This document shows positions 1-64,000 of a stretch of DNA of 64,000 bases, one piece after another. Source of the DNA: Patiria miniata. Taxonomy: Eukaryota. The notes under the pieces are model-generated. The model saw only the letters and a program-made list of their open reading frames with translations. It did no database searches and was not told the DNA's origin. Numbering within the stretch: position 1 is the stretch's first letter; every line of letters begins with the position of its first letter. Made by a program: the position numbers and the translations under genes. The DNA is taken from contig NW_024037060.1 in NCBI RefSeq assembly GCF_015706575.1, forward strand, positions 2,792,515-2,856,514. The letters are read 5' to 3'.

Positions 1-417
1 ATAGAGGACAATAGGGTCCACAATTCCCGAAGGTCCACAATTTGGCGATCGGTTACAAAACAAATGGGAGGTCTTCCTAAAAAGTTAGTACAAACAAAAG
101 AGGGACAATAGGGGGTCCACGATTGAAAGCGTTTACACACTTGCGAGTGTACGGATACACTGGTACACTGCTTGCAAAAGGTTTGCCAAATATATACTTA
201 TAAGAATCCAAAATACCTGTGTATTTTTTGTCGCCCTTGTTTGTCCAGATACTCATATTCATACCCAACAGCCCTGCCAAAGAACTCAAGAGTCTTGTTT
301 CGAAGTCTCAGTTCATACTGTACCACCTTATATTCCAGAAGACTACCGTATTCGAAAGTACTCGGAAAGAGCTTCGACTAGGTCTTTACAATGCTGGTGC
401 TTGCACTTTTTTGTTCA

Positions 418-920
418 CTGTACAGGGTGAGTCAAAAACCGAAACCCAAATGTCGGGACCATTGTTTTAGTGAAGTTCTGCATGTAGCACTTTCAAAATC
501 TAGGACGTGAAAGCCCAATTCATCAGCTTTCTTTTAGTACGCGAATAATTCAAATCACTTATGTAATTTTTAAGTTTAATTTAAAACACAACCACCGTTT
601 TAAAGTTCTGTCCACAGATCACAAAAAGGTGTTCTTACAGCAGAACGAAAACAAATCACGTAGGGATGTGTGCGAATTGTTTCGTTTTGCTGAAAGAACG
701 CTCACTTTTTTTGTGATCTGCGTACAGAACTTTAAAACAGTGGTTGTGTTCAAAATTCCTTGAAAAGTACTTGAGTGATTTGAATGATTCTTGTACTAAA
801 AGAAAGCTTATGAATTGGGCTTTCATATCCTAGATTTTGAAAGTGCTACATGCAGAACTTCACTAAAACAATAGAGTCCAGACATTTGGTTTCGTGTTTT
901 TTTTTACTCACCCTGTACAG
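418..920. repeat. Foldback (near-perfect palindrome) of about 500 bp. The arms of about 250 bp lie at 418-650 and 690-920, are about 88% identical, and are centred near 669.
   Basis: The reverse complement of 690-920 aligns base-for-base with 418-650. The outermost 15 nt (CTGTACAGGGTGAGT) are identical. Those 15 nt also form the 3' end and the GT donor of the CUB exon. Confidence 0.85.
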
Positions 921-1311
921 GAGAAGAAACAAACTTTACCGTTGAAAGCATCCACTTGGAAGACCTTAAAGTGGAAGCCCCTGGCCACGTTGGACGTTCC
1001 AGTCACCAACTGCAACCAGGCCTGGTCGGATTCAATGGTGATATTTAACAGCCACCGGCCATAGCGAACTTCGTTCCGGTAGTAGTAGGACGCCACATCC
1101 AAATCAACCTCGCCCCCAGGCCCCATGAAGACACTGTCATCGTTAATGGACAGGTCCTCCAGGGCGAATATGATGTACTGGCCCGGGGAGGCGGTGAAGA
1201 CCCAGCGGCAGTCGAAGGCACTCGGGTAGCTCATCGGGTAGCTGGGGGAGTACAGATCGTAGACCGTGCCGTTCGATAGGTCCAACTCCGTCGGCCAACG
1301 GATGTCGCACC
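912..1311 (-). CDS. Exon encoding a CUB domain (GCDIRWPTELDLSNGTVYDLYSPSYP...FHFKVFQVDAFNGKVCFFSCTG) of the minus-strand mosaic gene. Phase 1 in, phase 2 out. The donor is GTGAGT at 911-906.
   Basis: The minus-strand translation matches the CUB consensus (C..., SPxYP, C.W, paired Cys). The AG acceptor is at 1313-1312 and the GTGAGT donor follows the exon. The frame is continuous with the upstream FZ exon. Confidence 0.8.
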
Positions 1312-1801
1312 CTACACAAGATCAAATCACCGATTTTTAGAGCAACTGTTTTTGTGCTTTGGATGTTCAACTGTTGTTGATGTGATCAACATGAGAAAGT
1401 TTGTACAATGATATGTAGCCTTGCAATTGACTCCCCACCTCAGATGAATTTCAAGAATCTGCTATAAGCACGAAACTGTGCTATTAGTGGGCGAGTACAG
1501 GATTGTTAATTACCTGCAGATTGCAAACTGCTTGTGACCTTGACAGGGGTCAGGGGTCATGGGTCAGGGTCATGTAATTATATATTTTTGTTTTAGAGCC
1601 AATTATTAATTGACAATGTCACTCTTTCCTCTGCTGTTATTTCTAAACAATGCAGATATCGAAAAAATGCTTTGAAAGATGACGAATCGATAACTGTTGT
1701 CAGGTTGCACAATTGATTGACATTTATTCGCAGCATGAATGGGGGGGGGGGGGGGAACCAGTAAAATAATTGAGACGGATATCCCCAAATCGGGACTATA
1801 C

Positions 1802-2158
1802 CCTCAAATGGTGACCTGCACAATTTAGACTCCTCCCCAGTCGTCGTCTCCGGGTAGCGGTCACAGAAGAAGTTCAGCTCCCTGCCGTCGTGGGCACCTG
1901 CGTAGGGGCCGCTGCACGCCACCTGCACCTCCTGGCAGAAGTCACTGCAGAGGTATCGCGGAGAACCGGACTTGGAGCACTCGGGGAAGAGATATGCGCA
2001 CAGAAACAGTTCAAGGTTCTCGTGGCAGTCCATGATGGCGCTGAAGTCCATGTAAAAATCGATGGCCTCCTCTGCTGTGCTGAAAATGTTGGGGTAAAAG
2101 GTCTGATTGTACGGGAGCAGGGACTGGCACTGGCTGGTCGATATGCTGGCACACTCGT
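1802..2158 (-). CDS. Exon encoding a Frizzled-type cysteine-rich domain (FZ/CRD): YECASISTSQCQSLLPYNQTFYPNIFSTAEEAIDFYMDFSAIMDCHENLELFLCAYLFPECSKSGSPRYLCSDFCQEVQVACSGPYAGAHDGRELNFFCDRYPETTTGEESKLCRSPFEG.
   Basis: The 10-Cys spacing and the conserved motifs (PYN.T, FLC..Y.P.C, PCR/LC..C) of FZ CRDs are seen in the minus-strand translation. The acceptor is ttttaag at 2160-2159. The only phase-compatible donor is G|GTATAG at 1801, which is weak, so the 3' boundary is less certain. Confidence 0.7.
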
Positions 2159-2689
2159 CTTAAAAGAGTACAATAATATTGTAGAGGTTAATACAATAAA
2201 GGCAGGACCATTTACATTTATCCAAAAAGTAACCTTCCGAAATATAATCAAGAAGCTTACTTGGATTTAACATCATACTGGTACGAAATACACAGTGAAA
2301 TTATTCCATCTGGCTTGCTGTCATTTAAGAAGAAATCAAGAAATGTAGGTGATATCCAACGATCAGTCAATTGACTGATTTGTTGAAAGAAAGAGTTCTA
2401 TTACATGCATAGACGAAATCGTGTTTTGTGATCAAAAGATTGTGCATGGTTGTTCACAGTTATTTTCTCTCGAAAAGTGTAATATCTACTGAGCTGAAAC
2501 TTCAACAGGTTAGGTTTTGAATACTCTTTTTAGTATTTTGATTGGTGCTTTAATTGGTAACGTACCAAATGCATGGAAAGCAAATGGTCATTTGTGCCTT
2601 TAATGTGACGCGCATGTCTCCTGTGTGAAGCTAAGAAACAAAACAGGGATTGTAAATGTTCTTAAAAGGCGGGAAACTGGTTAAACTCA

Positions 2690-2803
2690 CAACAGTTGTA
2701 TTCATCCCTAAACCGCGGGCAATCTATGATGTTATTGCAGGTGTCTGAATAGCGGAAGCACTGCGAACCGTAGTTGCAACTCAAGAATCCGTTCTCCTCA
2801 CAA
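2690..2803 (-). CDS. Exon encoding the third LDL-receptor class A repeat (DCEENGFLSCNYGSQCFRYSDTCNNIIDCPRFRDEYNC). Phase 1-1.
   Basis: The exon shows the six-Cys LDLa pattern with a D.SDE-like calcium cage (DCPRFRDE). It has an acceptor tttgcag and a donor GTGAGT. Phase 1-1 is the classic LDLa exon symmetry. Confidence 0.8.
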
Positions 2804-4577
2804 TCTGCAAATAAAAGTAGTTCCCGATCAGTAAAACGTCAAAATACTCGCCCTTTTTATCACAAACGAAAAAATTATGAGAGACACATGTCTTTTCTAG
2901 CAATATTCTCGCATTTGATGCAGGGTTTCTGTCATCAAAGTCTTGTGCTTTAATTCAGATCCTTAGCCACCTGGGTATGGATATATTCAAAGAAAGATGG
3001 TAGACACACACACTTCATCTGAATAAAAGTACCAAGAAGGAAACAGACGCAACCCAATACTTGAGCTTGTTAATATCAATTTTTCTATTATGAAACATGT
3101 ACTAAAATCTCATTTTTTTCGGGGGTGGGGGCTGTGTTGTGTTACTGTTAAAAGTGCGATATAGTTAATCTGTGGTATACTGTCAAGAATCCATGTTGTA
3201 ATGCTTCGGGGGACAGTAGATTTGTTGCTGTCATGACCAACAAAATACCACAATAACTTCTCATTTTGTATACCTTTAGCCTGTATGTGTTTTACAATTT
3301 CGGGGGATCAGTCCGACGGAAAGTTCGTTTGGACTGCAGTAAATAGAAATGCTACCCCCCAGAATATTTGTCAACCGAGTCGTGAATGATGGAGGTATTT
3401 ATTTGAAATGGCACAAGCCTCGGCAGGAACCATGATCCCCATAAATGTATCACGATCCGATAGCTTAGAGGTTGATATTCCTGACCCATTTTAAGGCTCC
3501 TAAGACGTCTATTACTATTCCCAGACCGTCGGGAACATGTTCCGTGTCGCCTTTGACCACCCCATGTCATGTTTTATTTATCGCTTGTTTATAAAATAAC
3601 TTTGATCTGCGATACCACTGCTTTAACATGTCCCCCGTGCTGGCTTTGTGCGAACATAAAAAGAAGCAGAACATTTTTTTAAAGTTCAGTTGGAGGAATG
3701 AAACACAAGACTAGCTCCGACGGCAAGGACCGTCGCTCAGGGAACGAACAGATCAATTTATTAGGCCTGCTGGGATTGGAAGTGGGGGCAAGTAGGTTGC
3801 CACAAATGCCAACCAGTCAACCTGTTCATCGTTGACTGCCTTAACAAAACGGTAGCTGCCAAAATGCCTTCATGCCCGGTCTGATTAAATTTAGTTGACT
3901 ACTTCTGACCAAATTAAACGCTCGATATTGTCATTGTAGGTTGGACTTGTCAAGTCGACAACTGGGATGCAGTTCGTCGTGGTGGGTCCCTTCGCTGGTT
4001 ACCAATAGTCACGCACATCGTCAGGGAGAGTGTCGATAACGTTTGACTATCCTAGGATGCGTTCCATTTACGCGAACAAACGCAAACGTAATTGCCAACG
4101 TTTCCCAGTTGGCTGTAAGATTGTACAAACAGATTTCAAACGTTGGCAACGTTTGCTTAATGCATGTGCACCCCTGATAACGTTTGACTATCGTTCGACT
4201 ATCCGGTTCGTTAGTAAAAACGTTATACATGCGCGCGCACCACTGATTATACTAGCGCCCATTGGATAAACACTCAAGATGCGTTAGCTTCCGGTTCCAA
4301 TGGTTCCAATGCTACTTAACCGAGTGGGTTTTGTTTATACTGAACTGACGTTGCACAACTAACCGGATATATTTGCGTTTTAACGCAATCGCGCAAGCGC
4401 AACATACTGTACGTCACGATTCAACAGCTATATTCAGTCAACTTTCCTTACTTGCACTTCCTCCCTAAATACATTACGGCATCTTTACGGTTTCCAATGC
4501 TTGTCATGAGGGTTTTATTTATATTTTTTTGTTTTATATATCAATTTTTTTTTTTTTTAATGATGACAGATACTTAC

Positions 4578-4694
4578 CGTCGCAATATCTTTCATCTTCG
4601 AAGTCATCGCAGTGCTCTATCCCATCGCATACAAAGGAGACCGGTAAACACTTTGTGTCATCACACGGGGACAAAAAGTCCTCTTCCAAGCAGT
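4578..4694 (-). CDS. Exon encoding the second LDLa repeat (DCLEEDFLSPCDDTKCLPVSFVCDGIEHCDDFEDERYCD). Phase 1-1.
   Basis: The LDLa consensus includes CDG..HCDD.EDE. It has an acceptor ...caccag and a donor GTAAGT. Confidence 0.85.
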
Positions 4695-5053
4695 CTGGTG
4701 ACGAAAAATTAGAGATATATCACAAATGGTTTGACTCATAATGCATCAAACGACGCATACAAAGGCGGGCTCATACTCGAACGCGAACGCCGCGAATTTA
4801 TGACGTCACGGAAAGTTTTCGCGCTGCGAATTCGCAAAGGTTGAGTTCACTTCAACTCCAGCGAGTTTCTCAGCGAATGTTTCCCGACATCAACTTCACT
4901 TCCAATTCGCATGCAGTATGAACCGGGCTTATTAAAGAGAAGATTTTTTTGTTTCAAGCCAAAGTCAGAGACCAAGCCGAGATTTGGCAATCATCATTTC
5001 ACCTATCAAATGCAGTTATTTAACTGTGGACAAGATACCTTCAACGAGTTATT

Positions 5054-5677
5054 TCGTCACCGACACCACGAACTGACACCCAGTGGTCAGCGTTGCAGAA
5101 ATACAAATCGGAGAAAAACGCTTTTAAAGGTTTGACAAGAATTTACTCAGTAAAATAATCCATCCATCTTAGAGGTTTTAGTATCACTTAACTTGAAAAT
5201 GCTTTAACAACTCAATTATAAACGTTAAATTGTGAAAATATGCTCAGTTAATTAGCAATTAAATGATTAAGATGGGTGTCAGTTCGTGAAAATTGACGTA
5301 ATTTGGGAGAGTGCGCGCACACACTGCGCATGCGTGCGCGCACTCTCCAAAAGCACGTCAATTTTCGTTTTCACGAACTGACACTCTCTAACGCTATTGC
5401 ATGCGCGCACTCTCCGAAAACACGCAAATTTTGGTTTTCACGAACTGACACCCTGTGCAGAGTCACTTCGTGGTAACAAAAACACAAGAATTGACCAATT
5501 TCTTGAAAATTCATTATTAAAATTTGCTTACTTTAGATGATTTTAGCAATTTTAACTTCGTCATGTTAAACTTCATGATACAAACTGCTAATATCGGCCA
5601 AAAAAGAAAATTTGAATTTTTAAATTTTTTGGTACACATGTGATGCAGAGGGTGTCAGTTCGTGGTGTCGGTGACGA
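5054..5677. mobile_element. MITE-like element of about 620 bp with 26-bp perfect terminal inverted repeats (CGTCACCGACACCACGAACTGACACC). It carries internal palindromic sub-repeats and lies in an intron of the mosaic gene.
   Basis: The TIRs lie at 5056-5081 and 5650-5675 and are exact reverse complements. Internal copies of GTGTCAGTTCGTG occur at about 5277, 5380 and 5440. ATTT on both flanks is a possible target-site duplication. Confidence 0.7.
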
Positions 5678-5732
5678 TTTGTTAACCATCTTGATAATAA
5701 GCGATTCAAAACATACAGAACATAGTTCTAAC

Positions 5733-5843
5733 CGTCGCATAACGATTCGTCACTAGCATCAGCACATGATGGAACGCCGTCACAAACCAACGCGTCAGAG
5801 ATGCATGTTCCGTCATCGCAACGCCACTCATCCGGTTCACAAT
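5733..5843 (-). CDS. Exon encoding the first LDLa repeat (DCEPDEWRCDDGTCISDALVCDGVPSCADASDESLCD). Phase 1-1.
   Basis: The LDLa consensus includes CDG...C.D.SDE. It has an acceptor ctctctacag. The donor G|GTTAGA is non-optimal, and an in-frame TAG immediately downstream forces that boundary. Confidence 0.75.
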
Positions 5844-7645
5844 CTGTAGAGAGAAAAAAAAACCAAACTGCTTAAAATATCAAATCTTTTTAGCGCCATT
5901 GGGCATTTGTCCAATTACAGACAGACGCTCCCTCGACACTGTGTGAACTCTTCTTTGTCTAACCATCAAAAATTTGTGTCGATTTTAAAACTAATATTAC
6001 TGCTCATTCCTTTAATCATCAATCTGGAAATTAGTTTTGTTTTTCAACAGACAGTTACTACTTAGGGGCGGATGTGAGCTGACTTTTAAACAAAGCTTAA
6101 CAAGACCTAATAATCTAGTAGGCCTATAACAACGTTCTGGAGCCAGAATTGTCGCGGGCATACTAAAGGCAAGCTTGGTTTCTTCACAAAGCCAGAGAGA
6201 GGGTTAAAAATTAAAAATTTCTCCAAAATGAAAATACTCATATACGCCTGAAACATTGTCGGACCGCAAATTATTCGAAATATTTAACTGAATATTCCAT
6301 AACTAAACGCAGGGGTTTTTTTGGTTGGATGTAGGCTAATTTTTGAATTGCTATAATAGAAAATTAGTACTTTAACAAACAAAATCACAAAATTCTCTGC
6401 GATATCTTTATAGCAAGTGTACTAAATCGGCTCAGCTTGCCAGTTCGTAAAACGTATAAAGGTTCATACACAGTGCCTCGGCGCAAATTGATAAAGGAGG
6501 TCATCCTTTTAGCCCTCGCCGATTTCAAAATGACAAAGTACTCAAGAAATTTCATCACCTTTTGATCCCCGGGATGAAATTTTGATTGAATCGGAAAAGT
6601 TAATTACAAAGTCAGAGCAAGCAACTGGGTGATTCATTTTTGCCTAAAGACGCGCCGACCGGAACTAATAATGTCCGGTAGAAATAAGAAGATGAAAAAG
6701 GGATCAAAAATTGTTTGAAACTGCCCGCAAACTGGGTATGGGCCGGGCAGGGTTAATCCCGTTTGATAACCGGACGTATCATTATGGCACGTGTTTTAGC
6801 CATTGGATCGAGGATCAAAAAACCCGATCGACAAATCGTCAAGTTCAAAGTTGTGTACAAATTAGTAATATATTGCTTTTACGGGTGTTGGACTAAGGGT
6901 CATTTTGATATTTTTTTTTCTGTCGCTCGGCTGCGAGACACAAATATGTGGAATCGTTCAGTTCAGTTGAGCCACCTTTACAATTTGTTTGCCAAGCCCT
7001 TAGTCAGAAAGTCTTCAGAGCATACGAGACGATTGCAGGATGCGGTTCAAGTGACAAGTGTGGCCGTATACAGTGTGTGACTATTACAAAATATGAGTCA
7101 CGATTGTGCACGGCCAATAGATTTTGGCAGCAAAAAAAATATTGGCTCTTTGTCGTGTTTCAATAGATGCAGGTGAATGTTTCTGTGACAAGGTTTGCTT
7201 AAACAAAGCAAGTAAAAGTAAGCACGTTTAGTCGTTTAAAGAAACATCCCATATCATACAATCGTACCAGTGGGATATTTTCATAAATTGTGAGCTGCAA
7301 CGCAATGTCGTAAAGTTGGGAAAGCTCACAGAAATGTTATATAATTTATTCAAAATTATATTACTCACGACGCGGGGGGACTCAACTGGGTATATAACAA
7401 CACTGCCTCACATTTGTCTTCCTAAAATGCTGACCAGGGGCACGGGGAGTTGGGGTTGAGGCCTCGAGCGGGGGAGGGCGTGCTTCCAAGCCCGCACCCC
7501 ACCTCTTACATACACGAATGAATTCAACATTGTGGAAGAAGTAAACTCCTTACACTCAAAAGCAAAATAATACAATGAAAATTGAGTGCTCAAATCCAAG
7601 GTCGGTTCTTCGAATGGGAATTAAATACGCTGGCCTCACACATAC

Positions 7646-7897
7646 CTAAAACTGACACAAGAAAGGTGCAGACAGCTTCGTTGCCGGACGGGTCGACGGC
7701 CCGGTACGTGACGTTGGTGGTAGTGCCCCGGGCAAACATGTCCCCGGGCCGGTGGGAAGACGTCAGGTTGACCCGCTCCGAGTTGTCCGTGGCCGTTGGC
7801 GTCTCCCAGCTCGCGCTGATGTTTTCCGCTTCACTCTCATAATGGACGGTAGCGGTGGCTTGACGTGGGCAGTTTCTGAAGACGGGCTTGACATTAT
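7646..7897 (-). CDS. Exon encoding a HYR (hyalin repeat) domain (DNVKPVFRNCPRQATATVHYESEAENISASWETPTATDNSERVNLTSSHRPGDMFARGTTTNVTYRAVDPSGNEAVCTFLVSVL). Phase 1-1.
   Basis: HYR hallmarks are seen: P..F..CP, W..P.ATDNS, SH.PG, VTY.A.D.SGN...C.F.V.V. It has an acceptor tatgccag and a donor GTATGT. The frame joins the TM exon upstream and the LDLa exon downstream. Confidence 0.8.
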
Positions 7898-8326
7898 CTG
7901 GCATAAAAATGGTGTAAAAACGTTAATCCATGGCCCCATTTGGCTAAATCTTTAATTGAGATATTGGTCCTTAATTGTTCTTATTAATACAAGCACCAAA
8001 TCGACAAAACGGTGGAGTCACAACAAATAATTTGAATTATCCGGATGGCAAAAAAACCCAACAACAACAAGGTATACTTGTATTTTCTACGCAAAATTTG
8101 TATCCACATTCTCTGAAGAAAAACTGGACATAAATTTAAGTAACTTGCCTACGTGAGGGTTTGCAATGAACCACGGGATATTGAGCAAAACGTACAGAGC
8201 AAACCCATGTACCGGGGGAAAAAATGAGCGGAGAACCAGTCAAAGCCATAATGTACATCATGGCTTTTGACTTAAAATATTTTTCATTGTTTGCTAGGCA
8301 TTTATTCTTATGCTTAGCAGCGTTGG

Positions 8327-8513
8327 AGTACTCGTACTCGTACTCGAGTACAACTCGAGTCCACTCAAGTACTCGGCCCGTACTCGACCATCAGTACTCG
8401 AAAATTATTTGGACTCGGCCCGTACTCGATTCTTTGTACTCGAATTTTGGCACGGACTCGTTGGTTTGGACTCGGTACTCGACCCCTGAACTCGGGAGTA
8501 CAAATCGAGTACA
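8327..8513. repeat. A dense cluster of about 15 copies of a (T)ACTCG(A) heptamer-like motif, including the palindrome TACTCGAGTA, within about 190 bp. A 20-bp higher-order duplicate is also present.
   Basis: The motif was counted directly in the sequence. GGACTCGGCCCGTACTCGA occurs twice. The supplied ORF 8224-8778 is an artefact of this repeat. Confidence 0.8.
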
Positions 8514-9644
8514 TTTCTTTTTTTATCGATTCCATTGCAACCTGGAACTCAAGTCGTTACCAGTGAGACCATATCGGAATTTTTCCCAAGTTAGGATTTT
8601 GCTTGGGAAAAATTTGCTTAGTAAATTTTGTACCCAAGGCTCCATAAAATTTTGGTCCCACGACGTTGGGTCACAAGCAACAAAAGACAACGACTCTAGA
8701 CACTACTCAGAGATTGCCACAAAAAAGGTCATAAAAAGTAAGTCAAGAGCTATTCGTCTTTTTGAAAATCGATCATGAAAACAACGTCTCAATTGTGGAT
8801 CTCTTTCCTTTAATTTGAAGGCGATACTCCTCCAATTATGATTCTGTCTCTTATTTCTCCTGTCATTTTGAGCTCCGCGCCCCCGCTATGGAACCATGTT
8901 TACAGAAGCTATCCGTAATAGTCCCCCACCACCACCATCCCCCAAAATACGAAGCGTCGCCAGACACAACATCCTCGAGTTACAGAGCACTCGCTGCAAT
9001 ATTACCACTTCACCTGGGAAGACTTAATGAACCAGGGGTCAGACGCTCGCAACATCCTCCCCGACTCCAATCAAGCACGGCATGCCAAAAATGTTATCAC
9101 CGTGATTCTCGTAATCATGTTATTTATACCGTGCGTCATGTTGTCTCGGAATGAGATTCTGACAGAGGCAACATGATTGAAGCGTAGGAAGTCGTTGGTG
9201 TATATTTGGCATTAAAGGAGCACGGGAAGATTGTATTTTTTTCTTGAGTATGAGACTAAGAAGAGGATGATGATCACAATTCATCATTTTGAGTTCGTTC
9301 TTGGTAGCAAGGTCACGATATTGCGTTTGAGCTTTTTGTATATTTTCTGGTTTGGGCTATTGGGCTTTTTACACAGTTCCGTAGAAAGACGGGCCGGGGT
9401 AAAGACAGAAAATGCCCGAATTTGTTCAGTCAATAAATTCATTAGAAATTCATTTAGAAAGTGCCAGGAATGAAGCCGAACGCCATTGTGTACAGTATTA
9501 CTCCATCAGGAACAGCGCCCCGAGCGTCAAATGATTTCAAGCCATGATCCCCGGGTAAAAAAATGCTATTATATATGCTACTGGACAATTTCAATCTTAC
9601 TGGGAACAAACCGCAATCTCGTTTACCAAAAGAAACAAACTCAC

Positions 9645-9840
9645 CTCTTGTAGCGAAAACTAAAACTATAGCGATGACTACGATCAGAATGATGAGGGCC
9701 ACCAACACAGCAGTGACGACCTTCAACTTGAAGAACCTAGGTGATTTGGGCTGTCTCGTCTTAACGTTCGCCCCGTTCGCCTCGAACGCTTTGGTGTTGT
9801 TCGGCTCGTCGTCGATCTTGAAGTTCTCGACAGCTACACC
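9645..9840 (-). CDS. Exon encoding a basic juxtamembrane stretch plus a transmembrane helix (…KSPRFFKLK VVTAVLVALIILIVVIAIVLVF ATR). The cytoplasmic side is positive-inside, which gives the mosaic protein type II (N-in) topology.
   Basis: A 22-residue hydrophobic segment is preceded by K/R-rich sequence. It has an acceptor taatttcag and a donor GTGAGT. Phase 1 out matches the HYR exon. The start codon and the N-terminal exon(s) were not located and probably lie upstream of 9840. Confidence 0.65.
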
Positions 9841-12800
9841 CTGAAATTAGAGGAGAAAAATCATCTATGGCTTCATTATGCACTACGGAAACTTGGGTGT
9901 CAAACTCAAACGGCATGGTGTTTACCATTCGTGATCATTCTCAACGCCGTTTTAGATGTCTCGAAGAACGTTCGCCTCGTTCGCCCCGAACGCTTTGGTC
10001 TTATTCAGTGCGTCGTCAGTCTTCTGCAGGGAGTAAGATCTCAGTGGCATATTGCACATGCACTTCAGAACTTTCCACGGTGTTTACTTGAATTCAAACG
10101 GTGTGGTGTTTAATCACAGCCTAACCATTTGTCTAATATAGAAAAAAACGCTGCGTTCATTTCACATCGCCGTTTCAGCATTTTTGCAGTTTGCGTAACA
10201 TGTTCACTCAATACGCTGCAGACATCGTCGGTAGGGCTTAGGAGCGCCCGTTCGGCTTCAAAGGTGTCATAAGTTGATTCCCAACTTAAAGCAATTTCGA
10301 CTGTTCACTCGAACATAAAATTACTGAGTCTTGTATCAAGACAGTACACCATGAACTGTGAATTAATTATCAAATGGGCAGTCAGTATAACTGCTGTTGA
10401 CGTAAGGCTGTTTTAGAAGGTGCTTAGATACCTGGTATTCAGACGACATAGCTCGTCACCCTAGGATGGTAAAACATGCATATGTCTTGGAAGGGCAACA
10501 TTCTTTCTTGTTTTAATGTCATGCTCAGTTGGCAAACGTAGCCTTTATGGCTTAGTGAGTGACCGACATGAACTCCATTTTTAGCCATAAGGAGAAGAAT
10601 CTGCTGGGCCGATCGAAACTCTCAGACCCTTGGCGAGTTATTACCAACGCAGGCTTAGCGAATTTTCCCTAGATGCAACTGTACCCAACGCCTTAATCGA
10701 GTTTGTAAAATCCTATTTTGCACACTCAATTTGCGTCACTTGGCACAAAATAAATCTACGCTGCAGTGAACAATATCCACAGCTTTAGTGCAAGAAAAAT
10801 GAAGAAAAAAGTAATTGCCGCATTCGATCACGCTTGGTTTGCTCACTTCACGGCCGCGCCTCGTCAAACACCAAAGGGTCGTTCTTTTATCACCCCTGGA
10901 CTGAACCGTTGACTGAAATTGCTCCTAGCCATCTATTGCGTATTTGACTGAATTTAAGGATACGAATTTTTATTTATTAGCTTTTTTTCTGTCGAGTTTG
11001 TATTATCCGGTCTCAGGGGTAACTCATCACTCACCGGAGGCCGCAAGTTCAGATTCTGGAAATTCCCGAAGGATCCAGAAGAATTTACATTGTTTCGCTG
11101 CGAAGCTTGGTTACATTAGAACATTTTCCAATTCTTGCGGATCAACTTGGATTTTTTTTCAGAGCAGGTGGAAGTCTTTGCTTGGGAAATACTAAGCAGC
11201 TTTTTTTGTGGCTTTCCGCGCATTGAAATTACGATACCGCCTTGAAATTAGCATATGGAACTATGGAAGACAGAGTTCAAGAATTCGGAGTTCGGGCACA
11301 ACTACAGGGTGGTGCAAAAAGAAGGAAACTCACTTTTGACAGGAATTTTAACCTACTTACTTTACTTATTTGAACAGTTTTGTTTTTTTATAATGTAGTG
11401 AAATACAGCTCTCCAACCATACGTGCTGAAAAAAAATCTTATAAAAAATGGCAAGAATAGTGTTACTATGCTAATTTGAATACAAGTCACCAAAATCACT
11501 GTTTTCCACGTGTAAGTCTAGTGTAGTGTTTTTTTTTGTCTTCAAATCAAGCTCCGGAGCTCAGTCAATGGGATGAAATAAAGTCGTCCGTGGGCAAATA
11601 GGTTTGGCACACGAAATTCTTAAAATACCATATATTTCAGAGACAAAATATGCTTTTCCAATTTTTTTTCCCGTCAATTATGTTTAAAGATCAACATTTT
11701 AATATCAGTAATTGACTTTCTGAAATATACTCAACAAGTAGGTGACAATTGCACCACCATGTACAACAAGATAAGCCATGCTACACTTTTATTTTTTGGC
11801 ATCCATAAAAGTTGGAAAATACACGTACGTCTCTAATGTCGTGAATGAATGCATCATTATGTTATTAACTTCAAATGTCACATGTGCATTATGTTATTAC
11901 CTTAACATACTACTTGTGCAGCAGTGCATGCAATACAGTCATGTTCATACATAATTATTTTTGGCCAGATAATACTCGACAATAATGTTCTATCCAATGA
12001 TGAACGGCTAAAGACCAACGAACTGGAACACAAACGGTAAAGCAGCAACTTCATAACTTTCCAAGATTTCCACCATATTGCAATTCAACACAATCCTGCC
12101 CTATTCCATCCGTTAATTGTTCATCAATTTAAAGTGCGTTTATTTTGACAATTAAGTATACAATTTCTGGAAAAATAAATGGCTTTGAATTCCTGGGTCC
12201 GGAACCAAGTACATGTACTTTGAGTCATTCATCAAGAGATGGTGTAGTTACCTGAACAGATAAGTCACGTCATACAGAACTCAACACAGCGTGCTTTAAT
12301 ATACATTGCTCCTTGGTCTACTGGTTATAGATACTTAAAAGGAACTTATGGTTTGGCGTTTTATATTAAAAAAAGATGACTCGTTATATCGAGTTTATTA
12401 CAGAGGCAAGACATTGTGAGTAATTCTTGCAAAATCTAAATCGCTAAAGCTTACACCAATATGATGGAAAGTATTAAAATTTAGAAATATTGGTCATCTC
12501 TGCCTTTTTTATTGACACTGCCTTATACAAAACTATTTACATACTCATTTTTTAAAATTAAATAATGGCTATGACCTAACATTTAAAAACCACCAATTTG
12601 GAGCGATACTTATAATTATTACGAATAAAAAATAAAATAAGCTAGACTCTTGATGATAATGTTTGCTTTCTGAATACAATATGCCATTTTTTTCCCCAAT
12701 TCTGCAAGCATTCAAGAGTTTTTATTGTTTACCGTGTGTGGCAATTTTGTTGCATTTTTTTTAAAATTGATTAAAATTTTACAAGGTAAGAGGCTCAATG

Positions 12801-15800
12801 AATGGCGATAATTTACAAAGACATCTCTACACTGGTTTAGCATTTTATTGTCTTCAAAAATATATTCAGTGACCTGTGGCCTCGTATTTAAGCTGTCTCA
12901 TCAATACAGCTTTTGCATGGCTTTTCTAAACGATTGTCTAAAACTCCCCCCCCCCTCCCCCGAAACTGTGTCGGCGATCAAAGAAACGGGCGTTTAAGAC
13001 TTCGCAGGTGTGCCATATAATTCCCCAAATTGAATCGCCTTATATATTTTTTTCAATTTGAAGTGACAATTTTAATAAATTGCCCTGTCATTGAAACTGT
13101 CATAGGACCTACACGGGTGACAACAAGCTTCGCGGTTATTGAAGCCTTCTTGGCAAGGCCGCACGGACATAAACTCCTCGTCTGAACTCACTATGTGGCC
13201 TGGATACTTGTGATTAAAATTCGACCATGCATCGCCCGTGGCCCCTTGCTACTTCTGGGGCAGAGAACCTACACGGTGATGCTTGGCTGAGAGCGAATGA
13301 TGTCATCAAAGCGTGAGCTCGTGGTGGGATGTAATAAGGAAAAAAACTGGTAACATTTAATTACATGAGGTATTAAGTATAATGTAAGAGGACGTATGGG
13401 CTTGATCGACTGTGCGTTTCACTGTGGCACAGAATACGCGCGTGTAGGAGCGTAGTGGGATTTGGAGGCGAAACTTGCTGCAATCTTTGGTGTTGATACT
13501 ACTGAATCATACTTTTGTACACGACAGCTACAGAGCCCGAAAGTTCACCCCCGGTGGCGCGCGTCTGGAACCATTGAATAGGAAAATCCACGTGCAAAAA
13601 TTCTAAACTTTACAATTATTTTTGGTACATTGACTTCTTAAGCAATTCACCCTCGGAAAAGGCCTTTGTAAAATTGTTACAAGCACCTCAATGTATGGAA
13701 ACTGAACAATGGCCTGACGTGAAAGAGAAATATCGTGCCAAAAATTGACCTCTCACTTCCAAAAATCAAAAAATACATGTGGACTAGTATAGTAGAACTC
13801 GGTGTAGGCCTACTCGTACAAAGATGCAAAATTCTGAAATAATTTTGTGGCTGTCGTTTGGGTGAAAACTGAAACTTAAATAGAAGACTAAAATGTCTTT
13901 TAGGATATATAAACTTTTTAAAATAAACTTGAAGGCTGTAGGTAGATAAATCTTTGCGTCGTTATATGTTTTCGTTCTCGCGCAAGTACGCGATGTGAAA
14001 ACAAACGCTGAAGAAGAAGGAGACCTAGGTACGAAAATGTCTGATGTGAAAGGTCGTAAGCCTCGTTTTTACCGATCTCCAAGTGATTTCTCGTCATTTT
14101 TTCTTGAGGAATACCAAGATAAAATTCTAACATCATTGTTTCTTGGGATGATTACGGTTAGAAATCATTCTGTCAAAAGTATAGCAAGAAAAAGGGAACC
14201 TAGTGCACAATGCCCATAGGTATTTTATATTTTCTTCTCATGTTTTTAGATTCCAAATCGCCAAAGCGTACACCAATATGTGGATATCTTTTGGGAGAAA
14301 AAATTCGCAGGCGAGCAGCACGAGAGTTCTGGAAGCTCGCCGCGTGACTTTTTGCTTTTAGGGTCTATTGAAACTATACCATTTTGAGCGTTTTCTTAAT
14401 TGATACATGTGTGTTCATACACAGCACACACAATTATGGGTTATAGTTTAGGAATCATCAGTAAATTCCAGATGAAATTTCATAATGCTCTAACAGCAGA
14501 CCTTTTTTACAAAATTCTATATACCCAATGGCCACAATAAAATGTTAATCCATCACAATTCTTAATTGAAGGTTGGCGACGGAGACGGCCTTTGAAGTAC
14601 TAAAATCGCATGAAGGGCTGACTAAAAATTAATCCACATGCAGATATAGTCCAAGAATCCGAGATTCTAATTTTGTTTATCATTTTTCTACAATAAGTTA
14701 TTAGAAACGTGTTAGAAAGTCTCGATTTACACTTTTTAATGTTATGCGATATCGGAATTTCGGCCGGGCATTTTGGCGCAATCTTGCAAGGTTATCTTGT
14801 CCCCATCGGCGCTGTTCAGGGGAACATTCACCTCCTGGTTTTATCTCTTTCAAGAAAGTATTCAGTGTGTGTCAATCGGCGGGCCTAAATATCACAACCG
14901 TAAATCGATCAAATATGTAACTTTGAGGAATACAACCTACCCTGGGGGTACACGTGGCTTGCAGGTTTTGGTACACTCTACGCAACCCCACAGCACCGCA
15001 CGGTATACCCTCGACAACTGACCCAAAATTTGCTACAGAATGTCAAATTTCAACATCAAAGAGTTACCAAGGTAACATCCTAGAAGCATTTGGGTACGTT
15101 GCCCAATAGCAGGCTCAGAGGGTTTGGCTCGACTCCGCTTGTATATTTTTTTTGGAATAAACAAGAGTGACTTATTTTTTTCTTTCGTCCGGAGATGTTA
15201 ATGGTAACATTGTGTTTAGACGTATCATTATAAAATTTTGACCAAAAAATTAATTGAAATCTTGCTCGGGAGGAACTCAAATTCGAGAAAACTCGTCAGC
15301 AAAGACACCCAAAAATGTAAATGTACTGAATTGCAGTTGGTCATGTATTCGTTCTGTCTTTGTTCATATTTGTCACTTTGCACGCATTCATTGCTTACAG
15401 TAAAACCACTCCTGTCTTCAGACATGCATTTCGGGGCAAGTGCGTTCAACATGACACAAGCAGTTTTCTTTTTTTTTTTTCAAAAAGAGAACAATTTCAT
15501 CGACAGGGCACTAAAAATAACATGTAAGCAAAACATTGAAGGTAATTTCAAACAGTATTTCTCGCCTCGTCGCATCTTGATGAAACAAAATTGCCCTTAA
15601 CATCTTTTTGATCTAGGCCTACAGGTTCGCAAAATATCTTGGTAAGAAGCCACGTCTTAACCTAGAACAGAGCCATCAAAAAAATAAGGTTGTTGTGTTA
15701 GATTTTGTCAAAGACAAAACATAATTTCTATGTACGAAATGGGAAAAAGTAATCGACTTGAACTTGGATTTGACAGTTAAGTTATGGTTAGAGTTCAAAT

Positions 15801-17995
15801 GAATTGTAACGTTATCCGGCTGTAGAGAGACCATATCATCATAGTGTTTTTTATCAGTCTTAGTCCTTAGCTCCAGCTGAAGTGATTCCTGCATAATATG
15901 TGAACCAAAGGGATTTCCCTCTCGACTATAAGCGAGGACCTATCAAATATTATTAAAGAGCAAAACCATAAGAGCCGGAATAGAATGTATTCAACGTGCC
16001 ATCTTCGCCCCTTGCTGCTCCATTGCTTGTCTTATAAGCCGTGGGGATATAAAATGGATAGAAAGTGCAGAGCTCTATGTCAGCTCGCCGTCCAATAACT
16101 CCTGACAGCTCTGCGGGTCCATTCGTCAATTTGGGTCCCAGGCTCCGGGAAATTATTACCCCCTAAAATAAATGGCAAATGTCGCGCAGATGAGTCCGTC
16201 AGCTGTTCGGGAACATTGCCAGCACATTTCAAAATCAGCTGGCTGGAAAAACAAAAATCCACCTGATATTAACAGATGTGCAAAAGGTAATTTAGAAAGG
16301 TGGTAGAAATGAGTTCTTCTCACGCTATTAACCATCTACCTGAGCTGTAAAGTCATCCGATTTTTAATGAATTCTTCGAATCAATGGAGCTGTGCTGTTG
16401 ACTCATTATACTCTAAGAATTAATTGTGGGTAGTGTTAGGTTGATTCAGGTTAAAGAGAGAGTAGATATGTAGAAACTTAAAGGATCCATGAAGTGATTT
16501 TTTCTTAGGAACACATATTGTGCACACTTCTACTCCTCTTAAAAACTAAAAGTGTACTTCTTTAAACACTTAAAATTATCCATGCTGTTCCGGACAACTG
16601 TGGGCGCTGTTGCTGTGATGTCATTTCAGGAAGACACTGTTCAGTTATGGGGTTTTCTGTTCAAATTGTGAACCCAAAAATTTGCTCATGACATTGAAAA
16701 CGTTTGTGAGAACTGCGATGTACTGACACTTCAACGAATCACCAAAGAAAAGAAAATTCACGACAGCAAAATATCCCAAATTCTGACAACTTTTGGTGCT
16801 GAAATAACTGTAACACAAAGGTTTCTGCCTGAAATGACATTACAGTTTTGCTCATGAATATGGAAATTTGCATTAGCATAAAAATCAAAATGGCACCCCA
16901 AAAACCTCGAAAATGGCAAAATGAAAATTGAAATAAGGTTACATGGGACATAAAGATGCATTTTCAAGGATTGTATTTAAAAAAATTAAATTGCAACATC
17001 TCCTTTATCTCAAGAAAACGTCGAAAACAGCCTGAATATAACAATAAAAGGAACGAGACCCGATTCCCGACAACATCTAAATTTCTTAGAAACAAAGATT
17101 CTACATGCGCCAATTCACAAAGCTTTTGTTTCTTCGATATTAAACGATAAAATGCGAAGCGCAAATACCCCACCACTCTTTAAGGAACCATCTGGTTTTA
17201 CAGCATCATAATCCTTACAAATTAAATTCCACATTTTAATACATATGTATTGAGTATTCAGTGAAATAAACTACCACGGTTATTTTCAGTAAGTCCAAAT
17301 AAAATAAGCCGTGAAGCATGCGGATTTCAAATTCCTGAGTCGGTGCACTTTATGATATTGCTTTCTGGCGAATAAAAATGAAATGAAAATGCCATACAAA
17401 GAGTTGTGTGTCTCTAAGTCTTGTGACAAGTAGGCCTCGTTAAACCATGTCAGATCTTTTTATGCCGATTTTTCATTGTCTACCTATATGTGTAAAAATC
17501 CATCAAAGTTGTCACAGTGGCATTCTAAAAGCATGGTGGAACAACAGTATTGTTGTTGTTGAAAGAGTTGGCAGACATTGAAGTAAACCGACTCGGTTTT
17601 TCAGACATTTTTGGAAGGCAAAAACGGTGGCAAAAACATCGCCTACAGATAAAAATCAACCAAGTGTATCCTCATGCGTTATCTCCTCTGAAAAAAACAA
17701 CCCACTTCTGTTTAATCATACGCTATAAAAGCGGGCTGGAGACCTTTCCATATCAAGTGAAAGCACATCTTGAAAAGCAGTTTCATCAAACTCCAATGAT
17801 CAGTCATCTATTTCTTGTGTGTCTCTTAATCTTATGGATTTTTTTTGGGGGGGGGGGCGGGGGGGGGCTACAGTTTCTAATTCATTCATTCATTCGTTAG
17901 ACAGGCATTTGCCCGTGTTCTCCTCCTCAAATTTTACACAGTTGGGATCACTGGCTCCGCTCCCACCACGGTGACTGCTCTATGTTCCGACACCC

Positions 17996-18112
17996 CTATG
18001 TTCCGACAACCTGCACATAAGATCGTGTTCCTCTCAGTTAGGGTTAGGGTTAGGAATAGGAATATGTGCAGTCTGAACATAGGGTGTTGGAACATAGAGG
18101 TGTAACCCCCAC
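17996..18112. repeat. A short hairpin element whose loop carries an interstitial telomeric motif (TTAGGG x 2.7). The arms are about 40 bp, reading CTATGTTCCGACACCCCTATGTTCCGACAACCTGCACATA, with the second arm as a reverse complement.
   Basis: The inverted arms and GTTAGGGTTAGGGTTAGG at 18036-18057 are seen directly in the sequence. Confidence 0.7.
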
Positions 18113-19265
18113 CACAACCCGTCAGTTCCTAAGCTCGATGTAATTCGTCTCACGCCACAAATCCGATATTCCCTTTGTAGTTCCACAAAAAACTGTAAAA
18201 GGTCCTCCTAGAAAAGATCCCAAGTGTCCATCTTGGGTCCCCATTTCAAAAATCCCAGCTACGACACTGCCCTACGATAGCAATGGGTCATATGGGCCTA
18301 TAAGGTCATGTTCAAGTGGTACGATTCTCTATAGTACACGAAAACCGTTGACATGGGACGCAGTATATGCAACATGGCGAACGGACAGGGTGAATATTGG
18401 CGGTCCAGCATACAAGCCCAGTTAGTTTATGGGGAAATTGTTTGACAATAAAACCCATTCCCTAGCCTAATACGTCTTTGTGCTTCACAGTGAGGATTAT
18501 TGTGCAAGTGGATTGCGTTAGTGAAAAAAACTACCGCCGGCAACAGGAAAAGCTTTTTGGACTTGGGTCAAATTTCTCTTGCTTTTCAGGCAACTTGCTT
18601 TTTTGACAGCAACGGGAAAGCACATGAGGGAAATGGTACAAGAATGAATGTAATCTTGAACAAGTGATCCAGATGTCCACGCCAGTGCCACGCATTTATA
18701 GTAATCATGATGCCAACTTCGTAATTTATAACCCCTAATTTTTGTTATTATTTCCCATAACCAAATTTCAATTCGTATGTTTTGCTTTAGCTAAAAAATT
18801 CCTTTGTTCCGATTTGGGGCGTCTGCAACCCTCTCAAAAGGGGTTTTTTCAGTTTGTGCACCAATAAGCCGCCTTGCAAGAGCCGATGCAGCCAATAATT
18901 TGAATTTTGTGAGGAAATAATTTAATAACTAAACGTCGGTGGAGTTTTTTCGTTCAATGTCTCATTCAGAAATGAATATCCTTTATATAGCCAGAAAAAT
19001 AGCAATGGAAAGAAAAAAATGTTTTTGAGGTGAAACTCGCAAAAATCAAGAGTCATCTTTAAAAAAAAATCCAAAAAAATATAAACAATATAAAAATAAA
19101 CAAACACATTTCCAAGCGTAAATATCTGTGAAAATTACGCTCCTGCCTATTATGGCTATTTCGTTTATGGATATTGCAAACCGTGCATTAGCATAACAAT
19201 GAGAATGTCGAACTGCCTACAAATGGCAATACAAGGATTACAAAGTAGAAGTAAATGAAACTTAA

Positions 19266-19637
19266 GGCCAAAAAAAAGAGTCTCCGGTTTCTGGTATGCG
19301 CGCGCGTCGCCGTAGCCATGCGCGTCGGCAAAATGAAAAAAAGGTTTTTTTTCAATGACAGATGATGTCTCAAAACCGCCAAACTCACTGGTTTGACTGG
19401 AATCCTGCTGCTGCACAATTTGAACGTGTTTTTAGATGGGGTTGTGATCGAGAATAAGCTTTATGTGGCCTCTCTGGACTCCCATATATTTGCACTAAAT
19501 TTAGTCGGGCACCATTTGCAGTCATCAGCCGACATTTGAAGCAAAAAAGTCCGGTAAAAAAAAAAAAAAAAGCCGCGTCGCCGCACCACTTTTTGGACAA
19601 GCTCCATACCAGAAACCGGAGACTTTTTTTTTTGGCC
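19266..19637. mobile_element. MITE of about 370 bp with 33-bp TIRs (GGCCAAAAAAAAGAGTCTCCGGTTTCTGGTATG). It belongs to the same family as the element at 44614-44954.
   Basis: The TIRs lie at 19266-19298 and 19605-19637. The flanks read cTTAA / TAAag. A GCGCGCGCGTCG internal block is shared with the second copy. Confidence 0.75.
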
Positions 19638-22600
19638 TAAAGTGAACTTTCAGGAATTAATACAGAAATTTATTCTATTAGGCCTACACCGCTTTATTGT
19701 ATTGTTAACGCAGTGCTCATTCTCGCGTTCAAATCCGGCTTTTCAAATTTCCACAATGTGATCTGGCCTTACTTTTCAGTTTTGCCCAAAAAAATGTTAC
19801 ATCTGAATACATTTGGCTGATTGTTGGTACCAATCACTTACATTCAGCTTTCCATTCATAAAAAAAATGCTTTCGAAATAAAGTGCATAGGCGGTTTCAT
19901 TTTCAAGTTCCATGTGGTAGTTGGAGCGAGGAAACGTGTCCCACATAGGGTGTCGAAACCGGAATTCCTCGGTTGTTGTACCGGTTTCGATACTCACTCA
20001 CTTGATTCCTAATCAACAATTTGCGATCAACAGACTGAATGCTAAGAACTGATCTTTTAATCTATGATGTGGCTTTTAACATGAACCAAATTTATCACAA
20101 AGTGAAGGTCGGGGGTTTTGGTCCCCGTTTTTTTCTCTTGCACAACGTTCATCAAATAATTATGATGAAATCAGTTGGTCTATTTAAGTCGCTAATGACA
20201 ACTAGAAAGCAGTCAGAGAGCGCAAACCTCCGCCAAGGCTAAACAATTCCCCGCCATATTGTCAGTAGACCCAAAAGAAATACTCGTATAAATGGTGAAG
20301 AATCCTTAAGAAATCCTGGATCCAGACCCAGATCCGGATCACTTCCAAAATCTAATCGATTTGTATAATTGTACCAAGGACCACCCCTAAAAATATTCAT
20401 TCGAATCTGTCCATTACCGTTTGAGTTATCTTGTTAACAGACAAACCAAGTACCAACCAACCAACCGACCAACAAAATCCGATGAAAACATAACCTCCTT
20501 GGCGGAGGTAATTACACTTGATACAATCGATACAGATTAATACATTTTTTGTAATACCGTCGAGAAGATTTAAGAAATATAACAATTCACATTCCAACTT
20601 AACAACTATAGTTGAGGTTGTTCAACCCCACATCCTTAACCTAGAAAACCAGTTTTGGATTCGCCGGTGTCAATCTTTAACGGTCATGAAGTCTTTATCC
20701 CTTTCTGTCTGATTTGCTTCACAAGAGCAAGCCACTTGAAGCACATCAGTCTCAAGGACAATGTACACATACAATTATTTTCACAGGTGTTTATGTGGAG
20801 ACTGGAGCAGCAGTCAATATTTCTAATTGCGGTTAAGTTCCCTGCTCATGGACACGTATAGGGCCTATGTACATTTGAGCTCGAACCACAATTCTCATGC
20901 ATGTTCTATAATGAACAGAACTTACCATAATTGCCCGACACTGCGAAAAGGATAAATCCGTTTGGTTCCAAACTGACTGATGATTAATTGTTCAAAGACA
21001 CACTTCAAGTTGACATGGTATAGTGAGCTCAGCGCAGTGCACTTGCTCTTGGATTGAAGATGTACACGTCAGAAGACCAAATTCAGAGAAGGAATGCCAA
21101 ATACACGAAAATTGAATACAAATTCACATGTATCATGTACAGTTGCGCCACATCCCTCGGGCGTAACCCCACAAAACCACAACCTTGTGGTGTTCAGAAA
21201 TTCATGTTCCGCCGCTGGGATGGAACGTACTTTGTATTTCCCCGAAAAAGGAAAAGAATCATCTCTTTGCGAATGGCTATGTGCTATACGCGCAATTTGT
21301 GGCTATGGCTATAGACTTGGCGTCAATCGACTGACAACCAAAAAGCCAAAATCCGAAGTCATAGACATCCAAATTAACCCACTTCATGAACATTTGTTAT
21401 GACGATATACTACAAACTACAATACATGTACTTCAAATGGGCATTCGTGGCTCCTGACCTCAGTGGCGCACCCGGGGGGGGGGGGGGGGGCCTCGGGGCG
21501 GGCTCGGGCTTGAGCCCCCCCCCCCAAGAGGTTGACTTTTTTTTTTTTTTTTGGTCCTACGATTTGGCCTTGGTGATATGAATGTGGCCTGTTTTCGAGT
21601 AGTATAATAGGGGTGTAAGAGGCGTCACCAAAGTCAAAATAGGCCGCCCCTCAAAAAAAAAAAAATTGTAAAAAAAAAAGTTGGCTGCTGCTTGAGACTG
21701 AACCTTTGTCTGGAATTCAATAACCATATGACATTGCGCCAGTCAAAACTGTTGATGGCTCGATTCGAAACACAATTTTTTTGGTGAGGATAAAATGACT
21801 GTTTGGGGGCACTGTGCGAATTCAGAACCACTAGTGTTTGTTTGCAAGGGTACAAACTTTGTTTAGTTATTTCAAGGGGGAATTGCAGAAATAGTTTCTG
21901 GAATGTTTTCGTTGGAAGCGAACATTTGACAAGACTGCATGTACAACAACAACCCAATGCATTTGTGCCTTGATGACAACTCCAGGTCTGTGCGAGTAGT
22001 CTTGCCCGGGAATGGCAAAAGTGTAACGACCTCAACTCTGTCAACGAGGTGAATTGAACTAACTCAGTCTCTGGTTCATGGGGGGAAAACCTCGCTTTAA
22101 ACAAGTGGAATTTCTGACTGTAAATTGTCGTGACGATTGGTCATGAATTGTCACGGCAAACTGCAATATTTATGAAAGTATGTTGATTGTGTCTTGTTTT
22201 GAGTAACCGACATTTGTAAGGATCATCTAGTCTTGTGCTTGATTAAGGGTCCAGAAGTGCCTGGAAGCTAGTACTTCAATTTTCAGCCTCACTCGATATA
22301 GGACTACATCTTATAGTCTTCGTATTAAAAAAAAATGTCATGGTGATTCGGTGGTTCTATAGTTCGGTTATACCAAAGTCACGAAAAGAAACCTTTCAGT
22401 CTCCTGAAGACGGCCAGAAGAGGCTGCCCAAATCGTTGGTAAGAACACTCCCCTGTCTTATCATATCTTCCACGAGCAATGAGCCCGTTACTTGCGACGC
22501 TGGCTACTATCTCGGTCGACCATAGCCCCCAGTTTTATGAATTTTGCATTGAACTGTATTGGTGGAAGCCTAGCGATCGCTGAAAAAATATTATTAACAT

Positions 22601-25600
22601 CATCTTCATTAGGATTAAAAAAATCTTAAAATGACCTTGGACCGAGCTCATTACCGTATATCGAACAAAAAAGTAATATTGTGATTTGTGGTCCTTGAAC
22701 TTATCAGATTGTAGGCTCGTCGTAAGGCGTAAGCGCATGCATAATACGCCCCTATTATGGTGAACAATAGCCACTGGAGAAGTCGACTGATAGGCTAATC
22801 AAATGCACAAACAAGAATATGTACAAGTAACAAGACAATATCGTTATAAGCAAAAGAAAAAAAAACGGGAACAATACATCCATGATGAAAGGTGATATTT
22901 TCCAAGGTTTTACCCTGGGGGCTGGGGGAATAATAAGTTTCTTCTAAGCATTTTCTGTTTAGAGAAATATTGCCCTTTCTATAAATGAACTTCAGCGTGA
23001 ACACAATTCACGCTTCTTCTTCTTCTTGTTACGCTGATCAGTCAACTTGATCAACACTCACAACAGGATTGTTGTGGGGAAGTCTAAGTTTAGGTGTGAT
23101 AGGAGAGCTGCTTTGAACTAAGCAAGGTGGGAGATGGCTTGAATGCGTTTGGGAATGCTGTTCCATTCCCTGGCTGGCTTCTGGAGCTGGCTTCGGGAAG
23201 GAGTTCAGATGAACTTGAGATTGCTACAATGTGACTGTGGGCATGTTCGAAATGAATTACTGACTGTAAGTCGATCCGACGGAGTGCACAATGCCACATC
23301 ACTCGGGATTTTAAGACAAATTGGTACACTATTTGTCCCTGCCATACGATTAGGGAAAGATCAAACAAAACTAGACTTTTGATTAAGAATTTGTGAAGCC
23401 AACAAGCCACAAGGCCAAATAAAACTGAAGCTGTAAACTCAATATGTGTTTAACTGATCTCCAGGTCCTTTCAATTTCTCACAAAGTGGCAAAGTTTAAC
23501 TGCTCAAGGGTGTAAATGTAGTCACATGGGACCCAATTATTGAAATCCATACCCCTCCAAGGTCTCCAATATTGTTACAAACAACCCGATCGCGATGCAT
23601 GAATGTGAAACAGGTGAAGGAATGGGTATCGGTCCCTGAAGCGGTCATAATATGCTTACAGCTTTACTCGAATTCGTAAAACACAGCTGCAAATCAGCTC
23701 TGAATATTGCAGGCATATCTGGCCTTGCCTTGGTGCACCCTAAAAACAACAGACCGGGCTTGGTAAAAATTACTGACCATGTGTTGTTTTGGGGCTTGTT
23801 GAGAACTAGCTCTTATAAATGTAGTCATGACCGTAAAACGCACAATAAGTTTTCACCAAAATCCCATACGGCGTAGATTTGCCAGTCGATTACCGCAACT
23901 AGAAACATTTATTTTGACTTCAAACCCTTCCTATCACTTACCAGTCAATAATCAGGTTTTCGGGTAAATCTTGCTTCAGTTTTTAAAGAGCATAGCATAC
24001 AATGGGTCACTGACCATGAGGAGAAATTTACGAGCAAAATTCCTAAAAAAGAAAAGCTTATTGGTTAGTTGGGGGGGGGGGGAGTAGTTAAAGCAGTACC
24101 CCTTTTCTCAAGGTAATTTTGTGGAACCTTCAACTATGCCAAAGCTGGTTTAAGAATAACCATTAATTCTTCTATAAAGGTCAGTTATTTAACAGACTGA
24201 TGCAAGGCTGGCATTTAAACAAATAAACTCAGAAACCGGTCTGAAGCACAACTTGACTGTAACTACTTTTGAGTTTGTACAAACTATTGCTTAAAAATGT
24301 AATCTGTCTGATTGGACAAATATTCTGCAATGAAAAAGACAACCAAAGATACGACTCAAGAACAAACTAATAGATGGACGTGCCTTTAACATGAGAAGGG
24401 ACAAAACATTAATGATATCTGTCAACAGGAACCGGTGCCTACAAAAGGTCAAGAACTTGGAAACAAAAGGATGCTGACAGTCCGAGAATGAAAGCAAAGA
24501 AAGGATCTTGCATTATCAAGGTCTCAGTGACTTTTGTTTCCGCAGCTGAGAACAATACTATCGTTCGCAGTGACGAACAGGCATGTGCAATTTCCAATCG
24601 CAATGAACAAATTAAAATTTCATTCGGAAAAAGTGCTACCGAAGACCAGCTCCTTAAATCCATCAAAGTTGTTTCAAAGTCTTGAGATCAGGCCTAAATA
24701 TCAAATCAAATGTCAATATTCTCTGACGGCATAATATGTATATACAATGATCACATTAGTTTTTAATTAATCAATGAATCAAACACTTTTAATCAGTAGT
24801 TCTTGATAAAAAACAAACGATTTACAATACATGTAAAATGTAAAACACTTTGCCCAAATTAGGGACCGTGGACAGTGTAATTTGAATTTTATTTAGGTGA
24901 CACACAACAATTGGATAAGAGATATTGCTTTCGCTGGCATGCAGCAAGCGTTCGAACTCCTCTTTAATCATACGTCAATAATCGAGTCGAGCAGGGAAGT
25001 TCGGTCTCTTCATTGGAAGAACCAAGATTAGAAGAACTGACTGAATCCCTCCTCTGTATTTTGGCATAGTTTTGGTCTAATAGTTTTATCCATCAGTACG
25101 TTTTCAGCCGTAGGGGCGCGTCGAACAAAATAAACTGACTGTCACTGCTGAGCCTGCCAAGAGGTGACATGATGGAGCACCGGACAAGGTCAAGTCCAAA
25201 CAATAAAAATAACAGACTTACGGGGGAAATCAGCAGACAGTGCAAAGATCTTGAGGAATAAAAAGGTTTCCACAAGCCCCGCGCCACGTGTGACTGTCAC
25301 TCACAGGATCACAGCGAGCAACGCTTGATTGCCGAAACGAGAGATTAAAAAAAAAAACCGACACGGAATGAAAAGAAGGAAGGGTTAAGTAGACCATGGA
25401 GCTATAGCTCCATGAGTAGACCAAGATGGTCATCGAGGGGTGGGGTATAAACGCCCTGAATAAATCCTGTCCATATGGGCGTCGCCAGGATTTTTTCCAG
25501 AGGGGGCAAAGCACATTTTCTCCACGAGATCCCTGTACTTTTCCAGCATATTCTCGATTCATCAGTTTTCGAGGGTGGGCAGCAGGACATTTGCCCCCCC

Positions 25601-28600
25601 CCAGCCCATTAAATTATGAGCAATATGACTTCTCGCCTCTGGTTTCTTTCTTTTTTTCCTCCCCCTTTTTTTGTTTTTCAAGGGGGGGGGGCGCCTCCTT
25701 GCCCCCCCCCCGCGACGCTAAGGACCCTGTCTAGCACATCCCCGTTTTATTCCACAGATATTTCGGTCTATCAAAAATCAGAAATGCACGTCATTTGTGT
25801 CTTTGGCAATTCCAATATTCCTCACAATTATAGTTTGTATATACATGTATACACTGCTCCCAGAAAACACTCGTCTAACTTTCTTTGACAATGAAAAACA
25901 ACTTGTAGGCCTACCTCTATAAAAGACGAATATTGACTGTTTCTTGAGAACTAGCTTGGAATCTATTTGTTACGGAAAACACATGCTGATCGCTTCAGAT
26001 TTTGATTAGATCTAAACCATGAATTGGAGATTTTCCTCAGAAAAAAAAATATAATTTTCAATTTCGGTACCCAACCCCTGCAACGATAATAGGGACCGGA
26101 TCCAGGCTCCATTGGGTTGCAGACAAACAAAAAGAAAAAAAGGTTTTTTTTTTTTTGGGGGGGGGGTAAAATAAAACATACGAAAATTCGTTGGATGAAA
26201 AGATGATGGGAAATGCCTAAAATAGAAAGCACTGACAGTAGACACAAAGACTTATGTCTCGTGGGCTAATGTCACAAGATGTCAATGTCACAAGACAGGA
26301 ACTGACTCCCAACGATACCGTCACTTTTAAGCATGGTTCATCACCAGACCTAGACCCACAACGTAGGCTCTGAAAAGTGAAATGTGCCATTTGAATAAGT
26401 TTATATATTTTGAAGTTTTCCAGTTGATGTACATTATGTCCCTCAAGTCAAGTGTATCCTGACACCTAGAGTGACTTCTTCAGTATGGCAAATCATCGGA
26501 ACTTTTAAAAGATCTCAGAATCCCCAAATTATGAAGTAGCCTTAATCTTATCAGTGGTTTCACAGTCGCAATTTTACCAAGCGAGCACTAGAGCCATCCT
26601 ACTTCATCCCGAACCTACACGTTTGAGCCACGAGATTATCACGACGGGGGAATATACCCCTCTTGCAATTTGGTGTTCGTTCGGCAGATTTCATGACAGC
26701 TCATGCAAACTTGATGTCGAGAAAAAAATAATATGACAGTCCTTCGAGGCTAAAGACCGTCTGACCGAGTGGGCGATTTCAGTCTTGACTTCTATGCAAC
26801 CAAAAACAATTTCGCCACATCATCTTTTTAAGGTCTTTCGACCTTTATCCTCTTGGGGCGGCCCCTCATGAGAGACATCTCAGACAGAAAAATAAAATCT
26901 GCCGGTGTATCAGAGTGTACCTTAATGTACACAATATGCTTGGTGTTATTATGATGGCTGTCATGACTGGAATGCCTGTCTGTGACAGAGATGAAACACG
27001 GTGCCCTTGACTTCCCAGGTGATGCAGGGTGCTTAATTAAAATAAATCCTCCACGCATCCCTGGCGATTGCAGGAGGAGAGACGAGCTCCAGGCGACCAG
27101 TGTAGACATGACAGACTTCATTATTAGTTCGTCTTATGTATAGTAATAAGAGTCAGAGTGGTTGAGTTTGACTTAGGTTAATATTATTTCTGTCCCTGCC
27201 CCTCCGACTTTGTGGGAGCACGTCAAGCATGAGACACTCGCCAGACGCGCATGGAAAATCAGAAAATAAGCATGACGTAACGGATATTACCAGATTTTTA
27301 TCCATTTTAAGAGGTAAGCAAATTTTTAAAAAGCTACTTTCACCAAGTGAAATTCAAAGTGTGTGCGTACGCATTTCAGTGGAATCAGGTTCAAATCCTG
27401 GCCCAGCCCATTTCTTTTTAATGAATCCAAAAGTTGTTTGAATCAAAGACGGTAAATGCAGTAACTACGTATACCCAATGGCCCAATCAGTCTCATTTCA
27501 GTGGGAACAAGTTCTAAAACAATGCCCACAATAGCCCATCCCCAGAGGCAGTTTTGTTCATCGATTGCTGGTTGCATGTGGGCTTATGAAAAATAGCTCC
27601 GTCACTATCACCACCTACGTACTAGCAAAAAGGTCGGGAAATACATTTTGTACATCACAAAATATTAATAGGAAACGACGTATCCGGGGGCGAATTGGCA
27701 GGGGGATGGCACGGACCTCAACTTATAGAATTCCCTAAGTGCCACCCAACCAAGCACAAACAACCCAATGGAAACTAGTTACGCCACTGATTATGGGATT
27801 GGTGATATAATTTCACATACTGTTATATACGTAAGGCAAAAGGGGCGTGGCTCTCCTTCCCAGCCTGTTTAGTTTTATACTCCTCTTTGAGCCTACCTTA
27901 CCCTTCAAACACCCATTAATGGGTGCTTAAAGGGTAAGGCACCCTTCGGAATATGGGAATTGACCCCAGTCACCCATTCACACCCATAATAATGACTGCA
28001 AACAAAATCGCATTGGATGTTGTAACGCTTGCTCAATCCTCAATGCGTTGAAAAATACAACGCCCGATTACTTGATCTGCATGACTTTCGATTCGCGGAA
28101 TGGGATTTTTGCCACACCGTCAAACCGGCTCTGCAGTTTATTTATCGGTGCAAGATGGTGCTGCGATATAAATTCCGGAATAAAAAAAACATCACACGCT
28201 TAACTTGGCGCGATGAAAAGAAAACTGACCCCGACTTGGCTGAGCCGGGCGGCATTGCTCTTTGAATCCCACTGCCTCTTTCACCGCCAGGGTGAACAGA
28301 AGGTTACCTTTATTCCTAAACACAAGTTCCGGTAAAAAAAAAACCACCTTAAAATTAAGTTAGGGGTTTATGTTCACCACGTTGCCCTTTGCCTAAGATG
28401 GGGGCGAAAGGTTCAACTTCCCATGTGACGAACAACGCAATGTGTTATAGACAAGCTGGTCAGAATGACATTTGAAGAGAAATTTGGGACAAATAAATAA
28501 ACAGCCATGACTTACCTCGTATTTATACCCGTCCTGTCGAGCCATGGTAAAAACCCTCGCACTCCCAGCAGCCGCACCACTTCGAAATGAACTAATAACG

Positions 28601-29548
28601 TATATTTGGCATTCTATATAGGAATTTGCTTAGTATCAATCATGGTCGCCCGTCCATGCAGTCCACAGGCTGTCCTTTTCATAAGGAAAACGAGCCAGGC
28701 GTTGCGGAGGAGAGAACCGTAATATGCGCTGGTAGCGGCAGTGGAGTAGCTGTGTTCCGTGCCGGTGGGCCCCGGTGCGTAACCATGACGGAGTCGGTTC
28801 TAGTAGAGAAGAAGAAAAAAATGTCCAAAAGCCAGTGTGTCGATTCACGGTAGGCCTAAAAGCCTTCACATGTGCAGGGCTGCATATACGGTTGTTACCT
28901 TTTGTTAAATATCAACGCTTTGGGATTTAATACGAGAAAAAATTGTTGTTGTGTATTGGTCTCTTTGAATAGGTTTTTTCCCCACAAAATAGCGAGGTAG
29001 AGAGACGGGTTAGAATAAAGAAACCAGTGTGACGAAAATCCCTGGTGGTGGTGGTGTTGGTGCGTGAAAGAGTAGGGTTGAATGGAGTCCACGGGCTGGG
29101 GTTTCTCGCGAGGGGGCGGTGCAGTCAGGGTGCCTCCGGTATTACTCGAGGTATTACTACCCGGTGGGTTCCCAAAGCTGCGGATTCGTTTCACCGAGTT
29201 TCGGGCCCCTGGAAACCGCTTCTGTACAGCCGAAGACTTTTAGCTCATTGCGTTTGGCCAGCCGAGCATATAGCATGGCCAACTTCCCATCGGAAACGAC
29301 TAGGGGAGTAGAATAACATATGTCGGTAGTGCATGTATAACTTCAGCCGGTCGGGCAACCGTTCTCGGCTAAACGGTGTATAACTGGGCAACCAAATCAT
29401 TTCGTCACATTTTGTGTGAATAGTATAGGCCTATATTATACATAACCTATTTGACTACTTTTTGCTGGATGACCTTCAGTGCCAGCCACCGGAGTCTGAC
29501 TGGGTCAATGCTCCAAACTGAACTTTAATATTTCTGGACCAGCTCGCG

Positions 29549-29683
29549 ACTACACTGCAAAAAACACGGGAGTTAAGTCTAACACCAGTGGTGTCTATAG
29601 GACCATTAGTGTATTTTGTTTTACACCATTGGTCTATATACCCCAACCCGTGTTAAACTTACAATTTAGTTTTTGCAGTGTAG
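29549..29683. mobile_element. A small palindromic MITE-like element of about 135 bp with TIRs CTACACTGCAAAAA…TTTTTGCAGTGTAG.
   Basis: The 14-bp terminal inverted repeats and internal dyad symmetry are seen directly. Confidence 0.55.
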
Positions 29684-30224
29684 GCAAGCCTACTGGTGCC
29701 TACGGAGGTTTGAAATGTAAATAAAAACATGCAACATAATACACTGAAAAAATAAATTCCGAATAAACAACAACACAGTTTGCCAGTTTGAGAAATATAA
29801 CCAACGAAAATGAAGCTATAGGGTTGCGGTCGCGACTGGGGTTGACCGAAGTATGCAAACCCATTTCGCGCTCATTTGAAGTGATGATTGAAGTCCCGGT
29901 GCGCCCTCTTGTGTGACATGGTTTGTCCACTCAACCGAGGTGGGCAAGACGGTCAGTTGTGTTGTCCAGCCGTTTGTCCAGCCAGTGATGTCTGGACATC
30001 GGTAGACCATGGCAGGTCTGATCACGCAAGCCATTCCCCAGGGAATAGCGCTGCAACAATTTTAACCTGTCAGATTGTGTATAATTATTTAATGAAGTTT
30101 ATGGGGCAAGATCGGCGAAATAATAAACAAGCTGGTTTTCTCACACTTTTAAATGACGTCGCACTCCAATTTGGTGATTTTTTTTGGGTTAATCTTTAAG
30201 GTCTAACAGCCTGTAATTTAGCCA

Positions 30225-30860
30225 GACAGCCAGTACGCTGGCAAGCCAAACTACCAGGGGAGACAGCCAGTCAGTCAGTCAGGCAGCCAGCCAGCTAGCC
30301 AACCAGCCAGCCAGCAACCAACCAACCAGCCAGCCAGCCAGCCAGCCATGCATCCGGGGAGTCGGCTAGCCAGCCAGCCAGCCTGCCTGCCAGCCTGCTG
30401 CAAGCCAGTGAGCTAGCCACCGAACTGATGACCAACTCTTTACCAACTATACCAGCTAAGTCAGCTAGCCTGCGAGCTAGCCAATTACCAGCCAAAGTGT
30501 CACCCAGCAAGCAACCAATTAGCCAGCCAGCCAACAAACCAACCTTTCAGTTAGCCGCCAGGCAACCGGCCAACCAGCCTGCCAGTCTTAAAAAGCCCGA
30601 TTGTCATTATCAAGCCAACCATATAGCAAACCTGCCAACCAGTCATCCTCAAGCCAGCAGCCAGCCAACCAGCCGCCAAACCAGCGAGCAACAAGCCAAC
30701 AAGCCCGCTCACCAGCCAACGAGCCAGCCTTACGGTCAGCCAGCCAGCCAGCCTTCCAGCCAGCCTTCCAACAAGTCAGCGAGCCTGCCAATCAACCATA
30801 CCAGCCATCCAGCCAGCCAGTCGTCGTGCCATCCAGCCAGCAACCATCTGAACAACCAAC
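30225..30860. repeat. An imperfect tetranucleotide microsatellite (CCAG/CCAA)n of about 640 bp.
   Basis: The sequence shows continuous CCAGCCAGCCAACC-type periodicity. The supplied ORFs here, rich in P, A, S and Q, are repeat artefacts. Confidence 0.9.
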
Positions 30861-33486
30861 CCGCGGTGACCCAATACGCTTACATCACTAGAGTCGAACT
30901 TCTGGCCCGAGTAATGACAACATCATGATTGCAATTTAGGTTAATATCTAACCCACATAATCCTTGTCATCGTATTAATTGCTTTTGCAGTATTAACTGG
31001 ATCAGTTCTGATGTTATGGCCTTTGCTCCTGTCAGTGGAGTGGGGGAGATTGCAACGGGATGGTGATTTTAAAAGCAAAATCGGAAAGTTGAGTAATAGA
31101 AGCACAATCGGGACGGTGAAAATGGGTTAAATGGGACGAAGATTCGATTTTGCAACGGGCAAACTAAACCCTGGCCACGAGCCTGCTTTTATGTACTAAC
31201 CAAAGACAAGTGAGTTTTTTCCCTTCGATACTTCGATGTCGATATTCGGGATGTCAAAATGATTACTGTTCAGAAAAAAGAACAATGAATCGATTAGTTA
31301 AACCCCCCCCCCAAAAAAAAACACTGCCCAAAACTGTAGCAGTGGATTTTAGCAAAAGACGACACTTTTTTCGATATTCATGTCAGTACTGGTCAGACAT
31401 AAATTAGAAATAAACTACGGTTCATAGGCCCTTTGCAATTAGCGGGGGGGGGGGGATAGCAAATTGTATAAGGACAATAACCAATTGTAGATAAAACAAA
31501 ACAATTAGTTAGTTGTAAAAAAAAACGCTAATAACCTTCGGTCCAAATGGTTTAATAAGCTTCTGTAGATATTAAATATGCAGAAAACATCAAATTCATT
31601 ACCAACCCCAAACATTAACAGTACGTACTGCTCCATACAGCTCTTACACTTCAATAAATCAGGAACAAATCCTGGTTCCAAAAGAATTTTTTTAAATGTG
31701 GTTAAAACACTGAACACTTGCGTGTTAAAACAGAAACTGTTGATTTTGGGCCGCGCTGAGCATTTTAGTTGACACAGCTGAAATTTAGTTCTTAGGAAAA
31801 CACAGGTTAAGGGCGCACAGTGAGGAACATCGAGTGGGATTACATAGTTGGCAGACATCAATGTCCAAGGAACATTCTAAGTGCTCAGTAGGACTATGTC
31901 AATTAGCTTGTAAATTCGCATTTGATTGCTGTCTTCAGGGTTCCACTGTCCTCATTAATTCATTTCTCGCGGAAAGATAACAACTTAATCTTTCTTGAAA
32001 GGATAATCTTACCGATGCTCAGGGAAAGCTTGGGCAAGGTGTATGTCTGTATAAGGCCTTCCTGCATGCAGTGATCATAGGTTTTTGCACGACGTGGTTG
32101 ACTGAACTTTCATATTGTCATTATGTCTAAACTGTACTACATGTATTTCATTAATACGGCATCGAGGTGATGATGATGATCATGGTGTGGATGATAGTGA
32201 TAACGGGGATTGTTTTGTGTGATTGGAAAGCGCGCACAATTTTTCGATCAGGATGATCACGAAAGAGATGATGTACGGTCGCCCATTTTTGGAAGTGATT
32301 TCGGCGGGTTGGAAGATTTGGGGCGTCTTGTCTAATCTTAATTCAATGTGAATTTGTCGTTTTTTTCTTGACTGATTTGCCCTTGACAATATTATTGTCA
32401 GTCTTTTCGAATAGGCAGTAAATCTATGGAACGCCTCCTGATTTAAATTCCGGTTCCAAGCACACTCAATTAATTATCAGCAAAATAACACTCGGTGTCC
32501 ATGTTGAAAGTGAATTATCTCCATAAAAATTAGTGAGTCGTTTCGTGAACTAATTGGCCAAAGCCGCGTTGTGGGTAATTAACGACGAGCCACAATTAAT
32601 CTGCCATTCTTTTATAGTGAGTGTAAACTCTCGGGAAAAACAACGAGCAATTAATTTATATAGAATGTCATTTCCGAAGATGAGTGTTAGGTAGATTTTT
32701 TTCAAAATCCTCCTTTTTCCCCACAATATCCTGGACTATATCAACTGGATTATTATCCTACTGGACACCATCTATCAATGAGGGCGCTATTCAAAACCGA
32801 ATTCATGGTCATTGACTGACAATCGCTGTACACGTTCCATCCAAGGGACATCAACAATAAACAGCCAATCGCGAAAAACAAGGTTTTTGCCACAAGTAAA
32901 TTAGTGTGGGATTAGTTTAACATAAAGTGTTTTTTTTTAATTTTTAATCATGGTTTCGTTATTTTCTGTGATTGCCAAATTTCCAGTGGGGGCGACTGAG
33001 GGGAGGGGGGGGGGGGGGGGCGACCATTTTTTTTTTTATGGGGGTGCCCCCCCCCCCGGCCCCCCGTAGCTACACTGCTGTTATACCCATAGCCCAATTT
33101 GATGACATCATCGTGTTTCACAGGTCACCGTACAAATAGATACCGTGTTTAAAATGTTGTTGTGATAGCGCCCGTTTGAAAGTCAAAAGGAAGAAAGGAA
33201 CTCCAGGCTAAGAAGAAATTGACGTAATTGTAATTCCCAAGGTTCACGGTTGTCTGCTCTTTAATATTGAGTCCAGTTAATTTGCCGAAACTCGTTTTAG
33301 GATATTATTGGCCATGGACATTAAAGGAAAACTAGTCGTTTTGTTTTGAGATCGAATAGAGGAAATTCAAATTGGCACTGAAGCCGACTGAAGCGGAGCG
33401 GGCTTCAGTGCCGTCTTTCGTAAAGAGGATTAAACAAAAAACAAAAAAAAGGTCTTCAATAAAACTTTGAGCACTGAGAGTCTCGG

Positions 33487-33575
33487 TTTCAGTTCGCTCG
33501 TACCCCCCCCCCCCCCCGCCTGTTTGCAGGGCGATGGGGGGGGGGGGGGGGGGGGGGGTACGAGCGAACGGTTTT
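33487..33575. repeat. A hairpin made of a C16 tract and a G24 tract flanked by inverted TTCGCTCGTAC / GTACGAGCGAA. It lies about 140 bp upstream of the TMX-like ATG.
   Basis: The structure is seen directly. A similar tract, G-run, T-run, C-run, lies at 33000-33060. Confidence 0.75.
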
Positions 33576-33712
33576 AGTGCTCGCGCGAAGTAAAGGAGAA
33601 AAATTCCGAAATATGGGCTCTTGAGGGCGCTCCACAAATGACACGTGTGCACATTAAAACTGCAGGCCACATGATTGATACCGCAGTTGTCAGTGTCAAC
33701 AAGTTGGGAAAA

Positions 33713-33887
33713 ATGGCCGGTTCAAGTTCATCAAAATGCTCGTTTGCACTTACGTTGGTGTGCTTGTTTTTCCAGTTCTTCGTGTCGTGTGCTGGCCAAG
33801 GAGATGATGTTATCACTGCTCAGGAAATAAACGCAGACACTTTCGAGCGGAAGATGGAAGCCGGCAATTTTCTCCTTGTCAATTTCA
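33713..33887 (+). CDS. Exon 1 of a thioredoxin-domain transmembrane protein (PDI/TMX family-like). It encodes the start codon, a signal peptide (MAGSSSSKCSFALTLVCLFFQFFVSCAG) and the first part of Trx domain 1 (VITAQEINADTFERKMEAGNFLLVNF).
   Basis: The start context is gaaaaATGG and a hydrophobic signal peptide follows. The sequence aligns to the PDI a-domain N-terminus (…NF…LLVEF). The donor is GTAAGT. Confidence 0.75.
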
Positions 33888-34302
33888 GTAAGTCAGAAGA
33901 TGATAATTGTTTAGTCTGTGGATACCGGACTGCCGGATGTGGCATGAAGTTTTAATTTGTACACAGCTAACTTAGTGTCAATGAGAGCGTAGATATGTTC
34001 TTTGCTCTACGATAAGAGCATTATTATACAACAATTTTCTGGGTACAACTTAATGCCTAATTAAATGCCTTAACAACCCCCCCCCCCCCCAAAAAAAAGG
34101 GGGGGGGGGCCCTGAAGCACATTTCATATTTTGTCAAACAAAGATAAAATGCCATATATTCTCTATTCAAACCAAATAAATTCCTGTCTCCTGATTCATT
34201 GCAACCGAGTCAGAGGTTTGTCCTGCTTTTAATAGAGGATAAGTTTGGAAATCTGACACTATTAAATGCCTTACCATTCTTTTCATCCATTGACTTCATC
34301 AG

Positions 34303-34491
34303 TTGGACCAGGCTGCAAGAACTGTAAAGATTTTACGCCCATTTTCAACCAAGTCAACACTGAGCTGTTGAGGGCGAAGTCGGACGTTACAGCAGCGGTC
34401 ATCAACAATTTGGACATCGTCCAGCATTACGATCTCCAGAAGTTACCATCACTGGTCTTTTTCAGGAAAACTGTCCCAATACTCTATGAAG
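34303..34491 (+). CDS. Exon 2. It carries the Trx active-site region IGPGCKNCKDFTPIFNQV…LPSLVFFRKTVPILYEG, a CxxC written as CKNC.
   Basis: The region aligns to PDI WCGHCKALAPEY…YPTIKFFRNG. It has an acceptor catcag and a donor GTACGC. The phase is consistent with exons 1 and 3. Confidence 0.75.
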
Positions 34492-37124
34492 GTACGCACT
34501 AAGTCTTTCTCTATGTTTTATTTTGTTAATTGTTGAAATCAAAACTGGCCTATTACACTGTGAACAGAACCTGGTCTGATTGAACAAAGGTTGCACATGG
34601 ATCAGATGTAGATTTTGGATTGTCGACCCGGGTGGTAGAGCCTTTCAACGCTGGCCTTGACCAGGGTTGATTGGGGGCAGAGTGCTGGATCCGTGTAGTG
34701 GCCGTTTTTAATTCTTGCTAGAAGTTCCCGAAATCTCAGGGTTTGACGCTGGTCCAACACAGAGATTTTGTAGATTGTAAAAGAACCTTGTGTGTATAAA
34801 ATTTTGCAGGAATGCTGTCCAACTTTTAGGAATGCAATCATGAGCATGAGCATATATGTGTAGCTTTTTGCAAACCTGAAATCTCTCCTTCCCCAGTTGC
34901 AGCATATTGGATTCCACATGTGAAGTATGATGTCGTTGCCATGATATACTGCAACATTTTCACATTAGGCCGTGAAAAAAACATGCTTTTTCATTTTCTT
35001 TTACATTAAACAAATATATAGTGCCGATCGATGGGTACAATCTTTTCATTTTGCTATTTTTTTTTGCCAGAAAAAAATAGTGCGAGACGATCATTTATTG
35101 GTATGCATTTGTTACATTTAACGCGTGAATCAACTGTTTATCCATGTAACTTTGCTGCATACTGTGGCAAGACAACAGTGCTAACCAACTTTAATCAAAC
35201 AATTAAATATAAATTCCAAATAAAGCAAGACGATGTTCCTCTAAAAACTAGGCTGGGGGCACCACCATAAGTTTTTATATATTTTGGGGGTCATTTTTTT
35301 CGAATAAAAGATTATGTTCTGCATGATTTTCTATGGTGAGTTGGGCAATAGGAAATATCTACAGATATTTTTTTTCTTGGCCTTGTGGTTTAGGTATGTC
35401 ATGCTATGCATGACCCCAGCTGAGCTGTTGTGATTGAAGCATACAACGTATACATGCGCAGTTGCATAGAATGCCACATGTCGTCGCAAGTGCTGAATCA
35501 GTAACGACTTAAAAAGAATACCCAACCCATATGTATTGTGCACAAAGGCAAACATATTCCATACACAGATGTAAAAGTCACAGAGGTTTATTTTCAATTC
35601 ACTGATTAAAGGGAATGTACATCATTGGCTTATGCTATAATTTTCAGAAATGAACTATTTGAGGGGTTAGTATAATAGATCAAATTATTGTTACACGGAC
35701 ATGTTTGAAGTTTTGTTTTCGAAAATGCTGGAAAAACCAAGAAAAACAAAAATGTTCAATTAGTCTGGTTCCCTGACTCCACTGAAGATGAAATGGATCA
35801 ATTTACAGATGCCGGAAAATTGTATGCTGACCTGCACCCATTCATGAACATAAAACCAATTAGCAAACAAAATTGGACTGAAAAAATGGGAAATTTGGAG
35901 CAGTAGTGAAAAATAGTTAGGTTTTTCCTACGGTGGTCGGCCGACCACCGTTGGAAATGTAAACAAAAATACAATTTTCTTGAAAATGACTTCACACCAG
36001 GTGCCATAATTTTACAGGATGCTTTAGACTGTCATTTACCAACATCCTGTAAGGTATTTTGTAAAAACTTGGTCATTTTATTTTTCGATGTTTGCAAATG
36101 TTGTATTTTCCCTTTAATGACGGAAACCTTGCACAAAGTGCAGAAAGGATTGGTATCAAATACACTGTGAATTATTCCGCCTGAAAATGAAATGGTATTG
36201 TTCGGAAGAAAACTATTGAAGGTAGTTTCAAAATAGGGCACTTTTTTTTTTACATGCATTAGCAATGGAATCCAGTTTCTGAGACCCAAAAGATTTTGCA
36301 AAAATGTGTTTCCTCTGTTTCCTCAAAATGTACAGAAGCCTCTGAGCTCAAATTCCACAGGTTAGTTGTTAGGCACCCTGCTTAACATTTGGAGCAATTT
36401 TGTTGCTTCAAACAAACAAAATGCACCAAAAAATGAATCTATGTACCTTAATGTTGTAAAATGAAATTGTTTGTACACATTTGTTTATTGTGTGTGTTGA
36501 TCATGTTTTTTCCAATGGTTTATTTTTATTGTAGTCTGGCCCTCTGATGTTTATCCTTGGATTATGTAGCCAAATCTAACACCTCAACTAATTATGTAGG
36601 CACACGTTTTCATAAACACCTGTTGGCAGTGCTGCAGCTGTGTATTGATGAGCAATGTATATTGAACAAAGCAATCAGATACCATTGTATACACTGTTCA
36701 TAAAAATGAACAAAATGTTTATACATGCACCTGTGACCAGCAAACACTTGTATACAATGTACATATACAGTCATGTTTGTTTTTTAGGGAGTAAAATACT
36801 GAGAAAAAAAGGCTTTTGAGGCTTGGAGTTTTGTATCTAGTCATGAAAATGAAAGATGCTAATTGTTTTTCAATATAAATACCTTTATTCCACGATTTTT
36901 ATACTTTTTCTTTAAAATATGTGTAGAAGACTTAACAAAGATTACAAAGATCAATTAAATCTGAAAATTAAATTGAAAAAAATATCATCTACATTGTTGT
37001 TTTTTGTTTTTCTTGCATTTTTCTTCACTCAGCCTGTGCCCAGTCCTGTTTCATTTCGCCAGAACCTTTCACATAATAGCAGCTATGTAAATAGATAGAT
37101 GTTTTCCTTGATTTTATCTTACAG

Positions 37125-37263
37125 GCCACCATGAAGTAGAGGAGATTCTTGCATGGCTGTCCAACACCAGGGAGCTCCAAGGCCGATATCTCAACGACAA
37201 TGACTTTGAACATCTCACACAGGCATCTACAGGGGCAACAACAGGAGACTGGCTGGTCCAGTT
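37125..37263 (+). CDS. Exon 3. It encodes the end of Trx domain 1 and the start of Trx domain 2 (GHHEVEEILAWLSNTRELQGRYLNDNDFEHLTQASTGATTGDWLVQF).
   Basis: The acceptor is ttatcttacag and the donor is GTAAGT. The exon aligns to the PDI a-domain C-terminal helix (EADDIVNWLKKRTG). Confidence 0.7.
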
Positions 37264-38361
37264 GTAAGTCAATTATATTTTGTTGAAAGGTTGGACTGAA
37301 CATTTGGTTTGATGGGCTGCCATTTTTGCGGTTAGCCAGGGATGCTAGGACAATTTTATTGGGTTTCTTTAACAGTAAGCAGAAAAGTTGTGCCAACTAC
37401 AGCAGAAAATTGTGCTAACCGTAACTTGAGGTGATTTACTAGGTATCTTCCTCATCCTTGCAAATCCCAACACCATATGGTAAACTGTGCACATAAACAG
37501 TTAGACTCTGTTTATTTGTGGTATGCCTAATCCCATGTAAAGCACAGTCAGTTTACTAGTGCAGTACTCATCCTAACAGATTCCAACAAACCCTGGTGTT
37601 GGAGTTTGGCTGGTTGGGGGTCGTTAGGGTTAAGCACTATTTCATGGCGTGGATGTGCTAACAGTTGCACAGGCATTGAAGATTTCTATTCTTACGTCAA
37701 TGATTTAAGCAACTTTTTTTCCTCAGAGGTAAGTGTGCCTTTTGCTGCGCTTACTGCTTAGGGTCTCCGTGAAATGGGCAGAGGCTGTGTAAGCAGAAAA
37801 TTGTGTGCTTAGCAGCGCCTTTAAGTTGGGCTTATTCCAGGAGTCAGTTTGGCAACCAAGATCATGTACTTACATGTACGTCACCTTTATTCTCTGTAGC
37901 TGTGGCTTGAATCCCATCCAAGCTGTTCTGAAGATTTGAGGTTTTTTCAGTCCCTAATTGACTTTTGGGGGGTTGTAATGATATCGTTCAAATGTTTTCC
38001 TCTTACTCCAAACATTTGTTCCACTTTTTTTAATCTCTTTCTTTGCATTTTTTGGGGGTCTTTCTTTTTTTGGGGGGGGGGGTTGTGTTTTGTCTCCCAG
38101 AGAGGCGGAGGAGGGGGGAGGGAGGGGATGGTTTCCTATTTGCCATGCAGTACATTGCCTAGGGTACCTTATAAGACTCCTCTCACTTTCGACAAATCCT
38201 AAAAATAAATGTTCACAAACCCAAAGCATTTTTACATGGTTGCTCTGCGCATGACATAAGTGTCTAACATGAGGGATCACTGGTGCTCAAAGTCTGTAAT
38301 TTTTAATTTTCAGAAACTGAGTTGCTCAAATGTTTTTGTGTGTGTGTTAATTTCCTTTCAG

Positions 38362-38424
38362 CTGTGATCCAGAGAGACCGCAGTGTATAGCATTGCAAAC
38401 GATGTGGGAGACAGTGGCTTACAG
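38362..38424 (+). CDS. Exon 4. It encodes (F)CDPERPQCIALQTMWETVAYR, an atypical Cx6C at the position of the second Trx domain active site.
   Basis: The acceptor is ttcctttcag and the donor is GTAAAA. The phase 2 junctions are consistent on both sides. Confidence 0.6.
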
Positions 38425-38731
38425 GTAAAAAGTTTTTTTTGGGGGGGGGGGAGGGGGGAGGGTATCATCACCATGAAACTTGTGATGTTTTCATGCAAAC
38501 TCAAACTGAGCTGGGCAGGGCTTTAAAAGAGGTGTAAATTCTCTAGACATTGTGGAATTGAACATTCCATCATGGAGGTGTGAGTTTTTAAGGTTGCATT
38601 TTTTTGGGGGGGGGGGGGAATGTAATAAAAAAATAATACCGAGAATACTGAGAAATGTTGCTGTCATAATATCGATGTCAAACTGTACTGTATACACACT
38701 TGTAAAATTGTTTGCAATCTACATTTTTCAG

Positions 38732-38833
38732 GCTAAAGGACAGATTAAATGTCGCCACCGTCGACACGTCGGTCAACAAAGCGCTTGTAAAAAGATTTAA
38801 AATCTCTGTGGACAAAACGCCGTCTGTCATTTT
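38732..38833 (+). CDS. Exon 5. It encodes RLKDRLNVATVDTSVNKALVKRFKISVDKTPSVIL, the central part of the Trx fold.
   Basis: The acceptor is cattttttcag and the donor is GTAAGT. The sequence aligns to PDI …VKLAKVDATEES.LA..YGVRGYPTIK. Confidence 0.65.
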
Positions 38834-41800
38834 GTAAGTACAATTTCATTTATAGTATGTAGACCTCTATTTTAGTAAGTTACATTTCCTTGTTTTGTAT
38901 TTTTTATATTTATTTTTGCAATTTGAAAAAGAACCAGAACCTTTAATGTTGTTTTGCGTGGCTGAGCGTAAGTTTTTTTTGTGTGCAAGAACTACTTGTG
39001 CTAAAATTTTTAAAAATTGTGCATTTATAAAGACAAATGTCAAACTAGAAAGCAACAATTTTATTTAAGATGGAAGAATTATTTTAATGCATTCCCCCCC
39101 CCCCCAATTCATGACCTTTAGAAAACATAATTTATAAATTGTAAGTTTTTTGTATACTTGTACAAGAAAAAGAGGGTTTTTTTTATTTTATTTTTTTTAT
39201 TATGAATAACTAACCTTTTCCTTCTATTTGCCAAGCCTATTTTGCAGATTTAGTTTTGCATGGCCTTTTGTGAGGGCACATTTGCATGAAAAAAACATAT
39301 ATGTGGTTACATATCCAAACAAGGTTTTGGTACAGACATTTCTTGAGCCAGCTGTAAAATATTGGTCAGATATTGTATTGTCATATTTTGCTGCTTCCAT
39401 TTTGGTGTACCTGGTTCAACTCCCCCCCATATAGTCGTGGTCTGAAACCGGACTTGGAGTTTGTTCTCCTAATATCGCAGGCATTCCTGATTCCTAACAA
39501 GTGTAGTCGAGTCTCCTGAGCGGTAGAGGGCGCCTTGAGCTAGGTGAATCAAGTCTAGTCCGAAGAAATTCCGAGCACACCTCATGCATGCAGCTAATCC
39601 GTGAGTGTGTGTTGTATGCTTGGGAGTTTCTTTGGGTCTGAGTGCCAATGTTCCCAAGCCTGGATCTGATTCATCTTGTCAATAGCGCCCTCTACCAACG
39701 GGGAAGCTTGACCCAGCTTGTCAGGGACTGTCTGGCTGCAAACAAACTCTAAATCCAGTCTTTGCCAAGACTAACTCCCCCGCGGCTCCCTGCTACTTCT
39801 TAAAGGATGTTTCTGTTCTACCCTCATCCGCCCTCATTCCGTGGTCTCATGTGATAGAACGTTTTAGAAAAGCACTGACAGAATAGACCATAAGAACAAG
39901 AAAAATCTTGGTTGAATTGAGTAAAGACTAGATGTAGTAGCCGTCTTTGCCATGTTCCATTTGACCACCATGCAATTCACCATGAAGTGAAATATTGTGT
40001 TTGAGGTGCCAGACTATGTATTTGGCTCACTGAATTTGTGAAGGAAAGAATCTTTCCTTGTGCAGTCACCCTTGGGAACCCTTTCTAACTGTGACGGGGG
40101 TTTAGGGAAAATAACACACATCTTGTCCGCCCCTGCAGACGCAATCACAATGAGTTTGGGGGTTTGTTCGTTTTTTAGATTAGGGGGGGGGGGGGGGGGG
40201 GATAAGGAAAATAGTTTCATCTGTCCCAAGTCTGAATAAATCACTGAAACAGAATAATCCAAAATAAACCAGAATCTCAATTGCTCAAATCTTGTTTTCA
40301 GAATGGATATTTTTTTTAGGATGGTTTGTAGATTTTTCCTACTTCTTTTACTTTAAGTCTATAAAAAAACTGTCTTCTGCATGATACCTTGTCCCTCATT
40401 AGCATTCCTTTCCCCAATTCTCGCCATCTTAGATTCCACAAGGGCAACCAGTATCCCTATGGTCTCTTTCACTTCGGTATCGCCTCTCTAGCCCATTTCG
40501 CTGAGCAATCCTACAAGCACGTCCAAGGGTCACCGGTCCTCCCTCCACCCGCCCCCTTGTGAGTACCTCTGCCCTGCCAGGGCAACTGTAGTTTCGGTTC
40601 AAAACCGAATTTGGATTTTTGTTCACATAATACAGTCGGACCGTAGCTAGTGCAGTCAAGCAGCTTGGAACGTAAAGGATGCTGTATGTACATGGACAGG
40701 ATGAATCAAAATCCACTGTAGGGCCGCGCAAAATCCAAATCCGTCTTGAACCGATACTATCATTGCTGCAAATGAAAGACACATCTTAGTAGAAGGTCCA
40801 CGCTCGCTAATTGTTCCTTCTCATTGTTCCATGCTAAATTTTTGCATTGCCTAGCCAAAATTGGATACCCTCATATCACCCTCGAAGATATTTCAAAATC
40901 AACAAGTAGGTTTTTGAAGAATTTTGGAAGATTGAGGAAGGTAGTGACAAGCCACTATGAATTTACATGGGGCTTAATACACACCTGAAAGTTAAATTTA
41001 AAAAAATAATGTTTGTTTTTTGCAATTTGTAGATCTTGTAGGAATCGGAAAAATTCCTTTTAAAAATGCTGTGAATTGTTAATAATTAATAAGGTTTTCA
41101 TTATTTCACAGTTACATGTACCAAAGAACCTCAGAGAAACACACAACGTATTCCCACAGCATCAAGCAAATCCATCTTTGTATGGACACTTTGCCGTGTC
41201 TGTGTAGCACCTCATAGATCAAATGTGAGGCTTTCGGTGACCTTTCAAAAGATGTGTCATTTAGTTTGCAGCAATTAACACTGTGGGAGGTGTGGCTCAG
41301 TGAAAATAAAGTATTAACTCGTCATCCCACTGTATCCAATTTTGGTTTGATTTTTCACGAACAAATACAGTAAAGTGTGGCATACACACTTTCGAATCTT
41401 GTAATGCCAGAAGGATTTTTGCATTTTGTTTGAGGTGTTGGTTTATAAAAAGATATAAAAAGTGGTTGAGTTGTACTGCTTAAAACAGATACAAAAAATG
41501 ACACCATCAAGTTGGGATGATCAAGTCATATTTATATTCATTGGGTCACAATTCCAACACTCAAAACTCAAGAAATAGAAGTATGAGTTACTGTCCTGCT
41601 TCAAATCTAGAATGAAAGATGAGAAAATGTACAAGATACACTATAAGATGATCAACGGACCTGCCGAACGACTGGAAACGTGGCTGTCTACTGGTCACAA
41701 GACCAACAAAGCTAACAAAGTGCCTAGAGAACGGACCCGAGTGTGAGTCTAGTATTAAAACACAAGCAGTACAAAATATCAAACAGGCTTCCCACCTAAT

Positions 41801-42393
41801 GTACAAGTCTCCTGCAAGTTGTTTCTTTCAAACAATTGCTCTCACAGTAACTAATGCCATATTTCATGTTAGAAAATACAAGTAGAAATCTCTACATATT
41901 TTGCTGCCAAGCTTGTTAATGCCTCTCTGCCAGTGTTTTTGAGAACTGGAACCTTTTTAATTTATTGGAACTTTGACTAAGATCATTGTTTTTTACGGTG
42001 AGAGAGTGACAATCAACAATTGAACATTTTGTAATGTTGCACAGATAAACATTTTGTGCAGTTGTGACTTTCTTGCAAAACTGACCATAAACAAAACAGT
42101 GACCCCCCCCCAAAAAAAACAATTGATGTCAGTGTGGGATTTCTTTCCTCTTTTTGCAATGACGAACCAGCAAGATTTGGATGAGTGATCTCCAGACTGG
42201 TTCCTGTCCCCTTCTTTCATGTAGTCTAGAATATAGTGGAAGGGATTGAGAACCAGTCTCATCAAAACCTTGCCAGCCCTGGCACAAGCAGAATTCAACA
42301 ATGGTTTCAATTTACTAAACGAATTTCATCTCTGACGTTCAGTTTAACAACACGCCTGTCATTGAACTCAATTTCAATACTGTCTTTCCTCAG

Positions 42394-42430
42394 TGATGAC
42401 TTGACCGAAGATATCGCCAAAAAATTGAAG
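42394..42430 (+). CDS. Exon 6, a short exon encoding (F)DDLTEDIAKKLK.
   Basis: The acceptor is tttcctcag and the donor is GTAAGC. The phase links exons 5 and 7. Additional exons between 38833 and 42394 cannot be excluded. Confidence 0.45.
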
Positions 42431-42840
42431 GTAAGCAACTGATTTTTTTTTATGTAGTATTATGTTACACTAAATGAGGAGAATTACTGAAAAATAAATC
42501 TTGCAGATGAAATGGTTGGATTGCAAACATATTTTTGGACGGTTTCTGGCTTGTCGTGCATTTGACATTCTCCCGGCCAGCTACTGCCAAAATCAGTTGA
42601 ATTCCAACAACTTGGATTGATGGTACAAAAGAGATCCAGTTTTTAAATTAATTGTTGCAAATTTTTTTTCAAAATTTTATTTGCTTTGTAAAATTTGTGA
42701 AAAAAAACTCTTTGCGTCTGTGATGGTTCAGTTATTCACTCACTGCAAAGCAAAGGCACTTTGTGAGATTCAATTCAGATAGACCACAAAAGGAACACTG
42801 ACTGTGTGCATTATAATTTTGAAAGTTGAACAAAGAAATT

Positions 42841-42917
42841 GACTGGAGTGGGGTTTGAACCTGTGACCTCTGGATTGCCGTTTCGTTGCTCTACCAACTG
42901 AGCTATCCAGCCCTAAT
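42841..42917 (-). repeat. A tRNA-derived element. On the minus strand it reads GGGCTGGATAGCTCAGTTGGTAGAGCA…GGTTCAAACCCC. It is probably a SINE head or a pseudo-tRNA rather than a functional tRNA.
   Basis: A and B box-like D-arm (TAGCTCAGTTGGTAGAGC) and T-arm (GGTTCAAAC) are present. The anticodon and T stems do not pair, and the acceptor 3' strand is mismatched. Confidence 0.45.
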
Positions 42918-43039
42918 TTTGGCAGTTCTGCAATTTGTTAGTGTCTTTGTTCGCAGGGCGCTAGTTGGAGGCCATAAGCCCATCATGACTTTAGGCGTGA
43001 TCCCTGGCTACGTGGCATACGGGCTTATGGCTTCTGACT

Positions 43040-43125
43040 AGCACCCCTTGAATTACCCTCAGTTGGTAGAACACAGGAACAGCAATCTGGCGGTTGCAGG
43101 TTTAAGGCCCTCTCAAGTCAATCTC
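43040..43125 (+). repeat. A second, more degraded tRNA-like copy (…CCTCAGTTGGTAGAAC…CAGCAATCTGGCGGTTGCAGGTTTAAGGCCC). It is inverted relative to 42841-42917 and lies next to a 21-bp hairpin at 42961-43050.
   Basis: The sequence is similar to the first copy. It lies just upstream of the TMX TM exon. Confidence 0.35.
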
Positions 43126-43170
43126 TGATAGTTTGTTTGATAGTTCAGCTTTCATTTTCTTTTTTTCTAG

Positions 43171-43248
43171 GCGGTGCAGCCAGAAAGTAAAGGCATCTTC
43201 TTCCTTATTTTCGGAGGCTTGTTGGTGTTCGTCTTGGTCCTCTGTAAG
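43171..43248 (+). CDS. Exon 7. It encodes the transmembrane segment AVQPESKGIFFLIFGGLLVFVLVLCK. The cytoplasmic tail exon(s) were not identified.
   Basis: The acceptor is tttttttctag and the donor is GTATTT. A 20-residue hydrophobic helix follows the Trx domains, which is the TMX-like architecture. Confidence 0.6.
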
Positions 43249-44613
43249 GTATTTATGACATCCCCAAATCGTCAGTCCGGTACCGGAGGTGGGCCTAAAA
43301 AGGGTGTCTAACTACAGTGTGGTAGATTAGTAACATGTAACTAGGTATACAAGTGTTCACTTTTTTCACTTGGAACTATGTATGTGAAATGTCCAATATT
43401 TCTGACATATCTTCATGCTTCCTAACATTTTTACTCATTTTGTGATTGAAAGTTTCGAACATTAGGCCTGAGAAGAGTTTTAGTGCATTGTTATTGTGCA
43501 GTCCCCAGTACTTTTTATAATAGGTGTAAGTTAAAAGGAAGAATTTTAAACTCAACCTACAAAAGCTGATGTAAATTTATTCGTATATTACAAACATTTT
43601 GTTCTGTACCAACCAGGATGAAGTAAATTCATTAAGGTAACGGCATACGTCACAATGAAACTTCAATTGTCATGAAATTCTCTTTGTTTGCACAAAGTAT
43701 TTGAACTGGCCTTTGAATTGGTAGGAGGCGTTGTCTTGGTTTTCCATATTTTTAAAAATAAAATGCAGAGTTACCATTATTGGTTTTGATAAGGCTGAAA
43801 GCTGGCTTTTCTACGTTAAAGCTTTTTTCTCAGTTAAAAGGTGTTGGAAATTAAAGGTGATATACAACAATTAAAAACATCAACAAACAAAACTACCAAA
43901 TTATTATGAAACATCTTTACTTGGCTGTAAGTTAATAATAGTCTCAAGCATCCTGTGAAATCATGGCACCTGATTTTGGGGAAACAAACTGACTTTTTTC
44001 CAAATATTGCCTTAATTTACTTAATTTAGTTAGGCCACACTTTGTTTGCAATCAGGTACATATCCGTGAACAGATGCAAATCAGCTAGTGTGGTTCCCTG
44101 ACGTCTACAAATTGCTTCGATTTTTCTGAAGTAGGGTCAGGAAACCAGACTACAAGAACAGCATTTTTTTCTAGGTTTTTCCAGCATCTATGAACACAAA
44201 ACTTTAAACAGGTCAGTGAAACAATAATTGCTATGACATACCGATTCATACCAACCACAAATCCATCCATTTCTGAAAATTACAGAAAAAGCAAATGTTG
44301 TATATCACCTTTAGGCAATGAACAACAATACTAATTGACATTTGAAAAAGATCTTTTTTTTTTACTTCTTACCTCAAGTTCCAATCACATATAAAATATT
44401 GAGTCTCATGTTTTTCTTCTATGAAATGTGTCATAGTGCAGTAGAAAGTCGCTGATACTTGCCAAATGCCCAAACATTCATTCAAGTGCCATTAACATTT
44501 ACATTGAGTTATGTAATTTATATAAAATATTTAAATTGTTTGTGTTTTTCTGTTATTATTGAAATTATCAATATGTACTTACAGTTATTGTATAAATCAT
44601 GTTTTAAGGTTAG

Positions 44614-44954
44614 GCCAAAAAAAAAAATAAGTCGGTCTCTGGTCAGCGCGCGCGTCGACTTTAATCATGCGCGTCGATCTTTATTTTTTCCAAAATGTTC
44701 CGCGGTAGCTCCAACAGCGCCCTCTATTTCCGCACCTCCTCAATTTTGTTAACCAAAGAGCACCAAGGAATGGGAAATTGCACCAAGGCAAATTATGGAG
44801 GACACCAATGTACATGAGGACACCAAAAAAGCAAAATAGTACCCACCTTGTCTGTACAATCCAAGCTTGAAGAAAAAGAAAAAAAAGAAGCTGCGTTGCC
44901 GCGTCAATTCCGGACCTTTGGTCTGACCAGAGGCCGAATATTTTTTTTTTGGCC
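44614..44954. mobile_element. A second copy of the GGCCAAAAAAAA…TTTTTTTTGGCC MITE family, about 340 bp, inside the TMX-like gene downstream of its TM exon.
   Basis: The TIRs lie at 44614-44660 and 44915-44954. The internal GCGCGCGCGTCGAC block is shared with the first copy. The flanks are TTA / TTAA. Confidence 0.7.
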
Positions 44955-45791
44955 TTAATTGAGCCTTTTTGAAGAGAGTCAATTTTCAGGGAAAAGCTTT
45001 AGTTTACTAATATAATAGAATAGAAAATGTAGGAATACTTAGGTTAATCATGATGATAATTTGTATTGAAACAGGCGATTTTCTTAGAGGAATTTCCAAT
45101 TTTCTGTTATATCTGTTATAGTTATTGTGAAGGGTTGCTACGTGTTATTATGTTTTCCTCTTTTTGCATGCAATATTTTTGATGATTATACACTAATTTT
45201 GGAAACAAATTAGCCATTTGTGGCTAATGTCAATTGATTTACCTTTACAATATACATGGTCATTGAGAAGAGTAAATGGCAGCCTTCTAGAGTATTATTT
45301 TACAATATTCTTTTTTAATTCACATTTAGTGGGTTTTTTTTTCAAAATAAGCATAGGCCCTGTTTAGTATTGTAGCTATACTATATCCAGTGTAACCTTA
45401 TTAAGTTGTATTGGATTTTTTTAATCCAAAAATAAGGGTTTTTTTCTCACTTTTATATACATGTACATGTAGTGTGTTATCCTCGGTGGTAGAGATTGTG
45501 CATGCTTATTTACTTAAAAAAAGTTAAATAAAAAAAAAATGAAACAAAAAAACAAGTGTTATTAGACTGATTTGTAAACAGTTGATTGCTTGCCTGGTTG
45601 CTGAATTTGCTGTCTTGGTTGGTTGGTTCAGGGGGAGAGGAGGGGGGGGGGGGGGCACGTGCAAAGTCAAGGTATCCCCACAAATAAAATTCGAAATTTG
45701 GCGCTTACCAAGGAAGTGTCTTTTTTGAAAGTATTTTGTTTAGTTATTAAAATGGAGAGGGATCTTGATGACCATTTTGACTTCCCTTAAC

Positions 45792-46115
45792 CAAAGACGG
45801 ATCCAGAACAATTTTTTTTTTAGGGGGGGGGGCCAAAAACTTTGTTTGGGTCCCCCAAAAAGTGGGTGCCACAAATTACGGCGTGGGGTTCGGGGCCCGC
45901 TTTATTGGGGGATCTGGAAAATGGATTCTAGATGCTCTGTGGTGCGATCTGAGACTATTTCTGACCACTTTAACTAAATCTTTTGGAGGGAAAGAAGGTG
46001 GTGTACGCTGTGCCTGCCTTTATTGGGACGCCACTTAAACAAAACAAAAATTGGTTTCGTTTTTTTTGGGGGGGGGGGATGGCCCCCGTTGCCCCCCCCC
46101 CCCGATCCGCCCTTG
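45792..46115 (+). mobile_element. A hAT-like MITE copy A. Its termini read CAAAGACGGATCCAGA…GATCCGCCCTTG and are rich in G and C homopolymer tracts.
   Basis: It aligns along its whole length to the reverse complement of 48231-48524. It lies 1.1 kb upstream of the subtilase start codon. Confidence 0.7.
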
Positions 46116-47264
46116 CCATTTAGCCGTACAACGGCTTTATGGAAATATGAATAAATTGCCCTCTAGCGTCAAAAAAGGTCTCCCCTCTCCCGCTTTTCGA
46201 ATTTGCAGCTCTTGCTGTGGCCTGGAAATGTGGGAGAAATATTGTTGGGTCCCCCTTGGTGCCCCTTCATAACATACTGGTGCCCTCTCCCCCCCCCCCC
46301 CTTTTTTTTTTTTTTTTTTTTTAAAGTTCTGGCTACCACTGGATGGAAATGATAGCGTGTCCGGATCGAACTTTATACCTGTATCTATGGAGAGCAGAAA
46401 AGAGTCGTGTAGTGCTATCGAATTGGAGAACCCGTTAAGTCAGTGATAGTAGCCACTCCAAATGAACTGAATAGCATTTTGTGCGTTCTTGGACCAGTTT
46501 TACCAGGCCTTCCTTGCCCTACTGTCTCGTTCGTGTGCCCCAAGTTGACTGTTCCTCAGTTCCCTCCAAGTTCAGAAAACAAAGATTCTAAGTAAATTGA
46601 CAGATCCTAAGTTAATAGACATAATCTCTATGCGTGTTTTGTAAGTTATCGCCAAGGTGCGAGGCGTATTTGAACAACGAGAAACCATCGCGTCAAACTT
46701 TGAACTTTAAACAAGTGAGATAAAGGTCACTTGAACCTGATGTGGACACTGCAATCGTTAGATGTTCCAATTGAATTACTGTGAATTGAAATTAGGCTAA
46801 TGCGGTTGTTGTGTTATCATGTAACTACTACTCATACAAGGTAACTTTATTCATGAAAGTACTAACTTCGGGCTTCGTGAGTGCAAATCCGTGGTGTGTA
46901 ACTTCTTTGGCTTGAAGGTGAAGTAAAGGGTATGTTTCAATTCTTCTGGATACCGATATTTGTGGTAATATTTGAATGAATTATGTTGCCATAAAACTTT
47001 GTCCGTTGCAAAATATCATTATACTTACGATGTACTGGCCTTCATTCCTGATATAGGTATAGAAGGTTTTTTTTTCGAGAACGGAAAGTATTACCGATGT
47101 CTCCATGTATGAAATTACTATGGCTAAAAAACAAACCATGTAGCAAAACTGTTAAAGCTTTGCTTCGTGTGCCTGATCCGATCAATTGCCAGGGTTAAAG
47201 ACAACTCCTAAACAAAAAAGCACACACTAAGTTTTCTTTCTTGCAGTAAATTTCGTCCTGCAAC

Positions 47265-47378
47265 ATGAGAACCGTTGTTCTGTTGTGTTTGTGCCTCGTG
47301 CTGGTACTCGGCGATCCGCTGGCCCCACTCTACCACACTGAGGATCCTGTGCCCAACATGTACATCGTCAAAATAAAG
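47265..47378 (+). CDS. Subtilase gene coding exon 1: MRTVVLLCLCLVLVLGDPLAPLYHTEDPVPNMYIVKIK, a signal peptide and the start of the I9 propeptide. The exon itself begins at an acceptor at 47247, so a 5'UTR exon lies upstream.
   Basis: The ATG sits 18 nt downstream of the acceptor ttttctttcttgcag. The exon ends at a GC donor AAG|GCAAGT. The only GT alternatives break the frame or delete the YIVKIK propeptide motif. Confidence 0.8.
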
Positions 47379-47929
47379 GCAAGTCTTGAAAGTTTACATT
47401 TTTCTTAATCCCATTATTTTCTTAATTATTCGTTACCAGGTTGGTGATGGCAACGCCATTTGACCTGGTTTTTTTTTACGGTTAACATTCTGTAAAATTC
47501 TGTGAAGTATTTCAGACCTTCTCTATACCGTGTCCCGACTCCCGAAACTCTTGAATGTATGTAAACAAAACTACGTTCTGCTGCACAATATTTTCTTTAA
47601 GTCAAAGGAAGTAAAATGTTGTTGCTCTTGCAAAAGTATTTGTTACAATTAGAGAAAGCTTCACAGGAACAATGGCCGAACCCGGTGATCGTAACAATGA
47701 AACCATTAAATTGAATGTAGTTCATAAACTTCATACATAGCGGGTTTCAGTTGCCCCACATCGAAATGATACTCTCTGGTTTTACAGAAATTGCATGCGA
47801 TTTAATATTACCAGCAACCTTGATCCTACATCGAGGTTGTATAAATAAGGTGGAGATTTCTCCCTCACTATCGGCAATGCAACACTTTTTACAAAGTGAT
47901 GCCTTAACTTGAATTATCTTTCATAACAG

Positions 47930-48067
47930 GACAGTGTCGAAGCGGCTTTTCGAGAGGGCAGATTGCAAGAGCAGATGGGAAGGGCTGGACTTCTAACTGC
48001 TGTCAGGAGAACTACTCGTTTCTTGAACACTGTTGTTATGGAAATCCCGGAAGATAAAGTGGACTCG
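47930..48067 (+). CDS. Subtilase exon 2: DSVEAAFREGRLQEQMGRAGLLTAVRRTTRFLNTVVMEIPEDKVDS, the inhibitor_I9 propeptide.
   Basis: This is the only open frame. The acceptor is tcataacag and the donor is GTGAGC. Confidence 0.85.
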
Positions 48068-48230
48068 GTGAGCTGACTTTGCTACTTTTAACGCGATAAA
48101 TACCGAACTGGATGGGTTTTTTTTCGCCGAATGTAATTGTACTTGAGCGGGTAGATTAAAACAATTGAAACGGAGTTTTTTTTACATAGAAAGGGTGCAT
48201 AACTTGTATCGTTAGCTGCGCAAGGGCGGA

Positions 48231-48524
48231 TCCAGAGGGAAGCAAAAGGGGCCTTACGCCCTCCCCCCCCCCCCAAAAGTACAAATTATTTTTTTAAAGT
48301 GACATCGCAATAAAGGCCACCACTGCTTCCCCACAATCTTTTCCTCAAAAAAATTAGTTAAAGTGGTCAGAAATTGCTTCAGATCGCACTACAGGGCATT
48401 TAGAATCCAAAAGATATTTGGGGACCCCGCACCGTCATTTTTTTGTACCAACTTTTTTGGGGGACGACAATTTTTTTGGGCCCGAAAAAAAATTGTATTT
48501 TGGATCCGCCCTTGTATAGCTGCG
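48231..48524 (-). mobile_element. A hAT-like MITE copy B, inverted relative to copy A. Its TIR is CAAGGGCGGATCCA. An 8-bp target-site duplication TAGCTGCG is intact on both flanks. It sits in subtilase intron 2.
   Basis: The terminal 14-bp inverted repeats are exact. The flanks read …cgtTAGCTGCG|caaggg… and …cccttg|taTAGCTGCGcg…. An 8-bp TSD is characteristic of the hAT superfamily. Confidence 0.75.
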
Positions 48525-48959
48525 CGCCGGCAGATTTGAATTTGGTTGAATAAGTTGCCGCGGAGATGGAGGTCTCTATCAACGAGATAATCAAATCCCA
48601 GTCTTGTCAATATTGGCAACGCTACCCGCCAGTACCCGGTAAATTCCGAGCATACCTCACGCGCCCGCTTTGGGCCAAGACTATACGTCCGAATTTGTCT
48701 ATGGCTTGAAATTATAGACATACTGAAGCGGCTGACCAGAGATACTGACCGAATGCAAGTAGGCTAATAGTTAATCTAACATTTGGTCGGATCTTGGGGA
48801 TTTTCTAACTTTAGTGGACCTTGACGAATATTACCTTCCTCAAAATAAAATATTTTCAACATCAACTTGAGCATTAGTTCTACTTGTGTAATTTTTTTCT
48901 CTGAGAAGTGAGCTTCATAATGGATTTTCAATGGGCTGGATTTTCCGTGAATGATTCAG

Positions 48960-49089
48960 GTTCGAGCCATCGACGGTGTGGAGTACGTCGAGCAAGATGG
49001 CATTGTGCACGCAACTGAGGTGGGATCCTGGGGACTAGACCGCATTGACCAGAGAGACCTACCACTCGATGGAAACTACTCTGCACCAG
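48960..49089 (+). CDS. Subtilase exon 3: VRAIDGVEYVEQDGIVHATEVGSWGLDRIDQRDLPLDGNYSAP, the propeptide end and the mature N-terminus.
   Basis: It contains the proteinase-K family signature SWGLDRIDQR. The acceptor is tgattcag and the donor is GTACTG. Confidence 0.9.
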
Positions 49090-49431
49090 GTACTGAGCAT
49101 GACTTTTTGTGTGTGAACAAAAGAGGGGGCGTTGTTTAGCCTGAACACGTGGCGTGTATTCTTCGCTGGTTTTGTTCGCTTTTGACCATTTCGTGTAGGC
49201 TAAGTAAAAATTCGAAGGTCACTAAAATAATTTGGGAACTCACATTTTCCGGCACTTAGCCGGTTTTGTGCATACGGAATTGTTTCGGTGATACATATTC
49301 TACACTACAACGTTTCGAACATTTTTTTTTATTAGAGACATTCGCACGTCGGCATTAGTGCGCAAACATTAAGTTGGGTCACGAATCATACAGTCGACCA
49401 GTGGTGCTCGAACTTGCTTCTTGCTTGACAG

Positions 49432-49686
49432 GTGACGGTGAGGGCGTGCGTGTTTACGTGATTGACACGGGAGTTCGCCACACCCACGAGGAGTTCGAGG
49501 GCCGAGCCCACCTCGGGTACGACGTGTTCGATGACGGCTGGGGCGGCGGCGACTGCGGCGGGCACGGCACACACTGCGCCGGTACCATCGGTGGCAAGAC
49601 GTACGGTGTGGCCAAGAAGGTTACCATCTGGGCTGTCCGGGTACTGGACTGCTCCGGGTCGGGGACTTGGTCCGGTGTCCAAGAAG
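49432..49686 (+). CDS. Subtilase exon 4: [55 protein letters not shown]…[16 protein letters not shown]. It contains the catalytic Asp (DTG) and His (HGTHCAG).
   Basis: The exon is GC3-rich, about 68% GC. It ends at a second GC donor GAAG|GCAAGT. Alignment to proteinase K (GSGQYSTIIAGMDFV versus [15 protein letters not shown]) requires this donor. Confidence 0.85.
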
Positions 49687-50037
49687 GCAAGTTGGTTTCA
49701 GACAAGTATTTGAAAACGTCCTTTCTACCGATTATTCTACAGGGAGGCTCCTGAACTATAGAGTGTGTCAGCTCATGCCAAAAATGCATACCCCCGATCC
49801 AAGGCTCAGTCTGTGCGATCCTGTGACCTAGAAGTTGATGTACCAATTAGCTAAGACCAAACCTGGCCAGCTATGAGCAGGTCATTCAACCATCCACATC
49901 CTGATTACTGAATGTTTTTCTTCTATGCATGTTCGTGCGATCAGACCATGCACAGGCCATATGCTTAAGCAAGTAGACCCATCGCCTGGCTATTGTATTA
50001 CCAAATTTGATTGTGAATTCTTGATCTTGAACTCCAG

Positions 50038-50225
50038 GTATGGACTGGGTCATAGGTCATGCAGCTACTGCCCCTTCGGTTGCCTCCATGTCCCTGGGGG
50101 GAGGTAAGGTAGAATCCATCAACAATGCCGTGACCAGGATGCATAACGCGGGGATAACCGTGGTTGTATCGGCGGGAAATGACAACCGACCGGCATGCAT
50201 GAACTCACCGGCTAGCGCTCCCAAA
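50038..50225 (+). CDS. Subtilase exon 5: MDWVIGHAATAPSVASMSLGGGKVESINNAVTRMHNAGITVVVSAGNDNRPACMNSPASAPK. It contains the oxyanion-hole Asn.
   Basis: The acceptor is aactccag and the donor is GTGAGT. The exon is collinear with proteinase K …SLSLGGG…AAGNNNADA.NYSPAS.P. Confidence 0.9.
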
Positions 50226-50764
50226 GTGAGTATAGAACAAGACCGCGTCTGAACATTAACTGAGACAAAATGACGTCATGCTTTGTTGACATATTTGTTC
50301 TCTTATTGGTGTTTGGTGGCTCTCGTTCCCCACTTGGCTCTCAAAAGAAAGCGCGCTTGTAAACAAATCGTGAGGTCATTTTGTCTCTGAGCTGTGAAAA
50401 TTGGCTACGCCTGCATGATTACTGAATCTACTTTCCACATCAACTGCCGGCCGTAACCCAGTGTGTTTTGCCGCCGTGCAGACTACTCACACAAAACAGC
50501 GGAGACATCGCGTGCACCACGCGGAAAACCAGACCCCTGCATACACGGGTGCAGAATTAGCTATGGCGTTCATTATGTATTCAGGGCATTTATTGATTAA
50601 AAAAAATCATAATGCGGAAAAGCCCTATGTTCTGTTGCAAACAGACATAGACCTCTAGTTATGTCCTTCAACGCTGGCGCTCTTTATCAGCTTGCTCTTA
50701 ATCGAGGGGTACTTCGGCACGAAGTCTATGTCACAATTTTAACCCCACCTCTGTTTTCTTATAA

Positions 50765-50956
<192 letters not shown>

Positions 50957-51287
50957 TAGACCGCTACTACAACTCCCTCCCCTTGCACACAAAAGTACCC
51001 GTACCCGAAGCTCAACTATGACCAGTGAATCCGGGATACAAATGCCGAGGAGGGGGGGGGGGAGGAATATGCCCTACTTTTTCACAAGGAGGATGGGTCA
51101 TAAGATCTTCCCTACCATTTGCATTACAAAAAAAAATCATAAAGAATTCTCTTTGTGTGAGTATACCTTGTGATGGATTCCTAGACGTCATGGAAGCTTA
51201 AGAAGTGCCATTAATAATGAGAAAAATATCATACCTTTGCTGTCTAATAACCATCCAATTCTTACCTACATTTCCACCTTCTGACAG

Positions 51288-51424
51288 GTGTAGCAGCAAT
51301 GGAGCTTGGTAAGAACAACAACCTGGATCCCTCAGATGTCGCCAACATTCTCATCAAAAGGGCCGTCAAGGACAGGGTGGCCAATAAGGGATCGGACTCG
51401 GTTAACCTTCTTCTCAGGGTTTAA
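51288..51424 (+). CDS. Subtilase exon 7: VAAMELGKNNNLDPSDVANILIKRAVKDRVANKGSDSVNLLLRV*, ending at the stop TAA at 51422-51424. There is no C-terminal extension domain.
   Basis: The acceptor is ttctgacag. The frame joins exon 6 to give PHVSGVAAMELGK, which matches subtilase PHVAGAAALL. Confidence 0.85.
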
Positions 51425-53575
51425 TTATAAAGGCACCAACAAAAATCGCACTTATCGGCCTACATGTTTGTCGTATACTTATGATTACATAACACAATAC
51501 TAAACGCAAACGATATTTATTTATAGAAAAATACAAATTGTACATACTGAGTATACGAGGTTTATATTCATTTAAGGAATAACTCGAGTTGTGCTATAAA
51601 TCAGTTGCATGAGATTTAGTCTGAAGATCAGACGTACGTTCACGTTGAGCCACACTACAAACGTCTGATATTATGCGTGCATGTATTTTTATGCGATTTC
51701 GCGCTCCAGATAATCGGAGCCGCCTTTAGAAATTGTGACGTAATTTTGAGACGAAGTTCGGCCACAGCTGTTGACTAGTCGTGCTTTTGTCAAACAACGT
51801 CGAGTTACCTAAGACACGGTAGAAGGCGCCTGCTGAATGATCAGAATCTGGAGGTCAAAACGCAGTGTTGTTTTGCATAATCTGCTCGCATATAGACAGC
51901 AAGCATCTGTTCTACAGACTAAAGAGACATTTTCTTTGTCAAGAAAATTTTTCTAAAACAAAATGTTTTTGATCGTATTTTGTTTTAATTACATACAGTT
52001 AAAAGCTATAGCTACTGCTAGAGTTGCTAGGTTTTTTTTTAGCAATACTGATACACATAAATCAAATAAACATCAGGAAGTCTTTAGTAATCCGCAAAAA
52101 AGTAAAAGATGAAATATGAATCAGGAGTGTTCCGGTGTCACATGAAAATCCGACTCCTATGAAAATCGGACCCCTATTTCCCTATTATTGGTCGATCCCT
52201 CGCACGTGACAGGTCACTCTCCCGAAACGATCCTAAAAATAGCATAGTATCGTACTCACGCGTGCGCAGTACTACCAATGAGTCCACATTTCATGGAGTC
52301 GGATATTCACGCTACACCTGTCCTACTTATGTTTCTTTCATAAGGTCGTTAAAATCAGCCAACAGTTTGGCCAGCAATTTCGTTCCACTTCCTCTAAAAC
52401 CATGTGTGATATCGATCTAAGAAAATATAATTTAAATCTAAGATAATTTAAAAAAATGCAACAAGGACAAAATAACAACTTGTTTGAATATATATATTAC
52501 AGTTAACTATTCAGTAGCGAAGTGTGTACACAATATACGGTAAAAAAAAATTCCGACTAAGTTGCATCATTACATGTGAAGAATAAGGAGTTTTGTTAAT
52601 TTCAAATTGACTTTGAATTTGCTTTAAAATGAAATAATAATAATAATGATATAGTAAAACTTGTATTTATTATGCGCAGATACCATGAAAAAAATGTTCG
52701 AATGTGCATTACAAGATTCGAACAATTATTGTTACAAATATTAACTTACGGATTAAAACTAAACTGTAGTCTTAAATGTAAAAAAATACATATTTTAGAA
52801 AACACTGTCAAAACAATGAAACTTAAAATTACAAAAGCAAAAACGTAGAAGTAAAATAACCAACAGAAAACCTTATAAGAATGCCTTTTTAAAAAGAAAA
52901 ATTCTTAAGCTTGGTCTTTAAAAACTGACAGAGACTGAACAGACTGAATCTCAGGTGATAGCTGGTTCCATATAAGCTGGAAGGGCTTGTGCAAAATGCA
53001 CGGTTCCCCATAGTTTTTATTTCGTGGCATTCTAGCAACCTGCCATCTTATGAAAAGCAACCTGCCATTAGACCGTAGGGAATAGTTTGAAATAGTTTGA
53101 TTTCGTTTCATTGTTGTTCGTTTTGGTGCGCTGAATTTCCTTGTGGTCTATCAATTTCCATGCATCATAACTCGATTCATCGCCCGGCCCTCGGTTTTCT
53201 GTCTAAAATTATGACAGTTGATTGTTGTTATTCATTTTTCCCCCTTCACGATCTCCCAATGCTCGCGTAGAAACGCGCAGAGAAATACGCGAGAGAACGA
53301 ACCCAAAGTTGCCGTGCGAGATTTACACAGTGTCAAAAACGACAGAATTTAAATTGTTTTACCATACTGGTAACACAGTAGTATATTTTCATCTTTTCAG
53401 AATGATTAATTATCTTGTAAGGGTGCCGTTTTAAACACCCTGTAAATTTTGCCAGCTTAACGAATGCTTGTTATGTGAGACTTTTTGCAATTATGGTGTG
53501 CGAAACATTTTCCGAAGATTCCTTTAAAAATGCATCCGAGACGCTTTACGCAACCTCGTGAGAAAGCCGGAAAAT

Positions 53576-54801
53576 TTAATTTTTAGTTTTAATGTTCTGA
53601 TAATGTTTCTCGTTAGGGGTGGCATTTCCTTCTTTTTGTCCAACGTTCTCGTTCGCCACGACATCAGTATACTCACCTCCTTTGGTTCCCAAGATCGTCT
53701 GGTAGACGGCCTCGCCTGTTGTGTCTTTCGTTGTTGGTGTCAGATCAGTGTAGTCGGCTTCCGAGTGCAGCTCGGTGTCTTTGGCTGTCGGGTCGGTTGT
53801 CTTGGAGCTCCTGCGCCGCCGCAGTCTGGTGATCAGGAAGACAATGACAAGGAGTGAGACGATGAGGATGAGGAGCACCACACTGACGACGATCCACGCC
53901 ACGGGAGGTGCACCGGTACCAGGACCGTCGGTCATCAGCAGGGGGAGTTGCCGGCCGGTTGTCGGTTGTGGGGGAGGTTGGCGTGGGGTTGTCACAACAG
54001 CGGGTTGTGGAATGGTTGCCGGTCGTGTTTCCTCAGTAGTAAAGGGAAGCTTGATTGATGCCCCCACGGTCGTCGTACTCAGCACACGCAGCGGGCCGAT
54101 CGTGCAGGAACTCTCCCGACCAGGAAAGGATGACGCCGAAGTCACCTTGCACACGAAAGTGGCGTCCTGGTGGTCGGCAGTCACAGACAGCTCTGACGAG
54201 ATCACACGTTCATTCTCATCTCCCGAGTGTCTCCACTGCACATTGACGGTTGATGTGATGACGTCTACCCGCACTAGCGGAGAACCGGGGTCTGTAGTGC
54301 AATTCATCGGGAGAGTTGTCCCTTGCTGAACGGTGTAGCTTCCATCAGGGGCACAGATCGGGTAGGGATCGGCCGGAAAGTAGCGCACTGTCAGATAAGG
54401 AACGCCCCGCCCCGTCACTCGACTGCGATTCTGCCAGATTTCACAGTTAAACAATCGGTCATCTCTAGTGACGTTTGTGATGATGAGGACACCGACTGCC
54501 AAATCGGATGGGTAATACTCAAGATAGTTTCATATCGTGGGTTTAGACTGACGCCGTTCATCGTTAGAGGTTGCCAGTTGAATCCCCCTTCGTTTCTGTG
54601 CCAATTAATAGTGTAATCATAACCGGCCATAAGTCCGGATGCGTTGCATGCGAGGATAACCGTGTCTCCCTCGGTCGGCTGTGCGTCGGCCGGTCGATCC
54701 ACCGCAGTGGATAACACCACTTGTGAACCAACTTTGTGGGAACACCAACATGCGCATAGCAGCAGCAGGAACGTTGACTTGGATGTCAATCTGTGATCCA
54801 T
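53576..54801 (-). CDS. Intronless Ig-superfamily type I membrane receptor-like gene. It encodes a signal peptide (MDHRLTSKSTFLLLLCACWCSHKVGS), a V-set Ig domain, a C2/I-set Ig domain, a Pro/Thr-rich stalk, a TM helix (VAWIVVSVVLLILIVSLLVIVFLI) and a cytoplasmic tail with four Tyr motifs (DYTDL, VYQTIL, EYTDV, HYQNI). The reading frame is broken by an apparent 1-nt deletion near 54525-54535 inside the V domain, which makes this either a pseudogene or an assembly error.
   Basis: The ATG at 54801-54799 sits in a gaaaATGG context. Frame A (MDHR…NPRYE) and frame B (YLEYYPSDLAVGVLIITNVTRDDRLFNCEIW… to a stop at 53576) together give a canonical V domain (C…W…D..LFNC). Frame A alone terminates at about 54415. 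Frame B has no usable start. No spliced solution exists because the two frames abut. Confidence 0.6.
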
Positions 54802-54886
54802 TTTCGATCGTTCCCCTGTCAAAATTTGTCCCAAACGAGCTAGCTGTCCAGATAATGTTTGCAGAGAATGTGAGGAGTCGAACTTG

Positions 54887-54904
54887 CTTATACATGTAAA
54901 TATA
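54887..54904 (-). promoter_or_regulatory. Candidate TATA elements for the Ig-like gene. On the minus strand they read TGTATAAG and TATATTTA, about 90-105 nt upstream of the ATG.
   Basis: This is only an AT-rich TATA-like motif in a plausible position. There is no other support. Confidence 0.2.
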
Positions 54905-56808
54905 CTCACACCGTGAAGCTTGCAATTAAATTTTGGTAAGGAATGTGTATTATTATTGGAATAATAGGAATAATGCCTCGATCGGATCTATATTGAACTT
55001 TCATTTTTGGTGTTCATGCAGATACCTTTTTTTTTTTTTTATCGTGCGCCACACTCGGGTGGTTTTGTGTAGAACAACGGCGCAATTTCCGTCATTCTGA
55101 TATTCTACGGAGGGAAATGCTGATTGCTTTTGGGGGAAGAATTTGGGGGAATTGACGAGAATTACCAAAGCCCTTTAACAGAGCCGCATGAAAGGCATGG
55201 TTCCCGGAATGCGGAACCGGCGTATGCCGAGGGCCTCAGTGCTGTATTTTGTTGAGAGGAATTGAAAAAAAAGATCATCAATTCATACAATGGCTTAGCA
55301 CTGAAAGCCTCGGTTTCAGTGTAATTTGGGATTTGTCTATTCTAGAGTTCGGTTTAGGTTTTGAAGTTTCCTTACATTTTGGGCCCGTGAGCAGTACCAC
55401 CTAATTTTCTCTATCTATCTTGTTCAAAAACGGACCGTCTCGTGTGCCATTTATTGCGTTTTGATGTTCAAATTTCCATCTTCACAATACAAGTCAATTT
55501 TCAACCATAAACAAAACCATCAAATTTTACCAAAGTAGACGCCTCCGAAACAAGGCGAGGACGCGTCGAAGGCAACGGTGACTTTGTTTGCTTATTAGTT
55601 TGACAGATGACCTGAGTAGTACTGCTGACGGACGTGGTGAAACTAGTGCTCTCTTGTCCTTTTGTGTTTTTCCTGGGAAACTGAACAGGATACACAAAAT
55701 CATTGTACTTTTAGTCCATTGTGATCTTACTTGCACGCCAATATATAGCGATGTTTTCTGAAAACTGGCGTCAGCTCGATCACCACTAACAATGCAAGTT
55801 GTTCAATGGCGCCACTGGGGAAATATGGAAATTATTGTGTGTGGTATGCAGGCTAATAACAGTTACCCATCCTTGGTCTATGCATTTCTCCATGAGATGA
55901 AAAGCAGCGCGCAGGAACTATCGATCATCAAGTTTTTCAAAACACCGTGTTGCGCAAAAGGAGGAACTGTCGGATCATTGATACATGTTTGTAGGCCTAC
56001 ACATTTAAAAGTGTAGGCCTACTTTGCTATATCCTGACAGGGCACTATGTCCAATGTGTTTTTTTTTAGACAAGAATTACCCCCAAACGTATATAAAATA
56101 ATTATTTTGTTTTGCATTTGGTTATTTTAACCCATTGACAAGCTACCAGGTAAAGTACATCACACCCCCCCCCTAAGAAAAAGGGGGAGAAGAAGAGGAA
56201 GGAGAAAAAGAAATTAATTTTAAAGTCGAAGCTTGTACACCATGGATGTTTAGACCAATCCTTCAATTCAAGGGCAAAAGCATTGTGCTAGCTATTGTTC
56301 AGATAATCTGTCATGGGCAGTTGCTTTGTACAATAACGAGCACGGTTTCTCCATTGAAGGGGGCCTCCGTCTAGAACAAGCTCCTTCTTTGTTTTGCTCG
56401 TTAATGTACAATTGTTAAAGGAAAAAGGGCGCTGAAAGGTGTTCAGAAAATGTCAACAGGGAGGCCGAAAATGAAGCTCACTTTTAATATCACTTGACCA
56501 AACAAGTAGACAATGCCAAAGTTAATTTAAAAAAAGTTATCATCGCATGATCCTTTTACTAAACCGCCGACAGAGGGCGTGTTTTATCTAGGCCGTATTC
56601 ACTCATGTTGTTTATACTCATTGTACTTATAGAGCTCTGTGTGGTAAATCCCTTCCTCTTATTTATTTTATTTTATAAGGTGCACTGAATGAGCTTTTGA
56701 GTCATGTAATTTTCATGAATGTTTGGCATGTTTCGGTTTATTTGATGACAGTTTGAAGGCCCTGACTTCGTCATATTTAACGGGGTAGACGGTGTAAGAT
56801 TGTAGACT

Positions 56809-56910
56809 ATGCCACTGCGGGTTATTCAAGGCACATTGGTGCATGCACAGTCTGCAAACCAGCCACTCCAGATTTTGGAGAATAACGTTATTGGAGTCGA
56901 CAAAAACAAG
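56809..56910 (+). CDS. GDA: Guanine deaminase coding exon 1: MPLRVIQGTLVHAQSANQPLQILENNVIGVDKNK.
   Basis: The sequence aligns to the vertebrate GDA N-terminus (MPPLAHIFRGTFVHSTW…LLGVSDSGK). The donor is GTGAGA. Confidence 0.8.
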
Positions 56911-58487
56911 GTGAGAAGTGGATGATCATGATGGTTAATATTTTGGTAATCCTTACCTTCTTTAGGCCCCCTTCCTATATAAGGTTAAAAGACTCACCAA
57001 AACAACTGACTAATATAAATGACACTCAAAAGTGACATTCTGATATTTCTTGAAACATTGGAACAGTTGGCAATGACAGTTGACACCTTCTTAAATATCA
57101 GCAGGTTTAATTTTGTAGAATGAGGGCGGGGCTTTGATTTATGAGGGGTTAAAGACGACAATGACGATTAGAATATATTTTAAAAAGCAAGATGGCAAAC
57201 TGCAAAAAAGGTAGGAAAGTCACATTTTCTTTTAAAGTTTGGAAAGATTTCCATATACATGTACGAAGTTCACTAATTTTCCTCTGTATTGACTAACAAG
57301 CCCCAGATAGCAATTTCATGTCATCAAAGTCAATTTGAGCAGTGAGAAAATACAAATTACAAGCAGTTTCTTAGAAAACACTTAGAATTTTTCAGTCCAA
57401 TCTCATAGGGTTTGTACACAGGGTGTTGAGTGAACTTCGTATATGGAAATCTTTCTGAAAGTGTTTTCAAAATTACAAATAACATGAGTTTATCTGAAGA
57501 AAAAAAGACTGCTTTAGCCTGCAAAAGTCACTTTGGTACTGGACAGTCATCTGCAAAAGTCAGTTTTGAACAGAACTCGTAAAAATAGAGGTGTCTTAAA
57601 GATAAGGATTACCAATATTTTATTATCATATAGAGTTCCAAATTGAAATTGACCCTTTTCCTCTATTTCCTGTGTCAAAAATAAAATTAATTGAATCTAG
57701 TAATAGGGCTAGCCTGAGGAACTTGGGCCCAACTTATCCCCTTTTTAACATTTGGACACGGTCTGGCGATAGTACTACTACTAGTACTAGTACTTCGGTG
57801 GTAGGGTCCAAGTTCAATGTTAGACATGTATCATAATGGCGTTTAGAATAATTAACGAGCCAATCATTTGCCAACAAAAACATCAGATTTCAACTTCAAA
57901 TTGGCCACAAAATTACTTTGTAGTATACGCCACCTGAGATACAAGTAGAGATCGATGATTAAGATCGAGGTACTAAGGATTACTTAGGATCCGGATGAAC
58001 AATTAAATTTCCCGTTGAATTCCGAGAGCTCCCCTCGCGTTCATGGACACGTTACACTCCTGGCTCGTTTGAACGACGCGTTGTGGTCGTGCCCAGCGTC
58101 CATAAATGATCCGGAGTGCGATTCCATTATCGCACACGATGCATCGATTATGATTTAATGTGTAGTCGGAATATCGTTTGAGAACATGCAGTTCGAAGCA
58201 CAATAGGGAGTCAGGAAGGGCAGCTTGAACTGGTTTCCGGTCATAATTTTGACCGCACTGATCATGAAGGGAACCAGTTCAAGCAGATTTTTAAGAAATC
58301 ACATCAAATTAAATGAAACAACGGTGGTACAAAACTACCTGACAATGTTAATGATTTACTTTTTGCATTACTTTTCAACTTATAATAAATTTAAATGATA
58401 TTAAATTAAGTATAAAGTGCCAGAAACTGTTTAGTGGTATCACACTAACAGTCCCACATTTATTTTCTGATACTCCCAACTTTCTAG

Positions 58488-58573
58488 ATAATATTCGTTG
58501 AACCTGTGGAGTGTTTATCTGAACTCTCTGCCCAGCATGGCTTTGAACTGGACGAAGTCCACAACATCAACGG
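58488..58573 (+). CDS. GDA: GDA exon 2: IIFVEPVECLSELSAQHGFELDEVHNING.
   Basis: The acceptor is tttctag and the donor is GTAAGG. The sequence aligns to GDA IVFLEEASQQEKLAKEW…ELSHHE. Confidence 0.8.
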
Positions 58574-58585
58574 GTAAGGAAACTA

Positions 58586-58720
58586 TGTCACCCCTCCCCC
58601 CCCCCAAAAAAAAAACATTCTTACAAACGGAGACCATGCCCCCCCCCCAAAAAAAGTCCACTTTTTTTTAAGTGACATCGCAAAAAAAGGCAGCGACTGC
58701 GTACACCACCCATGAGTAAT
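58586..58720. mobile_element. A fragment of the same hAT-like MITE family (…CCCCCCAAAA…AAGTGACATCGCAAAAAAAGGC…) in GDA intron 2.
   Basis: It shares the AAAGTGACATCGCAATAAAGGCCACCACTGC block with 48290-48330. Confidence 0.5.
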
Positions 58721-58842
58721 ATACATAATAGCTCCCAAAAAAAATCATTCAGGTTTATAAACTCTTTATTTCTTTTTAATGCACAGCACTAGTCCAAGAT
58801 GCTGGTTTCTGAAAACTATAATTTTTGTTTTGGCTATTTCAG

Positions 58843-59014
58843 TTGTTTCTTGATGCCTGGTTTTGTCGACACCCACATCCATGCCCCTCAGTATGTCTAC
58901 ACCGGCACAGCCATGGGCCTACCCCTCCTGGAGTGGCTAGACAAGTACACCTTCCCCGTCGAAGCCAAGTTTGACGATCTCAAATTCGCCACCGATGCTT
59001 ATCACAAAGTTGTG
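58843..59014 (+). CDS. GDA: GDA exon 3: (G)CFLMPGFVDTHIHAPQYVYTGTAMGLPLLEWLDKYTFPVEAKFDDLKFATDAYHKVV. It carries the HxH metal-binding motif.
   Basis: The match to GDA is near-identical over FMPGLVDTHIHASQY…LPLLEWL.KYTFP.E. The acceptor is tatttcag and the donor is GTGAGT. Confidence 0.9.
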
Positions 59015-59454
59015 GTGAGTTCTCTTAAGAACAGCCTAGAGCATATTTCTTTTCCTTAATAACTCCCAAAAGGGACCCTTTACCTGCCTATCAATCGAAC
59101 AGTGCACATTGACTGATTACTAGATCAAAACTTTTGGTCGGTGGCCCCGGTATTATTGGTCAAATTCGGTCACATGCGCCATGAGAAACAAAACGAGAAA
59201 GCAATTGTGGGCGGAGCGTATGACCAACATTTCTATAGAGTACCAAAGTGAATACATCACGTGCACAATTTTGTGTGTAAAAGACATTAGCGCGTGATTC
59301 AGCCCATGAACCAACACACGCGCGTACTCCATTCGTTTGCACTACATTTTCTGGTTCTAAATGACGTCAAACTTCAGTACTCTATTGCCTTGAATGCAAG
59401 CTGAAAGGAAGCCCTGCACCAACAAAACACAGCGGCGGGTTTTGTTGCATTGTG

Positions 59455-59995
59455 CAGTGTACTTGAAAAATGCCAGAGCAATTATAATTTTTTTCAAAAG
59501 AAGCTTTTTTTTCCAGCGCAGTTAAAATTTGTTCAAAACCAATTATTATTTTTTTCGAGAGCAATTTTTTTTTTGTCCAAAGCAAATATTATTTTTCCAG
59601 AGCGTTTTTTTTTTTCAAGAGCAATAAATTTTTATTCCCAGAGCAATAAATTTTGTTCGAGCAAAGTTACTTTCTATGGAAGCCTGTTTGTGCCAGGTTG
59701 TAAAAGTAAAAATTAAATTTCAAAATAGCATAATAGTTTTGCAAAAAAAATGCAATAGTTTTGCAAAATAATGCAATAGAACAAAATTGCTTTAAAATAA
59801 CTGCTCTGGAAAAAAAATAGCTGCTCTTGAAAAACAAACTGCTCTCGCAAAAAAATAGCTGCTCTGCAAAAAAAAAAAAACACCTGCTCTCCAAAAAAAA
59901 AATTGCTCTCAAAAAAAGGATTGCTCTCGAAAAAAAAAAAATTACTTTTGAAAAAAAAAAAAATTGCTCTCAACGAAAAAAGTGGTGGCACAAAC
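59455..59995. repeat. A large imperfect palindrome built from two mutually reverse-complementary tandem arrays. The left arm has about 8 copies of CCAGAGCAA followed by a T-run. The right arm has about 9 copies of TTGCTCTC followed by an A-run. It lies in GDA intron 3.
   Basis: The structure is seen directly. The centre lies near 59680-59700. The supplied K/F-rich ORFs 59450-60027 are artefacts. Confidence 0.8.
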
Positions 59996-60268
59996 GCAGG
60001 CTTTCGTATATAACATATGTTTAACAAATTAACAAAGTCGTTGGGGGCACTTTATCTACGGCTGTATAAATGCATGTGTGGCGTGTTTTGTCTAAAGTAA
60101 CAATGTTTATAATTCTTTCATTGGCCCAAAATGTGCCCACATTGTATGAATCTTAACAGCGAAGAAAATAAACATGATCTATTTGTTGATAAAATGTTGG
60201 GAGAAATAGGCACATGTAGGTTTTTGTTATCATTTATTTCTTTTGCTATTATGTTGTCTGATTTCTAG

Positions 60269-60356
60269 CACCGTACCCTTAAGAACGGAACCACCACAGC
60301 CTCCTACTTTGCAACCATTCACAAAGAGGCCTCCCTCAAGCTTGCAGAGATAGCCG
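60269..60356 (+). CDS. GDA: GDA exon 4: HRTLKNGTTTASYFATIHKEASLKLAEIA.
   Basis: The sequence matches GDA RRTLKNGTTTACYFATIH. The acceptor is atttctag and the donor is GTGAGT. Confidence 0.9.
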
Positions 60357-60823
60357 GTGAGTAAGGAGGCTTGATTGACTTGAGTCTTGGGTTATGGAAG
60401 TCTTGTCCCAAGACTCATATTTGGTGTTTTGCACCTCTAATGCAGCATGTCCCTGGAAAGCACAGACCACTTAGGATCATAGCCCAGATCACTAGGCATA
60501 ACCTAAGTATGGTGCTCCGACAATGCCAATGAGAAAAACAAAATGAAAATTTCCTGCATGCTGAAAAAAACAGTAGTGCACCACACAGTAAGATTATACA
60601 ATAGAGTAGTAATGTCCTGATAAAACCCATCTGTTTTCTCCCTCTGATCTGGATATTTTTAAAAATCAGTTGATTTACCTTATACTTCTTTCCCCTGTTA
60701 ATTAATGATTGCAACTGCAAAGGAAGGCCAATAGAGGAATTTCAAATTTTGGCCCTGTTGGTAAATTGCTTGTTTGGGATCTGTCTATATCAGTCATGCA
60801 GTGTGTTCTTCTTTCACATTCAG

Positions 60824-60926
60824 CAAAGTTTGGGCAACGAGCATTCATCGGCAAGGTGAACATGGATTCAAATTCACCCGATTTCTACGTTGAGACCACA
60901 GAGAATTCAATCCAAGACACGGAGTG
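60824..60926 (+). CDS. GDA: GDA exon 5: (A)KFGQRAFIGKVNMDSNSPDFYVETTENSIQDTE(W).
   Basis: The sequence matches GDA DKFGQRAFVGKVCMD…YKETTEESIKETE. The acceptor is cacattcag and the donor is GTAAGC. Confidence 0.85.
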
Positions 60927-61639
60927 GTAAGCCATCTATGATTCGCTTAGCAAAAATGCCCAGTTTACCAGCCAACAAATAAAGTGATCTACATTGTTCA
61001 ACCACTGGTTCCCAGCAGATTTATGTTTAGTAATTGGTTAGTAATTGGATTGTTTTCTTGGGATTTTTTGTAAACTCCCCCCCCCCCAAAGAAACGGGTA
61101 AACTAGTGCGTGTGCGCGCGCACTACTTCTGCAGGCAATTACAGATCAATTTTTCAGTTGCATGCGTACTACATTCCACAAAAGAGCTGCCATGAATTCG
61201 CAAACAAGTCTTGCAGCATCTTGTATATGCCACGGGATGAAATTTAAGAGTTTGGTTCGGAGTAATTATGGAAGGTTTGGAATGCACGCTGCATATATCA
61301 AGCAAAACAGGTGCGCGCACATGCCACACCTGCTACAAAAACAACGTTGCCAAAACAACGTTGCTTACGGTTCTAGTAATGGCAGTTTGTTGTGATGACG
61401 CCCTCTTGGCGGTGAATCCAATGTACACAACAACGTCCTGGCCCAAGACCAAGGATCACCCTTCCATGAATGGGCCAAATCCAGCCCATTGTTTAGACCA
61501 GATGCATAAAAAGACTTCCGGTGAATATCTTTCTGAATCAACTAAATAGAATTTTGTCTCTCTGGGACCAGCCTTATTAGGCTTGCCTGGTCTAGTTTTT
61601 ACTGCGTCATTCATTTTTTTCTTTGTCTGTTGAGAAAAG

Positions 61640-61775
61640 GTTTATCAAGCAAGTTCAGTCGATGAACAACCCTCTTGTCACACCCATCGTGACGCCCCGT
61701 TTCGCCGTCAGTTGCACCTTGGAACTCATGAAGAAACTGGCTGAGCTTGCTGAAAAGTACAACCTGCCAATTCAG
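61640..61775 (+). CDS. GDA: GDA exon 6: (W)FIKQVQSMNNPLVTPIVTPRFAVSCTLELMKKLAELAEKYNLPIQ.
   Basis: The sequence matches GDA RFVSEMLQKNYSRVKPIVTPRFSLSCSETLM.EL…HIQ. The acceptor is gagaaaag and the donor is GTAGTC. Confidence 0.85.
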
Positions 61776-62970
61776 GTAGTCCGTCAGTCCCCTGTTATTC
61801 CCTGAGTTTTTGCTTTTTCTTGGCAACAGCAAAGGGCTAAACTGCAACACTGCTGTTGTATTGCCGCCCAAGACCCAGAACTACGACTTTGAAAGATGGG
61901 GGGACTGTTGTTGTTAGAGCACCATCAGTGTTCCAAAAGTTACAGGCTTAATTTCCATTTAAGTGATTATCTTTGTAGAAATGCAAAAAATAGACGAACA
62001 GGTTATTCTTTTCAGTTTCTGCTTCAGTTTTAGCTGGACCCAAAGGTTAAGATAATAATTGTTGAGTCAGGTGTTAATGGGAATATACATCATTTGCTTT
62101 TGCTGTAATTTTCAGAAATGGATGGAATTGGGGAGTTGGAAATATATAGCAAATACAGTTACACTGACTTTTTTGAGGTTTTGGGTTCAAAAATGCTATA
62201 AAAACCAAGAAAAACAATCATTTTCCTGTAGTCTGGTTCCCTGACTCCATTTAAGAAGAAACAGAGCAGTTTACATACATTGGGGAATTGTAAGGTCAGG
62301 GAACCAGTCTAGCATGCTTCTACCCGTTCATAGGTGTGTAATCGATTGCAAACAAGTGCGATGGTCAACTGGGGCCAGTATTTGAAAAAAAAGCCAGTTT
62401 TTTCCAACGCTGGTCTGCCGATCAGCGTTGGAAATTGATACAAAAATACCACTTTTCTTGAAAATGACAGTATACCAGGTGCCATGATTTTACAGGATGC
62501 TTTACACTGTCATTCACTAACAGTCCAGCAAGGTATTTCAAAATGATTTGGTAGTTTTATTTTTTGATGTTTGCAAATGTTGTATTTTCCCTTTAATGTT
62601 AAGCCTAACCCCCAAAGGGCTGGTTGGGGGTCAAGTACCAAATACCACAGAATACTACATGTGCTGTGCACACTTGTATGGAAAGAAATTAATACTACAG
62701 GTTACTACTCAATGGTATTTTGTAGCATTGGGGGCTGTTAGGGTTAAGTGACAAGTCCTTCCCTTCGTAATACCGGACTGAAATTCCTTTCGTTCATTTT
62801 TTTCAGCATTTTTGTGCAAAGCTATCAAAAGAAGGTTGGTTACTGTGTGAGCTGGCTTTTGTTTATAAGAGCTCGGTTGATAGCTTTCACATCGTGATTG
62901 TTGAAGTACATCGCCGGCATGCATTTCTTGAAATATATCTATGGAGGCTAGATTTCTTTCCTTTTACTAG

Positions 62971-63078
62971 ACTCATCTCGATGAAAACGAGGGGGAAATC
63001 GCGTTGGTGAAGGAACTTTTCCCTCAATTTTCCAGCTACGCTAATGTCTACAGGGCTTGCGGCTTACTGACAAATCGG
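62971..63078 (+). CDS. GDA: GDA exon 7A: THLDENEGEIALVKELFPQFSSYANVYRACGLLTNR. It carries the HxxE catalytic motif. The exon is phase 0-0 and 108 nt long.
   Basis: The sequence aligns to GDA SHISENRDEVEAVKNLYPSYKNYTSVYDKNNLLTNK. The acceptor is cttttactag and the donor is GTAATT. Confidence 0.85.
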
Positions 63079-63176
63079 GTAATTATTTGAACAAGTTTGA
63101 CATTAGTCTGATTTCTTTTATTGTATTTTAATTCTTTCTTCGGCCTCTCCCTATTAACTCTCCCCCACATTATTAG

Positions 63177-63272
63177 ACCCATCTGGGAGAAATCCTTGCT
63201 CGACCTCAGGTTTACCCGCAATACAAGAGTTACATGGATGTGTACAGTGCATGCAATTTGCTCACGACGCAG
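63177..63272 (+). CDS. GDA: GDA exon 7B, a tandem paralogue of exon 7A: THLGEILARPQVYPQYKSYMDVYSACNLLTTQ. It is phase 0-0, 96 nt long, and lies 98 nt downstream of 7A.
   Basis: It matches the same GDA protein segment as 7A, with HxxE retained and the PQ(F/Y).SY…VY.AC.LLT core conserved. It has its own acceptor cattattag and its own donor GTAAAA. This candidate is either a mutually exclusive alternative exon or a decaying duplicate. Confidence 0.55.
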
Positions 63273-64000
63273 GTAAAACGTCCAGCGATACCGATAAAAC
63301 AAATACTGACCTTTCGTTTTTTTAACTTACCCAACTTTCTTTGCTGCATGATGTTACCCCACCTCTTCAGAGCTAAAAACATGCACGTGGGCCTAACTCT
63401 CGCACACACGAGAGGCTTTTTAGATATAATTTGGCTGTGCAATCAGTTCACCAGGAACAAGCATGGTAGATAATGTGCTTTTCCTTTAACCACACTCCTC
63501 AATCCTCCACAAAATCTTCCAGGCAGTTTTGGAGGATTGAGGCAGTGGTCATCCCTCCACTGATTAAATTCACGAAACAAAGAATGATTTTGGAGGATTG
63601 AGGCTAAAGCTGTTTTTTACATGGTGGCAATTGGAGGATTTTGCAGGATTTTTTGGTGGTTCCCAACCAAAAGGGCCTTACTCCAAAGTAAACTTAACTG
63701 TAGACTAAAATTTGCTGTTAAACTACTTAGCATTTGTTAGTGTTTATTCATACGACCCATTTGGTCATTCGAATGAACACTAGCATTTGCTTTTACTGCT
63801 AATGGTTTAGCATTTGCTCGCATCTGTATGAATAAAAATGAAGGAAACCCTTTTACTGAAAAGAATTTGCACAAAAAAAAACTGAACCTTTTGCTTATTT
63901 TACTTTTTGAATCTTAGCTATTAGAATTTGCTTTATTTCGTATAAATAAAAAACATGCGTTGCAATTGCTGTTTGTTGAAACTTCCCAGCATTTGCAAAT

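What the first reader, a model, noticed from the sequence alone, without database searches (positions are those of the whole stretch)
418..1311. A 500-bp foldback whose terminal 15 nt coincide with the CUB-exon 3' end and its GT donor
The last 9 nt of the minus-strand CUB exon plus the donor (CUGUACAGG|GUGAGU) are the outer end of a near-perfect palindrome of about 250 bp per arm at 418-920. In the pre-mRNA the 5' splice site would sit in the base of a very long stem, paired with intronic sequence about 490 nt downstream. The foldback looks like a mobile element. Two readings are possible. Either it inserted precisely at, and now provides, the donor, which would be exonisation or donor capture by a foldback element, or the stem regulates use of the donor. 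The supplied plus-strand ORF 219-470 is just the mirror image of the exon end.
Basis: seen in the sequence. Interest (0 to 1): 0.6.

Follow-up and report, generated by a model that had tools for sequence, protein, structure and literature searches.

The report
Intronic foldback transposon beside a splice donor
The 500-bp palindrome is real, but it is an ordinary small non-coding DNA transposon sitting just inside an intron of a sea-star corin-like protease gene; the exon ends 28 bases before it, at a splice donor shared with two other sea stars.

Summary
The foldback at 418-920 is confirmed. It has two arms of about 240 nt that are 89% identical, and the RNA fold is -315 kcal/mol (z = -30). 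It reads best as a 493-bp non-autonomous Tc1/mariner-type element (423-915) flanked by a duplicated TA. Its termini, TA|CAGGGTGAGT...ACTCACCCTG|TA, recur on unrelated TA-flanked inverted-repeat elements in metagenome contigs.

The claimed coincidence with the exon end is not supported. The window is Patiria miniata. The gene is XP_038058130.1 (corin-like: TM-HYR-LDLa x3-Fz-CUB-...-trypsin). That model ends the CUB exon at 940 (AACG|GTAAAG, phase 1, 372 nt) and continues with an LDLa exon outside the window. The orthologous exons of Acanthaster planci and Asterias amurensis end at the same codon position. Their introns are 472 and 654 nt and contain no foldback. The 28-nt "extension" has intron-like composition.

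The GTGAGT at 911-906 is therefore transposon sequence: a decoy donor 28 nt inside the intron, predicted to be almost fully base-paired (0.98). Donor capture or exonisation is rejected. I could not measure copy number in the genome. This is an ordinary finding of low interest.

The parts
418..920 (.). Full extent of the palindrome. It comprises the element, the TA duplications and a fortuitously complementary CTG/CAG from the target site.
423..915 (.). Foldback MITE proper, 493 bp. Termini are CAGGGTGAGTCAAAAA... and ...TTTTTTACTCACCCTG. The arms are about 423-660 and 678-915 around a short central loop near 669. There are no tandem sub-repeats and no ORF longer than 56 aa.
421..422 (.). Left copy of the inferred TA target-site duplication.
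   Evidence: in the comparable elements the inverted repeat likewise stops at TA
916..917 (.). Right copy of the inferred TA target-site duplication. On the minus strand these are intron nucleotides +23 and +24.
906..911 (-). GTGAGT inside the right terminal repeat: a decoy 5' splice-site consensus (ACAGG|GTGAGT), 28 nt downstream of the real donor, phase 2. An in-frame TGA at 910-908 overlaps it. Predicted pairing probability is 0.98.
934..942 (-). Authentic 5' splice site ACG|GTAAAG. The last exon base is 940 and the intron starts at 939. It is phase 1 and its predicted pairing probability is 0.24.
940..1311 (-). CUB-domain exon of the corin-like gene (aa 393-516 of XP_038058130.1). It is 372 nt, phase 1-1, with acceptor AG at 1313-1312 and GC3 of 0.80.
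912..939 (-). This is the first stretch of the intron: U-rich, GC 0.39, GC3 3/9.
1..417 (-). Continuation of the same intron. The next exon (LDLa, ETCGDDEFLC...) is not in the window.

Best explanation
A 493-bp non-autonomous foldback DNA transposon (a MITE with Tc1/mariner-type ends and a TA target-site duplication) inserted into a TA 22 nt downstream of the 5' splice site of the CUB exon of the Patiria miniata corin-like protease gene. The insertion happened after this lineage split from Acanthaster and Asterias. The gene still uses its ancestral donor AACG|GTAAAG at 940|939. It is a decoy donor whose use would add 28 nt and shift the frame. In the pre-mRNA the two arms should pair into a stem of about 240 bp. 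That stem buries the decoy donor against its own complement in the other terminal repeat and leaves the real donor free. Shown here: the anatomy, the exon end, the orthologous exon ends, absence from the orthologous introns, and the fold prediction. Inferred: the transposition mechanism (cut-and-paste by a Tc1/mariner-type transposase acting on the terminal repeats), non-use of the decoy in vivo, and neutrality of the insertion.
For: Anatomy. A palindrome runs the whole length of the element and ends at TA|CAG...CTG|TA. It has no coding capacity and no tandem sub-repeats.

Exon end. XP_038058130.1 (P. miniata) maps at 100% to 1311-940 and continues with an LDLa exon that is absent from the window. 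All mapped module exons (HYR, LDLa, Fz, CUB) are phase 1-1. The exon is 372 nt, a multiple of three. Its GC3 is 0.80, against 3/9 in the 28-nt extension (P = 0.003).

Orthologues. A. planci has GATGCTTTCAACG|GTAAGT (L006 27752|27753, intron 472 nt). A. amurensis has GAAAACG|GTGAGA (L007 33913|33914, intron 654 nt). Neither 42-48 kb locus gives a BLAST hit to the element or contains its terminal motif.

Mobility of this type of end. A metagenome scan for TACAGGGTGAGT N{458,488} ACTCACCCTGTA found four contigs. Each holds a genuine inverted-repeat element: the repeats extend 23-90 nt beyond what the pattern required, and the flanks outside the TA are unrelated. One family (L002) carries what reads like the C-terminal remnant of a Tc1/mariner-type transposase. 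That identification rests on my own pattern recognition plus a non-significant match to the C-terminus of the Sleeping Beauty catalytic domain (E = 1.4); Pfam found nothing. The peptide has 564 protein relatives. A second copy of this family sits at a different site, again flanked by TA (L005). The L001 left end shares 11 of the 15 terminal nucleotides beyond those the pattern required (P about 0.0007).

Folding. MFE is -314.8 kcal/mol, z = -30. Pairing probability is 0.98 for the decoy and 0.24 for the real donor.
Against: I found no second copy of this element. There is none in the 64-kb window, none for the 26-nt core in metagenome contigs, and the P. miniata genome could not be searched. 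Multicopy status, which defines a MITE family, is therefore untested. The TSD length is ambiguous because CTGTACAG is itself palindromic: TA, GTAC, TGTACA and CTGTACAG all fit. The link to Tc1/mariner rests on terminal motifs that my own search pattern required. The exon end comes from a RefSeq gene prediction plus conservation, not from junction reads that I could inspect. The decoy is intrinsically a better match to U1 than the real donor, so minor use cannot be excluded.
Confidence: 0.85

Rival explanations
1. One reading: the CUB exon ends at 912 and the foldback supplies its GT donor (donor capture or exonisation).
For: The frame stays open to 910-908. ACAGG|GTGAGT matches the 5' splice-site consensus better than ACG|GTAAAG (sequence).
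Against: The RefSeq protein leaves the genomic frame after N516, so the exon ends at 940. The same phase-1 exon end is found in two other sea stars that lack the element. An end at 912 would give phase 2 and a 400-nt exon in a gene built of phase 1-1 modules. The extension has intron-like composition. The site is 98% paired.
Confidence: 0.03
2. The decoy GTGAGT is used as a minor, regulated alternative donor. This would add 28 nt, shift the frame and trigger nonsense-mediated decay, with formation of the stem deciding between the two donors.
For: A strong consensus lies 28 nt from a weaker authentic donor. The stem base forms only after about 490 nt more have been transcribed, which leaves a kinetic window (inference). 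One search found no gene on record with exactly this product; per the tool description this can happen when a gene has several products, so other isoforms may exist.
Against: I could find no transcript or protein evidence. The predicted pairing is 0.98. The protein's 90% cluster contains a single member.
Confidence: 0.08
3. The element belongs to a superfamily that makes longer target duplications (8-bp CTGTACAG, hAT- or Merlin-like) rather than to Tc1/mariner.
For: CTGTACAG is a perfect 8-bp direct repeat at 418-425 and 913-920 (family D3). From my own knowledge, it fits the hAT target pattern nTnnnnAn.
Against: The termini would then start GGTGAGTC rather than with the hAT-type YARNG. In every comparable element found, the inverted repeat ends at TA|CAGGGTG and the flanks beyond the TA are unrelated. 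An 8-bp TSD would have to be palindromic by chance (1/256, against 1/64 for CTG/CAG flanking an obligatory TA).
Confidence: 0.08
4. The palindrome is a local inverted duplication or a selected structural RNA such as a miRNA or siRNA precursor, and not a transposon.
For: Only a single copy is seen. The hairpin is very stable. There are weak matches to long-hairpin plant miRNA models.
Against: The Rfam scores (51 bits) are far below the gathering thresholds (195-200), so they reflect generic hairpin similarity. The ends are TA-bounded and transposon-like, and are shared with mobile elements elsewhere. The element is absent from the orthologous introns.
Confidence: 0.05

Closest known systems
Tc1/mariner-derived hairpin MITEs, e.g. 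human Made1 (Hsmar1-derived, source of the mir-548 family; PMC1784062) and plant Stowaway
   Same: TA target duplication, CAG/AGGT-type termini, short and non-coding, palindromic over the whole length so that a transcript folds into one long hairpin, often intronic.
   Different: It is much longer (493 bp against 80 bp for Made1). No autonomous partner or other copies have been identified. There is no evidence of small-RNA production.
Introner elements (MITE-like transposons that create introns; PMC12130899, PMC11282704)
   Same: A DNA transposon with inverted repeats and a TSD whose terminus carries a consensus GT donor, found in a marine organism.
   Different: Here the element lies inside a pre-existing, conserved intron. 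The real donor is upstream and ancestral. Splicing the element out on its own would run into stop codons within 10-13 codons (sequence). No family of such introns is shown.
Drosophila FB and sea-urchin TU foldback transposons (from my own knowledge)
   Same: Long inverted arms that snap back; TU elements occur in an echinoderm.
   Different: The arms of FB and TU elements are built from tandem sub-repeats and span kilobases. Tandem Repeats Finder found no such structure here.
RNA stems that mask 5' splice sites (e.g. the tau exon 10 stem-loop and SMN2 TSL2; from my own knowledge)
   Same: A donor-like sequence buried in a helix.
   Different: Here the masked site is a decoy brought in by the transposon, and the masking follows automatically from pairing of the terminal repeats. 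It is not a demonstrated regulatory device.

Membership tests
MITE (non-autonomous TIR DNA transposon) | Terminal inverted repeats | tested here: met
   The termini are 95% complementary over 21 nt, and the inverted repeat continues through the whole element.
MITE (non-autonomous TIR DNA transposon) | Target-site duplication flanking the repeats | tested here: met
   TA at 421-422 and 916-917. The length is ambiguous (2-8 bp) because the site CTGTACAG is palindromic.
MITE (non-autonomous TIR DNA transposon) | Small size and no coding capacity | tested here: met
   493 bp. The longest internal ORF is 56 aa and has no Pfam match.
MITE (non-autonomous TIR DNA transposon) | Many dispersed copies in the genome | not testable with these tools
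   One copy in the 64-kb window, none in two orthologous loci, and 0 hits for the core in metagenome contigs. The P. miniata genome was not available.
Tc1/mariner superfamily derivative | TA target duplication and CAG-type termini matching a Tc1/mariner transposon | tested here: inconclusive
   TA|CAGGGTGAGT ends are shared with TA-flanked elements L001-L005. One of these families carries a likely transposase C-terminal remnant. However, the shared decamer was required by the search pattern, and no cognate transposase from P. miniata was identified.
Introner | The element constitutes the intron and supplies or co-opts its splice sites | tested here: not met
   The donor at 940|939 lies outside the element and is conserved in species that lack it. 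The reading frame does not resume after the element.
FB/TU-type foldback transposon | Arms composed of tandem sub-repeats | tested here: not met
   Tandem Repeats Finder reports only a trivial 9-nt x 2.1 repeat.
Known miRNA or structured-RNA family (Rfam) | Score at or above the family's gathering threshold | tested here: not met
   The best hits are 51.3 bits (threshold 195) and 50.6 bits (threshold 200). The gathering-threshold scan found nothing here.
hAT superfamily | 8-bp TSD plus YARNG termini | tested here: inconclusive
   An 8-bp direct repeat CTGTACAG exists, but the termini would then begin GGTGAG. If the termini begin CAGGG, the 8-bp flanks (TCACTGTA and TACAGGAG) do not match.

The most novel reading that the evidence does not exclude
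The transposon-borne consensus donor, 28 nt from a weaker authentic donor, is used conditionally. Use of it would be unproductive: a frameshift and a premature stop. The 240-bp stem would act as the switch, or the intronic double-stranded RNA would be processed into small RNAs or edited, giving the corin-like gene a transposon-derived regulatory module. More broadly, the CAGGGTGAGT terminus that recurs in unrelated TA-flanked elements might be tolerated or favoured because pairing of the terminal repeats masks its splice-donor activity.
Probability: 0.07. Interest if true: 0.4.

Novelty: new member of a known kind. Interest (0 to 1): 0.12.

Why it matters
It matters mainly as a correction. A strong GTGAGT next to an open reading frame is not necessarily the donor, and here it belongs to a transposon end. 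For annotation of P. miniata, the finding marks a decoy donor 28 nt from a real one in a corin-like protease gene, plus a likely source of long intronic double-stranded RNA. It also illustrates a general point: donor-like sequences in terminal inverted repeats are masked automatically by pairing with the other repeat. Nothing here changes what is known about transposons or splicing.

Tried and rejected
1. The first protein search with Fz+CUB found nothing, although a 100%-identical RefSeq protein exists. The exhaustive HMMER search was needed to find it.
2. Exact look-ups of the read-through ORF and of XP_038058130.1 itself found no contig, so the sequence left of the window and the next exon could not be fetched.
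4. A literature search for the terminal-repeat string found nothing, and there was no paper on P. miniata MITEs.
5. A metagenome scan for the conserved 26-nt core gave 0 hits.
6. Rfam gave only sub-threshold generic long-hairpin hits.
7. Pfam did not recognise the L002 transposase remnant. The match to Sleeping Beauty in the PDB was in the right place (C-terminus of the catalytic domain) but not significant (E = 1.4).
8. Introner reading. Splicing 912|911 to the CAG at 418 gives ...CTG-EQKSASTSIVKT*. Splicing 940|939 to 418 gives ...AFN-VNKKVQAPAL*. Neither resumes an ORF (sequence), so this reading was rejected.
9. Assembly artefact: rejected because the arms differ by 11% and by indels.
10. 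Two further TACAGGGTG ends in the window (11303 +, 53444 -) have no inverted partner within 8 kb. They may be chance matches or relics.

Full report
**Observation.** The sequence contains a long inverted repeat spanning 418-920. Aligning the left arm with the reverse complement of the right arm gives 89% column identity with four small indels. BLAST of the element against its own reverse complement gives 82% over 512-518 columns, with gaps and centre included. As minus-strand RNA (960-380) it folds into a single hairpin of -314.8 kcal/mol, against -124.5 +/- 6.3 for dinucleotide shuffles, z = -30. It is by far the largest inverted repeat in the 64-kb window. Both ends read CTGTACAGGGTGAGT. The palindrome and its coordinates are therefore real. 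The arms are about 11% diverged, not "near-perfect", and that divergence excludes an assembly snap-back artefact.

**Anatomy of the element.** The ends are ...tcaCTG TA CAGGGTGAGTCAAAAA...TTTTTTACTCACCCTG TA CAGgag.... The simplest reading is a 493-bp element (423-915) with CAGGGTGAGT termini and a duplicated TA (421-422 and 916-917). The three further complementary bases on each side (CTG and CAG) would come from a palindromic target site, CTG-TA-CAG. Because CTGTACAG is its own reverse complement, target duplications of 2, 4, 6 or 8 bp cannot be separated from this one copy. The element has no ORF above 56 aa, and none of its ORFs matches Pfam. Its arms are not built of tandem sub-repeats. 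It matches no Rfam family: the best scores are 51 bits against thresholds of 195-200, which is generic long-hairpin similarity.

**Gene and organism.** On the minus strand, 1311-908 is an open frame with a CUB domain (Pfam 1.7e-8), preceded by an Fz-domain exon (5e-16). An exhaustive HMMER search with the CUB frame returned a 1293-aa protein at 99% identity. It is XP_038058130.1, [quoted passage not shown]. Its exons map to the window's minus strand:
- TM exon, 9846-9646 (97% identity)
- HYR exon, 7898-7647 (100%)
- three LDLa exons, at 5871-5734, 4695-4579 and 2805-2686. The 87% and 97.5% figures for the first and third come from tblastn running past the exon boundaries.
- Fz exon, 2156 to about 1811
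- CUB exon, 1311-940, aa 393-516 (100%)

**Where the exon ends.** After ...FHFKVFQVDAFN(516) the protein continues E-TCGDDEFLCDVGGC..., an LDLa module that is not in the window. The genomic read-through would give GKVCFFSCTG*. The model's donor is therefore AACG|GTAAAG, with 940 the last exon base, in phase 1. Several independent observations agree:
- Every module exon of this gene visible in the window is phase 1-1 (sequence, mapped). The exon 1311-940 is 372 nt, a multiple of three. An end at 912 would give 400 nt and phase 2.
- GC3 is 0.80 over the 123 exon codons but 3/9 in the 28-nt extension (binomial P = 0.003). GC falls from 0.57 to 0.39.
- The orthologues from Acanthaster planci (77% identity) and Asterias amurensis (62%) were fetched with their loci. 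The A. planci exon ends GATGCTTTCAACG|GTAAGT, identical to P. miniata up to the donor, and resumes 472 nt later with AG|AGACCTGTGCC (E-T-C). The A. amurensis exon ends GAAAACG|GTGAGA and resumes 654 nt later.

The donor at 940|939 is thus ancestral to these sea stars. Neither orthologous locus (42 and 48 kb) contains the element or its terminal motif.

**Consequence for the finding.** The foldback starts at intron position +25, with its TA at +23 and +24. The GTGAGT at 911-906 is part of the element's terminal repeat and is not the gene's donor. The element did not "provide the donor". It arrived next to an existing one, in an intron that is now longer than 939 nt, compared with 472 and 654 nt in the relatives. 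The other half, uniqueness of the arm in the genome, could not be tested.

**Is it mobile, and of what kind?** I found no second copy. There is none in the window, and a metagenome scan for a 26-nt core that is identical in both arms gave nothing.

A scan for the paired ends, TACAGGGTGAGT N{458,488} ACTCACCCTGTA, did find four metagenome contigs. All four hold genuine inverted-repeat elements. Their repeats extend 23-90 nt, well beyond the required 10 nt, and they are flanked by TA with otherwise unrelated flanks. They are not homologous to the P. miniata element internally. The exception is the L001/L003 left ends, which share 10-11 of the next 15 terminal nucleotides (P about 0.0007-0.004).

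One family (L002) contains what reads like the C-terminal end of a Tc1/mariner-type transposase. That identification is my own pattern recognition. Pfam is silent, and the match to the C-terminus of the Sleeping Beauty catalytic domain is correctly placed but not significant (E = 1.4). The peptide has 564 relatives in the protein collection, some carrying the DUF4817 domain. A second copy of this family lies at another site, again bounded by TA (L005 3809-4340). Elements ending TA|CAGGGTGAGT therefore do transpose with a TA duplication.

This favours the TA (Tc1/mariner-like) reading over an 8-bp (hAT-like) one. The caveat is that the decamer was imposed by my search pattern.

**How it most likely works.** As DNA, it is a non-autonomous cut-and-paste element that a Tc1/mariner-type transposase recognising the terminal repeats would mobilise (inferred). 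As RNA, it forms a stem of about 240 bp within the intron.

In a partition-function fold of 1100-300, the decoy AGG|GUGAGU is paired with probability 0.98. The real donor ACG|GUAAAG is paired at 0.24, compared with 0.33 in a reconstructed empty-site transcript. The decoy is intrinsically the better match to U1. Its use would add 28 nt, shift the frame, and leave a TGA at 910-908. A donor-like sequence in a terminal inverted repeat necessarily has its complement in the other repeat, so the element masks its own decoy. This masking is predicted, not shown. Minor or conditional use of the decoy, and editing or dicing of the stem, remain possible.

**Comparison with known systems.** The element works like hairpin MITEs of the Tc1/mariner group, such as human Made1, the source of mir-548 (PMC1784062). 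It is not an introner in the sense of PMC12130899 or PMC11282704. It is not the intron, the real donor is outside it and older than it, and no reading frame resumes after it. It is also not an FB/TU-type foldback element. Membership of a MITE family is met for inverted repeats, target duplication, size and lack of coding capacity, and is untested for copy number.

**Verdict.** The interpretation that the palindrome end is the exon end and donor is wrong. What remains is an ordinary intronic insertion of a previously undescribed but conventional kind of element. Interest is low.

Noticed in passing
window 6-25, 31-42, 103-124: A short motif, GGACAATAGGG(G)GTCCACRATT, occurs twice about 97 nt apart, and its GGTCCACAATT half occurs a third time. 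These could be sub-terminal repeats of another element that runs off the left edge of the window, inside the same intron.
   Followed up: partly
window 42834-43126: An inverted pair of 69-nt arms (77% complementary). The left arm gives a marginal Rfam tRNA hit (42840-42912, minus strand, 30 bits against a threshold of 29), which ARAGORN does not call. It looks like two head-to-head tRNA-derived SINE copies.
   Followed up: no
window 19260-19643: A MITE-like element: 39-nt terminal inverted repeats, 95% complementary, 306 nt apart.
   Followed up: no
window 11303 (+) and 53444 (-): Two solitary ends reading TA|CAGGGTG. One continues GGTGCAAAAAG, which resembles a mariner terminal repeat. Neither has an inverted partner within 8 kb. 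They may be relics of related elements or chance matches (about 0.5 expected per orientation).
   Followed up: partly
window 5288-5432: A tight 36-nt hairpin (89% complementary, 7-nt loop), with a third related copy at 5402-5432. It lies in the intron between two LDLa exons of the corin-like gene.
   Followed up: no
L001 512-1010 and L003 265-755: The same TA|CAGGGTGAGT element sits at the same position in two metagenome contigs that are 81% identical over their whole overlap. This is either an old insertion shared by two related organisms or part of a larger repeat.
   Followed up: partly
window 49374-49754 (+) and 53576-54909 (-): Other genes in the window: a subtilase/proteinase-K-like exon (DTG...GHGTHCAG motif), and two adjacent ORFs encoding a signal peptide, Ig-like regions and a transmembrane segment. 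I did not analyse them.
   Followed up: no
window 1811|1810 (minus strand): Mapping the RefSeq protein implies that the Fz exon uses a weak-looking phase-1 donor, GAGG|GTATAG, while stronger-looking GT sites nearby (CAG|GTCACC) are out of phase. This is another case in this gene where the best consensus match is not the donor used.
   Followed up: partly

What the first reader, a model, noticed from the sequence alone, without database searches (positions are those of the whole stretch)
912..9840. Type II membrane mosaic protein TM-HYR-LDLa x3-FZ-CUB with one domain per phase-1 exon, partial
Seven exons on the minus strand join in frame, all at phase-1 boundaries. They give a positive-inside TM anchor followed by HYR, three LDLa repeats, a Frizzled CRD and a CUB domain. 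The gene continues beyond coordinate 1, so the C-terminal domains are unknown, and the N-terminal cytoplasmic exon lies upstream of 9840. FZ+LDLa+TM(type II) is the corin/MFRP/TMPRSS-type logic, but a HYR domain in this context is unusual. The symmetric phases make every domain exon skippable without a frameshift.
Basis: partly seen in the sequence, partly recalled or inferred. Interest (0 to 1): 0.55.

Follow-up and report, generated by a model that had tools for sequence, protein, structure and literature searches.

The report
Sea-star membrane protease gene, front half
The finding is the correctly read 5' half of an already annotated bat-star (Patiria miniata) gene for a membrane-anchored mosaic serine protease ("corin-like"); it is an ordinary, uncharacterised member of a well-known protease family that carries an echinoderm-typical extra HYR module.

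Summary
Seven minus-strand exons (9840-9645, 7897-7646, 5843-5733, 4694-4578, 2804-2691, 2158-1802, 1311-940) have AG/GT borders. They join at phase 1 into a 506-codon open frame encoding TM anchor, HYR, three LDLa repeats, FZ and CUB. Pfam supports every domain; LDLa3 is sub-threshold. With a 10-codon ATG exon at 28545-28516, the translation equals residues 1-516 of RefSeq XP_038058130.1, [quoted passage not shown], 1293 aa.

Same-architecture orthologues exist in Acanthaster planci (77%) and in Asterias amurensis and A. rubens (62%). The Acanthaster gene has the same intron positions, with 15 consecutive phase 1-1 single-domain exons.

Corrections:
- The CUB exon ends at 940, not 912; the 912 donor lies in a MITE.
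- HYR+FZ+protease also occurs in a sea-urchin model.
- No isoform evidence for exon skipping was found.

Ordinary and already annotated; low interest.

The parts
28516..28545 (-). First coding exon (ATG; MARQDGYKYE), phase-0 donor GTAAGT, Kozak-like ACCATGG. The 5' flank up to about 28794 is conserved with Acanthaster.
   Evidence: The block 28794-28511 is 84% identical to the Acanthaster locus.
9645..9840 (-). Exon 2 (196 nt): cytoplasmic tail plus signal-anchor TM (VVTAVLVALIILIVVIAIVLVFA). Phase 0 in, phase 1 out.
   Evidence: There is no Met in the exon and an in-frame TAA lies 9 nt upstream of the acceptor. Matches RefSeq residues 11-75.
7646..7897 (-). Exon 3 (252 nt, phase 1-1): HYR domain.
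   Evidence: Pfam HYR 3.1e-15, positions 2-81 of 81. 70% and 54% identical to the Acanthaster and Asterias orthologues.
5733..5843 (-). Exon 4 (111 nt, phase 1-1): LDLa repeat 1.
   Evidence: Pfam Ldl_recept_a 40.5 bits.
4578..4694 (-). Exon 5 (117 nt, phase 1-1): LDLa repeat 2.
   Evidence: Pfam Ldl_recept_a 27.7 bits.
2691..2804 (-). Exon 6 (114 nt, phase 1-1): degenerate LDLa repeat 3. It has six Cys but an incomplete acidic calcium-binding motif.
   Evidence: Pfam 17.6 bits, below the 24.1 cut-off, full-length match. 82% and 74% conserved in the orthologues.
1802..2158 (-). Exon 7 (357 nt, phase 1-1): Frizzled cysteine-rich domain with 10 Cys.
   Evidence: Pfam Fz 2.1e-14. 100% match to P0008 residues 275-392.
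940..1311 (-). Exon 8 (372 nt, phase 1-1): CUB domain of the two-cysteine type. Donor AACG|GTAAAG at 940.
   Evidence: Pfam CUB 3.1e-7. The RefSeq junction AFN|ETCG and the Acanthaster exon of 372 nt agree.
423..915 (.). MITE-like palindromic element in the intron after the CUB exon, flanked by TA.
   Evidence: Inverted repeats 461-574/759-872 (114 nt, 91%) and 578-627/708-757; sequence read.
9950..10112 (-). Partial tandem duplicate of the intron/exon-2 junction. It is a pseudo-exon (KTDDALNKTKAFGANEANVLRDI*) with an in-frame stop and no good donor.
   Evidence: Not conserved in Acanthaster.

Best explanation
The region holds coding exons 2-8 of a single Patiria miniata (bat star) gene, RefSeq XP_038058130.1. 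The ATG exon lies at 28545-28516. The gene encodes a 1293-aa type II transmembrane serine protease (TTSP).

Shown: the protein has a short cytoplasmic tail and an N-terminal signal anchor. Its extracellular stem is HYR, LDLa x3, FZ, CUB, LDLa x7, a CUB-like domain, LDLa and SRCR. It ends in an S1 protease domain with an intact His/Asp/Ser triad. Almost every stem module sits on its own phase 1-1 exon, the classic exon-shuffling layout. The whole architecture is conserved in sea stars of two orders.

Inferred mechanism: the protein is made as a cell-surface zymogen. Another Arg-specific protease cleaves it at GQMPR|VVSG. The catalytic domain stays disulfide-tethered to the stem, and the stem modules dock substrates or matrix. 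The S1 pocket carries Asn189 and Val226 instead of Asp189 and Gly226, invariant in four sea stars. The enzyme therefore probably does not cleave after Arg/Lys, so it is not a functional corin and is unlikely to auto-activate.
For: - Exon joins and phases.
- Pfam domains.
- Exact identity to residues 1-516 of XP_038058130.1.
- Full-length orthologues: Acanthaster planci 77%, Asterias amurensis 62% and an A. rubens model in the same 90% cluster, with the same domains and lengths of 1293-1304 aa.
- The Acanthaster locus has identical intron positions and phases for exons 1-8, and 15 consecutive phase 1-1 single-domain exons.
- HYR is as conserved as its neighbours: 70%/54% against FZ 76%/58% and CUB 73%/47%.
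- Protease features: TAGHC, NDIALL and GDSGGP are invariant. The alignment to plasma kallikrein puts Asn at Asp189 and Val at Gly226.
- Asp189 confers tryptic specificity, and Asn189 is found in chymotryptic KLK7 (PMC3014083).
Against: - No transcript data were available. The gene model is a computational RefSeq prediction, although four species agree.
- The protease half lies outside the window and could not be read from this genome's DNA; the look-up for P0008 failed.
- Substrate specificity, activation and the role of each stem domain are inferred from sequence only.
- The CUB-like domain at 784-895 is weak (Pfam E=0.05).
- No expression or functional data were found in the literature.
Confidence: 0.88

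Rival explanations
1. It is a true corin orthologue: a pro-hormone convertase that cleaves after Arg, as the RefSeq name suggests.
For: RefSeq names it 'atrial natriuretic peptide-converting enzyme-like'. It shares the type II anchor, FZ, LDLa, SRCR and a C-terminal S1 protease with corin (corin architecture from PMC9138375).
Against: - It has one FZ rather than two, LDLa arranged 3+7+1 rather than 5+3, and extra HYR and CUB domains.
- It has Asn189/Val226 instead of Asp189/Gly226.
- The best solved-structure matches for the protease domain are plasma kallikrein, factor IX, enteropeptidase and TMPRSS2 at about 1e-36; the listed matches include no corin chain, so this is no test of closeness to corin.
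- The only near-full-length match to the C-terminal half is a fish enteropeptidase-like protein (29% over 95%).
- To my own knowledge, ANP/BNP-type natriuretic peptides are vertebrate hormones.
Confidence: 0.07
2. The exons belong to two or more genes that were joined artificially, for example a TM-HYR gene fused to an LDLa-FZ-CUB-protease gene.
For: There is no transcript evidence here. An older sea-urchin model with nine HYRs fused to a CUB-LDLa-FZ-protease (P0186) is not reproduced by the current, shorter RefSeq model. HYR-protease fusions can therefore depend on the gene model.
Against: - The same join is predicted independently in four sea-star species, with matching lengths and no stops.
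- Intron positions and phases are identical in Acanthaster.
- Without the TM exon the downstream exons would have no start codon, signal peptide or anchor.
- HYR is conserved at the same level as its neighbours.
Confidence: 0.03
3. The symmetric phase-1 exons are used for regulated domain skipping, producing a family of isoforms with different stems.
For: All six domain exons in the window, and 15 consecutive exons in Acanthaster, are multiples of 3 nt with phase 1-1 borders. Removing any of them keeps the reading frame.
Against: The clusters looked up for the four species listed only one full-length model each (1293, 1293, 1304 and 1304 aa), none labelled as an isoform. By established knowledge of exon shuffling, phase 1-1 symmetry is the general signature of shuffled extracellular modules and does not by itself indicate alternative splicing.
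Confidence: 0.15

Closest known systems
Corin (vertebrate CORIN; sole member of the corin subgroup of TTSPs)
   Same: N-terminal cytoplasmic tail and single-pass type II anchor. FZ and LDLa modules in the stem. An SRCR-like domain immediately before a C-terminal S1 protease. A zymogen activation site after Arg.
   Different: One FZ instead of two. LDLa arranged 3+7+1 instead of 5+3. Additional HYR, CUB and CUB-like domains. Asn189/Val226/Arg215 in the S1 region instead of Asp189/Gly226/Trp215. No evidence of 1:1 orthology.
Enteropeptidase (hepsin/TMPRSS subgroup of TTSPs)
   Same: The C-terminal cassette CUB-LDLa-SRCR-protease is collinear with it: a fish enteropeptidase-like protein aligns at 29% over 95% of residues 784-1293. 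To my own knowledge, both need another protease for activation.
   Different: No SEA or MAM domain. It has FZ, HYR and a long LDLa array. The S1 pocket is non-acidic.
MFRP (membrane frizzled-related protein)
   Same: Type II membrane protein combining CUB, LDLa and FZ modules.
   Different: To my own knowledge MFRP has no protease domain and ends in FZ. Here FZ is internal and the protein ends in an S1 protease.
Echinoderm FZ-linked mosaic proteases
   Same: Same domain vocabulary in the same phylum. Examples are the S. purpuratus models XP_030839167.1 and UniParc UPI0005EFE055 (HYR x9, CUB, LDLa, CUB, LDLa x2, FZ, protease) and the Lytechinus [CUB-FZ-protease] x4 protein. Against the sea-urchin model, the LDLa-LDLa-FZ block is 36% identical, HYR 45% and the protease 34%.
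   Different: They are not collinear with the sea-star protein. The sea-urchin protease has Asp189. No TM anchor is seen in the partial model. These are paralogous mosaics, not orthologues.

Membership tests
[quoted passage not shown] | [quoted passage not shown] | tested here: met
   Hydrophobic residues 51-73. Flank charge +6 (N side) against +3 (C side). Hydrophilic N-terminus. All Cys-rich modules lie C-terminal of the TM. Definition from PMC10376093.
[quoted passage not shown] | C-terminal trypsin-fold (S1) protease domain with a His57/Asp102/Ser195 triad | tested here: met
   Pfam Trypsin 3.9e-49 at 1057-1287 of XP_038058130.1. TAGHC, NDIALL and GDSGGP are invariant in three orthologues. 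This domain lies outside the window.
[quoted passage not shown] | Zymogen activation site directly before the protease domain | tested here: met
   The sequence CGRQGQMPR|VVSGRD aligns with R|IVGG of plasma kallikrein. Cleavage itself cannot be tested here.
Corin subgroup | Two frizzled domains (Fz1, Fz2) | tested here: not met
   One Fz stretch by Pfam and by domain phmmer. Corin definition from PMC9138375.
Corin subgroup | Eight LDLR repeats arranged 5+3 around Fz2 | tested here: not met
   By cysteine pattern and exon map the arrangement is 3 before FZ, 7 after CUB and 1 before SRCR; 9 stretches pass Pfam.
Corin subgroup | Scavenger-receptor-like domain before the protease | tested here: met
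   SRCR_2 at 27.3 bits against a cut-off of 27, residues 960-1049.
Corin subgroup | Tryptic S1 pocket (Asp189) able to cleave pro-ANP after Arg | tested here: not met
   Asn aligns to Asp189 and Val to Gly226. Both are invariant in four sea stars. Among 172 protease domains fetched, only these four have Asn at 189. Enzyme activity cannot be tested here.
Enteropeptidase | SEA and MAM domains in the heavy chain | tested here: not met
   No SEA or MAM hit at E<=0.1.
MFRP | No protease domain; C-terminal FZ | tested here: not met
   FZ is internal and a Trypsin domain is present.
HYR domain (PF02494) | Full-length profile match above the Pfam gathering score, with the two conserved cysteines | tested here: met
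   56.7 bits against a cut-off of 21.7, profile positions 2-81 of 81. Cys in NCP and in VCTF.
Exon-shuffled extracellular mosaic genes (phase 1-1 module exons) | Each module on its own exon, bounded by phase-1 introns | tested here: met
   Six of six domain exons in the window. Fifteen consecutive exons in the Acanthaster orthologue.

The most novel reading that the evidence does not exclude
Sea stars possess a distinct TTSP subgroup outside the four described ones. Its stem combines an HYR (hyalin-repeat, adhesion-type) module with FZ, CUB and LDLa. Its catalytic domain has switched from tryptic to non-tryptic specificity (Asn189/Val226) while keeping an Arg activation site. That would make it an obligate downstream member of a cell-surface protease cascade, possibly acting on extracellular matrix or the hyaline layer.
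Probability: 0.3. Interest if true: 0.35.

Novelty: new member of a known kind. Interest (0 to 1): 0.18.

Why it matters
It matters little beyond annotation. [quoted passage not shown]

Three points are of modest value:
- The 'corin-like' product name is misleading. The protein has one FZ, extra HYR and CUB domains, and a non-acidic S1 pocket.
- It is a very clean example of one-domain-per-phase-1-exon architecture, conserved across sea-star orders.
- The conserved Asn189/Val226 pocket behind an Arg activation site gives a testable prediction of a non-tryptic, non-autoactivating membrane protease in echinoderms.

Tried and rejected
- Whole-protein word-index search. It returned only HYR-only hits and missed the identical RefSeq protein. 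The exhaustive FZ-exon search found it, and a later search with P0008 itself did list it.
- Exact-product look-ups of a window ORF and of P0008 found nothing, so the 3' half of the Patiria gene could not be read as DNA. The Acanthaster locus was used instead.
- The donor at 912 was rejected. It gives a 400-nt exon, lies in a MITE terminal repeat, and disagrees with RefSeq and Acanthaster.
- The upstream duplicate of exon 2 (9950-10112) was rejected as a real cassette exon. It has an in-frame stop, only a weak GTTCTT donor, and is not conserved.
- Paralogous exons elsewhere in the window: none.
- A nested gene in the 18.7-kb first intron: no convincing coding signal or Pfam hit.
- A profile search with the C-terminal half for non-asteroid orthologues carrying HYR returned only generic S1 proteases at 26-38% identity, and none had HYR.
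- Rfam and tRNA scans found nothing in the region.
- Literature searches for HYR with TTSP, for corin in sea stars, and for the accession numbers found nothing.
Full report
**What is in the sequence**

The window is intron-rich eukaryotic DNA of about 40% G+C. On the minus strand I located the seven exons by their splice-site contexts and joined them by script.

| Window exon | Coordinates (minus strand) | Length (nt) |
|---|---|---|
| 1 | 9840-9645 | 196 |
| 2 | 7897-7646 | 252 |
| 3 | 5843-5733 | 111 |
| 4 | 4694-4578 | 117 |
| 5 | 2804-2691 | 114 |
| 6 | 2158-1802 | 357 |
| 7 | 1311-940 | 372 |

Each exon is preceded by AG and followed by GT. The first ends in phase 1 and all the others are multiples of three. 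Every junction is therefore phase 1, and the joined frame is open for 506 codons.

**Domain support**

| Domain | E-value | Note |
|---|---|---|
| HYR | 3.1e-15 | full-length match |
| Fz | 2.1e-14 | |
| Ldl_recept_a | 2.2e-14 | |
| CUB | 3.1e-7 | |

Scanned one by one, the first two LDLa exons pass the Pfam cut-off (40.5 and 27.7 bits against 24.1). The third scores 17.6 bits; it has six cysteines and matches the full profile length, so it is a degenerate LDLa.

The hydrophobic segment VVTAVLVALIILIVVIAIVLVFA has a net charge of +6 in the 15 residues before it and +3 after it. The N-terminus is hydrophilic. Together these support an N-in, type II anchor.

**Identity of the gene**

An exhaustive HMMER search with the FZ exon found a 100% identical match in a 1293-aa protein (P0008). 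The cluster look-up names it XP_038058130.1 / A0A914A384, [quoted passage not shown]. The window is therefore bat-star DNA.

'MARQDGYKYE' plus my 506 residues equals residues 1-516 of that protein exactly. The ten N-terminal codons lie at 28545-28516 on the minus strand, in an ACCATGG context with a GTAAGT donor. The first coding intron is thus 18.7 kb. This exon has to exist, because exon 2 has no Met and an in-frame TAA lies 9 nt upstream of its acceptor.

The RefSeq protein continues AFN|ETCGDDEF. This fixes the end of the CUB exon at 940. It also sits in the terminal inverted repeat of a TA-flanked palindromic MITE-like element at 423-915.

**The whole protein**

Pfam on the full sequence gives HYR, Fz, CUB, nine Ldl_recept_a stretches, SRCR_2 (27.3 bits against 27) and Trypsin (3.9e-49, residues 1057-1287). 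By cysteine pattern and exon map the order is:

TM - HYR - LDLa x3 - FZ - CUB - LDLa x7 - CUB-like (784-895, Pfam CUB E=0.05 only) - LDLa - SRCR - protease.

**Conservation**

Full-length orthologues with the same Pfam set exist in three other sea stars:
- Acanthaster planci: XP_022106148.1, 77% identical, 1293 aa.
- Asterias amurensis: XP_071788766.1, 62% identical, 1304 aa.
- Asterias rubens: XP_033624814.1, 1304 aa, in the same 90% cluster as the A. amurensis protein.

HYR is 70%/54% identical to the Acanthaster and Asterias sequences. That is the same range as FZ (76%/58%) and CUB (73%/47%), so HYR is a stable part of the protein.

I fetched the Acanthaster locus and mapped its protein exactly onto the DNA. 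It has 24 coding exons. The first eight have the same boundaries and phases as in the window: 30, 196, 252, 111, 120, 114, 354 and 372 nt. Fifteen consecutive exons, from HYR to LDLa11, are single-domain phase 1-1 exons. SRCR is split over three exons and the protease over four, with phases 1|2|1|0.

DNA comparison shows that all eight Patiria exons and the 5' flank (28794-28511, 84%) are conserved. A few collinear non-coding blocks in intron 1 are conserved as well.

**How it probably works**

Shown:
- The catalytic triad motifs TAGHC, NDIALL and GDSGGP are invariant.
- The protease domain is preceded by CGRQGQMPR|VVSG, which aligns with the R|IVGG activation site of plasma kallikrein.

Inferred: the protein is a surface-anchored zymogen. 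It is cleaved after Arg1055, and the catalytic domain is held to the stem by the usual pro-peptide-Cys122 disulfide.

The same alignment puts Asn at chymotrypsin position 189, Val at 226 and Arg at 215, where tryptic enzymes have Asp, Gly and Trp. All three are invariant in the four sea-star sequences.

Asp189 confers the Arg/Lys preference, and Asn189 is the residue of chymotryptic KLK7 (PMC3014083). I therefore infer a non-tryptic P1 preference. From that I infer that the enzyme cannot activate itself at its own Arg site and needs an upstream tryptic activator. This is sequence inference only.

**Comparison with known families**

[quoted passage not shown] They fall into HAT, hepsin, matriptase and corin subgroups according to their stem modules (PMC10376093). 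The protein meets the TTSP definition.

Corin is TM-Fz1-LDLR1-5-Fz2-LDLR6-8-SR-protease (PMC9138375). The sea-star protein has one FZ, a different LDLa arrangement, extra HYR and CUB domains, and no Asp189. It fails the corin-specific tests, and the RefSeq name reflects domain resemblance only.

Its C-terminal CUB-LDLa-SRCR-protease cassette is collinear with enteropeptidase (29% over 95% of residues 784-1293 to a fish enteropeptidase-like protein). SEA and MAM domains are absent, however. MFRP shares the type II anchor with CUB, LDLa and FZ, but to my own knowledge it has no protease domain.

**Is HYR unusual here?**

Against the described TTSP subgroups, yes. No paper in the library combines HYR with a transmembrane serine protease. 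Outside sea stars, no HYR+Trypsin protein appeared.

However, the FZ search led to a sea-urchin cluster. It contains a partial UniParc model (P0186, 1477 aa) with HYR x9, CUB, LDLa, CUB, LDLa x2, FZ and Trypsin. It is not collinear with the sea-star protein and has Asp189. The current RefSeq model for that locus is shorter and starts inside a CUB domain.

The HYR+FZ+protease combination therefore looks like an echinoderm theme rather than a unique event. HYR is, to my knowledge, an expanded module in that phylum.

**Exon skipping**

Any of the phase 1-1 exons could be removed in frame. The clusters looked up for the four species listed only one full-length model each, none labelled as an isoform. 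Phase 1-1 symmetry is the general signature of shuffled extracellular modules. The idea is untested, not supported.

**Verdict**

The object is an already annotated, uncharacterised member of a well-known protease family. Interest is low. The only mildly notable points are the misleading 'corin-like' label and the conserved non-acidic S1 pocket behind an Arg activation site.

Noticed in passing
window 9950-10112 (-): A tandem partial duplicate, about 165 nt, of the intron/exon-2 junction; its 57-nt core is 84% identical. It reads KTDDALNKTKAFGANEANVLRDI* behind a good acceptor, with an in-frame stop and no good donor. It is absent from the Acanthaster locus, so it is a lineage-specific pseudo-exon.
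   Followed up: yes
window 423-915: A MITE-like palindromic element flanked by TA, inserted 24 nt downstream of the CUB exon. Its terminal repeat supplies a consensus GTGAGT donor 28 nt past the real one, so it is a potential cryptic splice site.
   Followed up: partly
window 5054-5677: A second MITE-like element with perfect 28-nt terminal inverted repeats and internal sub-repeats, in the intron between LDLa1 and LDLa2.
   Followed up: no
window 27066-26982, 19991-19901, 15078-15007, 13379-13172, 10739-10709; 5' flank 28794-28546: Non-coding blocks that are collinear with, and 70-94% identical to, the first intron and 5' flank of the Acanthaster orthologue. They are candidate regulatory elements of the protease gene.
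   Followed up: no
window 48966-51406 (+): Exons of a subtilase (Peptidase_S8, 1.5e-10) gene, including a GHGTHCAG His motif and a [11 protein letters not shown] Ser motif. It looks like a proteinase-K/PCSK9-like neighbour gene.
   Followed up: partly
window 53579-54987 (-): Two long overlapping ORFs with the best coding score in the window. They encode Ig-like ectodomain sequence, a Thr/Pro-rich stalk, a TM segment and a cytoplasmic tail. This is an unannotated-looking single-pass membrane protein with only marginal Pfam hits.
   Followed up: partly
window 58865-58999 and 60844-60924 (+): Exons resembling guanine deaminase (FVDTHIHAPQY...; Amidohydro_1 4.9e-7).
   Followed up: partly
window 33758-33943 and 34311-34442 (+): Exons of a thioredoxin-like, signal-peptide-bearing protein (Thioredoxin E=8e-4, below the cut-off).
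   Followed up: no
window 30200-30900: A Pro/Thr/Ser/Gln-rich low-complexity repeat that is open in several frames (PT repeat 8e-6). The 30-32 kb stretch shows strong local strand skew.
   Followed up: no
window 42840-42912 (-): A tRNA-like match just above the Rfam gathering score (30 bits against 29) that ARAGORN does not call. It is probably a tRNA-derived repeat or pseudogene.
   Followed up: no
proteins P0005, P0006, P0014: The closest FZ domains outside sea stars sit in giant multi-FZ proteins: 12 FZ in Ptychodera flava (4406 aa) and 15 FZ in Branchiostoma (6305 aa). They also occur in a Lytechinus protein built of four [CUB-]FZ-protease units. All are uncharacterised.
   Followed up: partly
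protein P0186 versus P0074: The current S. purpuratus RefSeq model XP_030839167.1 (647 aa) starts inside a CUB domain. An older partial UniParc model extends it N-terminally through two CUB/LDLa units into at least nine near-identical HYR repeats. The current model is probably 5'-truncated.
   Followed up: partly

What the first reader, a model, noticed from the sequence alone, without database searches (positions are those of the whole stretch)
45792..48524. An inverted pair of hAT-like MITEs brackets the promoter and first two coding exons of the subtilase gene
Copy A (45792-46115, plus) and copy B (48231-48524, minus) are full-length inverted homologues 2.1 kb apart. Copy B keeps a perfect 8-bp TSD (TAGCTGCG), so it is a recent hAT-type insertion into intron 2. 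Copy A sits 1.1 kb upstream of the ATG. Such an inverted pair can pair in nascent RNA if it is read through, can seed small-RNA production, or can mediate inversion of the 5' gene segment. A third fragment of the family sits in GDA intron 2.
Basis: seen in the sequence. Interest (0 to 1): 0.5.

Follow-up and report, generated by a model that had tools for sequence, protein, structure and literature searches.

The report
Two old hAT-type MITEs near a gene
Two diverged copies of a small non-coding DNA transposon (a hAT-type MITE) lie in opposite orientation on either side of the start of a sea-star protease gene; this is an ordinary repeat landscape, and nothing shows that the pair does anything.

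Summary
The window is Patiria miniata (bat star) DNA. The core match has E=1e-28, and homology stops exactly at the terminal inverted repeats (TIRs).

- **Copy B:** it has perfect 14-bp TIRs (CAAGGGCGGATCCA) and a perfect 8-bp duplication, TAGCTGCG. An extra TA separates the right TIR from the right duplication.
- **Copy A:** it has decayed TIRs and at best a 5/8 duplication, so it is older.
- **Third copy:** a fragment (58629-58710) lies in GDA intron 2, as claimed.
- **Gene model:** my 7-exon subtilase model matches NCBI's P. miniata protein at 100%, so B is in intron 2 and A is 1150 bp upstream of the ATG.

The hAT assignment is supported. The TIR is identical over 15 bp to silkworm BmMITE-13 (8-bp duplication) and matches 9/10 bases of the TIR of Tip100, an autonomous hAT element.

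The proposed consequences (RNA pairing, small RNAs, inversion) are untested. Pairing is thermodynamically possible, but A probably lies outside the transcript. The longest identical stretch is 21 bp, which is poor substrate for recombination. No genome-wide census was possible with these tools. Verdict: ordinary, low interest.

The parts
45792..46115 (+). MITE copy A (324 bp), the older copy. Its 5' TIR is CAAAGACGGATCCA (45792-45805) and its 3' TIR reads CAAGGGCGGATCGG on the reverse strand (46102-46115). It lies in the intergenic spacer, 1150 bp upstream of the subtilase ATG.
   Evidence: The TIR arms differ at 4 of 14 positions. The flanking 8-mers CCCTTAAC and CCATTTAG match 5/8 (chance p about 0.03), which would fit a decayed TSD.
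48221..48514 (-). MITE copy B (294 bp), the younger copy, with perfect 14-bp TIRs CAAGGGCGGATCCA. It lies inside subtilase intron 2, 153 bp after the donor site and 445 bp before the acceptor site.
   Evidence: (I13). The RNA fold is -93.4 kcal/mol with z = -4.2.
48213..48220 (.). Left target-site duplication of copy B, TAGCTGCG.
   Evidence: (D11).
48515..48516 (.). Extra TA between the right TIR of B and the right TSD. It is most simply explained as a slippage duplication of the first two bases of the TSD, or as 2 bp added at insertion.
   Evidence: read directly from the sequence.
48517..48524 (.). Right target-site duplication of copy B, TAGCTGCG.
   Evidence: (D11).
58629..58710 (-). Truncated third family member. 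It corresponds to alignment positions 207-302 and has no TIRs. It lies in GDA intron 2 (about 58576-58841), beginning a few tens of bp after the donor site.
   Evidence: nhmmer E=1e-11; blastn at 74.7% over 95 nt to A; GDA exon mapping.
47265..47378 (+). Subtilase coding exon 1 (ATG at 47265). It ends in a GC donor, AAG|GCAAGT.
   Evidence: 100% match to the NCBI protein. The same GC donor is present in the A. planci orthologue.
47930..48067 (+). Subtilase coding exon 2.

Best explanation
A and B are two independent cut-and-paste insertions of one family of non-autonomous, hAT-type miniature inverted-repeat elements in the Patiria miniata genome. A hAT transposase encoded elsewhere would recognise the CAAGGGCGGATCC termini, excise the element and reinsert it at a staggered 8-bp cut, which produces the TAGCTGCG duplication around B.

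A inserted long ago into the spacer between a PDI-like gene and the subtilase gene, and has since decayed by about 16% at its ends. B inserted later into subtilase intron 2 and is removed with the intron. Their opposite orientation and 2.1-kb spacing are most likely coincidental in a gene-rich region dense with MITEs, and the pair is most likely a neutral passenger.

Shown here: homology, termini, TSD, relative ages and position relative to the exons. Inferred: the transposase class, mobilisation in trans and neutrality.
For: - **Homology.** A and B align along their full length and homology ends exactly at the TIRs.
- **Mobile-element signatures.** B has perfect 14-bp TIRs and a perfect 8-bp TSD.
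- **Dispersal.** A third, truncated member lies 10 kb away in another gene's intron.
- **Non-coding and unmatched.** The longest stop-free stretch within A or B is 81 codons, the window has no long transposase-like ORF, and there is no Rfam match.
- **Fold-back.** Fold-back potential is typical of MITEs, with B at z = -4.2 and A at z = -2.0.
- **hAT link.** The TIR is identical over 15 bp to BmMITE-13, which has an 8-bp TSD. It matches 9/10 bases of the Tip100 hAT TIR, also with an 8-bp TSD. The literature describes hAT elements as having 10-25 bp TIRs and 8-bp TSDs.
- **Orthologous loci.** The syntenic A. planci and A. rubens loci keep gene order but have no copy at either position. This fits lineage-specific insertion.
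- **Other MITEs nearby.** A second, unrelated TTAA-flanked MITE family has three copies in the same window, so MITE density here is high.
Against: - No autonomous partner or transposase was found, and the family could not be counted genome-wide.
- The 8-bp TSD rests on a single copy, and a TA separates it from the right TIR.
- The TSD sequence TAGCTGCG matches neither the Ac-type (nTnnnnAn) nor the Buster-type (nnnTAnnn) target consensus (my knowledge; n=1, so this is weak).
- Neutrality is assumed, not shown. The predicted A x B RNA duplex is very stable, so an effect cannot be excluded if A is transcribed.
Confidence: 0.82

Rival explanations
1. The inverted pair is a working RNA-level module. 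Transcription reads through from the upstream same-strand PDI-like gene, or starts at a distal 5' UTR exon upstream of A. This places A and B in one precursor RNA, where they pair across coding exons 1-2. The result would be double-stranded RNA, small RNAs or exon-1-2 back-splicing, as happens with inverted Alu pairs.
For: - The predicted A x B duplex is -316.5 kcal/mol, against -124 +/- 8 for shuffled B and -219 for the two self-folds combined.
- The upstream gene is on the same strand.
- Coding exon 1 is preceded by a good acceptor-like site (ttctttcttgcag|TAAATTTCG). A further-upstream non-coding exon probably exists.
Against: - No transcript or small-RNA data are available.
- A lies about 2.5 kb beyond the last coding exon of the upstream gene and 1.15 kb before the ATG.
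- The A. planci gene range begins only 700 bp upstream of its ATG. By analogy the TSS would lie downstream of A.
- A is absent from the orthologous loci, so any such role would be recent and lineage-specific.
- The copies are 24% diverged, with no sign of selection maintaining complementarity.
Confidence: 0.05
2. The pair is a structural-variation substrate. One route is inversion of 46116-48220 by recombination between A and B. The other is mobilisation of the whole 2.7-kb block as a composite 'macrotransposon', using the outer ends of A and B, as in Ac/Ds alternative transposition.
For: - The outer ends form a correctly oriented TIR pair: CAAAGACGGATCC at 45792 and GGATCCGCCCTTG ending at 48514.
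- hAT elements are known to undergo alternative transposition (my knowledge of maize Ac/Ds).
Against: - Identity is only 76% and the longest perfect block is 21 bp. That is far below what efficient homologous recombination needs (my knowledge).
- A's outer TIR carries 2 mismatches to the consensus.
- No active transposase has been shown.
- The reference arrangement encodes an intact gene that matches the NCBI model.
Confidence: 0.03
3. The elements are MITEs of a different superfamily that can also make 8-bp duplications (P, Merlin, Mutator), not hAT.
For: An 8-bp TSD is not unique to hAT. Only one TSD is available. No transposase was linked to the family.
Against: - The TIR starts CAAGG and closely matches the termini of a proven hAT element, Tip100.
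- It also matches a MITE family classed with 8-bp-TSD Pegasus-like elements.
- The TIR is 14 bp, within the hAT range of 10-25 bp.
Confidence: 0.08
4. There is no mobile element. The similarity is a chance or low-complexity match, or a local inverted segmental duplication.
For: Both copies are rich in homopolymer runs, and T(n)G(n) tracts are common across the window.
Against: - The best-conserved part is the non-repetitive core, with 64 nt at 88% and a total E of 1e-28.
- Homology stops at the TIRs.
- There is a TSD and a third dispersed copy.
Confidence: 0.01

Closest known systems
BmMITE-13 of the silkworm Bombyx mori (Han et al. 2010, PMC2997013), classed there as 'Pegasus-like'
   Same: The TIR is identical over 15 bp (CAAGGGCGGATCCAG, matching the left end of copy B). 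Both have an 8-bp TSD with no fixed sequence, are small (263 bp against 294-324 bp), are non-coding and sit near genes.
   Different: The host is in a different phylum. BmMITE-13 has 240 counted copies, whereas the copy number here is unknown.
Tip100, an autonomous hAT transposon of Ipomoea purpurea, and the 'Tip' family of hAT elements (PMC12511174, PMC3942097)
   Same: The Tip100 TIR CAGGGGCGGAG matches CAAGGGCGGAT at 9 of the first 10 bases. Its 8-bp TSD has been shown experimentally. The Tip family occurs in animals, including insects and Hydra.
   Different: Tip100 is 3.8 kb and encodes an 808-aa transposase. The sea-star elements are about 300 bp and non-coding. No Tip-type transposase was linked to them here.
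Inverted Alu or MITE pairs that flank exons and pair in pre-mRNA, giving dsRNA, A-to-I editing or circular RNA (my knowledge)
   Same: The geometry is the same: two inverted copies of one repeat family on either side of exons. The predicted duplex is strong.
   Different: Here one arm is upstream of the first coding exon and probably outside the transcription unit. No RNA evidence exists, and the copies are 24% diverged.

Membership tests
hAT-superfamily MITE | 8-bp target-site duplication of variable sequence | tested here: met
   Copy B has TAGCTGCG at 48213-48220 and 48517-48524. There are two caveats. A TA spacer sits at the right junction. Copy A shows only a 5/8 match (CCCTTAAC against CCATTTAG, p about 0.03), so the feature rests on one clean copy.
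hAT-superfamily MITE | Short TIRs (10-25 bp) beginning YARNG | tested here: met
   B has perfect 14-bp TIRs, CAAGGGCGGATCCA. A's arms match at 10 of 14 positions. The length range comes from PMC3942097 and the YARNG pattern from my knowledge.
hAT-superfamily MITE | Termini shared with an autonomous element that encodes a hAT transposase | tested here: inconclusive
   There is only a cross-species resemblance: 9/10 bases to the Tip100 TIR and 15/15 to BmMITE-13.
hAT-superfamily MITE | Small, non-coding, with fold-back potential | tested here: met
   The elements are 294 and 324 bp, and the longest stop-free stretch within either is 81 codons. Translations of the conserved core found no protein relatives. 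Fold z-scores are -4.2 (B) and -2.0 (A).
hAT-superfamily MITE | Many dispersed, homogeneous copies in the genome | not testable with these tools
   Only 2 full copies and 1 fragment were found in 64 kb. No eukaryotic genome collection could be searched. Scans of metagenome, viral and prokaryote contigs gave only chance hits or nothing.
hAT Ac-type or Buster-type target preference | TSD consensus nTnnnnAn (Ac) or nnnTAnnn (Buster) | tested here: inconclusive
   TAGCTGCG and its reverse complement fit neither consensus. With n=1 this says little. The target preference of the Tip family has not been described.
Exon-flanking inverted-repeat RNA module | Both repeat arms lie within one primary transcript | not testable with these tools
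   No transcript data are available. Position argues against it: A is 1150 bp upstream of the ATG, and the A. planci gene range starts 700 bp upstream of its ATG.

The most novel reading that the evidence does not exclude
The A/B pair is more than debris. In one version, A is transcribed from a distal start site or by read-through from the PDI-like gene. It then pairs with B across coding exons 1-2 and produces dsRNA, small RNAs or an exon-1-2 circular RNA that tunes the subtilase gene. In the other version, the outer TIRs of A and B act as a composite hAT 'macrotransposon' able to move a promoter and two exons.

A separate point is the 15-bp TIR identity with a silkworm MITE. It could reflect a single Tip/Pegasus-type hAT lineage shared, or transferred, between insects and echinoderms.
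Probability: 0.04. Interest if true: 0.45.

Novelty: new member of a known kind. Interest (0 to 1): 0.1.

Why it matters
It matters little on its own. The finding adds a hAT-type MITE family to the P. miniata repeat catalogue and gives a candidate presence/absence marker, copy B, whose predicted empty site is ...TTGTATCGT TAGCTGCG CGCCGGCAG.... Its TIR is identical to that of a silkworm MITE and close to that of Tip100, which points to a widespread Tip/Pegasus-like hAT lineage in animals. It would be worth more only if RNA or population data showed that the pair affects the subtilase gene or generates structural variants.

Tried and rejected
1. **Fetching more P. miniata DNA for a census.** Look-ups of P0001, P0003, P0022 and an ORF overlapping copy B all returned 'not on record'.
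2. **Metagenome scan.** A scan with the 19-nt conserved core found 5 contigs, but homology does not extend beyond the 19-22-mer. These are chance hits.
3. **Protein-level search.** Aligned translations of the conserved core, used to fish for MITE-derived ORFs on public contigs, found no candidate.
4. **TIR-pair pattern scans.** Scans of viral contigs (two gap ranges) and prokaryote genome contigs found nothing.
5. **Empty-site test in the A. planci orthologue.** Only exons align and the introns and spacer are too diverged, so absence there is uninformative about the exact site.
6. **Extra copies in the window.** The nhmmer hits at 26102-26166 and 41-122 are driven by low complexity and lack TIRs. 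The flanks of the eight solitary T(n)G(n) tracts show no similarity to the MITE (all p>0.12). I rejected all of these as family members.
7. **Rfam.** The interval gave only sub-threshold noise.
8. **Literature search.** Searches with core and TIR strings returned only BmMITE-13 and Tip100 as relevant. The other hits were primers. The BmMITE-13 consensus sequence is not in the held supplements.
9. **A. planci element.** A possible decayed related element at L001:8313-8517 has a CAAGGGCGGATTA end, but no TSD and no clear second TIR. I did not count it.

Full report
**Source and gene context**

The window is genomic DNA of the bat star Patiria miniata. I assembled a 7-exon gene by hand: 47265-47378, 47930-48067, 48960-49089, 49432-49686, 50038-50225, 50774-50945 and 51288-51425. 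Its 377-aa product is 100% identical over 100% of its length to NCBI 'aqualysin-1-like [Patiria miniata]', and 82% identical to an Acanthaster planci protein.

A tblastx comparison with the A. planci locus L001 shows conserved synteny. The order is a PDI/thioredoxin-like gene on the + strand (exons about 34.3-43.3 kb), then the subtilase gene (+), then an Ig-like transmembrane gene (-). Guanine deaminase (GDA) starts at 56809.

**Checking the observation**

Copy A (45792-46115, +) and copy B (48221-48514, -) align end to end.

| Measure | Value |
|---|---|
| Alignment columns | 330 |
| Matches / mismatches / gap columns | 219 / 69 / 42 |
| Identity over aligned bases | 76% |
| K2P distance | 0.29 |
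| Longest perfect block | 21 bp |
| blastn core | 162 nt, 76.5%, E=1.5e-28 |
| Best ungapped arm | 64 nt, 88% |

- **Boundaries.** In a self-BLAST of the whole window the match ends at 45792/48514 and 46116/48220, which are the element termini. This excludes both a homopolymer artefact and a larger inverted duplication.
- **Coordinates.** They include the right TSD and omit the first 10 bases of the left TIR.
- **Copy B.** It has perfect 14-bp TIRs (CAAGGGCGGATCCA ... TGGATCCGCCCTTG). It is flanked by TAGCTGCG at 48213-48220 and 48517-48524. An 8/8 match has probability 1.5e-5 per offset pair, so the duplication is real.
- **TA spacer.** The simplest reading is a TA-to-TATA slippage of the TSD's first two bases, or two bases added at integration.
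- **Copy A.** Its arms are decayed (CAAAGACGGATCCA against CAAGGGCGGATCGG, 4 of 14 positions differ). Its flanking 8-mers match only 5/8 (CCCTTAAC against CCATTTAG, p about 0.03).
- **Distances.** The A-B gap is 2105 bp. A ends 1150 bp upstream of the ATG. B sits 153 bp after the intron-2 donor and 445 bp before the acceptor.

**What the elements are**

Both are non-coding: the longest stop-free stretch inside them is 81 codons, and the window holds no long transposase-like ORF. They fold back on themselves (B -93.4 kcal/mol, z = -4.2; A -125.6 kcal/mol, z = -2.0). They match no Rfam family. The combination of TIRs, a TSD, small size and dispersed copies defines a MITE.

Three things support the hAT superfamily assignment:
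- Copy B has an 8-bp TSD.
- The TIR starts CAAGG.
- A literature string search linked the termini to known hAT-type elements. The 15-bp terminus CAAGGGCGGATCCAG is exactly the TIR reported for BmMITE-13 of Bombyx mori, a 263-bp element with an 8-bp TSD classed as 'Pegasus-like' (PMC2997013). The autonomous hAT element Tip100 has the TIR CAGGGGCGGAG and makes 8-bp TSDs experimentally (PMC12511174).

Tip100 gives its name to a third major hAT group, which has animal members in insects and Hydra (PMC3942097). No autonomous partner could be identified here, so the link to a specific transposase clade is inferred.

**Relative ages**

B shows 0 changes in 28 TIR sites and 16 TSD sites. This bounds its decay since insertion at about 6.6% (95%). 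A shows 7 changes in the same 44 sites, about 16%. Together these figures roughly account for the 24% mismatch between the copies.

A is therefore old and B is clearly younger. 'Recent' in an absolute sense is not demonstrated. Neither copy is present in the syntenic loci of A. planci (L001) or Asterias rubens (L008). The non-coding DNA there is too diverged for an empty-site alignment.

**Proposed consequences**

- **RNA pairing.** It is thermodynamically plausible. RNAduplex gives -316.5 kcal/mol for A x B, against -124 +/- 8 for shuffled B and -219 for the two self-folds summed. Pairing requires both copies in one RNA.
- **Is A transcribed?** A is intergenic, about 2.5 kb past the last coding exon of the upstream gene and 1.15 kb before the ATG. 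The A. planci gene range begins only 700 bp upstream of its ATG. An acceptor-like site just before the P. miniata ATG implies an upstream non-coding exon whose position is unknown. A is probably not in the subtilase transcript, but this is untested.
- **Inversion.** Recombination-mediated inversion is unlikely at 76% identity with a 21-bp maximum perfect match.
- **Composite transposon.** Mobilisation through the outer TIRs is formally possible but has no support.
- **Clustering.** The window also contains three copies of an unrelated TTAA-flanked MITE family. With 2 full copies and 1 fragment of the present family in 64 kb, two copies falling 2 kb apart in opposite orientation is unremarkable.

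**Limits**

A genome-wide census, TSD statistics, small-RNA mapping and polymorphism tests were not possible. The P. miniata assembly is not indexed in the contig look-up. The searchable DNA collections are viral, metagenomic or prokaryotic, and they returned only chance hits or nothing. A protein-level search using translations of the MITE core also found nothing.

**Verdict**

The 'hAT-like MITE' label is well supported. The functional ideas are speculation with the odds against them. This is an ordinary feature of an invertebrate genome: a new member of a known kind, of low interest.

Noticed in passing
window 35598-36119 (+), 43850-44322 (-), 62074-62598 (+): A second, unrelated repeat family of about 520 bp, 73-81% identical between copies. 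Its TIRs are about 25 bp (AGGGAATATACATCATTTGC... / ...GCAAATGTTGTATTTTCCCT) and are flanked by TTAA, so it looks like a piggyBac-type or other TTAA-targeting MITE. One copy lies in the same intergenic spacer as copy A.
   Followed up: partly
window 17839, 26144, 31303, 34077, 38065, 38433, 38599, 42103 (plus those inside the MITE copies): Composite homopolymer tracts of strict polarity, 5'-T(6-13)G(9-13)-3'. Eleven such tracts occur in 64 kb, against zero G(n)T(n) tracts and at most one of any other type. There are also 32 G or C runs of 10 or more bases in a genome of about 40% GC. The flanks of the eight solitary tracts show no similarity to the MITE. A. planci loci have a few such tracts too. 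Their origin is unexplained.
   Followed up: partly
window 47379-47384 and 49687-49692; L001:10816-10821: Subtilase introns 1 and 4 use GC-AG splice sites (AAG|GCAAGT). The intron-1 GC donor is conserved in the A. planci orthologue (AAG|GCAAGT). The gene model with these donors reproduces the NCBI protein exactly.
   Followed up: partly
L001:8313-8517 (A. planci, about 2.4 kb upstream of the orthologous ATG): A possible decayed related element that begins CAAGGGCGGATTA (compare the BmMITE-14 TIR CAGTGGCGGATTA), contains a C9A9 tract and ends ...GCACCCTTG. It has no TSD and only an 8/13 match at the second terminus. It may indicate that hAT MITEs with CA..GGCGGAT ends also occur in Acanthaster.
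   Followed up: partly
window 58592-58660: In the GDA intron-2 fragment, the piece homologous to the 3' part of the MITE is followed by a second T10G10 tract whose context resembles the 5' subterminal region (AGAATG-T10-G10 against AGAACAA-T10-A-G10 in copy A). This suggests a rearranged or tail-to-head remnant that has lost both TIRs. It begins about 15 bp after the exon-2 donor site.
   Followed up: no
window 45629-45657 and 46276-46325: Long purine-rich and pyrimidine-rich homopolymer blocks flank copy A. G-rich GGGGGAGAGGAGGGGGGGGGGGGGG lies about 135 bp upstream, and C13 followed by T21 lies about 175 bp downstream. I did not establish whether they belong to another decayed element into which A inserted.
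   Followed up: no

What the first reader, a model, noticed from the sequence alone, without database searches (positions are those of the whole stretch)
53576..54801. Intronless Ig-superfamily receptor-like gene with four cytoplasmic Tyr motifs and a 1-nt frameshift inside the V domain
A complete receptor architecture sits in one uninterrupted stretch of DNA. It comprises a signal peptide, a V-set Ig domain, a C2-type Ig domain, a P/T-rich stalk, a TM helix and a tail with DYTDL, VYQTIL, EYTDV and HYQNI motifs, which are YxxL/I/V and resemble ITIM/ITAM half-sites. A single-base frame change near 54525-54535 separates NPRYE from YLEYYPSD…LFNC. Without a correction the product is a truncated secreted fragment of about 130 aa. 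Ig-superfamily receptors normally have one phase-1 exon per domain, so an intronless copy suggests a retrocopy. The frameshift lies in a GAAA homopolymer, so it is either real pseudogenisation or a homopolymer sequencing or assembly error.
Basis: partly seen in the sequence, partly recalled or inferred. Interest (0 to 1): 0.6.

Follow-up and report, generated by a model that had tools for sequence, protein, structure and literature searches.

The report
Sea-star single-exon Ig receptor, one frameshift
This is a bat-star (Patiria miniata) copy of a little-studied sea-star and brittle-star family of single-exon Ig-type membrane receptors; one missing base breaks it, and that loss is either very recent or an assembly error, so it is an ordinary gene, not a retro-pseudogene.

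Summary
On the minus strand, 54801..53576 encodes a signal peptide, a V-like Ig domain, a CD80-like C2 Ig domain, a P/T-rich stalk, a TM helix and a tail with four YxxL/I/V motifs. One missing base splits the reading frame.

The window is Patiria miniata: the neighbouring subtilase exons match an annotated P. miniata protein at 100%. The gene lies in conserved synteny (thioredoxin, subtilase, Ig gene on the opposite strand) with an Acanthaster planci orthologue whose V domain is unbroken.

It belongs to a family with 284 cluster representatives at E<=1e-3; every named genuine member I looked up is a sea-star or brittle-star protein. All five annotated members I could fetch, from four species, have a single-exon CDS. 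The family is distantly homologous to the intronless echinoderm KirrelL proteins. Lack of introns is therefore the family norm. I found no poly(A) tail and no target-site duplication, so a recent retrocopy is not supported.

dN/dS is about 0.3 on both sides of the shift. All family-invariant residues are kept, and the lineage shows no rate acceleration. The lesion is therefore very young or an artefact.

The missing base can only be bracketed to 54507-54532, not pinned to the AAA run. None of the four Tyr motifs fits the canonical ITIM or ITAM consensus. Reads, or the existing HiFi haplotypes, are needed to decide.

The parts
53576..54801 (-). Whole single-exon coding region, from the ATG at 54801 to the TAA at 53576-53578. 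It encodes 408 aa after a one-base repair.
   Evidence: sequence and frames; 51% identity to P. miniata LOC119742160 over 94% of its length; 57% identity to the A. planci orthologue.
54724..54801 (-). Signal peptide region, aa 1-26 (MDHRLTSKSTFLLLLCACWCSHKVGS).
   Evidence: Hydrophobic core. The N-terminus is conserved in the paralogue and the orthologue (LLLCACWC). Modelled as an N-terminal helix at aa 3-25. No dedicated signal-peptide predictor was available.
54398..54723 (-). V-like Ig domain, aa ~27-135. It holds Cys52, Trp67, Arg89, Asp115 and Cys120 and is interrupted by the frameshift.
   Evidence: Pfam ig at aa 44-124, 22.7 bits. Family near-invariant residues are kept. pLDDT 92-96.
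54507..54532 (-). Interval that must contain the missing base. The TGA of the downstream frame at 54530-54532 sets the upper bound.
   Evidence: There are 57 distinct stop-free repairs, all scoring 177-181 bits against the family HMM. MAFFT places the gap at 54517/54516. The AAA run is at 54528-54530.
54415..54417 (-). Premature TGA reached in the ATG frame. The uncorrected product is 128 aa.
54080..54391 (-). CD80-like C2-set Ig domain, aa 138-241. It holds the family motif YFPxxxYPxC (Cys150), Cys168, Cys218 and FPGxxxSCxIGP (Cys233).
   Evidence: Pfam C2-set_2 has E=0.1 for this protein, but 37 of 50 aligned family sequences match it. Invariant columns are listed. pLDDT 93-98.
53903..54076 (-). 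P/T/S-rich stalk, aa 243-300.
   Evidence: 47% P+T+S. Low pLDDT, so probably disordered.
53825..53902 (-). Transmembrane helix, aa 301-326, followed by RLRRRR.
   Evidence: The only internal 19-aa windows with Kyte-Doolittle mean above 1.6. Helix at 300-334 in the model. Trp303 is near-invariant in the family.
53579..53824 (-). Cytoplasmic tail, aa 327-408.
53741..53755 (-). DYTDL motif (Y351). This is the first of the two family-wide conserved tail tyrosines.
   Evidence: The Y351 column is at least 90% conserved across 50 family members.
53690..53707 (-). VYQTIL motif (Y367). This is the second family-wide conserved tail tyrosine.
   Evidence: The Y367 column is at least 90% conserved. AVYQT(I/V)L is identical in the paralogue and in the second A. 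planci paralogue, L001:26594-27772; the orthologue's tail here lies in an assembly gap.
53660..53674 (-). EYTDV motif (Y378). There is one copy here. The unit is repeated 6-7 times in the paralogue LOC119742160 and several times in A. planci.
53591..53605 (-). HYQNI motif (Y401), a C-terminal Y-x-N motif conserved in the sea-star members.
   Evidence: …HYQNVKGKK, DYQNVKSK, PYQNIKS, QYQNINN.

Best explanation
The locus is a Patiria miniata member of a family of single-exon type I membrane proteins; every named genuine member I looked up is from a sea star or a brittle star. Their layout is signal peptide, V-like Ig domain, CD80-like C2 Ig domain with an extra conserved disulfide-type Cys pair, mucin-like stalk, TM helix, and a tail with two conserved YxxL/I tyrosines. 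The sea-star members also carry a C-terminal YxN.

It is the positional orthologue of an Acanthaster planci gene with an unbroken V domain. It is a ~51-59%-identical paralogue of P. miniata LOC119742160, which lies on another scaffold. The family is a distant relative of the intronless echinoderm KirrelL/Kirrel2L adhesion proteins.

Inferred mechanism, not shown here: the V-C2 ectodomain makes cell-surface contacts in the manner of Kirrel/Rst/SYG-1 and nectins. The tail tyrosines, once phosphorylated, recruit SH2 adaptors (YxN is the Grb2-type motif) and/or act as YxxPhi sorting signals.

In this assembly one base is missing within 54507-54532. Translation from the ATG therefore gives a 128-aa secreted stub. 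Because the rest of the gene is fully intact, the loss happened very recently. I judge a real young or polymorphic null allele slightly more likely than a consensus error, at roughly 50:40. It is not a processed retro-pseudogene.
For: - Species and synteny: all seven exons of the neighbouring subtilase are 100% identical to P. miniata 'aqualysin-1-like'. The A. planci locus has the same order and orientation, and its Ig orthologue is one ORF from the ATG through the TM start with an unbroken V domain.
- Family: hmmsearch found 284 representatives at E<=1e-3 and 96 at E<=1e-10. Of the 20 looked up, 10 carried names: nine are from Asterias, Patiria, Acanthaster or Amphiura, and the tenth is a bacterial protein that matched only the tail repeat.
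- Single-exon CDS in 5 of 5 fetched members.
- Integrity: every invariant or near-invariant family residue is kept on both sides of the shift. dN/dS to the A. planci orthologue is 0.32 upstream and 0.29 downstream, with dS about 1.1. The relative-rate test gives 14 vs 13 unique changes, so there is no acceleration. The AF2 model is confident across the repaired site.
- Relatives: hhalign against KirrelL/Kirrel2L gives 99.2% probability and E 6.5e-20 over V+C2, with the YPxC...RxC pair shared. The best TM-scores in the fold search are Rst D1-D2, nectin-4 and SYG-1.
- Leaning towards a real lesion: the longest base run in the bracket is only 3 nt, and P. miniata is described as highly polymorphic.
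Against: - No reads, transcripts or second assembly could be examined, so real lesion versus consensus error is unresolved.
- No protein from this locus is in the protein collection. This fits either a pseudogene call or no call at all and is not decisive.
- Function is inferred only from architecture and distant homology. No member of the family has been studied experimentally as far as my literature searches show.
- The Tyr motifs do not fit the canonical ITIM, ITSM or ITAM consensus.
- The P. miniata paralogue's gene structure could not be fetched.
Confidence: 0.6

Rival explanations
1. Assembly or consensus error. The real genome has one more base in 54507-54532, and the gene is an intact, functional single-exon receptor gene.
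For: - This is the only lesion in 1,226 nt.
- dN/dS is about 0.3 on both sides of it.
- All conserved residues are kept, and the repaired protein folds confidently.
- An AAA run lies inside the bracket.
Against: - The bracket has no homopolymer longer than 3 nt, and the orthologue alignment puts the gap outside the AAA run.
- No frameshift is seen in the roughly 1.9 kb of neighbouring coding sequence that I could check against proteins. That sample is small.
Confidence: 0.4
2. Recent processed retrocopy (retro-pseudogene) of an intron-containing Ig-receptor parent.
For: - The CDS has no introns.
- A paralogue exists on another scaffold.
- The authors of the KirrelL paper raise retrotransposition as a possible origin of the related KirrelL gene.
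Against: - Position and orientation are conserved next to the subtilase gene in A. planci.
- All five annotated family members fetched, from four species, have a single-exon CDS; the two unannotated A. planci ORFs at the syntenic locus are also uninterrupted as far as they are assembled, including a brittle-star member among the five.
- There is no poly(A) tract downstream. The only flanking direct repeat has one copy inside the conserved KHYQNI codons.
- Identity to the only known paralogue is just 51-59%.
Confidence: 0.04
3. An old, dead unitary pseudogene drifting neutrally.
For: The frameshift truncates the protein before most of the V domain. No protein model for the locus is in the databases.
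Against: - The downstream frame has 317 stop-free codons.
- dN/dS is 0.29 downstream of the lesion, and there is no rate acceleration.
- My rough estimate is about 160 disabling events per unit of neutral divergence over 1.2 kb. With no second lesion, the age is then bounded at about 2% divergence, against a dS of about 1.1 to Acanthaster. This is an inference.
Confidence: 0.03
4. Programmed -1 ribosomal frameshifting or transcriptional slippage restores the frame in vivo.
For: The required shift is -1.
Against: - There is no X XXY YYZ slippery heptamer in frame within the bracket, by direct reading.
- The longest A run is 3 nt, far too short for transcriptional slippage.
- Orthologues and paralogues are encoded in one frame.
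Confidence: 0.01

Closest known systems
Acanthaster planci unannotated ORF at DF978686.1 (L001:21435-22974, minus strand), the positional orthologue
   Same: It has the same neighbours and orientation (thioredoxin-like gene, S8 subtilase, then the Ig gene on the opposite strand). It is 57% identical over aa 2-251. It shares the signal peptide, V, C2, stalk, TM start and the EYTDV / DYQNVKSK tail, and it is encoded without introns.
   Different: Its V domain is not frameshifted. The TM and tail are interrupted by an assembly gap. It has several EYTDV repeats and is not annotated as a gene in that record.
Patiria miniata LOC119742160 (XP_038074127.1 / XP_038074128.1, 'uncharacterized protein', Ig-like domain-containing)
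   Same: It is the closest protein in the databases: 51% identity over 94% of the query, with the same architecture, AVYQT(V/I)L, EYTDV and HYQN(V/I)K.
   Different: It lies on a different scaffold (41.6 Mb versus 8.3 Mb). It has 6-7 tail repeats of 30 aa and lacks the second canonical Cys of the C2 domain. Its gene structure could not be retrieved.
Echinoderm KirrelL / Kirrel2L Ig-TM proteins (Ettensohn & Dey 2017; Khor & Ettensohn 2022, PMC8903837)
   Same: They are echinoderm-specific type I Ig-TM proteins encoded by intronless genes. Profile-profile homology over Ig1-Ig2 is 99.2% probability, E 6.5e-20. They share the extra Cys pair (YPxC ... RxC) and the 'TS.A(F/L)..' C2 signature.
   Different: KirrelL proteins have three Ig domains and an unrelated, longer tail. 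They are present in all echinoderm classes and have a demonstrated role in skeletogenic-cell fusion. The present family has two Ig domains, a mucin-like stalk and a YxxL...YxxL tail, and its named members are all from sea stars or brittle stars.
Kirrel/Neph - Roughest - SYG-1 and nectin/Necl adhesion receptors
   Same: These are the best structural superpositions of the V-C2 pair: Rst D1-D2 with TM 0.60, nectin-4 D1-D2 with 0.55, and SYG-1 D1-D2. They have a CD80-like C2-set second domain.
   Different: Sequence identity is only 15-18%. They have more Ig domains, multi-exon genes, and PDZ- or afadin-binding tails rather than YxxL motifs.
Vertebrate ITIM/ITAM-bearing IgSF immunoreceptors (e.g. 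SIRP, CD300, KIR-type receptors). This is an analogy only.
   Same: They are type I proteins with one or two Ig domains and short tails with several YxxL/I/V motifs. They form lineage-specific multigene families that commonly contain young pseudogenes (general knowledge).
   Different: No specific homology was detected. None of the four motifs here fits (S/I/V/L)xYxx(I/V/L), TxYxx(V/I) or YxxL/I-x6-8-YxxL/I.

Membership tests
Immunoglobulin superfamily | An Ig-fold domain recognised by curated profiles, with the Cys...Trp...Cys core | tested here: met
   Pfam ig scores 22.7 bits against a cutoff of 21.8. Cys52/Trp67/Cys120 and Cys168/Cys218 are present. The AF2 model shows two beta-sandwich domains with pLDDT above 90. 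More than 1,600 Foldseek matches to Ig proteins.
V-set Ig domain (Pfam PF07686) | Score above the Pfam gathering threshold | tested here: inconclusive
   This protein alone scores 13.1 bits against a cutoff of 26. 40 of 50 aligned family sequences match at E<=1e-3. The V-type Arg89/Asp115 pair and the D-x-x-x-(Y/F)-x-C motif are present.
CD80-like C2-set domain (Pfam PF08205) | Score above the Pfam gathering threshold | tested here: inconclusive
   This protein alone scores 13.1 bits against a cutoff of 21. 37 of 50 aligned family sequences match at E<=1e-3.
Sea-star and brittle-star single-exon V-C2 Ig-TM family (defined here; database members are 'uncharacterized protein') | Significant match to a family profile built without the query, and retention of the invariant Cys120, Cys150, Cys168, Cys233 and Gly236 | tested here: met
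   177-181 bits for every possible repair. All invariant and near-invariant columns are conserved.
Sea-star and brittle-star single-exon V-C2 Ig-TM family | Whole CDS on one exon | tested here: met
   The window CDS is contiguous. Gene length equals 3 x (aa + 1) for P0125, P0140, P0123 and P0146.
Sea-star and brittle-star single-exon V-C2 Ig-TM family | Two conserved tail tyrosines (consensus ..Y.EL... ..YM.L) | tested here: met
   Y351 and Y367 align to the columns that are at least 90% conserved.
Echinoderm KirrelL / Kirrel2L | Homology of Ig1-Ig2 | tested here: met
   hhalign gives 99.2% probability and E 6.5e-20 over 189 columns. Single-stretch scores are 40-73 bits.
Echinoderm KirrelL / Kirrel2L | Three Ig domains and the KirrelL-type cytoplasmic domain | tested here: not met
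   There are only two Ig domains before the stalk. There is no alignment beyond Ig2. It is therefore a relative, not a member.
Echinoderm KirrelL / Kirrel2L | Expression in skeletogenic cells and a role in cell fusion | not testable with these tools
   No expression data were accessible.
Processed retrocopy / retro-pseudogene | 3' poly(A) tract and flanking target-site duplications | tested here: not met
   There is no A-rich tract downstream of the stop; the nearest A9 run is 1.5 kb away. The only flanking repeat (53593-53608 and 54845-54860) overlaps conserved codons.
Processed retrocopy / retro-pseudogene | Insertion at a new, non-syntenic site | tested here: not met
   The position next to the subtilase gene is shared with A. 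planci.
Processed retrocopy / retro-pseudogene | Existence of an intron-containing parental gene | not testable with these tools
   The P. miniata genome is not in the contig index. Every family member that could be fetched is single-exon.
ITIM-bearing receptors | (S/I/V/L)-x-Y-x-x-(I/V/L) | tested here: not met
   The residues at Y-2 are A, A, G and K.
ITAM-bearing receptors | YxxL/I - x6-8 - YxxL/I | tested here: not met
   From Y351 to Y367 the spacer is 12 residues. From Y367 to Y378 the spacer is 7 residues, but the second motif ends in V (YTDV). It is ITAM-like at best.
Programmed -1 frameshift sites | An X XXY YYZ slippery heptamer in the zero frame at the shift site | tested here: not met
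   Direct reading of 54507-54537.

The most novel reading that the evidence does not exclude
The family may be an uncharacterised, rapidly diversifying immune-type or allorecognition receptor repertoire found so far only in sea stars and brittle stars. It is single-exon and related to KirrelL. It would signal through a non-canonical long-spacer ITAM-like pair (YxxL-x9-12-YxxL/I) plus a Grb2-type YxN. The frameshifted P. miniata copy would then be a segregating null allele, which is the presence/absence polymorphism typical of such repertoires.
Probability: 0.15. Interest if true: 0.55.

Novelty: new member of a known kind. Interest (0 to 1): 0.3.

Why it matters
- For genome annotation, this locus should be treated as a family member with a single repairable lesion, not as a retro-pseudogene. 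The A. planci orthologue is missing from the gene calls of that record.
- The sea-star and brittle-star V-C2 family, with at least 96 cluster representatives at E<=1e-10 and a large share from the brittle star among those looked up, appears to have no functional study.
- The family is related to KirrelL, the one echinoderm single-exon Ig gene with a known role, in cell fusion. That relation gives a concrete starting hypothesis of cell-cell recognition with phosphotyrosine signalling.
- By itself the finding is ordinary: a lineage-specific Ig gene with one indel.

Tried and rejected
- Paralogue DNA: I tried to fetch the genomic DNA of LOC119742160 (both isoforms) and of the P. miniata subtilase. 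None is on record, so the paralogue's exon structure and a same-species dN/dS could not be obtained.
- Independent assemblies: exact look-ups of the two window ORFs in public assemblies, including Logan, found nothing. There was therefore no independent read-derived copy.
- Second copy: tblastn found no paralogue in the window and no Ig gene within 10 kb after the subtilase in Asterias rubens.
- Profile search: the word-indexed search with the family alignment returned only 4 hits and did not help with taxon range. Taxon range came from cluster look-ups instead.
- Pinpointing the missing base: scoring every possible insertion against the family HMM, the orthologue and the paralogue gave differences too small to decide.
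- Literature: searches for sea-star IgSF/ITIM receptors or intronless echinoderm Ig receptors found nothing on this family. Only KirrelL turned up.
- Rejected ideas: a micro-intron spanning the shift, because the alignment to the orthologue and paralogue is ungapped and the fold is confident; programmed frameshifting, because there is no slippery site; and the 16-nt flanking repeat as a target-site duplication, because one copy lies inside conserved codons.
Full report
**1. What is in the sequence**

The minus strand from 54801 to 53576 was read and translated. An ATG at 54801 sits in a good Kozak context (gaaaATGg). It opens a frame that runs 128 codons to a TGA at 54415-54417. The -1 frame is open from 54529 to a TAA at 53576-53578, which is 317 codons.

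Adding one base joins the two frames into a 408-aa protein. Its parts are:
- a hydrophobic N-terminus;
- Cys52/Cys120 and Cys168/Cys218;
- four N-glycosylation sequons in the ectodomain;
- a stalk (aa 243-300) with 47% P+T+S;
- a single hydrophobic segment at aa 301-326, followed by RLRRRR;
- an 82-aa tail with Y351 (DYTDL), Y367 (VYQTIL), Y378 (EYTDV) and Y401 (HYQNI).

Pfam 'ig' passes its cutoff (22.7 against 21.8 bits). V-set and C2-set_2 are sub-threshold for this protein alone. AlphaFold2, run with a 50-sequence family alignment, gives two beta-sandwich domains with pLDDT above 90 across aa 40-240, including the repaired site, and a TM helix at 300-334.

**2. Where the window comes from and what surrounds the gene**

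The window is eukaryotic DNA (41% GC, CpG o/e 0.78). A chimeric query made of neighbouring exons hit 'aqualysin-1-like [Patiria miniata]' at 100% identity. All seven exons of that 377-aa protein are found at 47265-51424 (+) without a mismatch. The window is therefore the bat star Patiria miniata.

The other genes in the window are:
- a type II membrane protein with HYR, Frizzled-CRD and CUB exons, on the minus strand at about 0.9-9.8 kb;
- a thioredoxin/PDI-like gene on the plus strand at about 33.6-34.5 kb;
- guanine deaminase on the plus strand from about 58.5 kb to the end of the window.

The Ig gene lies 2.2 kb downstream of the subtilase gene, on the opposite strand.

**3. Relatives**

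The only word-index hit for the repaired protein was P. miniata LOC119742160, with 51% identity over 94% of the query. It is carried on a 41.6-Mb scaffold, whereas the window's subtilase is on an 8.3-Mb scaffold. It is therefore a paralogue.

The Acanthaster planci subtilase locus could be fetched (L001). It has the same order: thioredoxin, subtilase, then a homologue on the opposite strand at L001:21435-22974. That homologue is 57% identical over aa 2-251. It is one uninterrupted ORF from the ATG through the signal peptide, V, C2, stalk and the start of the TM, and its V domain has no frameshift. An assembly gap then interrupts the tail. blastn shows the two loci are colinear.

A second A. 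planci paralogue lies at L001:26594-27772. It has the same signal peptide, TM and tail, but mucin-like repeats replace the Ig domains. It too is a single ORF. The equivalent Asterias rubens locus has no such gene within 10 kb.

**4. The family**

An exhaustive profile search found 284 cluster representatives at E<=1e-3 and 96 at E<=1e-10. I looked up 20 of them, and 10 carried names. Nine are 'uncharacterized' or loosely named proteins of Asterias rubens, A. amurensis, P. miniata, Acanthaster planci and the brittle star Amphiura filiformis. The tenth is a bacterial protein that matched only the tail repeat.

In a 50-sequence alignment, Cys120, Cys150, Cys168, Cys233 and Gly236 are invariant. 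Cys52, Arg89, Asp115, the YFP...P.C linker, Cys218, Trp303 and the tail tyrosines Y351 and Y367 are at least 90% conserved. The window protein keeps the invariant residues, and it keeps the near-invariant ones apart from a conservative Phe for Tyr at position 118, on both sides of the shift. Of the 50 aligned sequences (the repaired window protein included), 47 match Ig_3, 40 match V-set and 37 match the CD80-like C2-set_2.

**5. Intron status**

For every annotated member whose locus could be fetched, the gene length is exactly 3 x (aa + 1) and the DNA translates to the protein:

| Member | Species | Length |
|---|---|---|
| LOC117302524 | A. rubens | 1,281 bp for 426 aa |
| P0140 | Amphiura filiformis | 1,224 bp for 407 aa |
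| P0123 | A. amurensis | 1,272 bp for 423 aa, with a tandem neighbour |
| LOC110991148 | A. planci | 2,868 bp for 955 aa |

The fifth annotated member is the second A. planci paralogue at L001:26594-27772. Its ORF of 392 codons plus a stop fills the 1,179-bp gene range exactly, although the record's called product is 357 aa. The unannotated A. planci orthologue is also uninterrupted up to its assembly gap.

A literature search led to KirrelL, an echinoderm Ig-TM protein needed for fusion of skeletogenic cells. [quoted passage not shown] I took the KirrelL and Kirrel2L sequences from that paper's source data. hhalign links the two alignments with 99.2% probability and E 6.5e-20 over the V+C2 pair, including the extra Cys pair. 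The family HMM scores KirrelL proteins at 40-73 bits in one stretch. For comparison, it scores human Kirrel1 at 40 bits, and about 24 bits per stretch for the top PDB hit.

Foldseek's best superpositions by TM-score are Roughest D1-D2 (0.60), nectin-4 D1-D2 (0.55) and SYG-1 D1-D2.

The family is thus a two-Ig relative of KirrelL but not a member. It lacks the third Ig domain and the KirrelL tail.

**6. Retrocopy test**

- There is no A-rich tract after the stop. The nearest A9 run is 1.5 kb away.
- The only direct repeat bracketing the CDS is 14 of 16 nt, at 53593-53608 and 54845-54860. One copy lies inside the conserved KHYQNI codons, so I judge it to be chance.
- Synteny with A. planci rules out a recent insertion.
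- A single retroposition at the root of the whole Kirrel-like echinoderm group is not excluded, but it has no bearing on whether this copy is dead.

**7. Age and reality of the lesion**

Nei-Gojobori dN/dS against the A. planci orthologue is 0.30 overall (dS about 1.2). It is 0.32 upstream and 0.29 downstream of the shift.

Tajima relative-rate tests show no acceleration of the window lineage. The counts of unique changes are 14 vs 13 with A. rubens as outgroup, and 19 vs 32 with the paralogue as outgroup.

There is no second stop or indel in 1,226 nt. I estimate roughly 160 disabling events per unit of neutral divergence over 1.2 kb. This is my own rough estimate and an inference. The absence of a second lesion then bounds the age at about 2% divergence. 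[quoted passage not shown]

The missing base cannot be pinned down. The upstream limit is the TGA of the downstream frame at 54530-54532. Every one-base insertion between 54507 and 54532 that avoids a stop gives a protein scoring 177-181 bits against a family HMM built without the window sequence. There are 57 distinct such proteins. MAFFT places the gap at 54517/54516, not in the AAA run at 54528-54530. No base run in the bracket exceeds 3 nt. That weakens, but does not remove, the homopolymer-error explanation.

No reads or second assembly could be reached. Look-ups of the window ORFs in public assemblies found nothing. I put a real young or segregating null allele at about 0.5 and a consensus error at about 0.4.

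**8. The tyrosine motifs**

Y351 and Y367 are the family-wide conserved pair. The consensus is ..Y.EL, then a 9-12-residue spacer, then ..YM.L. EYTDV is a unit repeated 6-7 times in the paralogue. The C-terminal YQN(I/V) is conserved among the sea-star members.

None of the four motifs fits the ITIM consensus, because the Y-2 residues are A, A, G and K. None fits the ITSM consensus. Nor is the strict ITAM consensus met:
- Y351 to Y367 has a 12-residue spacer.
- Y367 to Y378 has the right 7-residue spacer but ends in V.

From general knowledge, YxN is the Grb2-SH2 consensus and YxxPhi is also the AP-2 sorting signal. Signalling or sorting roles are therefore inferred, not shown.

**9. Verdict**

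The retrocopy interpretation is not supported.

The locus is an ordinary member of an uncharacterised, lineage-specific, single-exon Ig receptor family, and it carries one very young or artefactual 1-nt deletion. The decisive check is to inspect the read pile-ups and the existing HiFi diploid assembly and Iso-Seq data for P. miniata.

Noticed in passing
window 47265-51424 (+): This is a seven-exon S8 subtilase gene ('aqualysin-1-like'). After echinoderm and hemichordate orthologues, its nearest relatives are bacterial S8 peptidases (Gemmatimonadota, Streptomyces), at 64-69% identity over one 87-aa exon. That is as close as the sea-urchin and hemichordate copies. It may be an ancient bacterial-type gene in the echinoderm-hemichordate lineage.
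   Followed up: partly
L001:26594-27772 (-), Acanthaster planci: This second tandem paralogue has the same signal peptide, TM and Tyr-motif tail, but about five mucin-like S/T/P repeats of ~37 aa replace the two Ig domains. It is a single 392-codon ORF, whereas the record's called product is 357 aa.
   Followed up: partly
L001:21435-22974 (-), Acanthaster planci: The positional orthologue of the window gene is not among the called genes of that record. Its TM/tail region contains a ~325-nt run of N. Just after the gap, the EYTDV repeats appear to change frame (…VVVDDGVY* versus EYTDVIADEEYTDV…).
   Followed up: no
P0001/P0002 (P. miniata LOC119742160): Isoforms X1 and X2 differ by exactly one 30-aa EYTDV-containing tail repeat. 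The paralogue has 6-7 such units against one in the window gene. It also has Phe in place of the second canonical Cys of the C2 domain.
   Followed up: no
L002 (Asterias rubens, LR699094.1): The thioredoxin-subtilase pair is conserved, but no Ig gene follows within 10 kb. A BTB/Kelch gene is there instead. The Ig gene at this position was seen in Patiria and Acanthaster (both order Valvatida) but not in Asterias.
   Followed up: partly
window 58467-63087 (+) and onward: Guanine deaminase exons run off the window end. An exact P. miniata guanine deaminase protein did not appear among the database hits, although the A. planci one (74% identical) did.
   Followed up: no
window ~900-9850 (-): These exons encode a TM segment (9457-9846), a HYR domain (7593-7922), a Frizzled cysteine-rich domain (1596-2159) and a CUB domain (911-1321). 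They look like one type II membrane protein gene of corin/MFRP-like layout. The assignment is from reading the ORFs only.
   Followed up: no
window 30299-30925 (+): A 209-codon open frame is made of low-complexity (Q/S)PA(S/N) repeats. It coincides with the strongest strand-composition bias in the window (AT skew 0.151 and GC skew -0.108 at 30-32 kb). It is probably a microsatellite-like tandem repeat rather than a gene.
   Followed up: no
window 53593-53608 and 54845-54860: An imperfect 16-nt direct repeat (14/16) brackets the CDS almost exactly. One copy lies within the conserved KHYQNI codons, so I judged it a chance match rather than a target-site duplication.
   Followed up: yes
window 55027-55040: A 14-nt A run on the gene's strand lies about 230 nt upstream of the ATG, within the 5' flank. 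It is not a retrocopy tail, because it is on the wrong side of the gene.
   Followed up: no
L005:6722-7272 (Asterias amurensis, CP134969.1): A second family member (424 aa) lies 2.4 kb downstream of P0123 on the same strand. At least some members are therefore arranged in tandem arrays.
   Followed up: no

What the first reader, a model, noticed from the sequence alone, without database searches (positions are those of the whole stretch)
62971..63272. Tandemly duplicated homologous exons in guanine deaminase, a candidate for mutually exclusive splicing
Two adjacent phase-0 exons, 7A (108 nt) and 7B (96 nt, 98 nt downstream), both encode the same GDA segment. That segment contains the catalytic HxxE motif (THLDENEGE… versus THLGE…). 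The two exons share the PQ(F/Y).SY..VY.AC.LLT core but have diverged strongly at the DNA level, and each keeps intact splice sites. Including both would insert a 32-aa internal repeat into an alpha/beta-barrel amidohydrolase. The likeliest options are therefore mutually exclusive use, which would give two isozymes differing around the proton-shuttle Glu, or one copy being a dying duplicate. Vertebrate GDA has a single exon here.
Basis: partly seen in the sequence, partly recalled or inferred. Interest (0 to 1): 0.7.

Follow-up and report, generated by a model that had tools for sequence, protein, structure and literature searches.

The report
Sea-star guanine deaminase alternative exon pair
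The bat star's guanine deaminase gene carries two tandem copies of the exon encoding its catalytic His-x-x-Glu loop, and public RefSeq models already use them one at a time, so this is a real but fairly ordinary case of mutually exclusive splicing.

Summary
The window is Patiria miniata (bat star). Its guanine deaminase gene runs from 56809 off the window end. Exons 7A (62971-63078) and 7B (63177-63272) are homologous, phase-0, GT-AG copies separated by a 98-nt intron.

The mutually exclusive reading is supported. RefSeq isoforms X1 and X3 contain E6-7A-E8. Isoform X2 contains E6-7B-E8. X1 and X2 differ only by this swap, and no isoform has both exons.

Acanthaster planci has an orthologous 7B, again exactly 98 nt after 7A, with an intact frame and splice sites. 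Between the two species 7B shows saturated synonymous change (pS 0.79) but few replacements (pN 0.24), the same as 7A. The 98-nt intron is only 37% identical. So 7B is a selected coding exon, not a dying copy.

Asterias, a brittle star, a sea urchin, a crinoid and a teleost each have a single exon here, so among these genomes the pair is seen only in the two valvatid sea stars.

7B keeps the zinc-binding His and a Glu at His+3. It lacks four residues, including one of two Glu invariant in 75 homologues, and the following helix is predicted to shrink.

How exclusivity is enforced is unresolved, and direct read evidence was not available. This is a new member of a known kind and of moderate-to-low interest.

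The parts
56809..56910 (+). GDA exon 1 (start codon; MPLRVIQGTLVHAQSANQPLQILENNVIGVDKNK)
   Evidence: tblastn and splice reconstruction. The translation is identical to the N-terminus of P. miniata XP_038058164-7.
58488..58573 (+). GDA exon 2
58843..59014 (+). GDA exon 3 (HxH zinc motif, PGFVDTHIHAPQ)
60269..60356 (+). GDA exon 4
60824..60926 (+). GDA exon 5
61640..61775 (+). GDA exon 6. It ends ...KYNLPIQ|gtagtc and is the shared upstream exon for 7A and 7B.
61776..62970 (+). Intron 6 (1195 nt)
   Evidence: No block is conserved with A. planci.
62971..63078 (+). Exon 7A, 108 nt, the canonical version (H231-L-D-E234-N-E-G-E238). It is used in RefSeq isoforms X1 and X3.
   Evidence: It matches the family pattern H..E...E found in 160 of 165 homologues.
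63079..63176 (+). 98-nt intron between 7A and 7B. It is by far the shortest intron of the gene, is pyrimidine-rich from about +34, and has the same length in A. planci.
63177..63272 (+). Exon 7B, 96 nt, the divergent version (H-L-G-E, four residues shorter, with an RPQVYPQ motif). It is used in RefSeq isoform X2.
   Evidence: The orthologue in A. planci is at L003:16621-16716. Purifying selection was shown.
63273..64000 (+). First 728 nt of the intron between 7B and exon 8. Exon 8 lies beyond the window.
   Evidence: No exon 8 hit in the window.
63497..63603 (+). Local inverted and direct repeats (CCTCAATCCTCCAC, and TTGGAGGATTGAGG twice) in the downstream intron. Whether they belong to the splicing control is not established.
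   Evidence: Not conserved near exon 7 in A. planci.

Best explanation
Exons 7A and 7B of the Patiria miniata guanine deaminase gene are the products of a tandem exon duplication. It happened before the Patiria and Acanthaster lineages split.

Each exon encodes the same structural unit of the (beta/alpha)8 amidohydrolase barrel:
- the end of strand beta5 with the zinc-binding His;
- the His-x-x-Glu catalytic loop;
- the two short helices that lead to strand beta6.

The pre-mRNA includes one or the other, joining E6-7A-E8 or E6-7B-E8. This gives two proteins that are identical except for this cassette.

7A gives the canonical enzyme. 7B keeps the His and a Glu at His+3, but it has lost four residues, including one Glu of the invariant E-x-x-x-E pair. 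It also carries its own conserved RPQVYPQ motif. I infer that this reshapes the loop holding the substrate-protonating Glu and yields an isozyme with altered kinetics or specificity.

**Shown:** homology, intact exon anatomy, alternative use in RefSeq models, conservation and purifying selection of 7B, and a retained overall fold in a model.

**Inferred:** that RNA reads support the models, that the 7B protein is active, and how exclusivity is enforced. For enforcement my best guess, at roughly 40%, is spacing or steric constraint from the short, length-conserved 98-nt intron. Otherwise it would be trans-acting splicing factors acting on the weak donors.
For: **Identity of the gene.** My E1-E6+7A and E1-E6+7B translations are exact prefixes of XP_038058164/7 and XP_038058166 respectively. 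X1 minus 7A equals X2 minus 7B.

**Homology.** 7A and 7B are homologous (score 81, 0 of 20,000 shuffles reach it).

**Orthologue in A. planci.** 7B lies at L003:16621-16716 and encodes THLGEIASRPQVYPQFKSFTGVYKTCRLFKSQ, with ag|..|gt sites, no stop, the same 4-codon deletion, and again 98 nt after 7A.

**Selection on 7B between the two species.**
- pS is 0.79 against pN 0.24 (7A: 0.85 against 0.25). Fisher P = 2e-5.
- Randomly placing the 35 differences never gives 20 or more of 32 identical residues (0 of 50,000).
- The intervening intron is only 37% identical, and nothing else in the flanking introns aligns.

**Single exon elsewhere.** Asterias rubens, Amphiura filiformis, Lytechinus variegatus, Anneissia japonica and Betta splendens each have one exon here.

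**Structure.**
- The 7A isoform aligns end to end with human GDA 2UZ9/4AQL (E 3e-139).
- The AlphaFold model of the 7B isoform superposes on 4AQL at 1.4 A over 425 columns.
- In 7B the helix after the catalytic loop shrinks from 236-245 to 238-241, and local pLDDT drops to 73 against 96.

**Catalytic role.** The Glu protonates the substrate in GDA (PMC12828455).

**Splice-site strength.** Donors of E6, 7A and 7B lack the +5 G that E1-E5 all have, as expected for regulated exons.
Against: - No RNA-seq or Iso-seq reads could be inspected. The isoforms are Gnomon models. That such variants require transcript support is my own knowledge of the NCBI pipeline, not something I checked.
- 7B is modelled only in combination with an alternative C-terminus that lacks the conserved DDRNIxEVYV end and is predicted disordered. 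The 7B transcript class could therefore be partly non-productive.
- A. planci RefSeq isoforms use only 7A.
- The C-terminal half of A. planci 7B (CRLFKSQ) departs from the conserved GLLT motif.
- 7B lacks a Glu that is invariant in 75 homologues, so activity is uncertain.
- No enforcement mechanism was demonstrated. Both exons are multiples of 3, so no frameshift or NMD check operates. The donors are U2-type. There is no excess RNA complementarity over shuffles. P. miniata has a conventional branch-point candidate 19 nt from the 7B acceptor, which would allow 7A-7B splicing.
Confidence: 0.8

Rival explanations
1. 7B is a non-functional pseudo-exon, a decaying duplicate. The X2 isoform would reflect splicing noise or an annotation artefact, and only 7A matters.
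For: - 7B lacks four residues, including a Glu invariant in 75 homologues.
- Local model confidence is lower.
- A. planci RefSeq has no 7B isoform.
- X2 carries an aberrant-looking C-terminus.
Against: - The frame, both splice sites, the deletion and a 7B-specific motif (THLGEI..RPQVYPQ.KS) are retained in two families of sea stars.
- Synonymous sites and introns between those species are saturated.
- pN (0.24) is far below pS (0.79), equal to 7A. 0 of 50,000 random placements of the differences reach the observed amino-acid identity.
Confidence: 0.07
2. 7B is a selected coding exon, but its product is catalytically impaired. It would act as a regulatory or dominant-negative subunit of the dimeric enzyme, or in a non-catalytic role, rather than as a second active isozyme.
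For: - Loss of one Glu of the invariant E-x-x-x-E pair.
- A proline is introduced into the helix that follows the catalytic loop.
- That helix is predicted to shrink to 4 residues, with pLDDT 73.
- Pairing with a C-terminus that lacks the last conserved strands.
Against: - The zinc-binding His, a Glu at His+3, and all other catalytic residues encoded outside exon 7 are retained.
- The overall fold is retained in the model.
- A few homologues annotated as deaminases or amidohydrolases also lack the second Glu (P0066, P0069, P0073, P0105).
- Dimer poisoning is speculation.
Confidence: 0.15
3. Both exons are spliced in together in a significant fraction of mRNAs, so this is tandem inclusion rather than mutual exclusion.
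For: - Both lengths are multiples of 3, so joint inclusion stays in frame.
- A 98-nt intron is long enough to be spliced in principle.
- P. miniata has a conventional branch-point candidate (attaAct) 19 nt from the 7B acceptor.
Against: - None of the four RefSeq proteins contains both exons.
- Joint inclusion would duplicate strand beta5's His and the following helices inside a (beta/alpha)8 barrel.
- The intron length is held at exactly 98 nt in two species despite 37% identity, which suggests constrained spacing.
Confidence: 0.04

Closest known systems
Tandem-duplicated mutually exclusive exons as catalogued by Pillmann et al. 2011 and Hatje et al. 2017 (PMC5740500)
   Same: Adjacent homologous exons with the same phase, a length difference within 20 aa, GT-AG sites and no in-frame stop, encoding the same structural element. 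Alternative inclusion appears in the transcript models.
   Different: The pair is lineage-specific (valvatid sea stars) and lies in a gene not reported to have MXEs; a search for 'guanine deaminase' with 'mutually exclusive' found no relevant paper. None of the three simple enforcement mechanisms listed in that paper (U2/U12 incompatibility, donor to branch-point distance under 50 nt, frameshift/NMD) is demonstrated here. Two of them are excluded.
Pyruvate kinase PKM exons 9/10 and ketohexokinase KHK exons 3A/3C (from my own knowledge)
   Same: Metabolic enzymes in which one cassette of a barrel or domain is swapped by mutually exclusive exons, giving isozymes with different kinetic or regulatory behaviour.
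   Different: Those cassettes alter allosteric or substrate-affinity regions and are vertebrate-wide with well-studied regulators. Here the cassette contains the metal-binding His and the catalytic Glu themselves. No biochemical data exist for it.
ATE1 exons 7a/7b (PMC7797038)
   Same: A two-member MXE cluster in an enzyme gene.
   Different: ATE1 exclusivity rests on conserved competing intronic RNA structures. Here no conserved intronic block and no excess complementarity over shuffles was found.
Alpha-tropomyosin exons 2/3, steric hindrance by branch-point position (Smith and Nadal-Ginard 1989, from my own knowledge)
   Same: A short intron between the alternative exons, with a long pyrimidine-rich stretch. 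A possible distal branch point (tgAca at +22/+23 from the 7A donor) is shared by both sea stars.
   Different: The branch point is unmapped. P. miniata also has a conventional candidate at -19, so steric exclusion is only a hypothesis.
Guanine deaminase of the amidohydrolase superfamily, subtype III (human GDA/cypin, PDB 2UZ9 and 4AQL)
   Same: The 7A isoform aligns over its full length (E 3e-139). HxH, His231, Glu234, His270 and Asp321 are conserved.
   Different: The 7B isoform lacks 4 residues and one invariant Glu after the HxxE motif. All other genomes checked have a single exon here.

Membership tests
Mutually exclusive exon (MXE) cluster from tandem exon duplication | Neighbouring exons of one gene with significant sequence homology | tested here: met
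   The exons are 98 nt apart. BLOSUM62 score is 81, reached by 0 of 20,000 shuffles. Both hit GDA residues 239-275.
Mutually exclusive exon (MXE) cluster from tandem exon duplication | Same reading frame and phase, similar length (within 20 aa), GT-AG sites, no in-frame stop | tested here: met
   108 and 96 nt, both phase 0-0, ag|..|gt.
Mutually exclusive exon (MXE) cluster from tandem exon duplication | Transcripts contain exactly one member, never both or none | tested here: inconclusive
   RefSeq models X1 and X3 have 7A only, X2 has 7B only, and none has both or neither. These are models. No reads were inspected, and A. planci has 7A-only models.
Mutually exclusive exon (MXE) cluster from tandem exon duplication | Both members maintained by selection as coding sequence | tested here: met
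   The 7B orthologue in A. planci has pN 0.24 against pS 0.79, P = 2e-5, with the flanking introns unalignable.
MXE enforcement: frameshift/NMD | Joint inclusion or joint skipping shifts the frame | tested here: not met
   108 and 96 are both multiples of 3.
MXE enforcement: U2/U12 incompatibility | One donor of U12 type (/GTATCCTT or /ATATCCTT) | tested here: not met
   The donors are gtagtc, gtaatt and gtaaaa.
MXE enforcement: steric hindrance | Branch point of the downstream exon less than about 50 nt from the upstream donor | tested here: inconclusive
   The intron is 98 nt in both species. A shared candidate tgAca lies at +22/+23. In A. planci there is no yUnAy candidate nearer than 50 nt to the acceptor, but P. 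miniata also has attaAct at -19. Branch points are not mapped.
MXE enforcement: competing RNA structures (docking and selector sites) | Conserved or statistically unusual complementarity between intronic sites flanking the exons | tested here: not met
   No conserved intronic block. Best duplexes are no better than dinucleotide shuffles. The local repeat at 63497-63603 is not conserved.
Guanine deaminase (amidohydrolase superfamily subtype III) | Full-length homology to solved GDAs and the Amidohydro_1 domain | tested here: met
   E 3.4e-139 to 2UZ9/4AQL. PF01979 is on the RefSeq proteins. The 7B model is 1.4 A from 4AQL.
Guanine deaminase (amidohydrolase superfamily subtype III) | Catalytic set: HxH, His after beta5, Glu of HxxE, bridging His, Asp | tested here: met
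   H74, H76, H231, E234, H270 and D321 are invariant columns in the 7A isoform. In 7B, H231, E234, H266 and D317 fall in the same invariant columns.
Guanine deaminase (amidohydrolase superfamily subtype III) | Second Glu four residues after the catalytic Glu (E-x-x-x-E), invariant in 75 aligned homologues | tested here: not met
   Present in 7A (E238) and absent in 7B. This applies to the 7B isoform only. 5 of 165 homologues also lack it.
Guanine deaminase (amidohydrolase superfamily subtype III) | Guanine deaminase activity of either isoform | not testable with these tools
   Needs an enzyme assay.

The most novel reading that the evidence does not exclude
The 7B cassette is a sea-star innovation in which a one-turn (4-residue) deletion slid the second conserved Glu into the His+3 position. 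This would create a differently tuned active-site loop, so that one gene makes two deaminases with different substrate preference or kinetics (for example guanine versus another aminopurine or pterin), switched by splicing. Exclusivity would be enforced by the length-conserved 98-nt intron through steric constraint.
Probability: 0.2. Interest if true: 0.5.

Novelty: new member of a known kind. Interest (0 to 1): 0.33.

Why it matters
It adds a clean, datable example of tandem exon duplication creating a mutually exclusive pair. The pair is present in two valvatid sea-star families and absent from a forcipulatid, a brittle star, an urchin, a crinoid and a teleost.

Unusually, the swapped cassette contains the metal-binding His and the catalytic Glu of an amidohydrolase rather than a peripheral or allosteric segment. 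If the 7B protein is active, it would be a natural experiment on how much the loop after the HxxE motif can be remodelled.

Practically, the pair is already captured in RefSeq isoforms. The gain here is the evolutionary evidence that 7B is selected, not its discovery.

Tried and rejected
**Protein searches.**
- The first search, with a 200-aa query, returned only proteins of 350 aa or less and missed the species' own protein. The tool seems to limit hit length relative to query length.
- The 45-aa 7B query found 'no candidate'. For the same reason that result says nothing about absence.
- A 297-aa query solved it.

**Locus look-ups.**
- The Acropora digitifera locus (L002) has an assembly gap exactly where exon 7 should be, so it is uninformative.
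- The Oculina protein and the P. miniata isoforms X1 and X2 are not on record for locus retrieval. The rest of the P. miniata gene could not be read.

'7B is really the next segment' is rejected. X2 continues with TVLAHCIYL after 7B.

**Enforcement mechanisms.** Frameshift/NMD and U12 incompatibility are rejected.

**Competing RNA structures.**
- There is no conserved intronic element.
- Inverted repeats are not shared between the species.
- Duplex energies are no better than dinucleotide shuffles.
- The TTGGAGGATTGAGG repeats pair best with each other. Exon 7A ranks only third as a partner, and the repeats are not conserved in A. planci.

**Other.**
- Rfam found nothing relevant.
- A literature search for a described GDA MXE found nothing relevant.
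- A search for the assembly GCA_014845345 found nothing.
- Gene conversion as the source of the selection signal is rejected. 7B-specific features are shared across species, while 7A and 7B stay distinct within each.

Full report
**1. What is in the sequence**

The window is eukaryotic DNA with a GC content of about 0.40. It starts at 56809 and runs off the window end.

I reconstructed six upstream exons with GT-AG introns: 56809-56910, 58488-58573, 58843-59014, 60269-60356, 60824-60926 and 61640-61775. Together they give an open 229-aa frame.

Both are phase 0 and flanked by ag|...|gt. They lie 98 nt apart and encode:
- 7A: THLDENEGEIALVKELFPQFSSYANVYRACGLLTNR
- 7B: THLGEILARPQVYPQYKSYMDVYSACNLLTTQ

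Both align to human GDA residues 239-275. Their mutual similarity is far beyond chance: the local score is 81, reached by 0 of 20,000 shuffles. DNA identity is only 55%.

**2. Whose gene it is, and what is already annotated**

A 297-aa query (E1-E6+7A+7B) hit 'guanine deaminase-like isoform X2 [Patiria miniata]' (XP_038058166.1, 511 aa) as the best match. Its 90% cluster also holds isoform X1 (XP_038058164.1 and XP_038058165.1, 515 aa) and isoform X3 (XP_038058167.1, 444 aa).

- My E1-E6+7A translation is an exact prefix of X1 and X3.
- E1-E6+7B is an exact prefix of X2.
- In all three the next residues are TVLAHCIYLDDD.
- X1 with 7A removed equals X2 with 7B removed.
- No isoform has both exons.

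The window is therefore from the bat star. The public RefSeq models already treat 7A and 7B as mutually exclusive.

From my own knowledge of the NCBI pipeline, Gnomon reports alternative variants only when transcript or RNA-seq alignments support them. I could not inspect that evidence.

One caveat: X1 and X2 share an alternative C-terminus (from residue 424) that replaces the conserved DDRNIQEVYVAG end. X3 has the canonical end but carries 7A. So 7B is modelled only with the odd C-terminus.

**3. Is 7B a live exon or a dying copy?**

I retrieved orthologous loci.

Acanthaster planci (L003) has 7A at 16415-16522. It also has an orthologue of 7B at 16621-16716, encoding THLGEIASRPQVYPQFKSFTGVYKTCRLFKSQ. 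This copy has ag|..|gt sites, no stop codon and the same four-codon deletion, and it again lies exactly 98 nt after 7A.

Comparison between the two species:

| Feature | 7B | 7A |
|---|---|---|
| DNA identity | 64% | 62% |
| pS | 0.79 (saturated) | 0.85 |
| pN | 0.24 | 0.25 |

- The excess of synonymous over non-synonymous change in 7B is significant (Fisher P = 2e-5).
- Random placement of the 35 observed differences never reaches the observed 20 of 32 identical residues (0 of 50,000).
- The 98-nt intron is 37% identical without gaps.
- Nothing else in the flanking introns aligns.

7B also has its own conserved motif (THLGEI..RPQVYPQ.KS), distinct from 7A. The two 7B copies score higher with each other (114) than with any 7A (48-81). 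This excludes gene conversion as the source of the signal. It also places the duplication before the Patiria-Acanthaster split. The 'dying duplicate' option is therefore not supported.

**4. Distribution**

The following have a single 108-nt exon here and no 7B-like sequence between exons 6 and 8:
- Asterias rubens (Forcipulatida, L004)
- the brittle star Amphiura filiformis (L005)
- the urchin Lytechinus variegatus (L006)
- the crinoid Anneissia japonica (L008)
- the teleost Betta splendens (L007)

The Acropora locus has an assembly gap at this spot.

The pair is thus seen only in the two valvatid sea stars. Whether that reflects a gain in that lineage or a loss in Asterias cannot be decided with these genomes.

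**5. What the cassette encodes**

The 7A isoform aligns over its full length with human GDA (2UZ9/4AQL, E 3.4e-139).

In a 75-sequence alignment, H231, E234 and E238 of exon 7A are invariant. 160 of 165 homologues show H..E...E. According to PMC12828455, the Glu of this loop receives the proton shuttled from Asp via His. It then protonates the substrate.

In the AlphaFold model of the 7A isoform (mean pLDDT 96.8), exon 7 runs as follows:
- the end of strand beta5 (228-232);
- the catalytic loop;
- helices 236-245 and 252-259;
- the loop before beta6 (266-270).

The best 7A/7B alignment is THL----GEI. The deletion therefore removed 'DENE', and the second Glu now sits at His+3, so H-x-x-E is regenerated. 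The E-x-x-x-E pair is lost and a Pro enters the former helix.

In the 7B-isoform model:
- the helix shrinks to 238-241;
- local pLDDT falls to 73;
- the alternative C-terminus is disordered;
- the rest superposes on 4AQL at 1.4 A over 425 columns.

The lower confidence may simply reflect that no other aligned sequence has this variant. I infer an isozyme with a remodelled catalytic loop. Whether it is active, differently specific or impaired cannot be told here.

**6. How exclusivity might be enforced**

- **Frameshift/NMD** is excluded, because both lengths are multiples of 3.
- **U12 incompatibility** is excluded, because the donors are gtagtc, gtaatt and gtaaaa.
- **Competing RNA structures** find no support. 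There is no conserved intronic block, no shared inverted repeats, and duplex energies are no better than dinucleotide shuffles. A local repeat (63497-63603) pairs best with itself and is not conserved.

What remains is suggestive only:
- The 98-nt intron is by far the shortest of the gene; the others are 269-1577 nt.
- Its length is identical in two species despite sequence saturation.
- It is pyrimidine-rich from about +34.
- Both species share a tgAca candidate branch point at +22/+23.
- A. planci has no yUnAy candidate closer than 50 nt to the acceptor.
- P. miniata, however, also has a conventional candidate at -19.

Hatje et al. (PMC5740500) list a donor to branch-point distance under 50 nt as one recognised mechanism. 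They note that most MXE clusters are controlled by other, unknown means.

The donors of E6, 7A and 7B all lack the +5 G present in E1-E5. This fits regulated splice sites.

**7. Comparison with what is known, and verdict**

This meets the structural criteria for a tandem-duplication MXE cluster: adjacency, homology, same phase, similar length and intact sites. Model-level evidence shows one-at-a-time use, and comparative evidence shows that both members are selected.

It works like PKM 9/10 or KHK 3A/3C, where cassette swaps in metabolic enzymes give isozymes (my own knowledge). It differs in that the cassette holds the catalytic His and Glu themselves.

I found no paper describing an MXE in GDA, but the isoforms are in RefSeq. 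The case is a new member of a known kind. It is real, tidy and of moderate-to-low interest.

The open points are read-level confirmation, the activity of the 7B protein, its linkage to the alternative C-terminus, and the mechanism of exclusivity.

Noticed in passing
window 63497-63603 (also 63631-63650): A cluster of short repeats sits in the intron after 7B. CCTCAATCCTCCAC lies at 63497-63510, and two perfect copies of its complement TTGGAGGATTGAGG lie at 63529-63542 and 63590-63603, forming a strong local hairpin (-24.8 kcal/mol for the best pair). Exon 7A (63017-63040) is the third-best partner in the 2.2-kb region (-19.9). The cluster is not conserved near exon 7 in A. planci.
   Followed up: partly
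beyond the window end; proteins P0240 (X1) and P0121 (X2), from residue 424: RefSeq isoforms X1 and X2 replace the conserved C-terminus (DDRNIQEVYVAGKKVIPTEEG) by an unrelated tail of about 90 aa (KFASLNFGEKQAKTYNWYSCDL...) that is predicted disordered. This is an alternative 3' exon or a retained intron. 7B is modelled only with this tail.
   Followed up: partly
window 63079-63176 and L003:16523-16620: The intron between 7A and 7B is exactly 98 nt in both P. miniata and A. planci, although only 37% of positions match. This suggests selection on spacing.
   Followed up: partly
window donors at 61776, 63079, 63273 versus 56911, 58574, 59015, 60357, 60927: The donors of E6, 7A and 7B lack G at +5 (gtagtc, gtaatt, gtaaaa). 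All five upstream constitutive donors have it.
   Followed up: no
L001 (GCA_014845345.1, contig JACSEG010025163.1) 600-1040: This is an Asterias-like GDA fragment in which exons 1-4 are contiguous, with no introns, before a gt intron. In Asterias rubens and P. miniata these exons are separated by introns. It is either intron loss or a partial retrocopy in an unidentified forcipulatid-like assembly.
   Followed up: partly
L005 (Amphiura filiformis) 21285-21386 and 21696-21764: Part of GDA exon 8 (DDEVSLIKERGAGVAHCPCSNFT) occurs twice, about 400 nt apart, with 100% amino-acid identity. It is either a very recent partial exon duplication or an assembly artefact.
   Followed up: no
window 1593-2051 (-): An ORF with a Frizzled cysteine-rich (Fz) domain (PF01392, E 3.8e-10). 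It is probably an exon of a neighbouring Fz-domain gene.
   Followed up: no
window 53576-54909 (-): Two long overlapping-frame ORFs encode an extracellular-looking region, a transmembrane segment and a cytoplasmic tail. No Pfam hit is above threshold. This is likely a single-pass membrane protein gene upstream of GDA.
   Followed up: no
window 30428-30928 (+): A low-complexity ORF rich in P/T/S/Q repeats (PT repeat, PF04886, E 5e-6). It may be a simple repeat rather than a gene.
   Followed up: no
window 42840-42912 (-): Rfam tRNA hit at 30 bits, against a gathering score of 29. ARAGORN does not call it. It is probably a tRNA-derived repeat or pseudogene.
   Followed up: partly
L002 (Acropora digitifera) 19181-19765: The RefSeq A. 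digitifera GDA model (P0011) skips the catalytic exon because an assembly gap sits right after exon 6. The truncated-looking protein is an artefact.
   Followed up: yes
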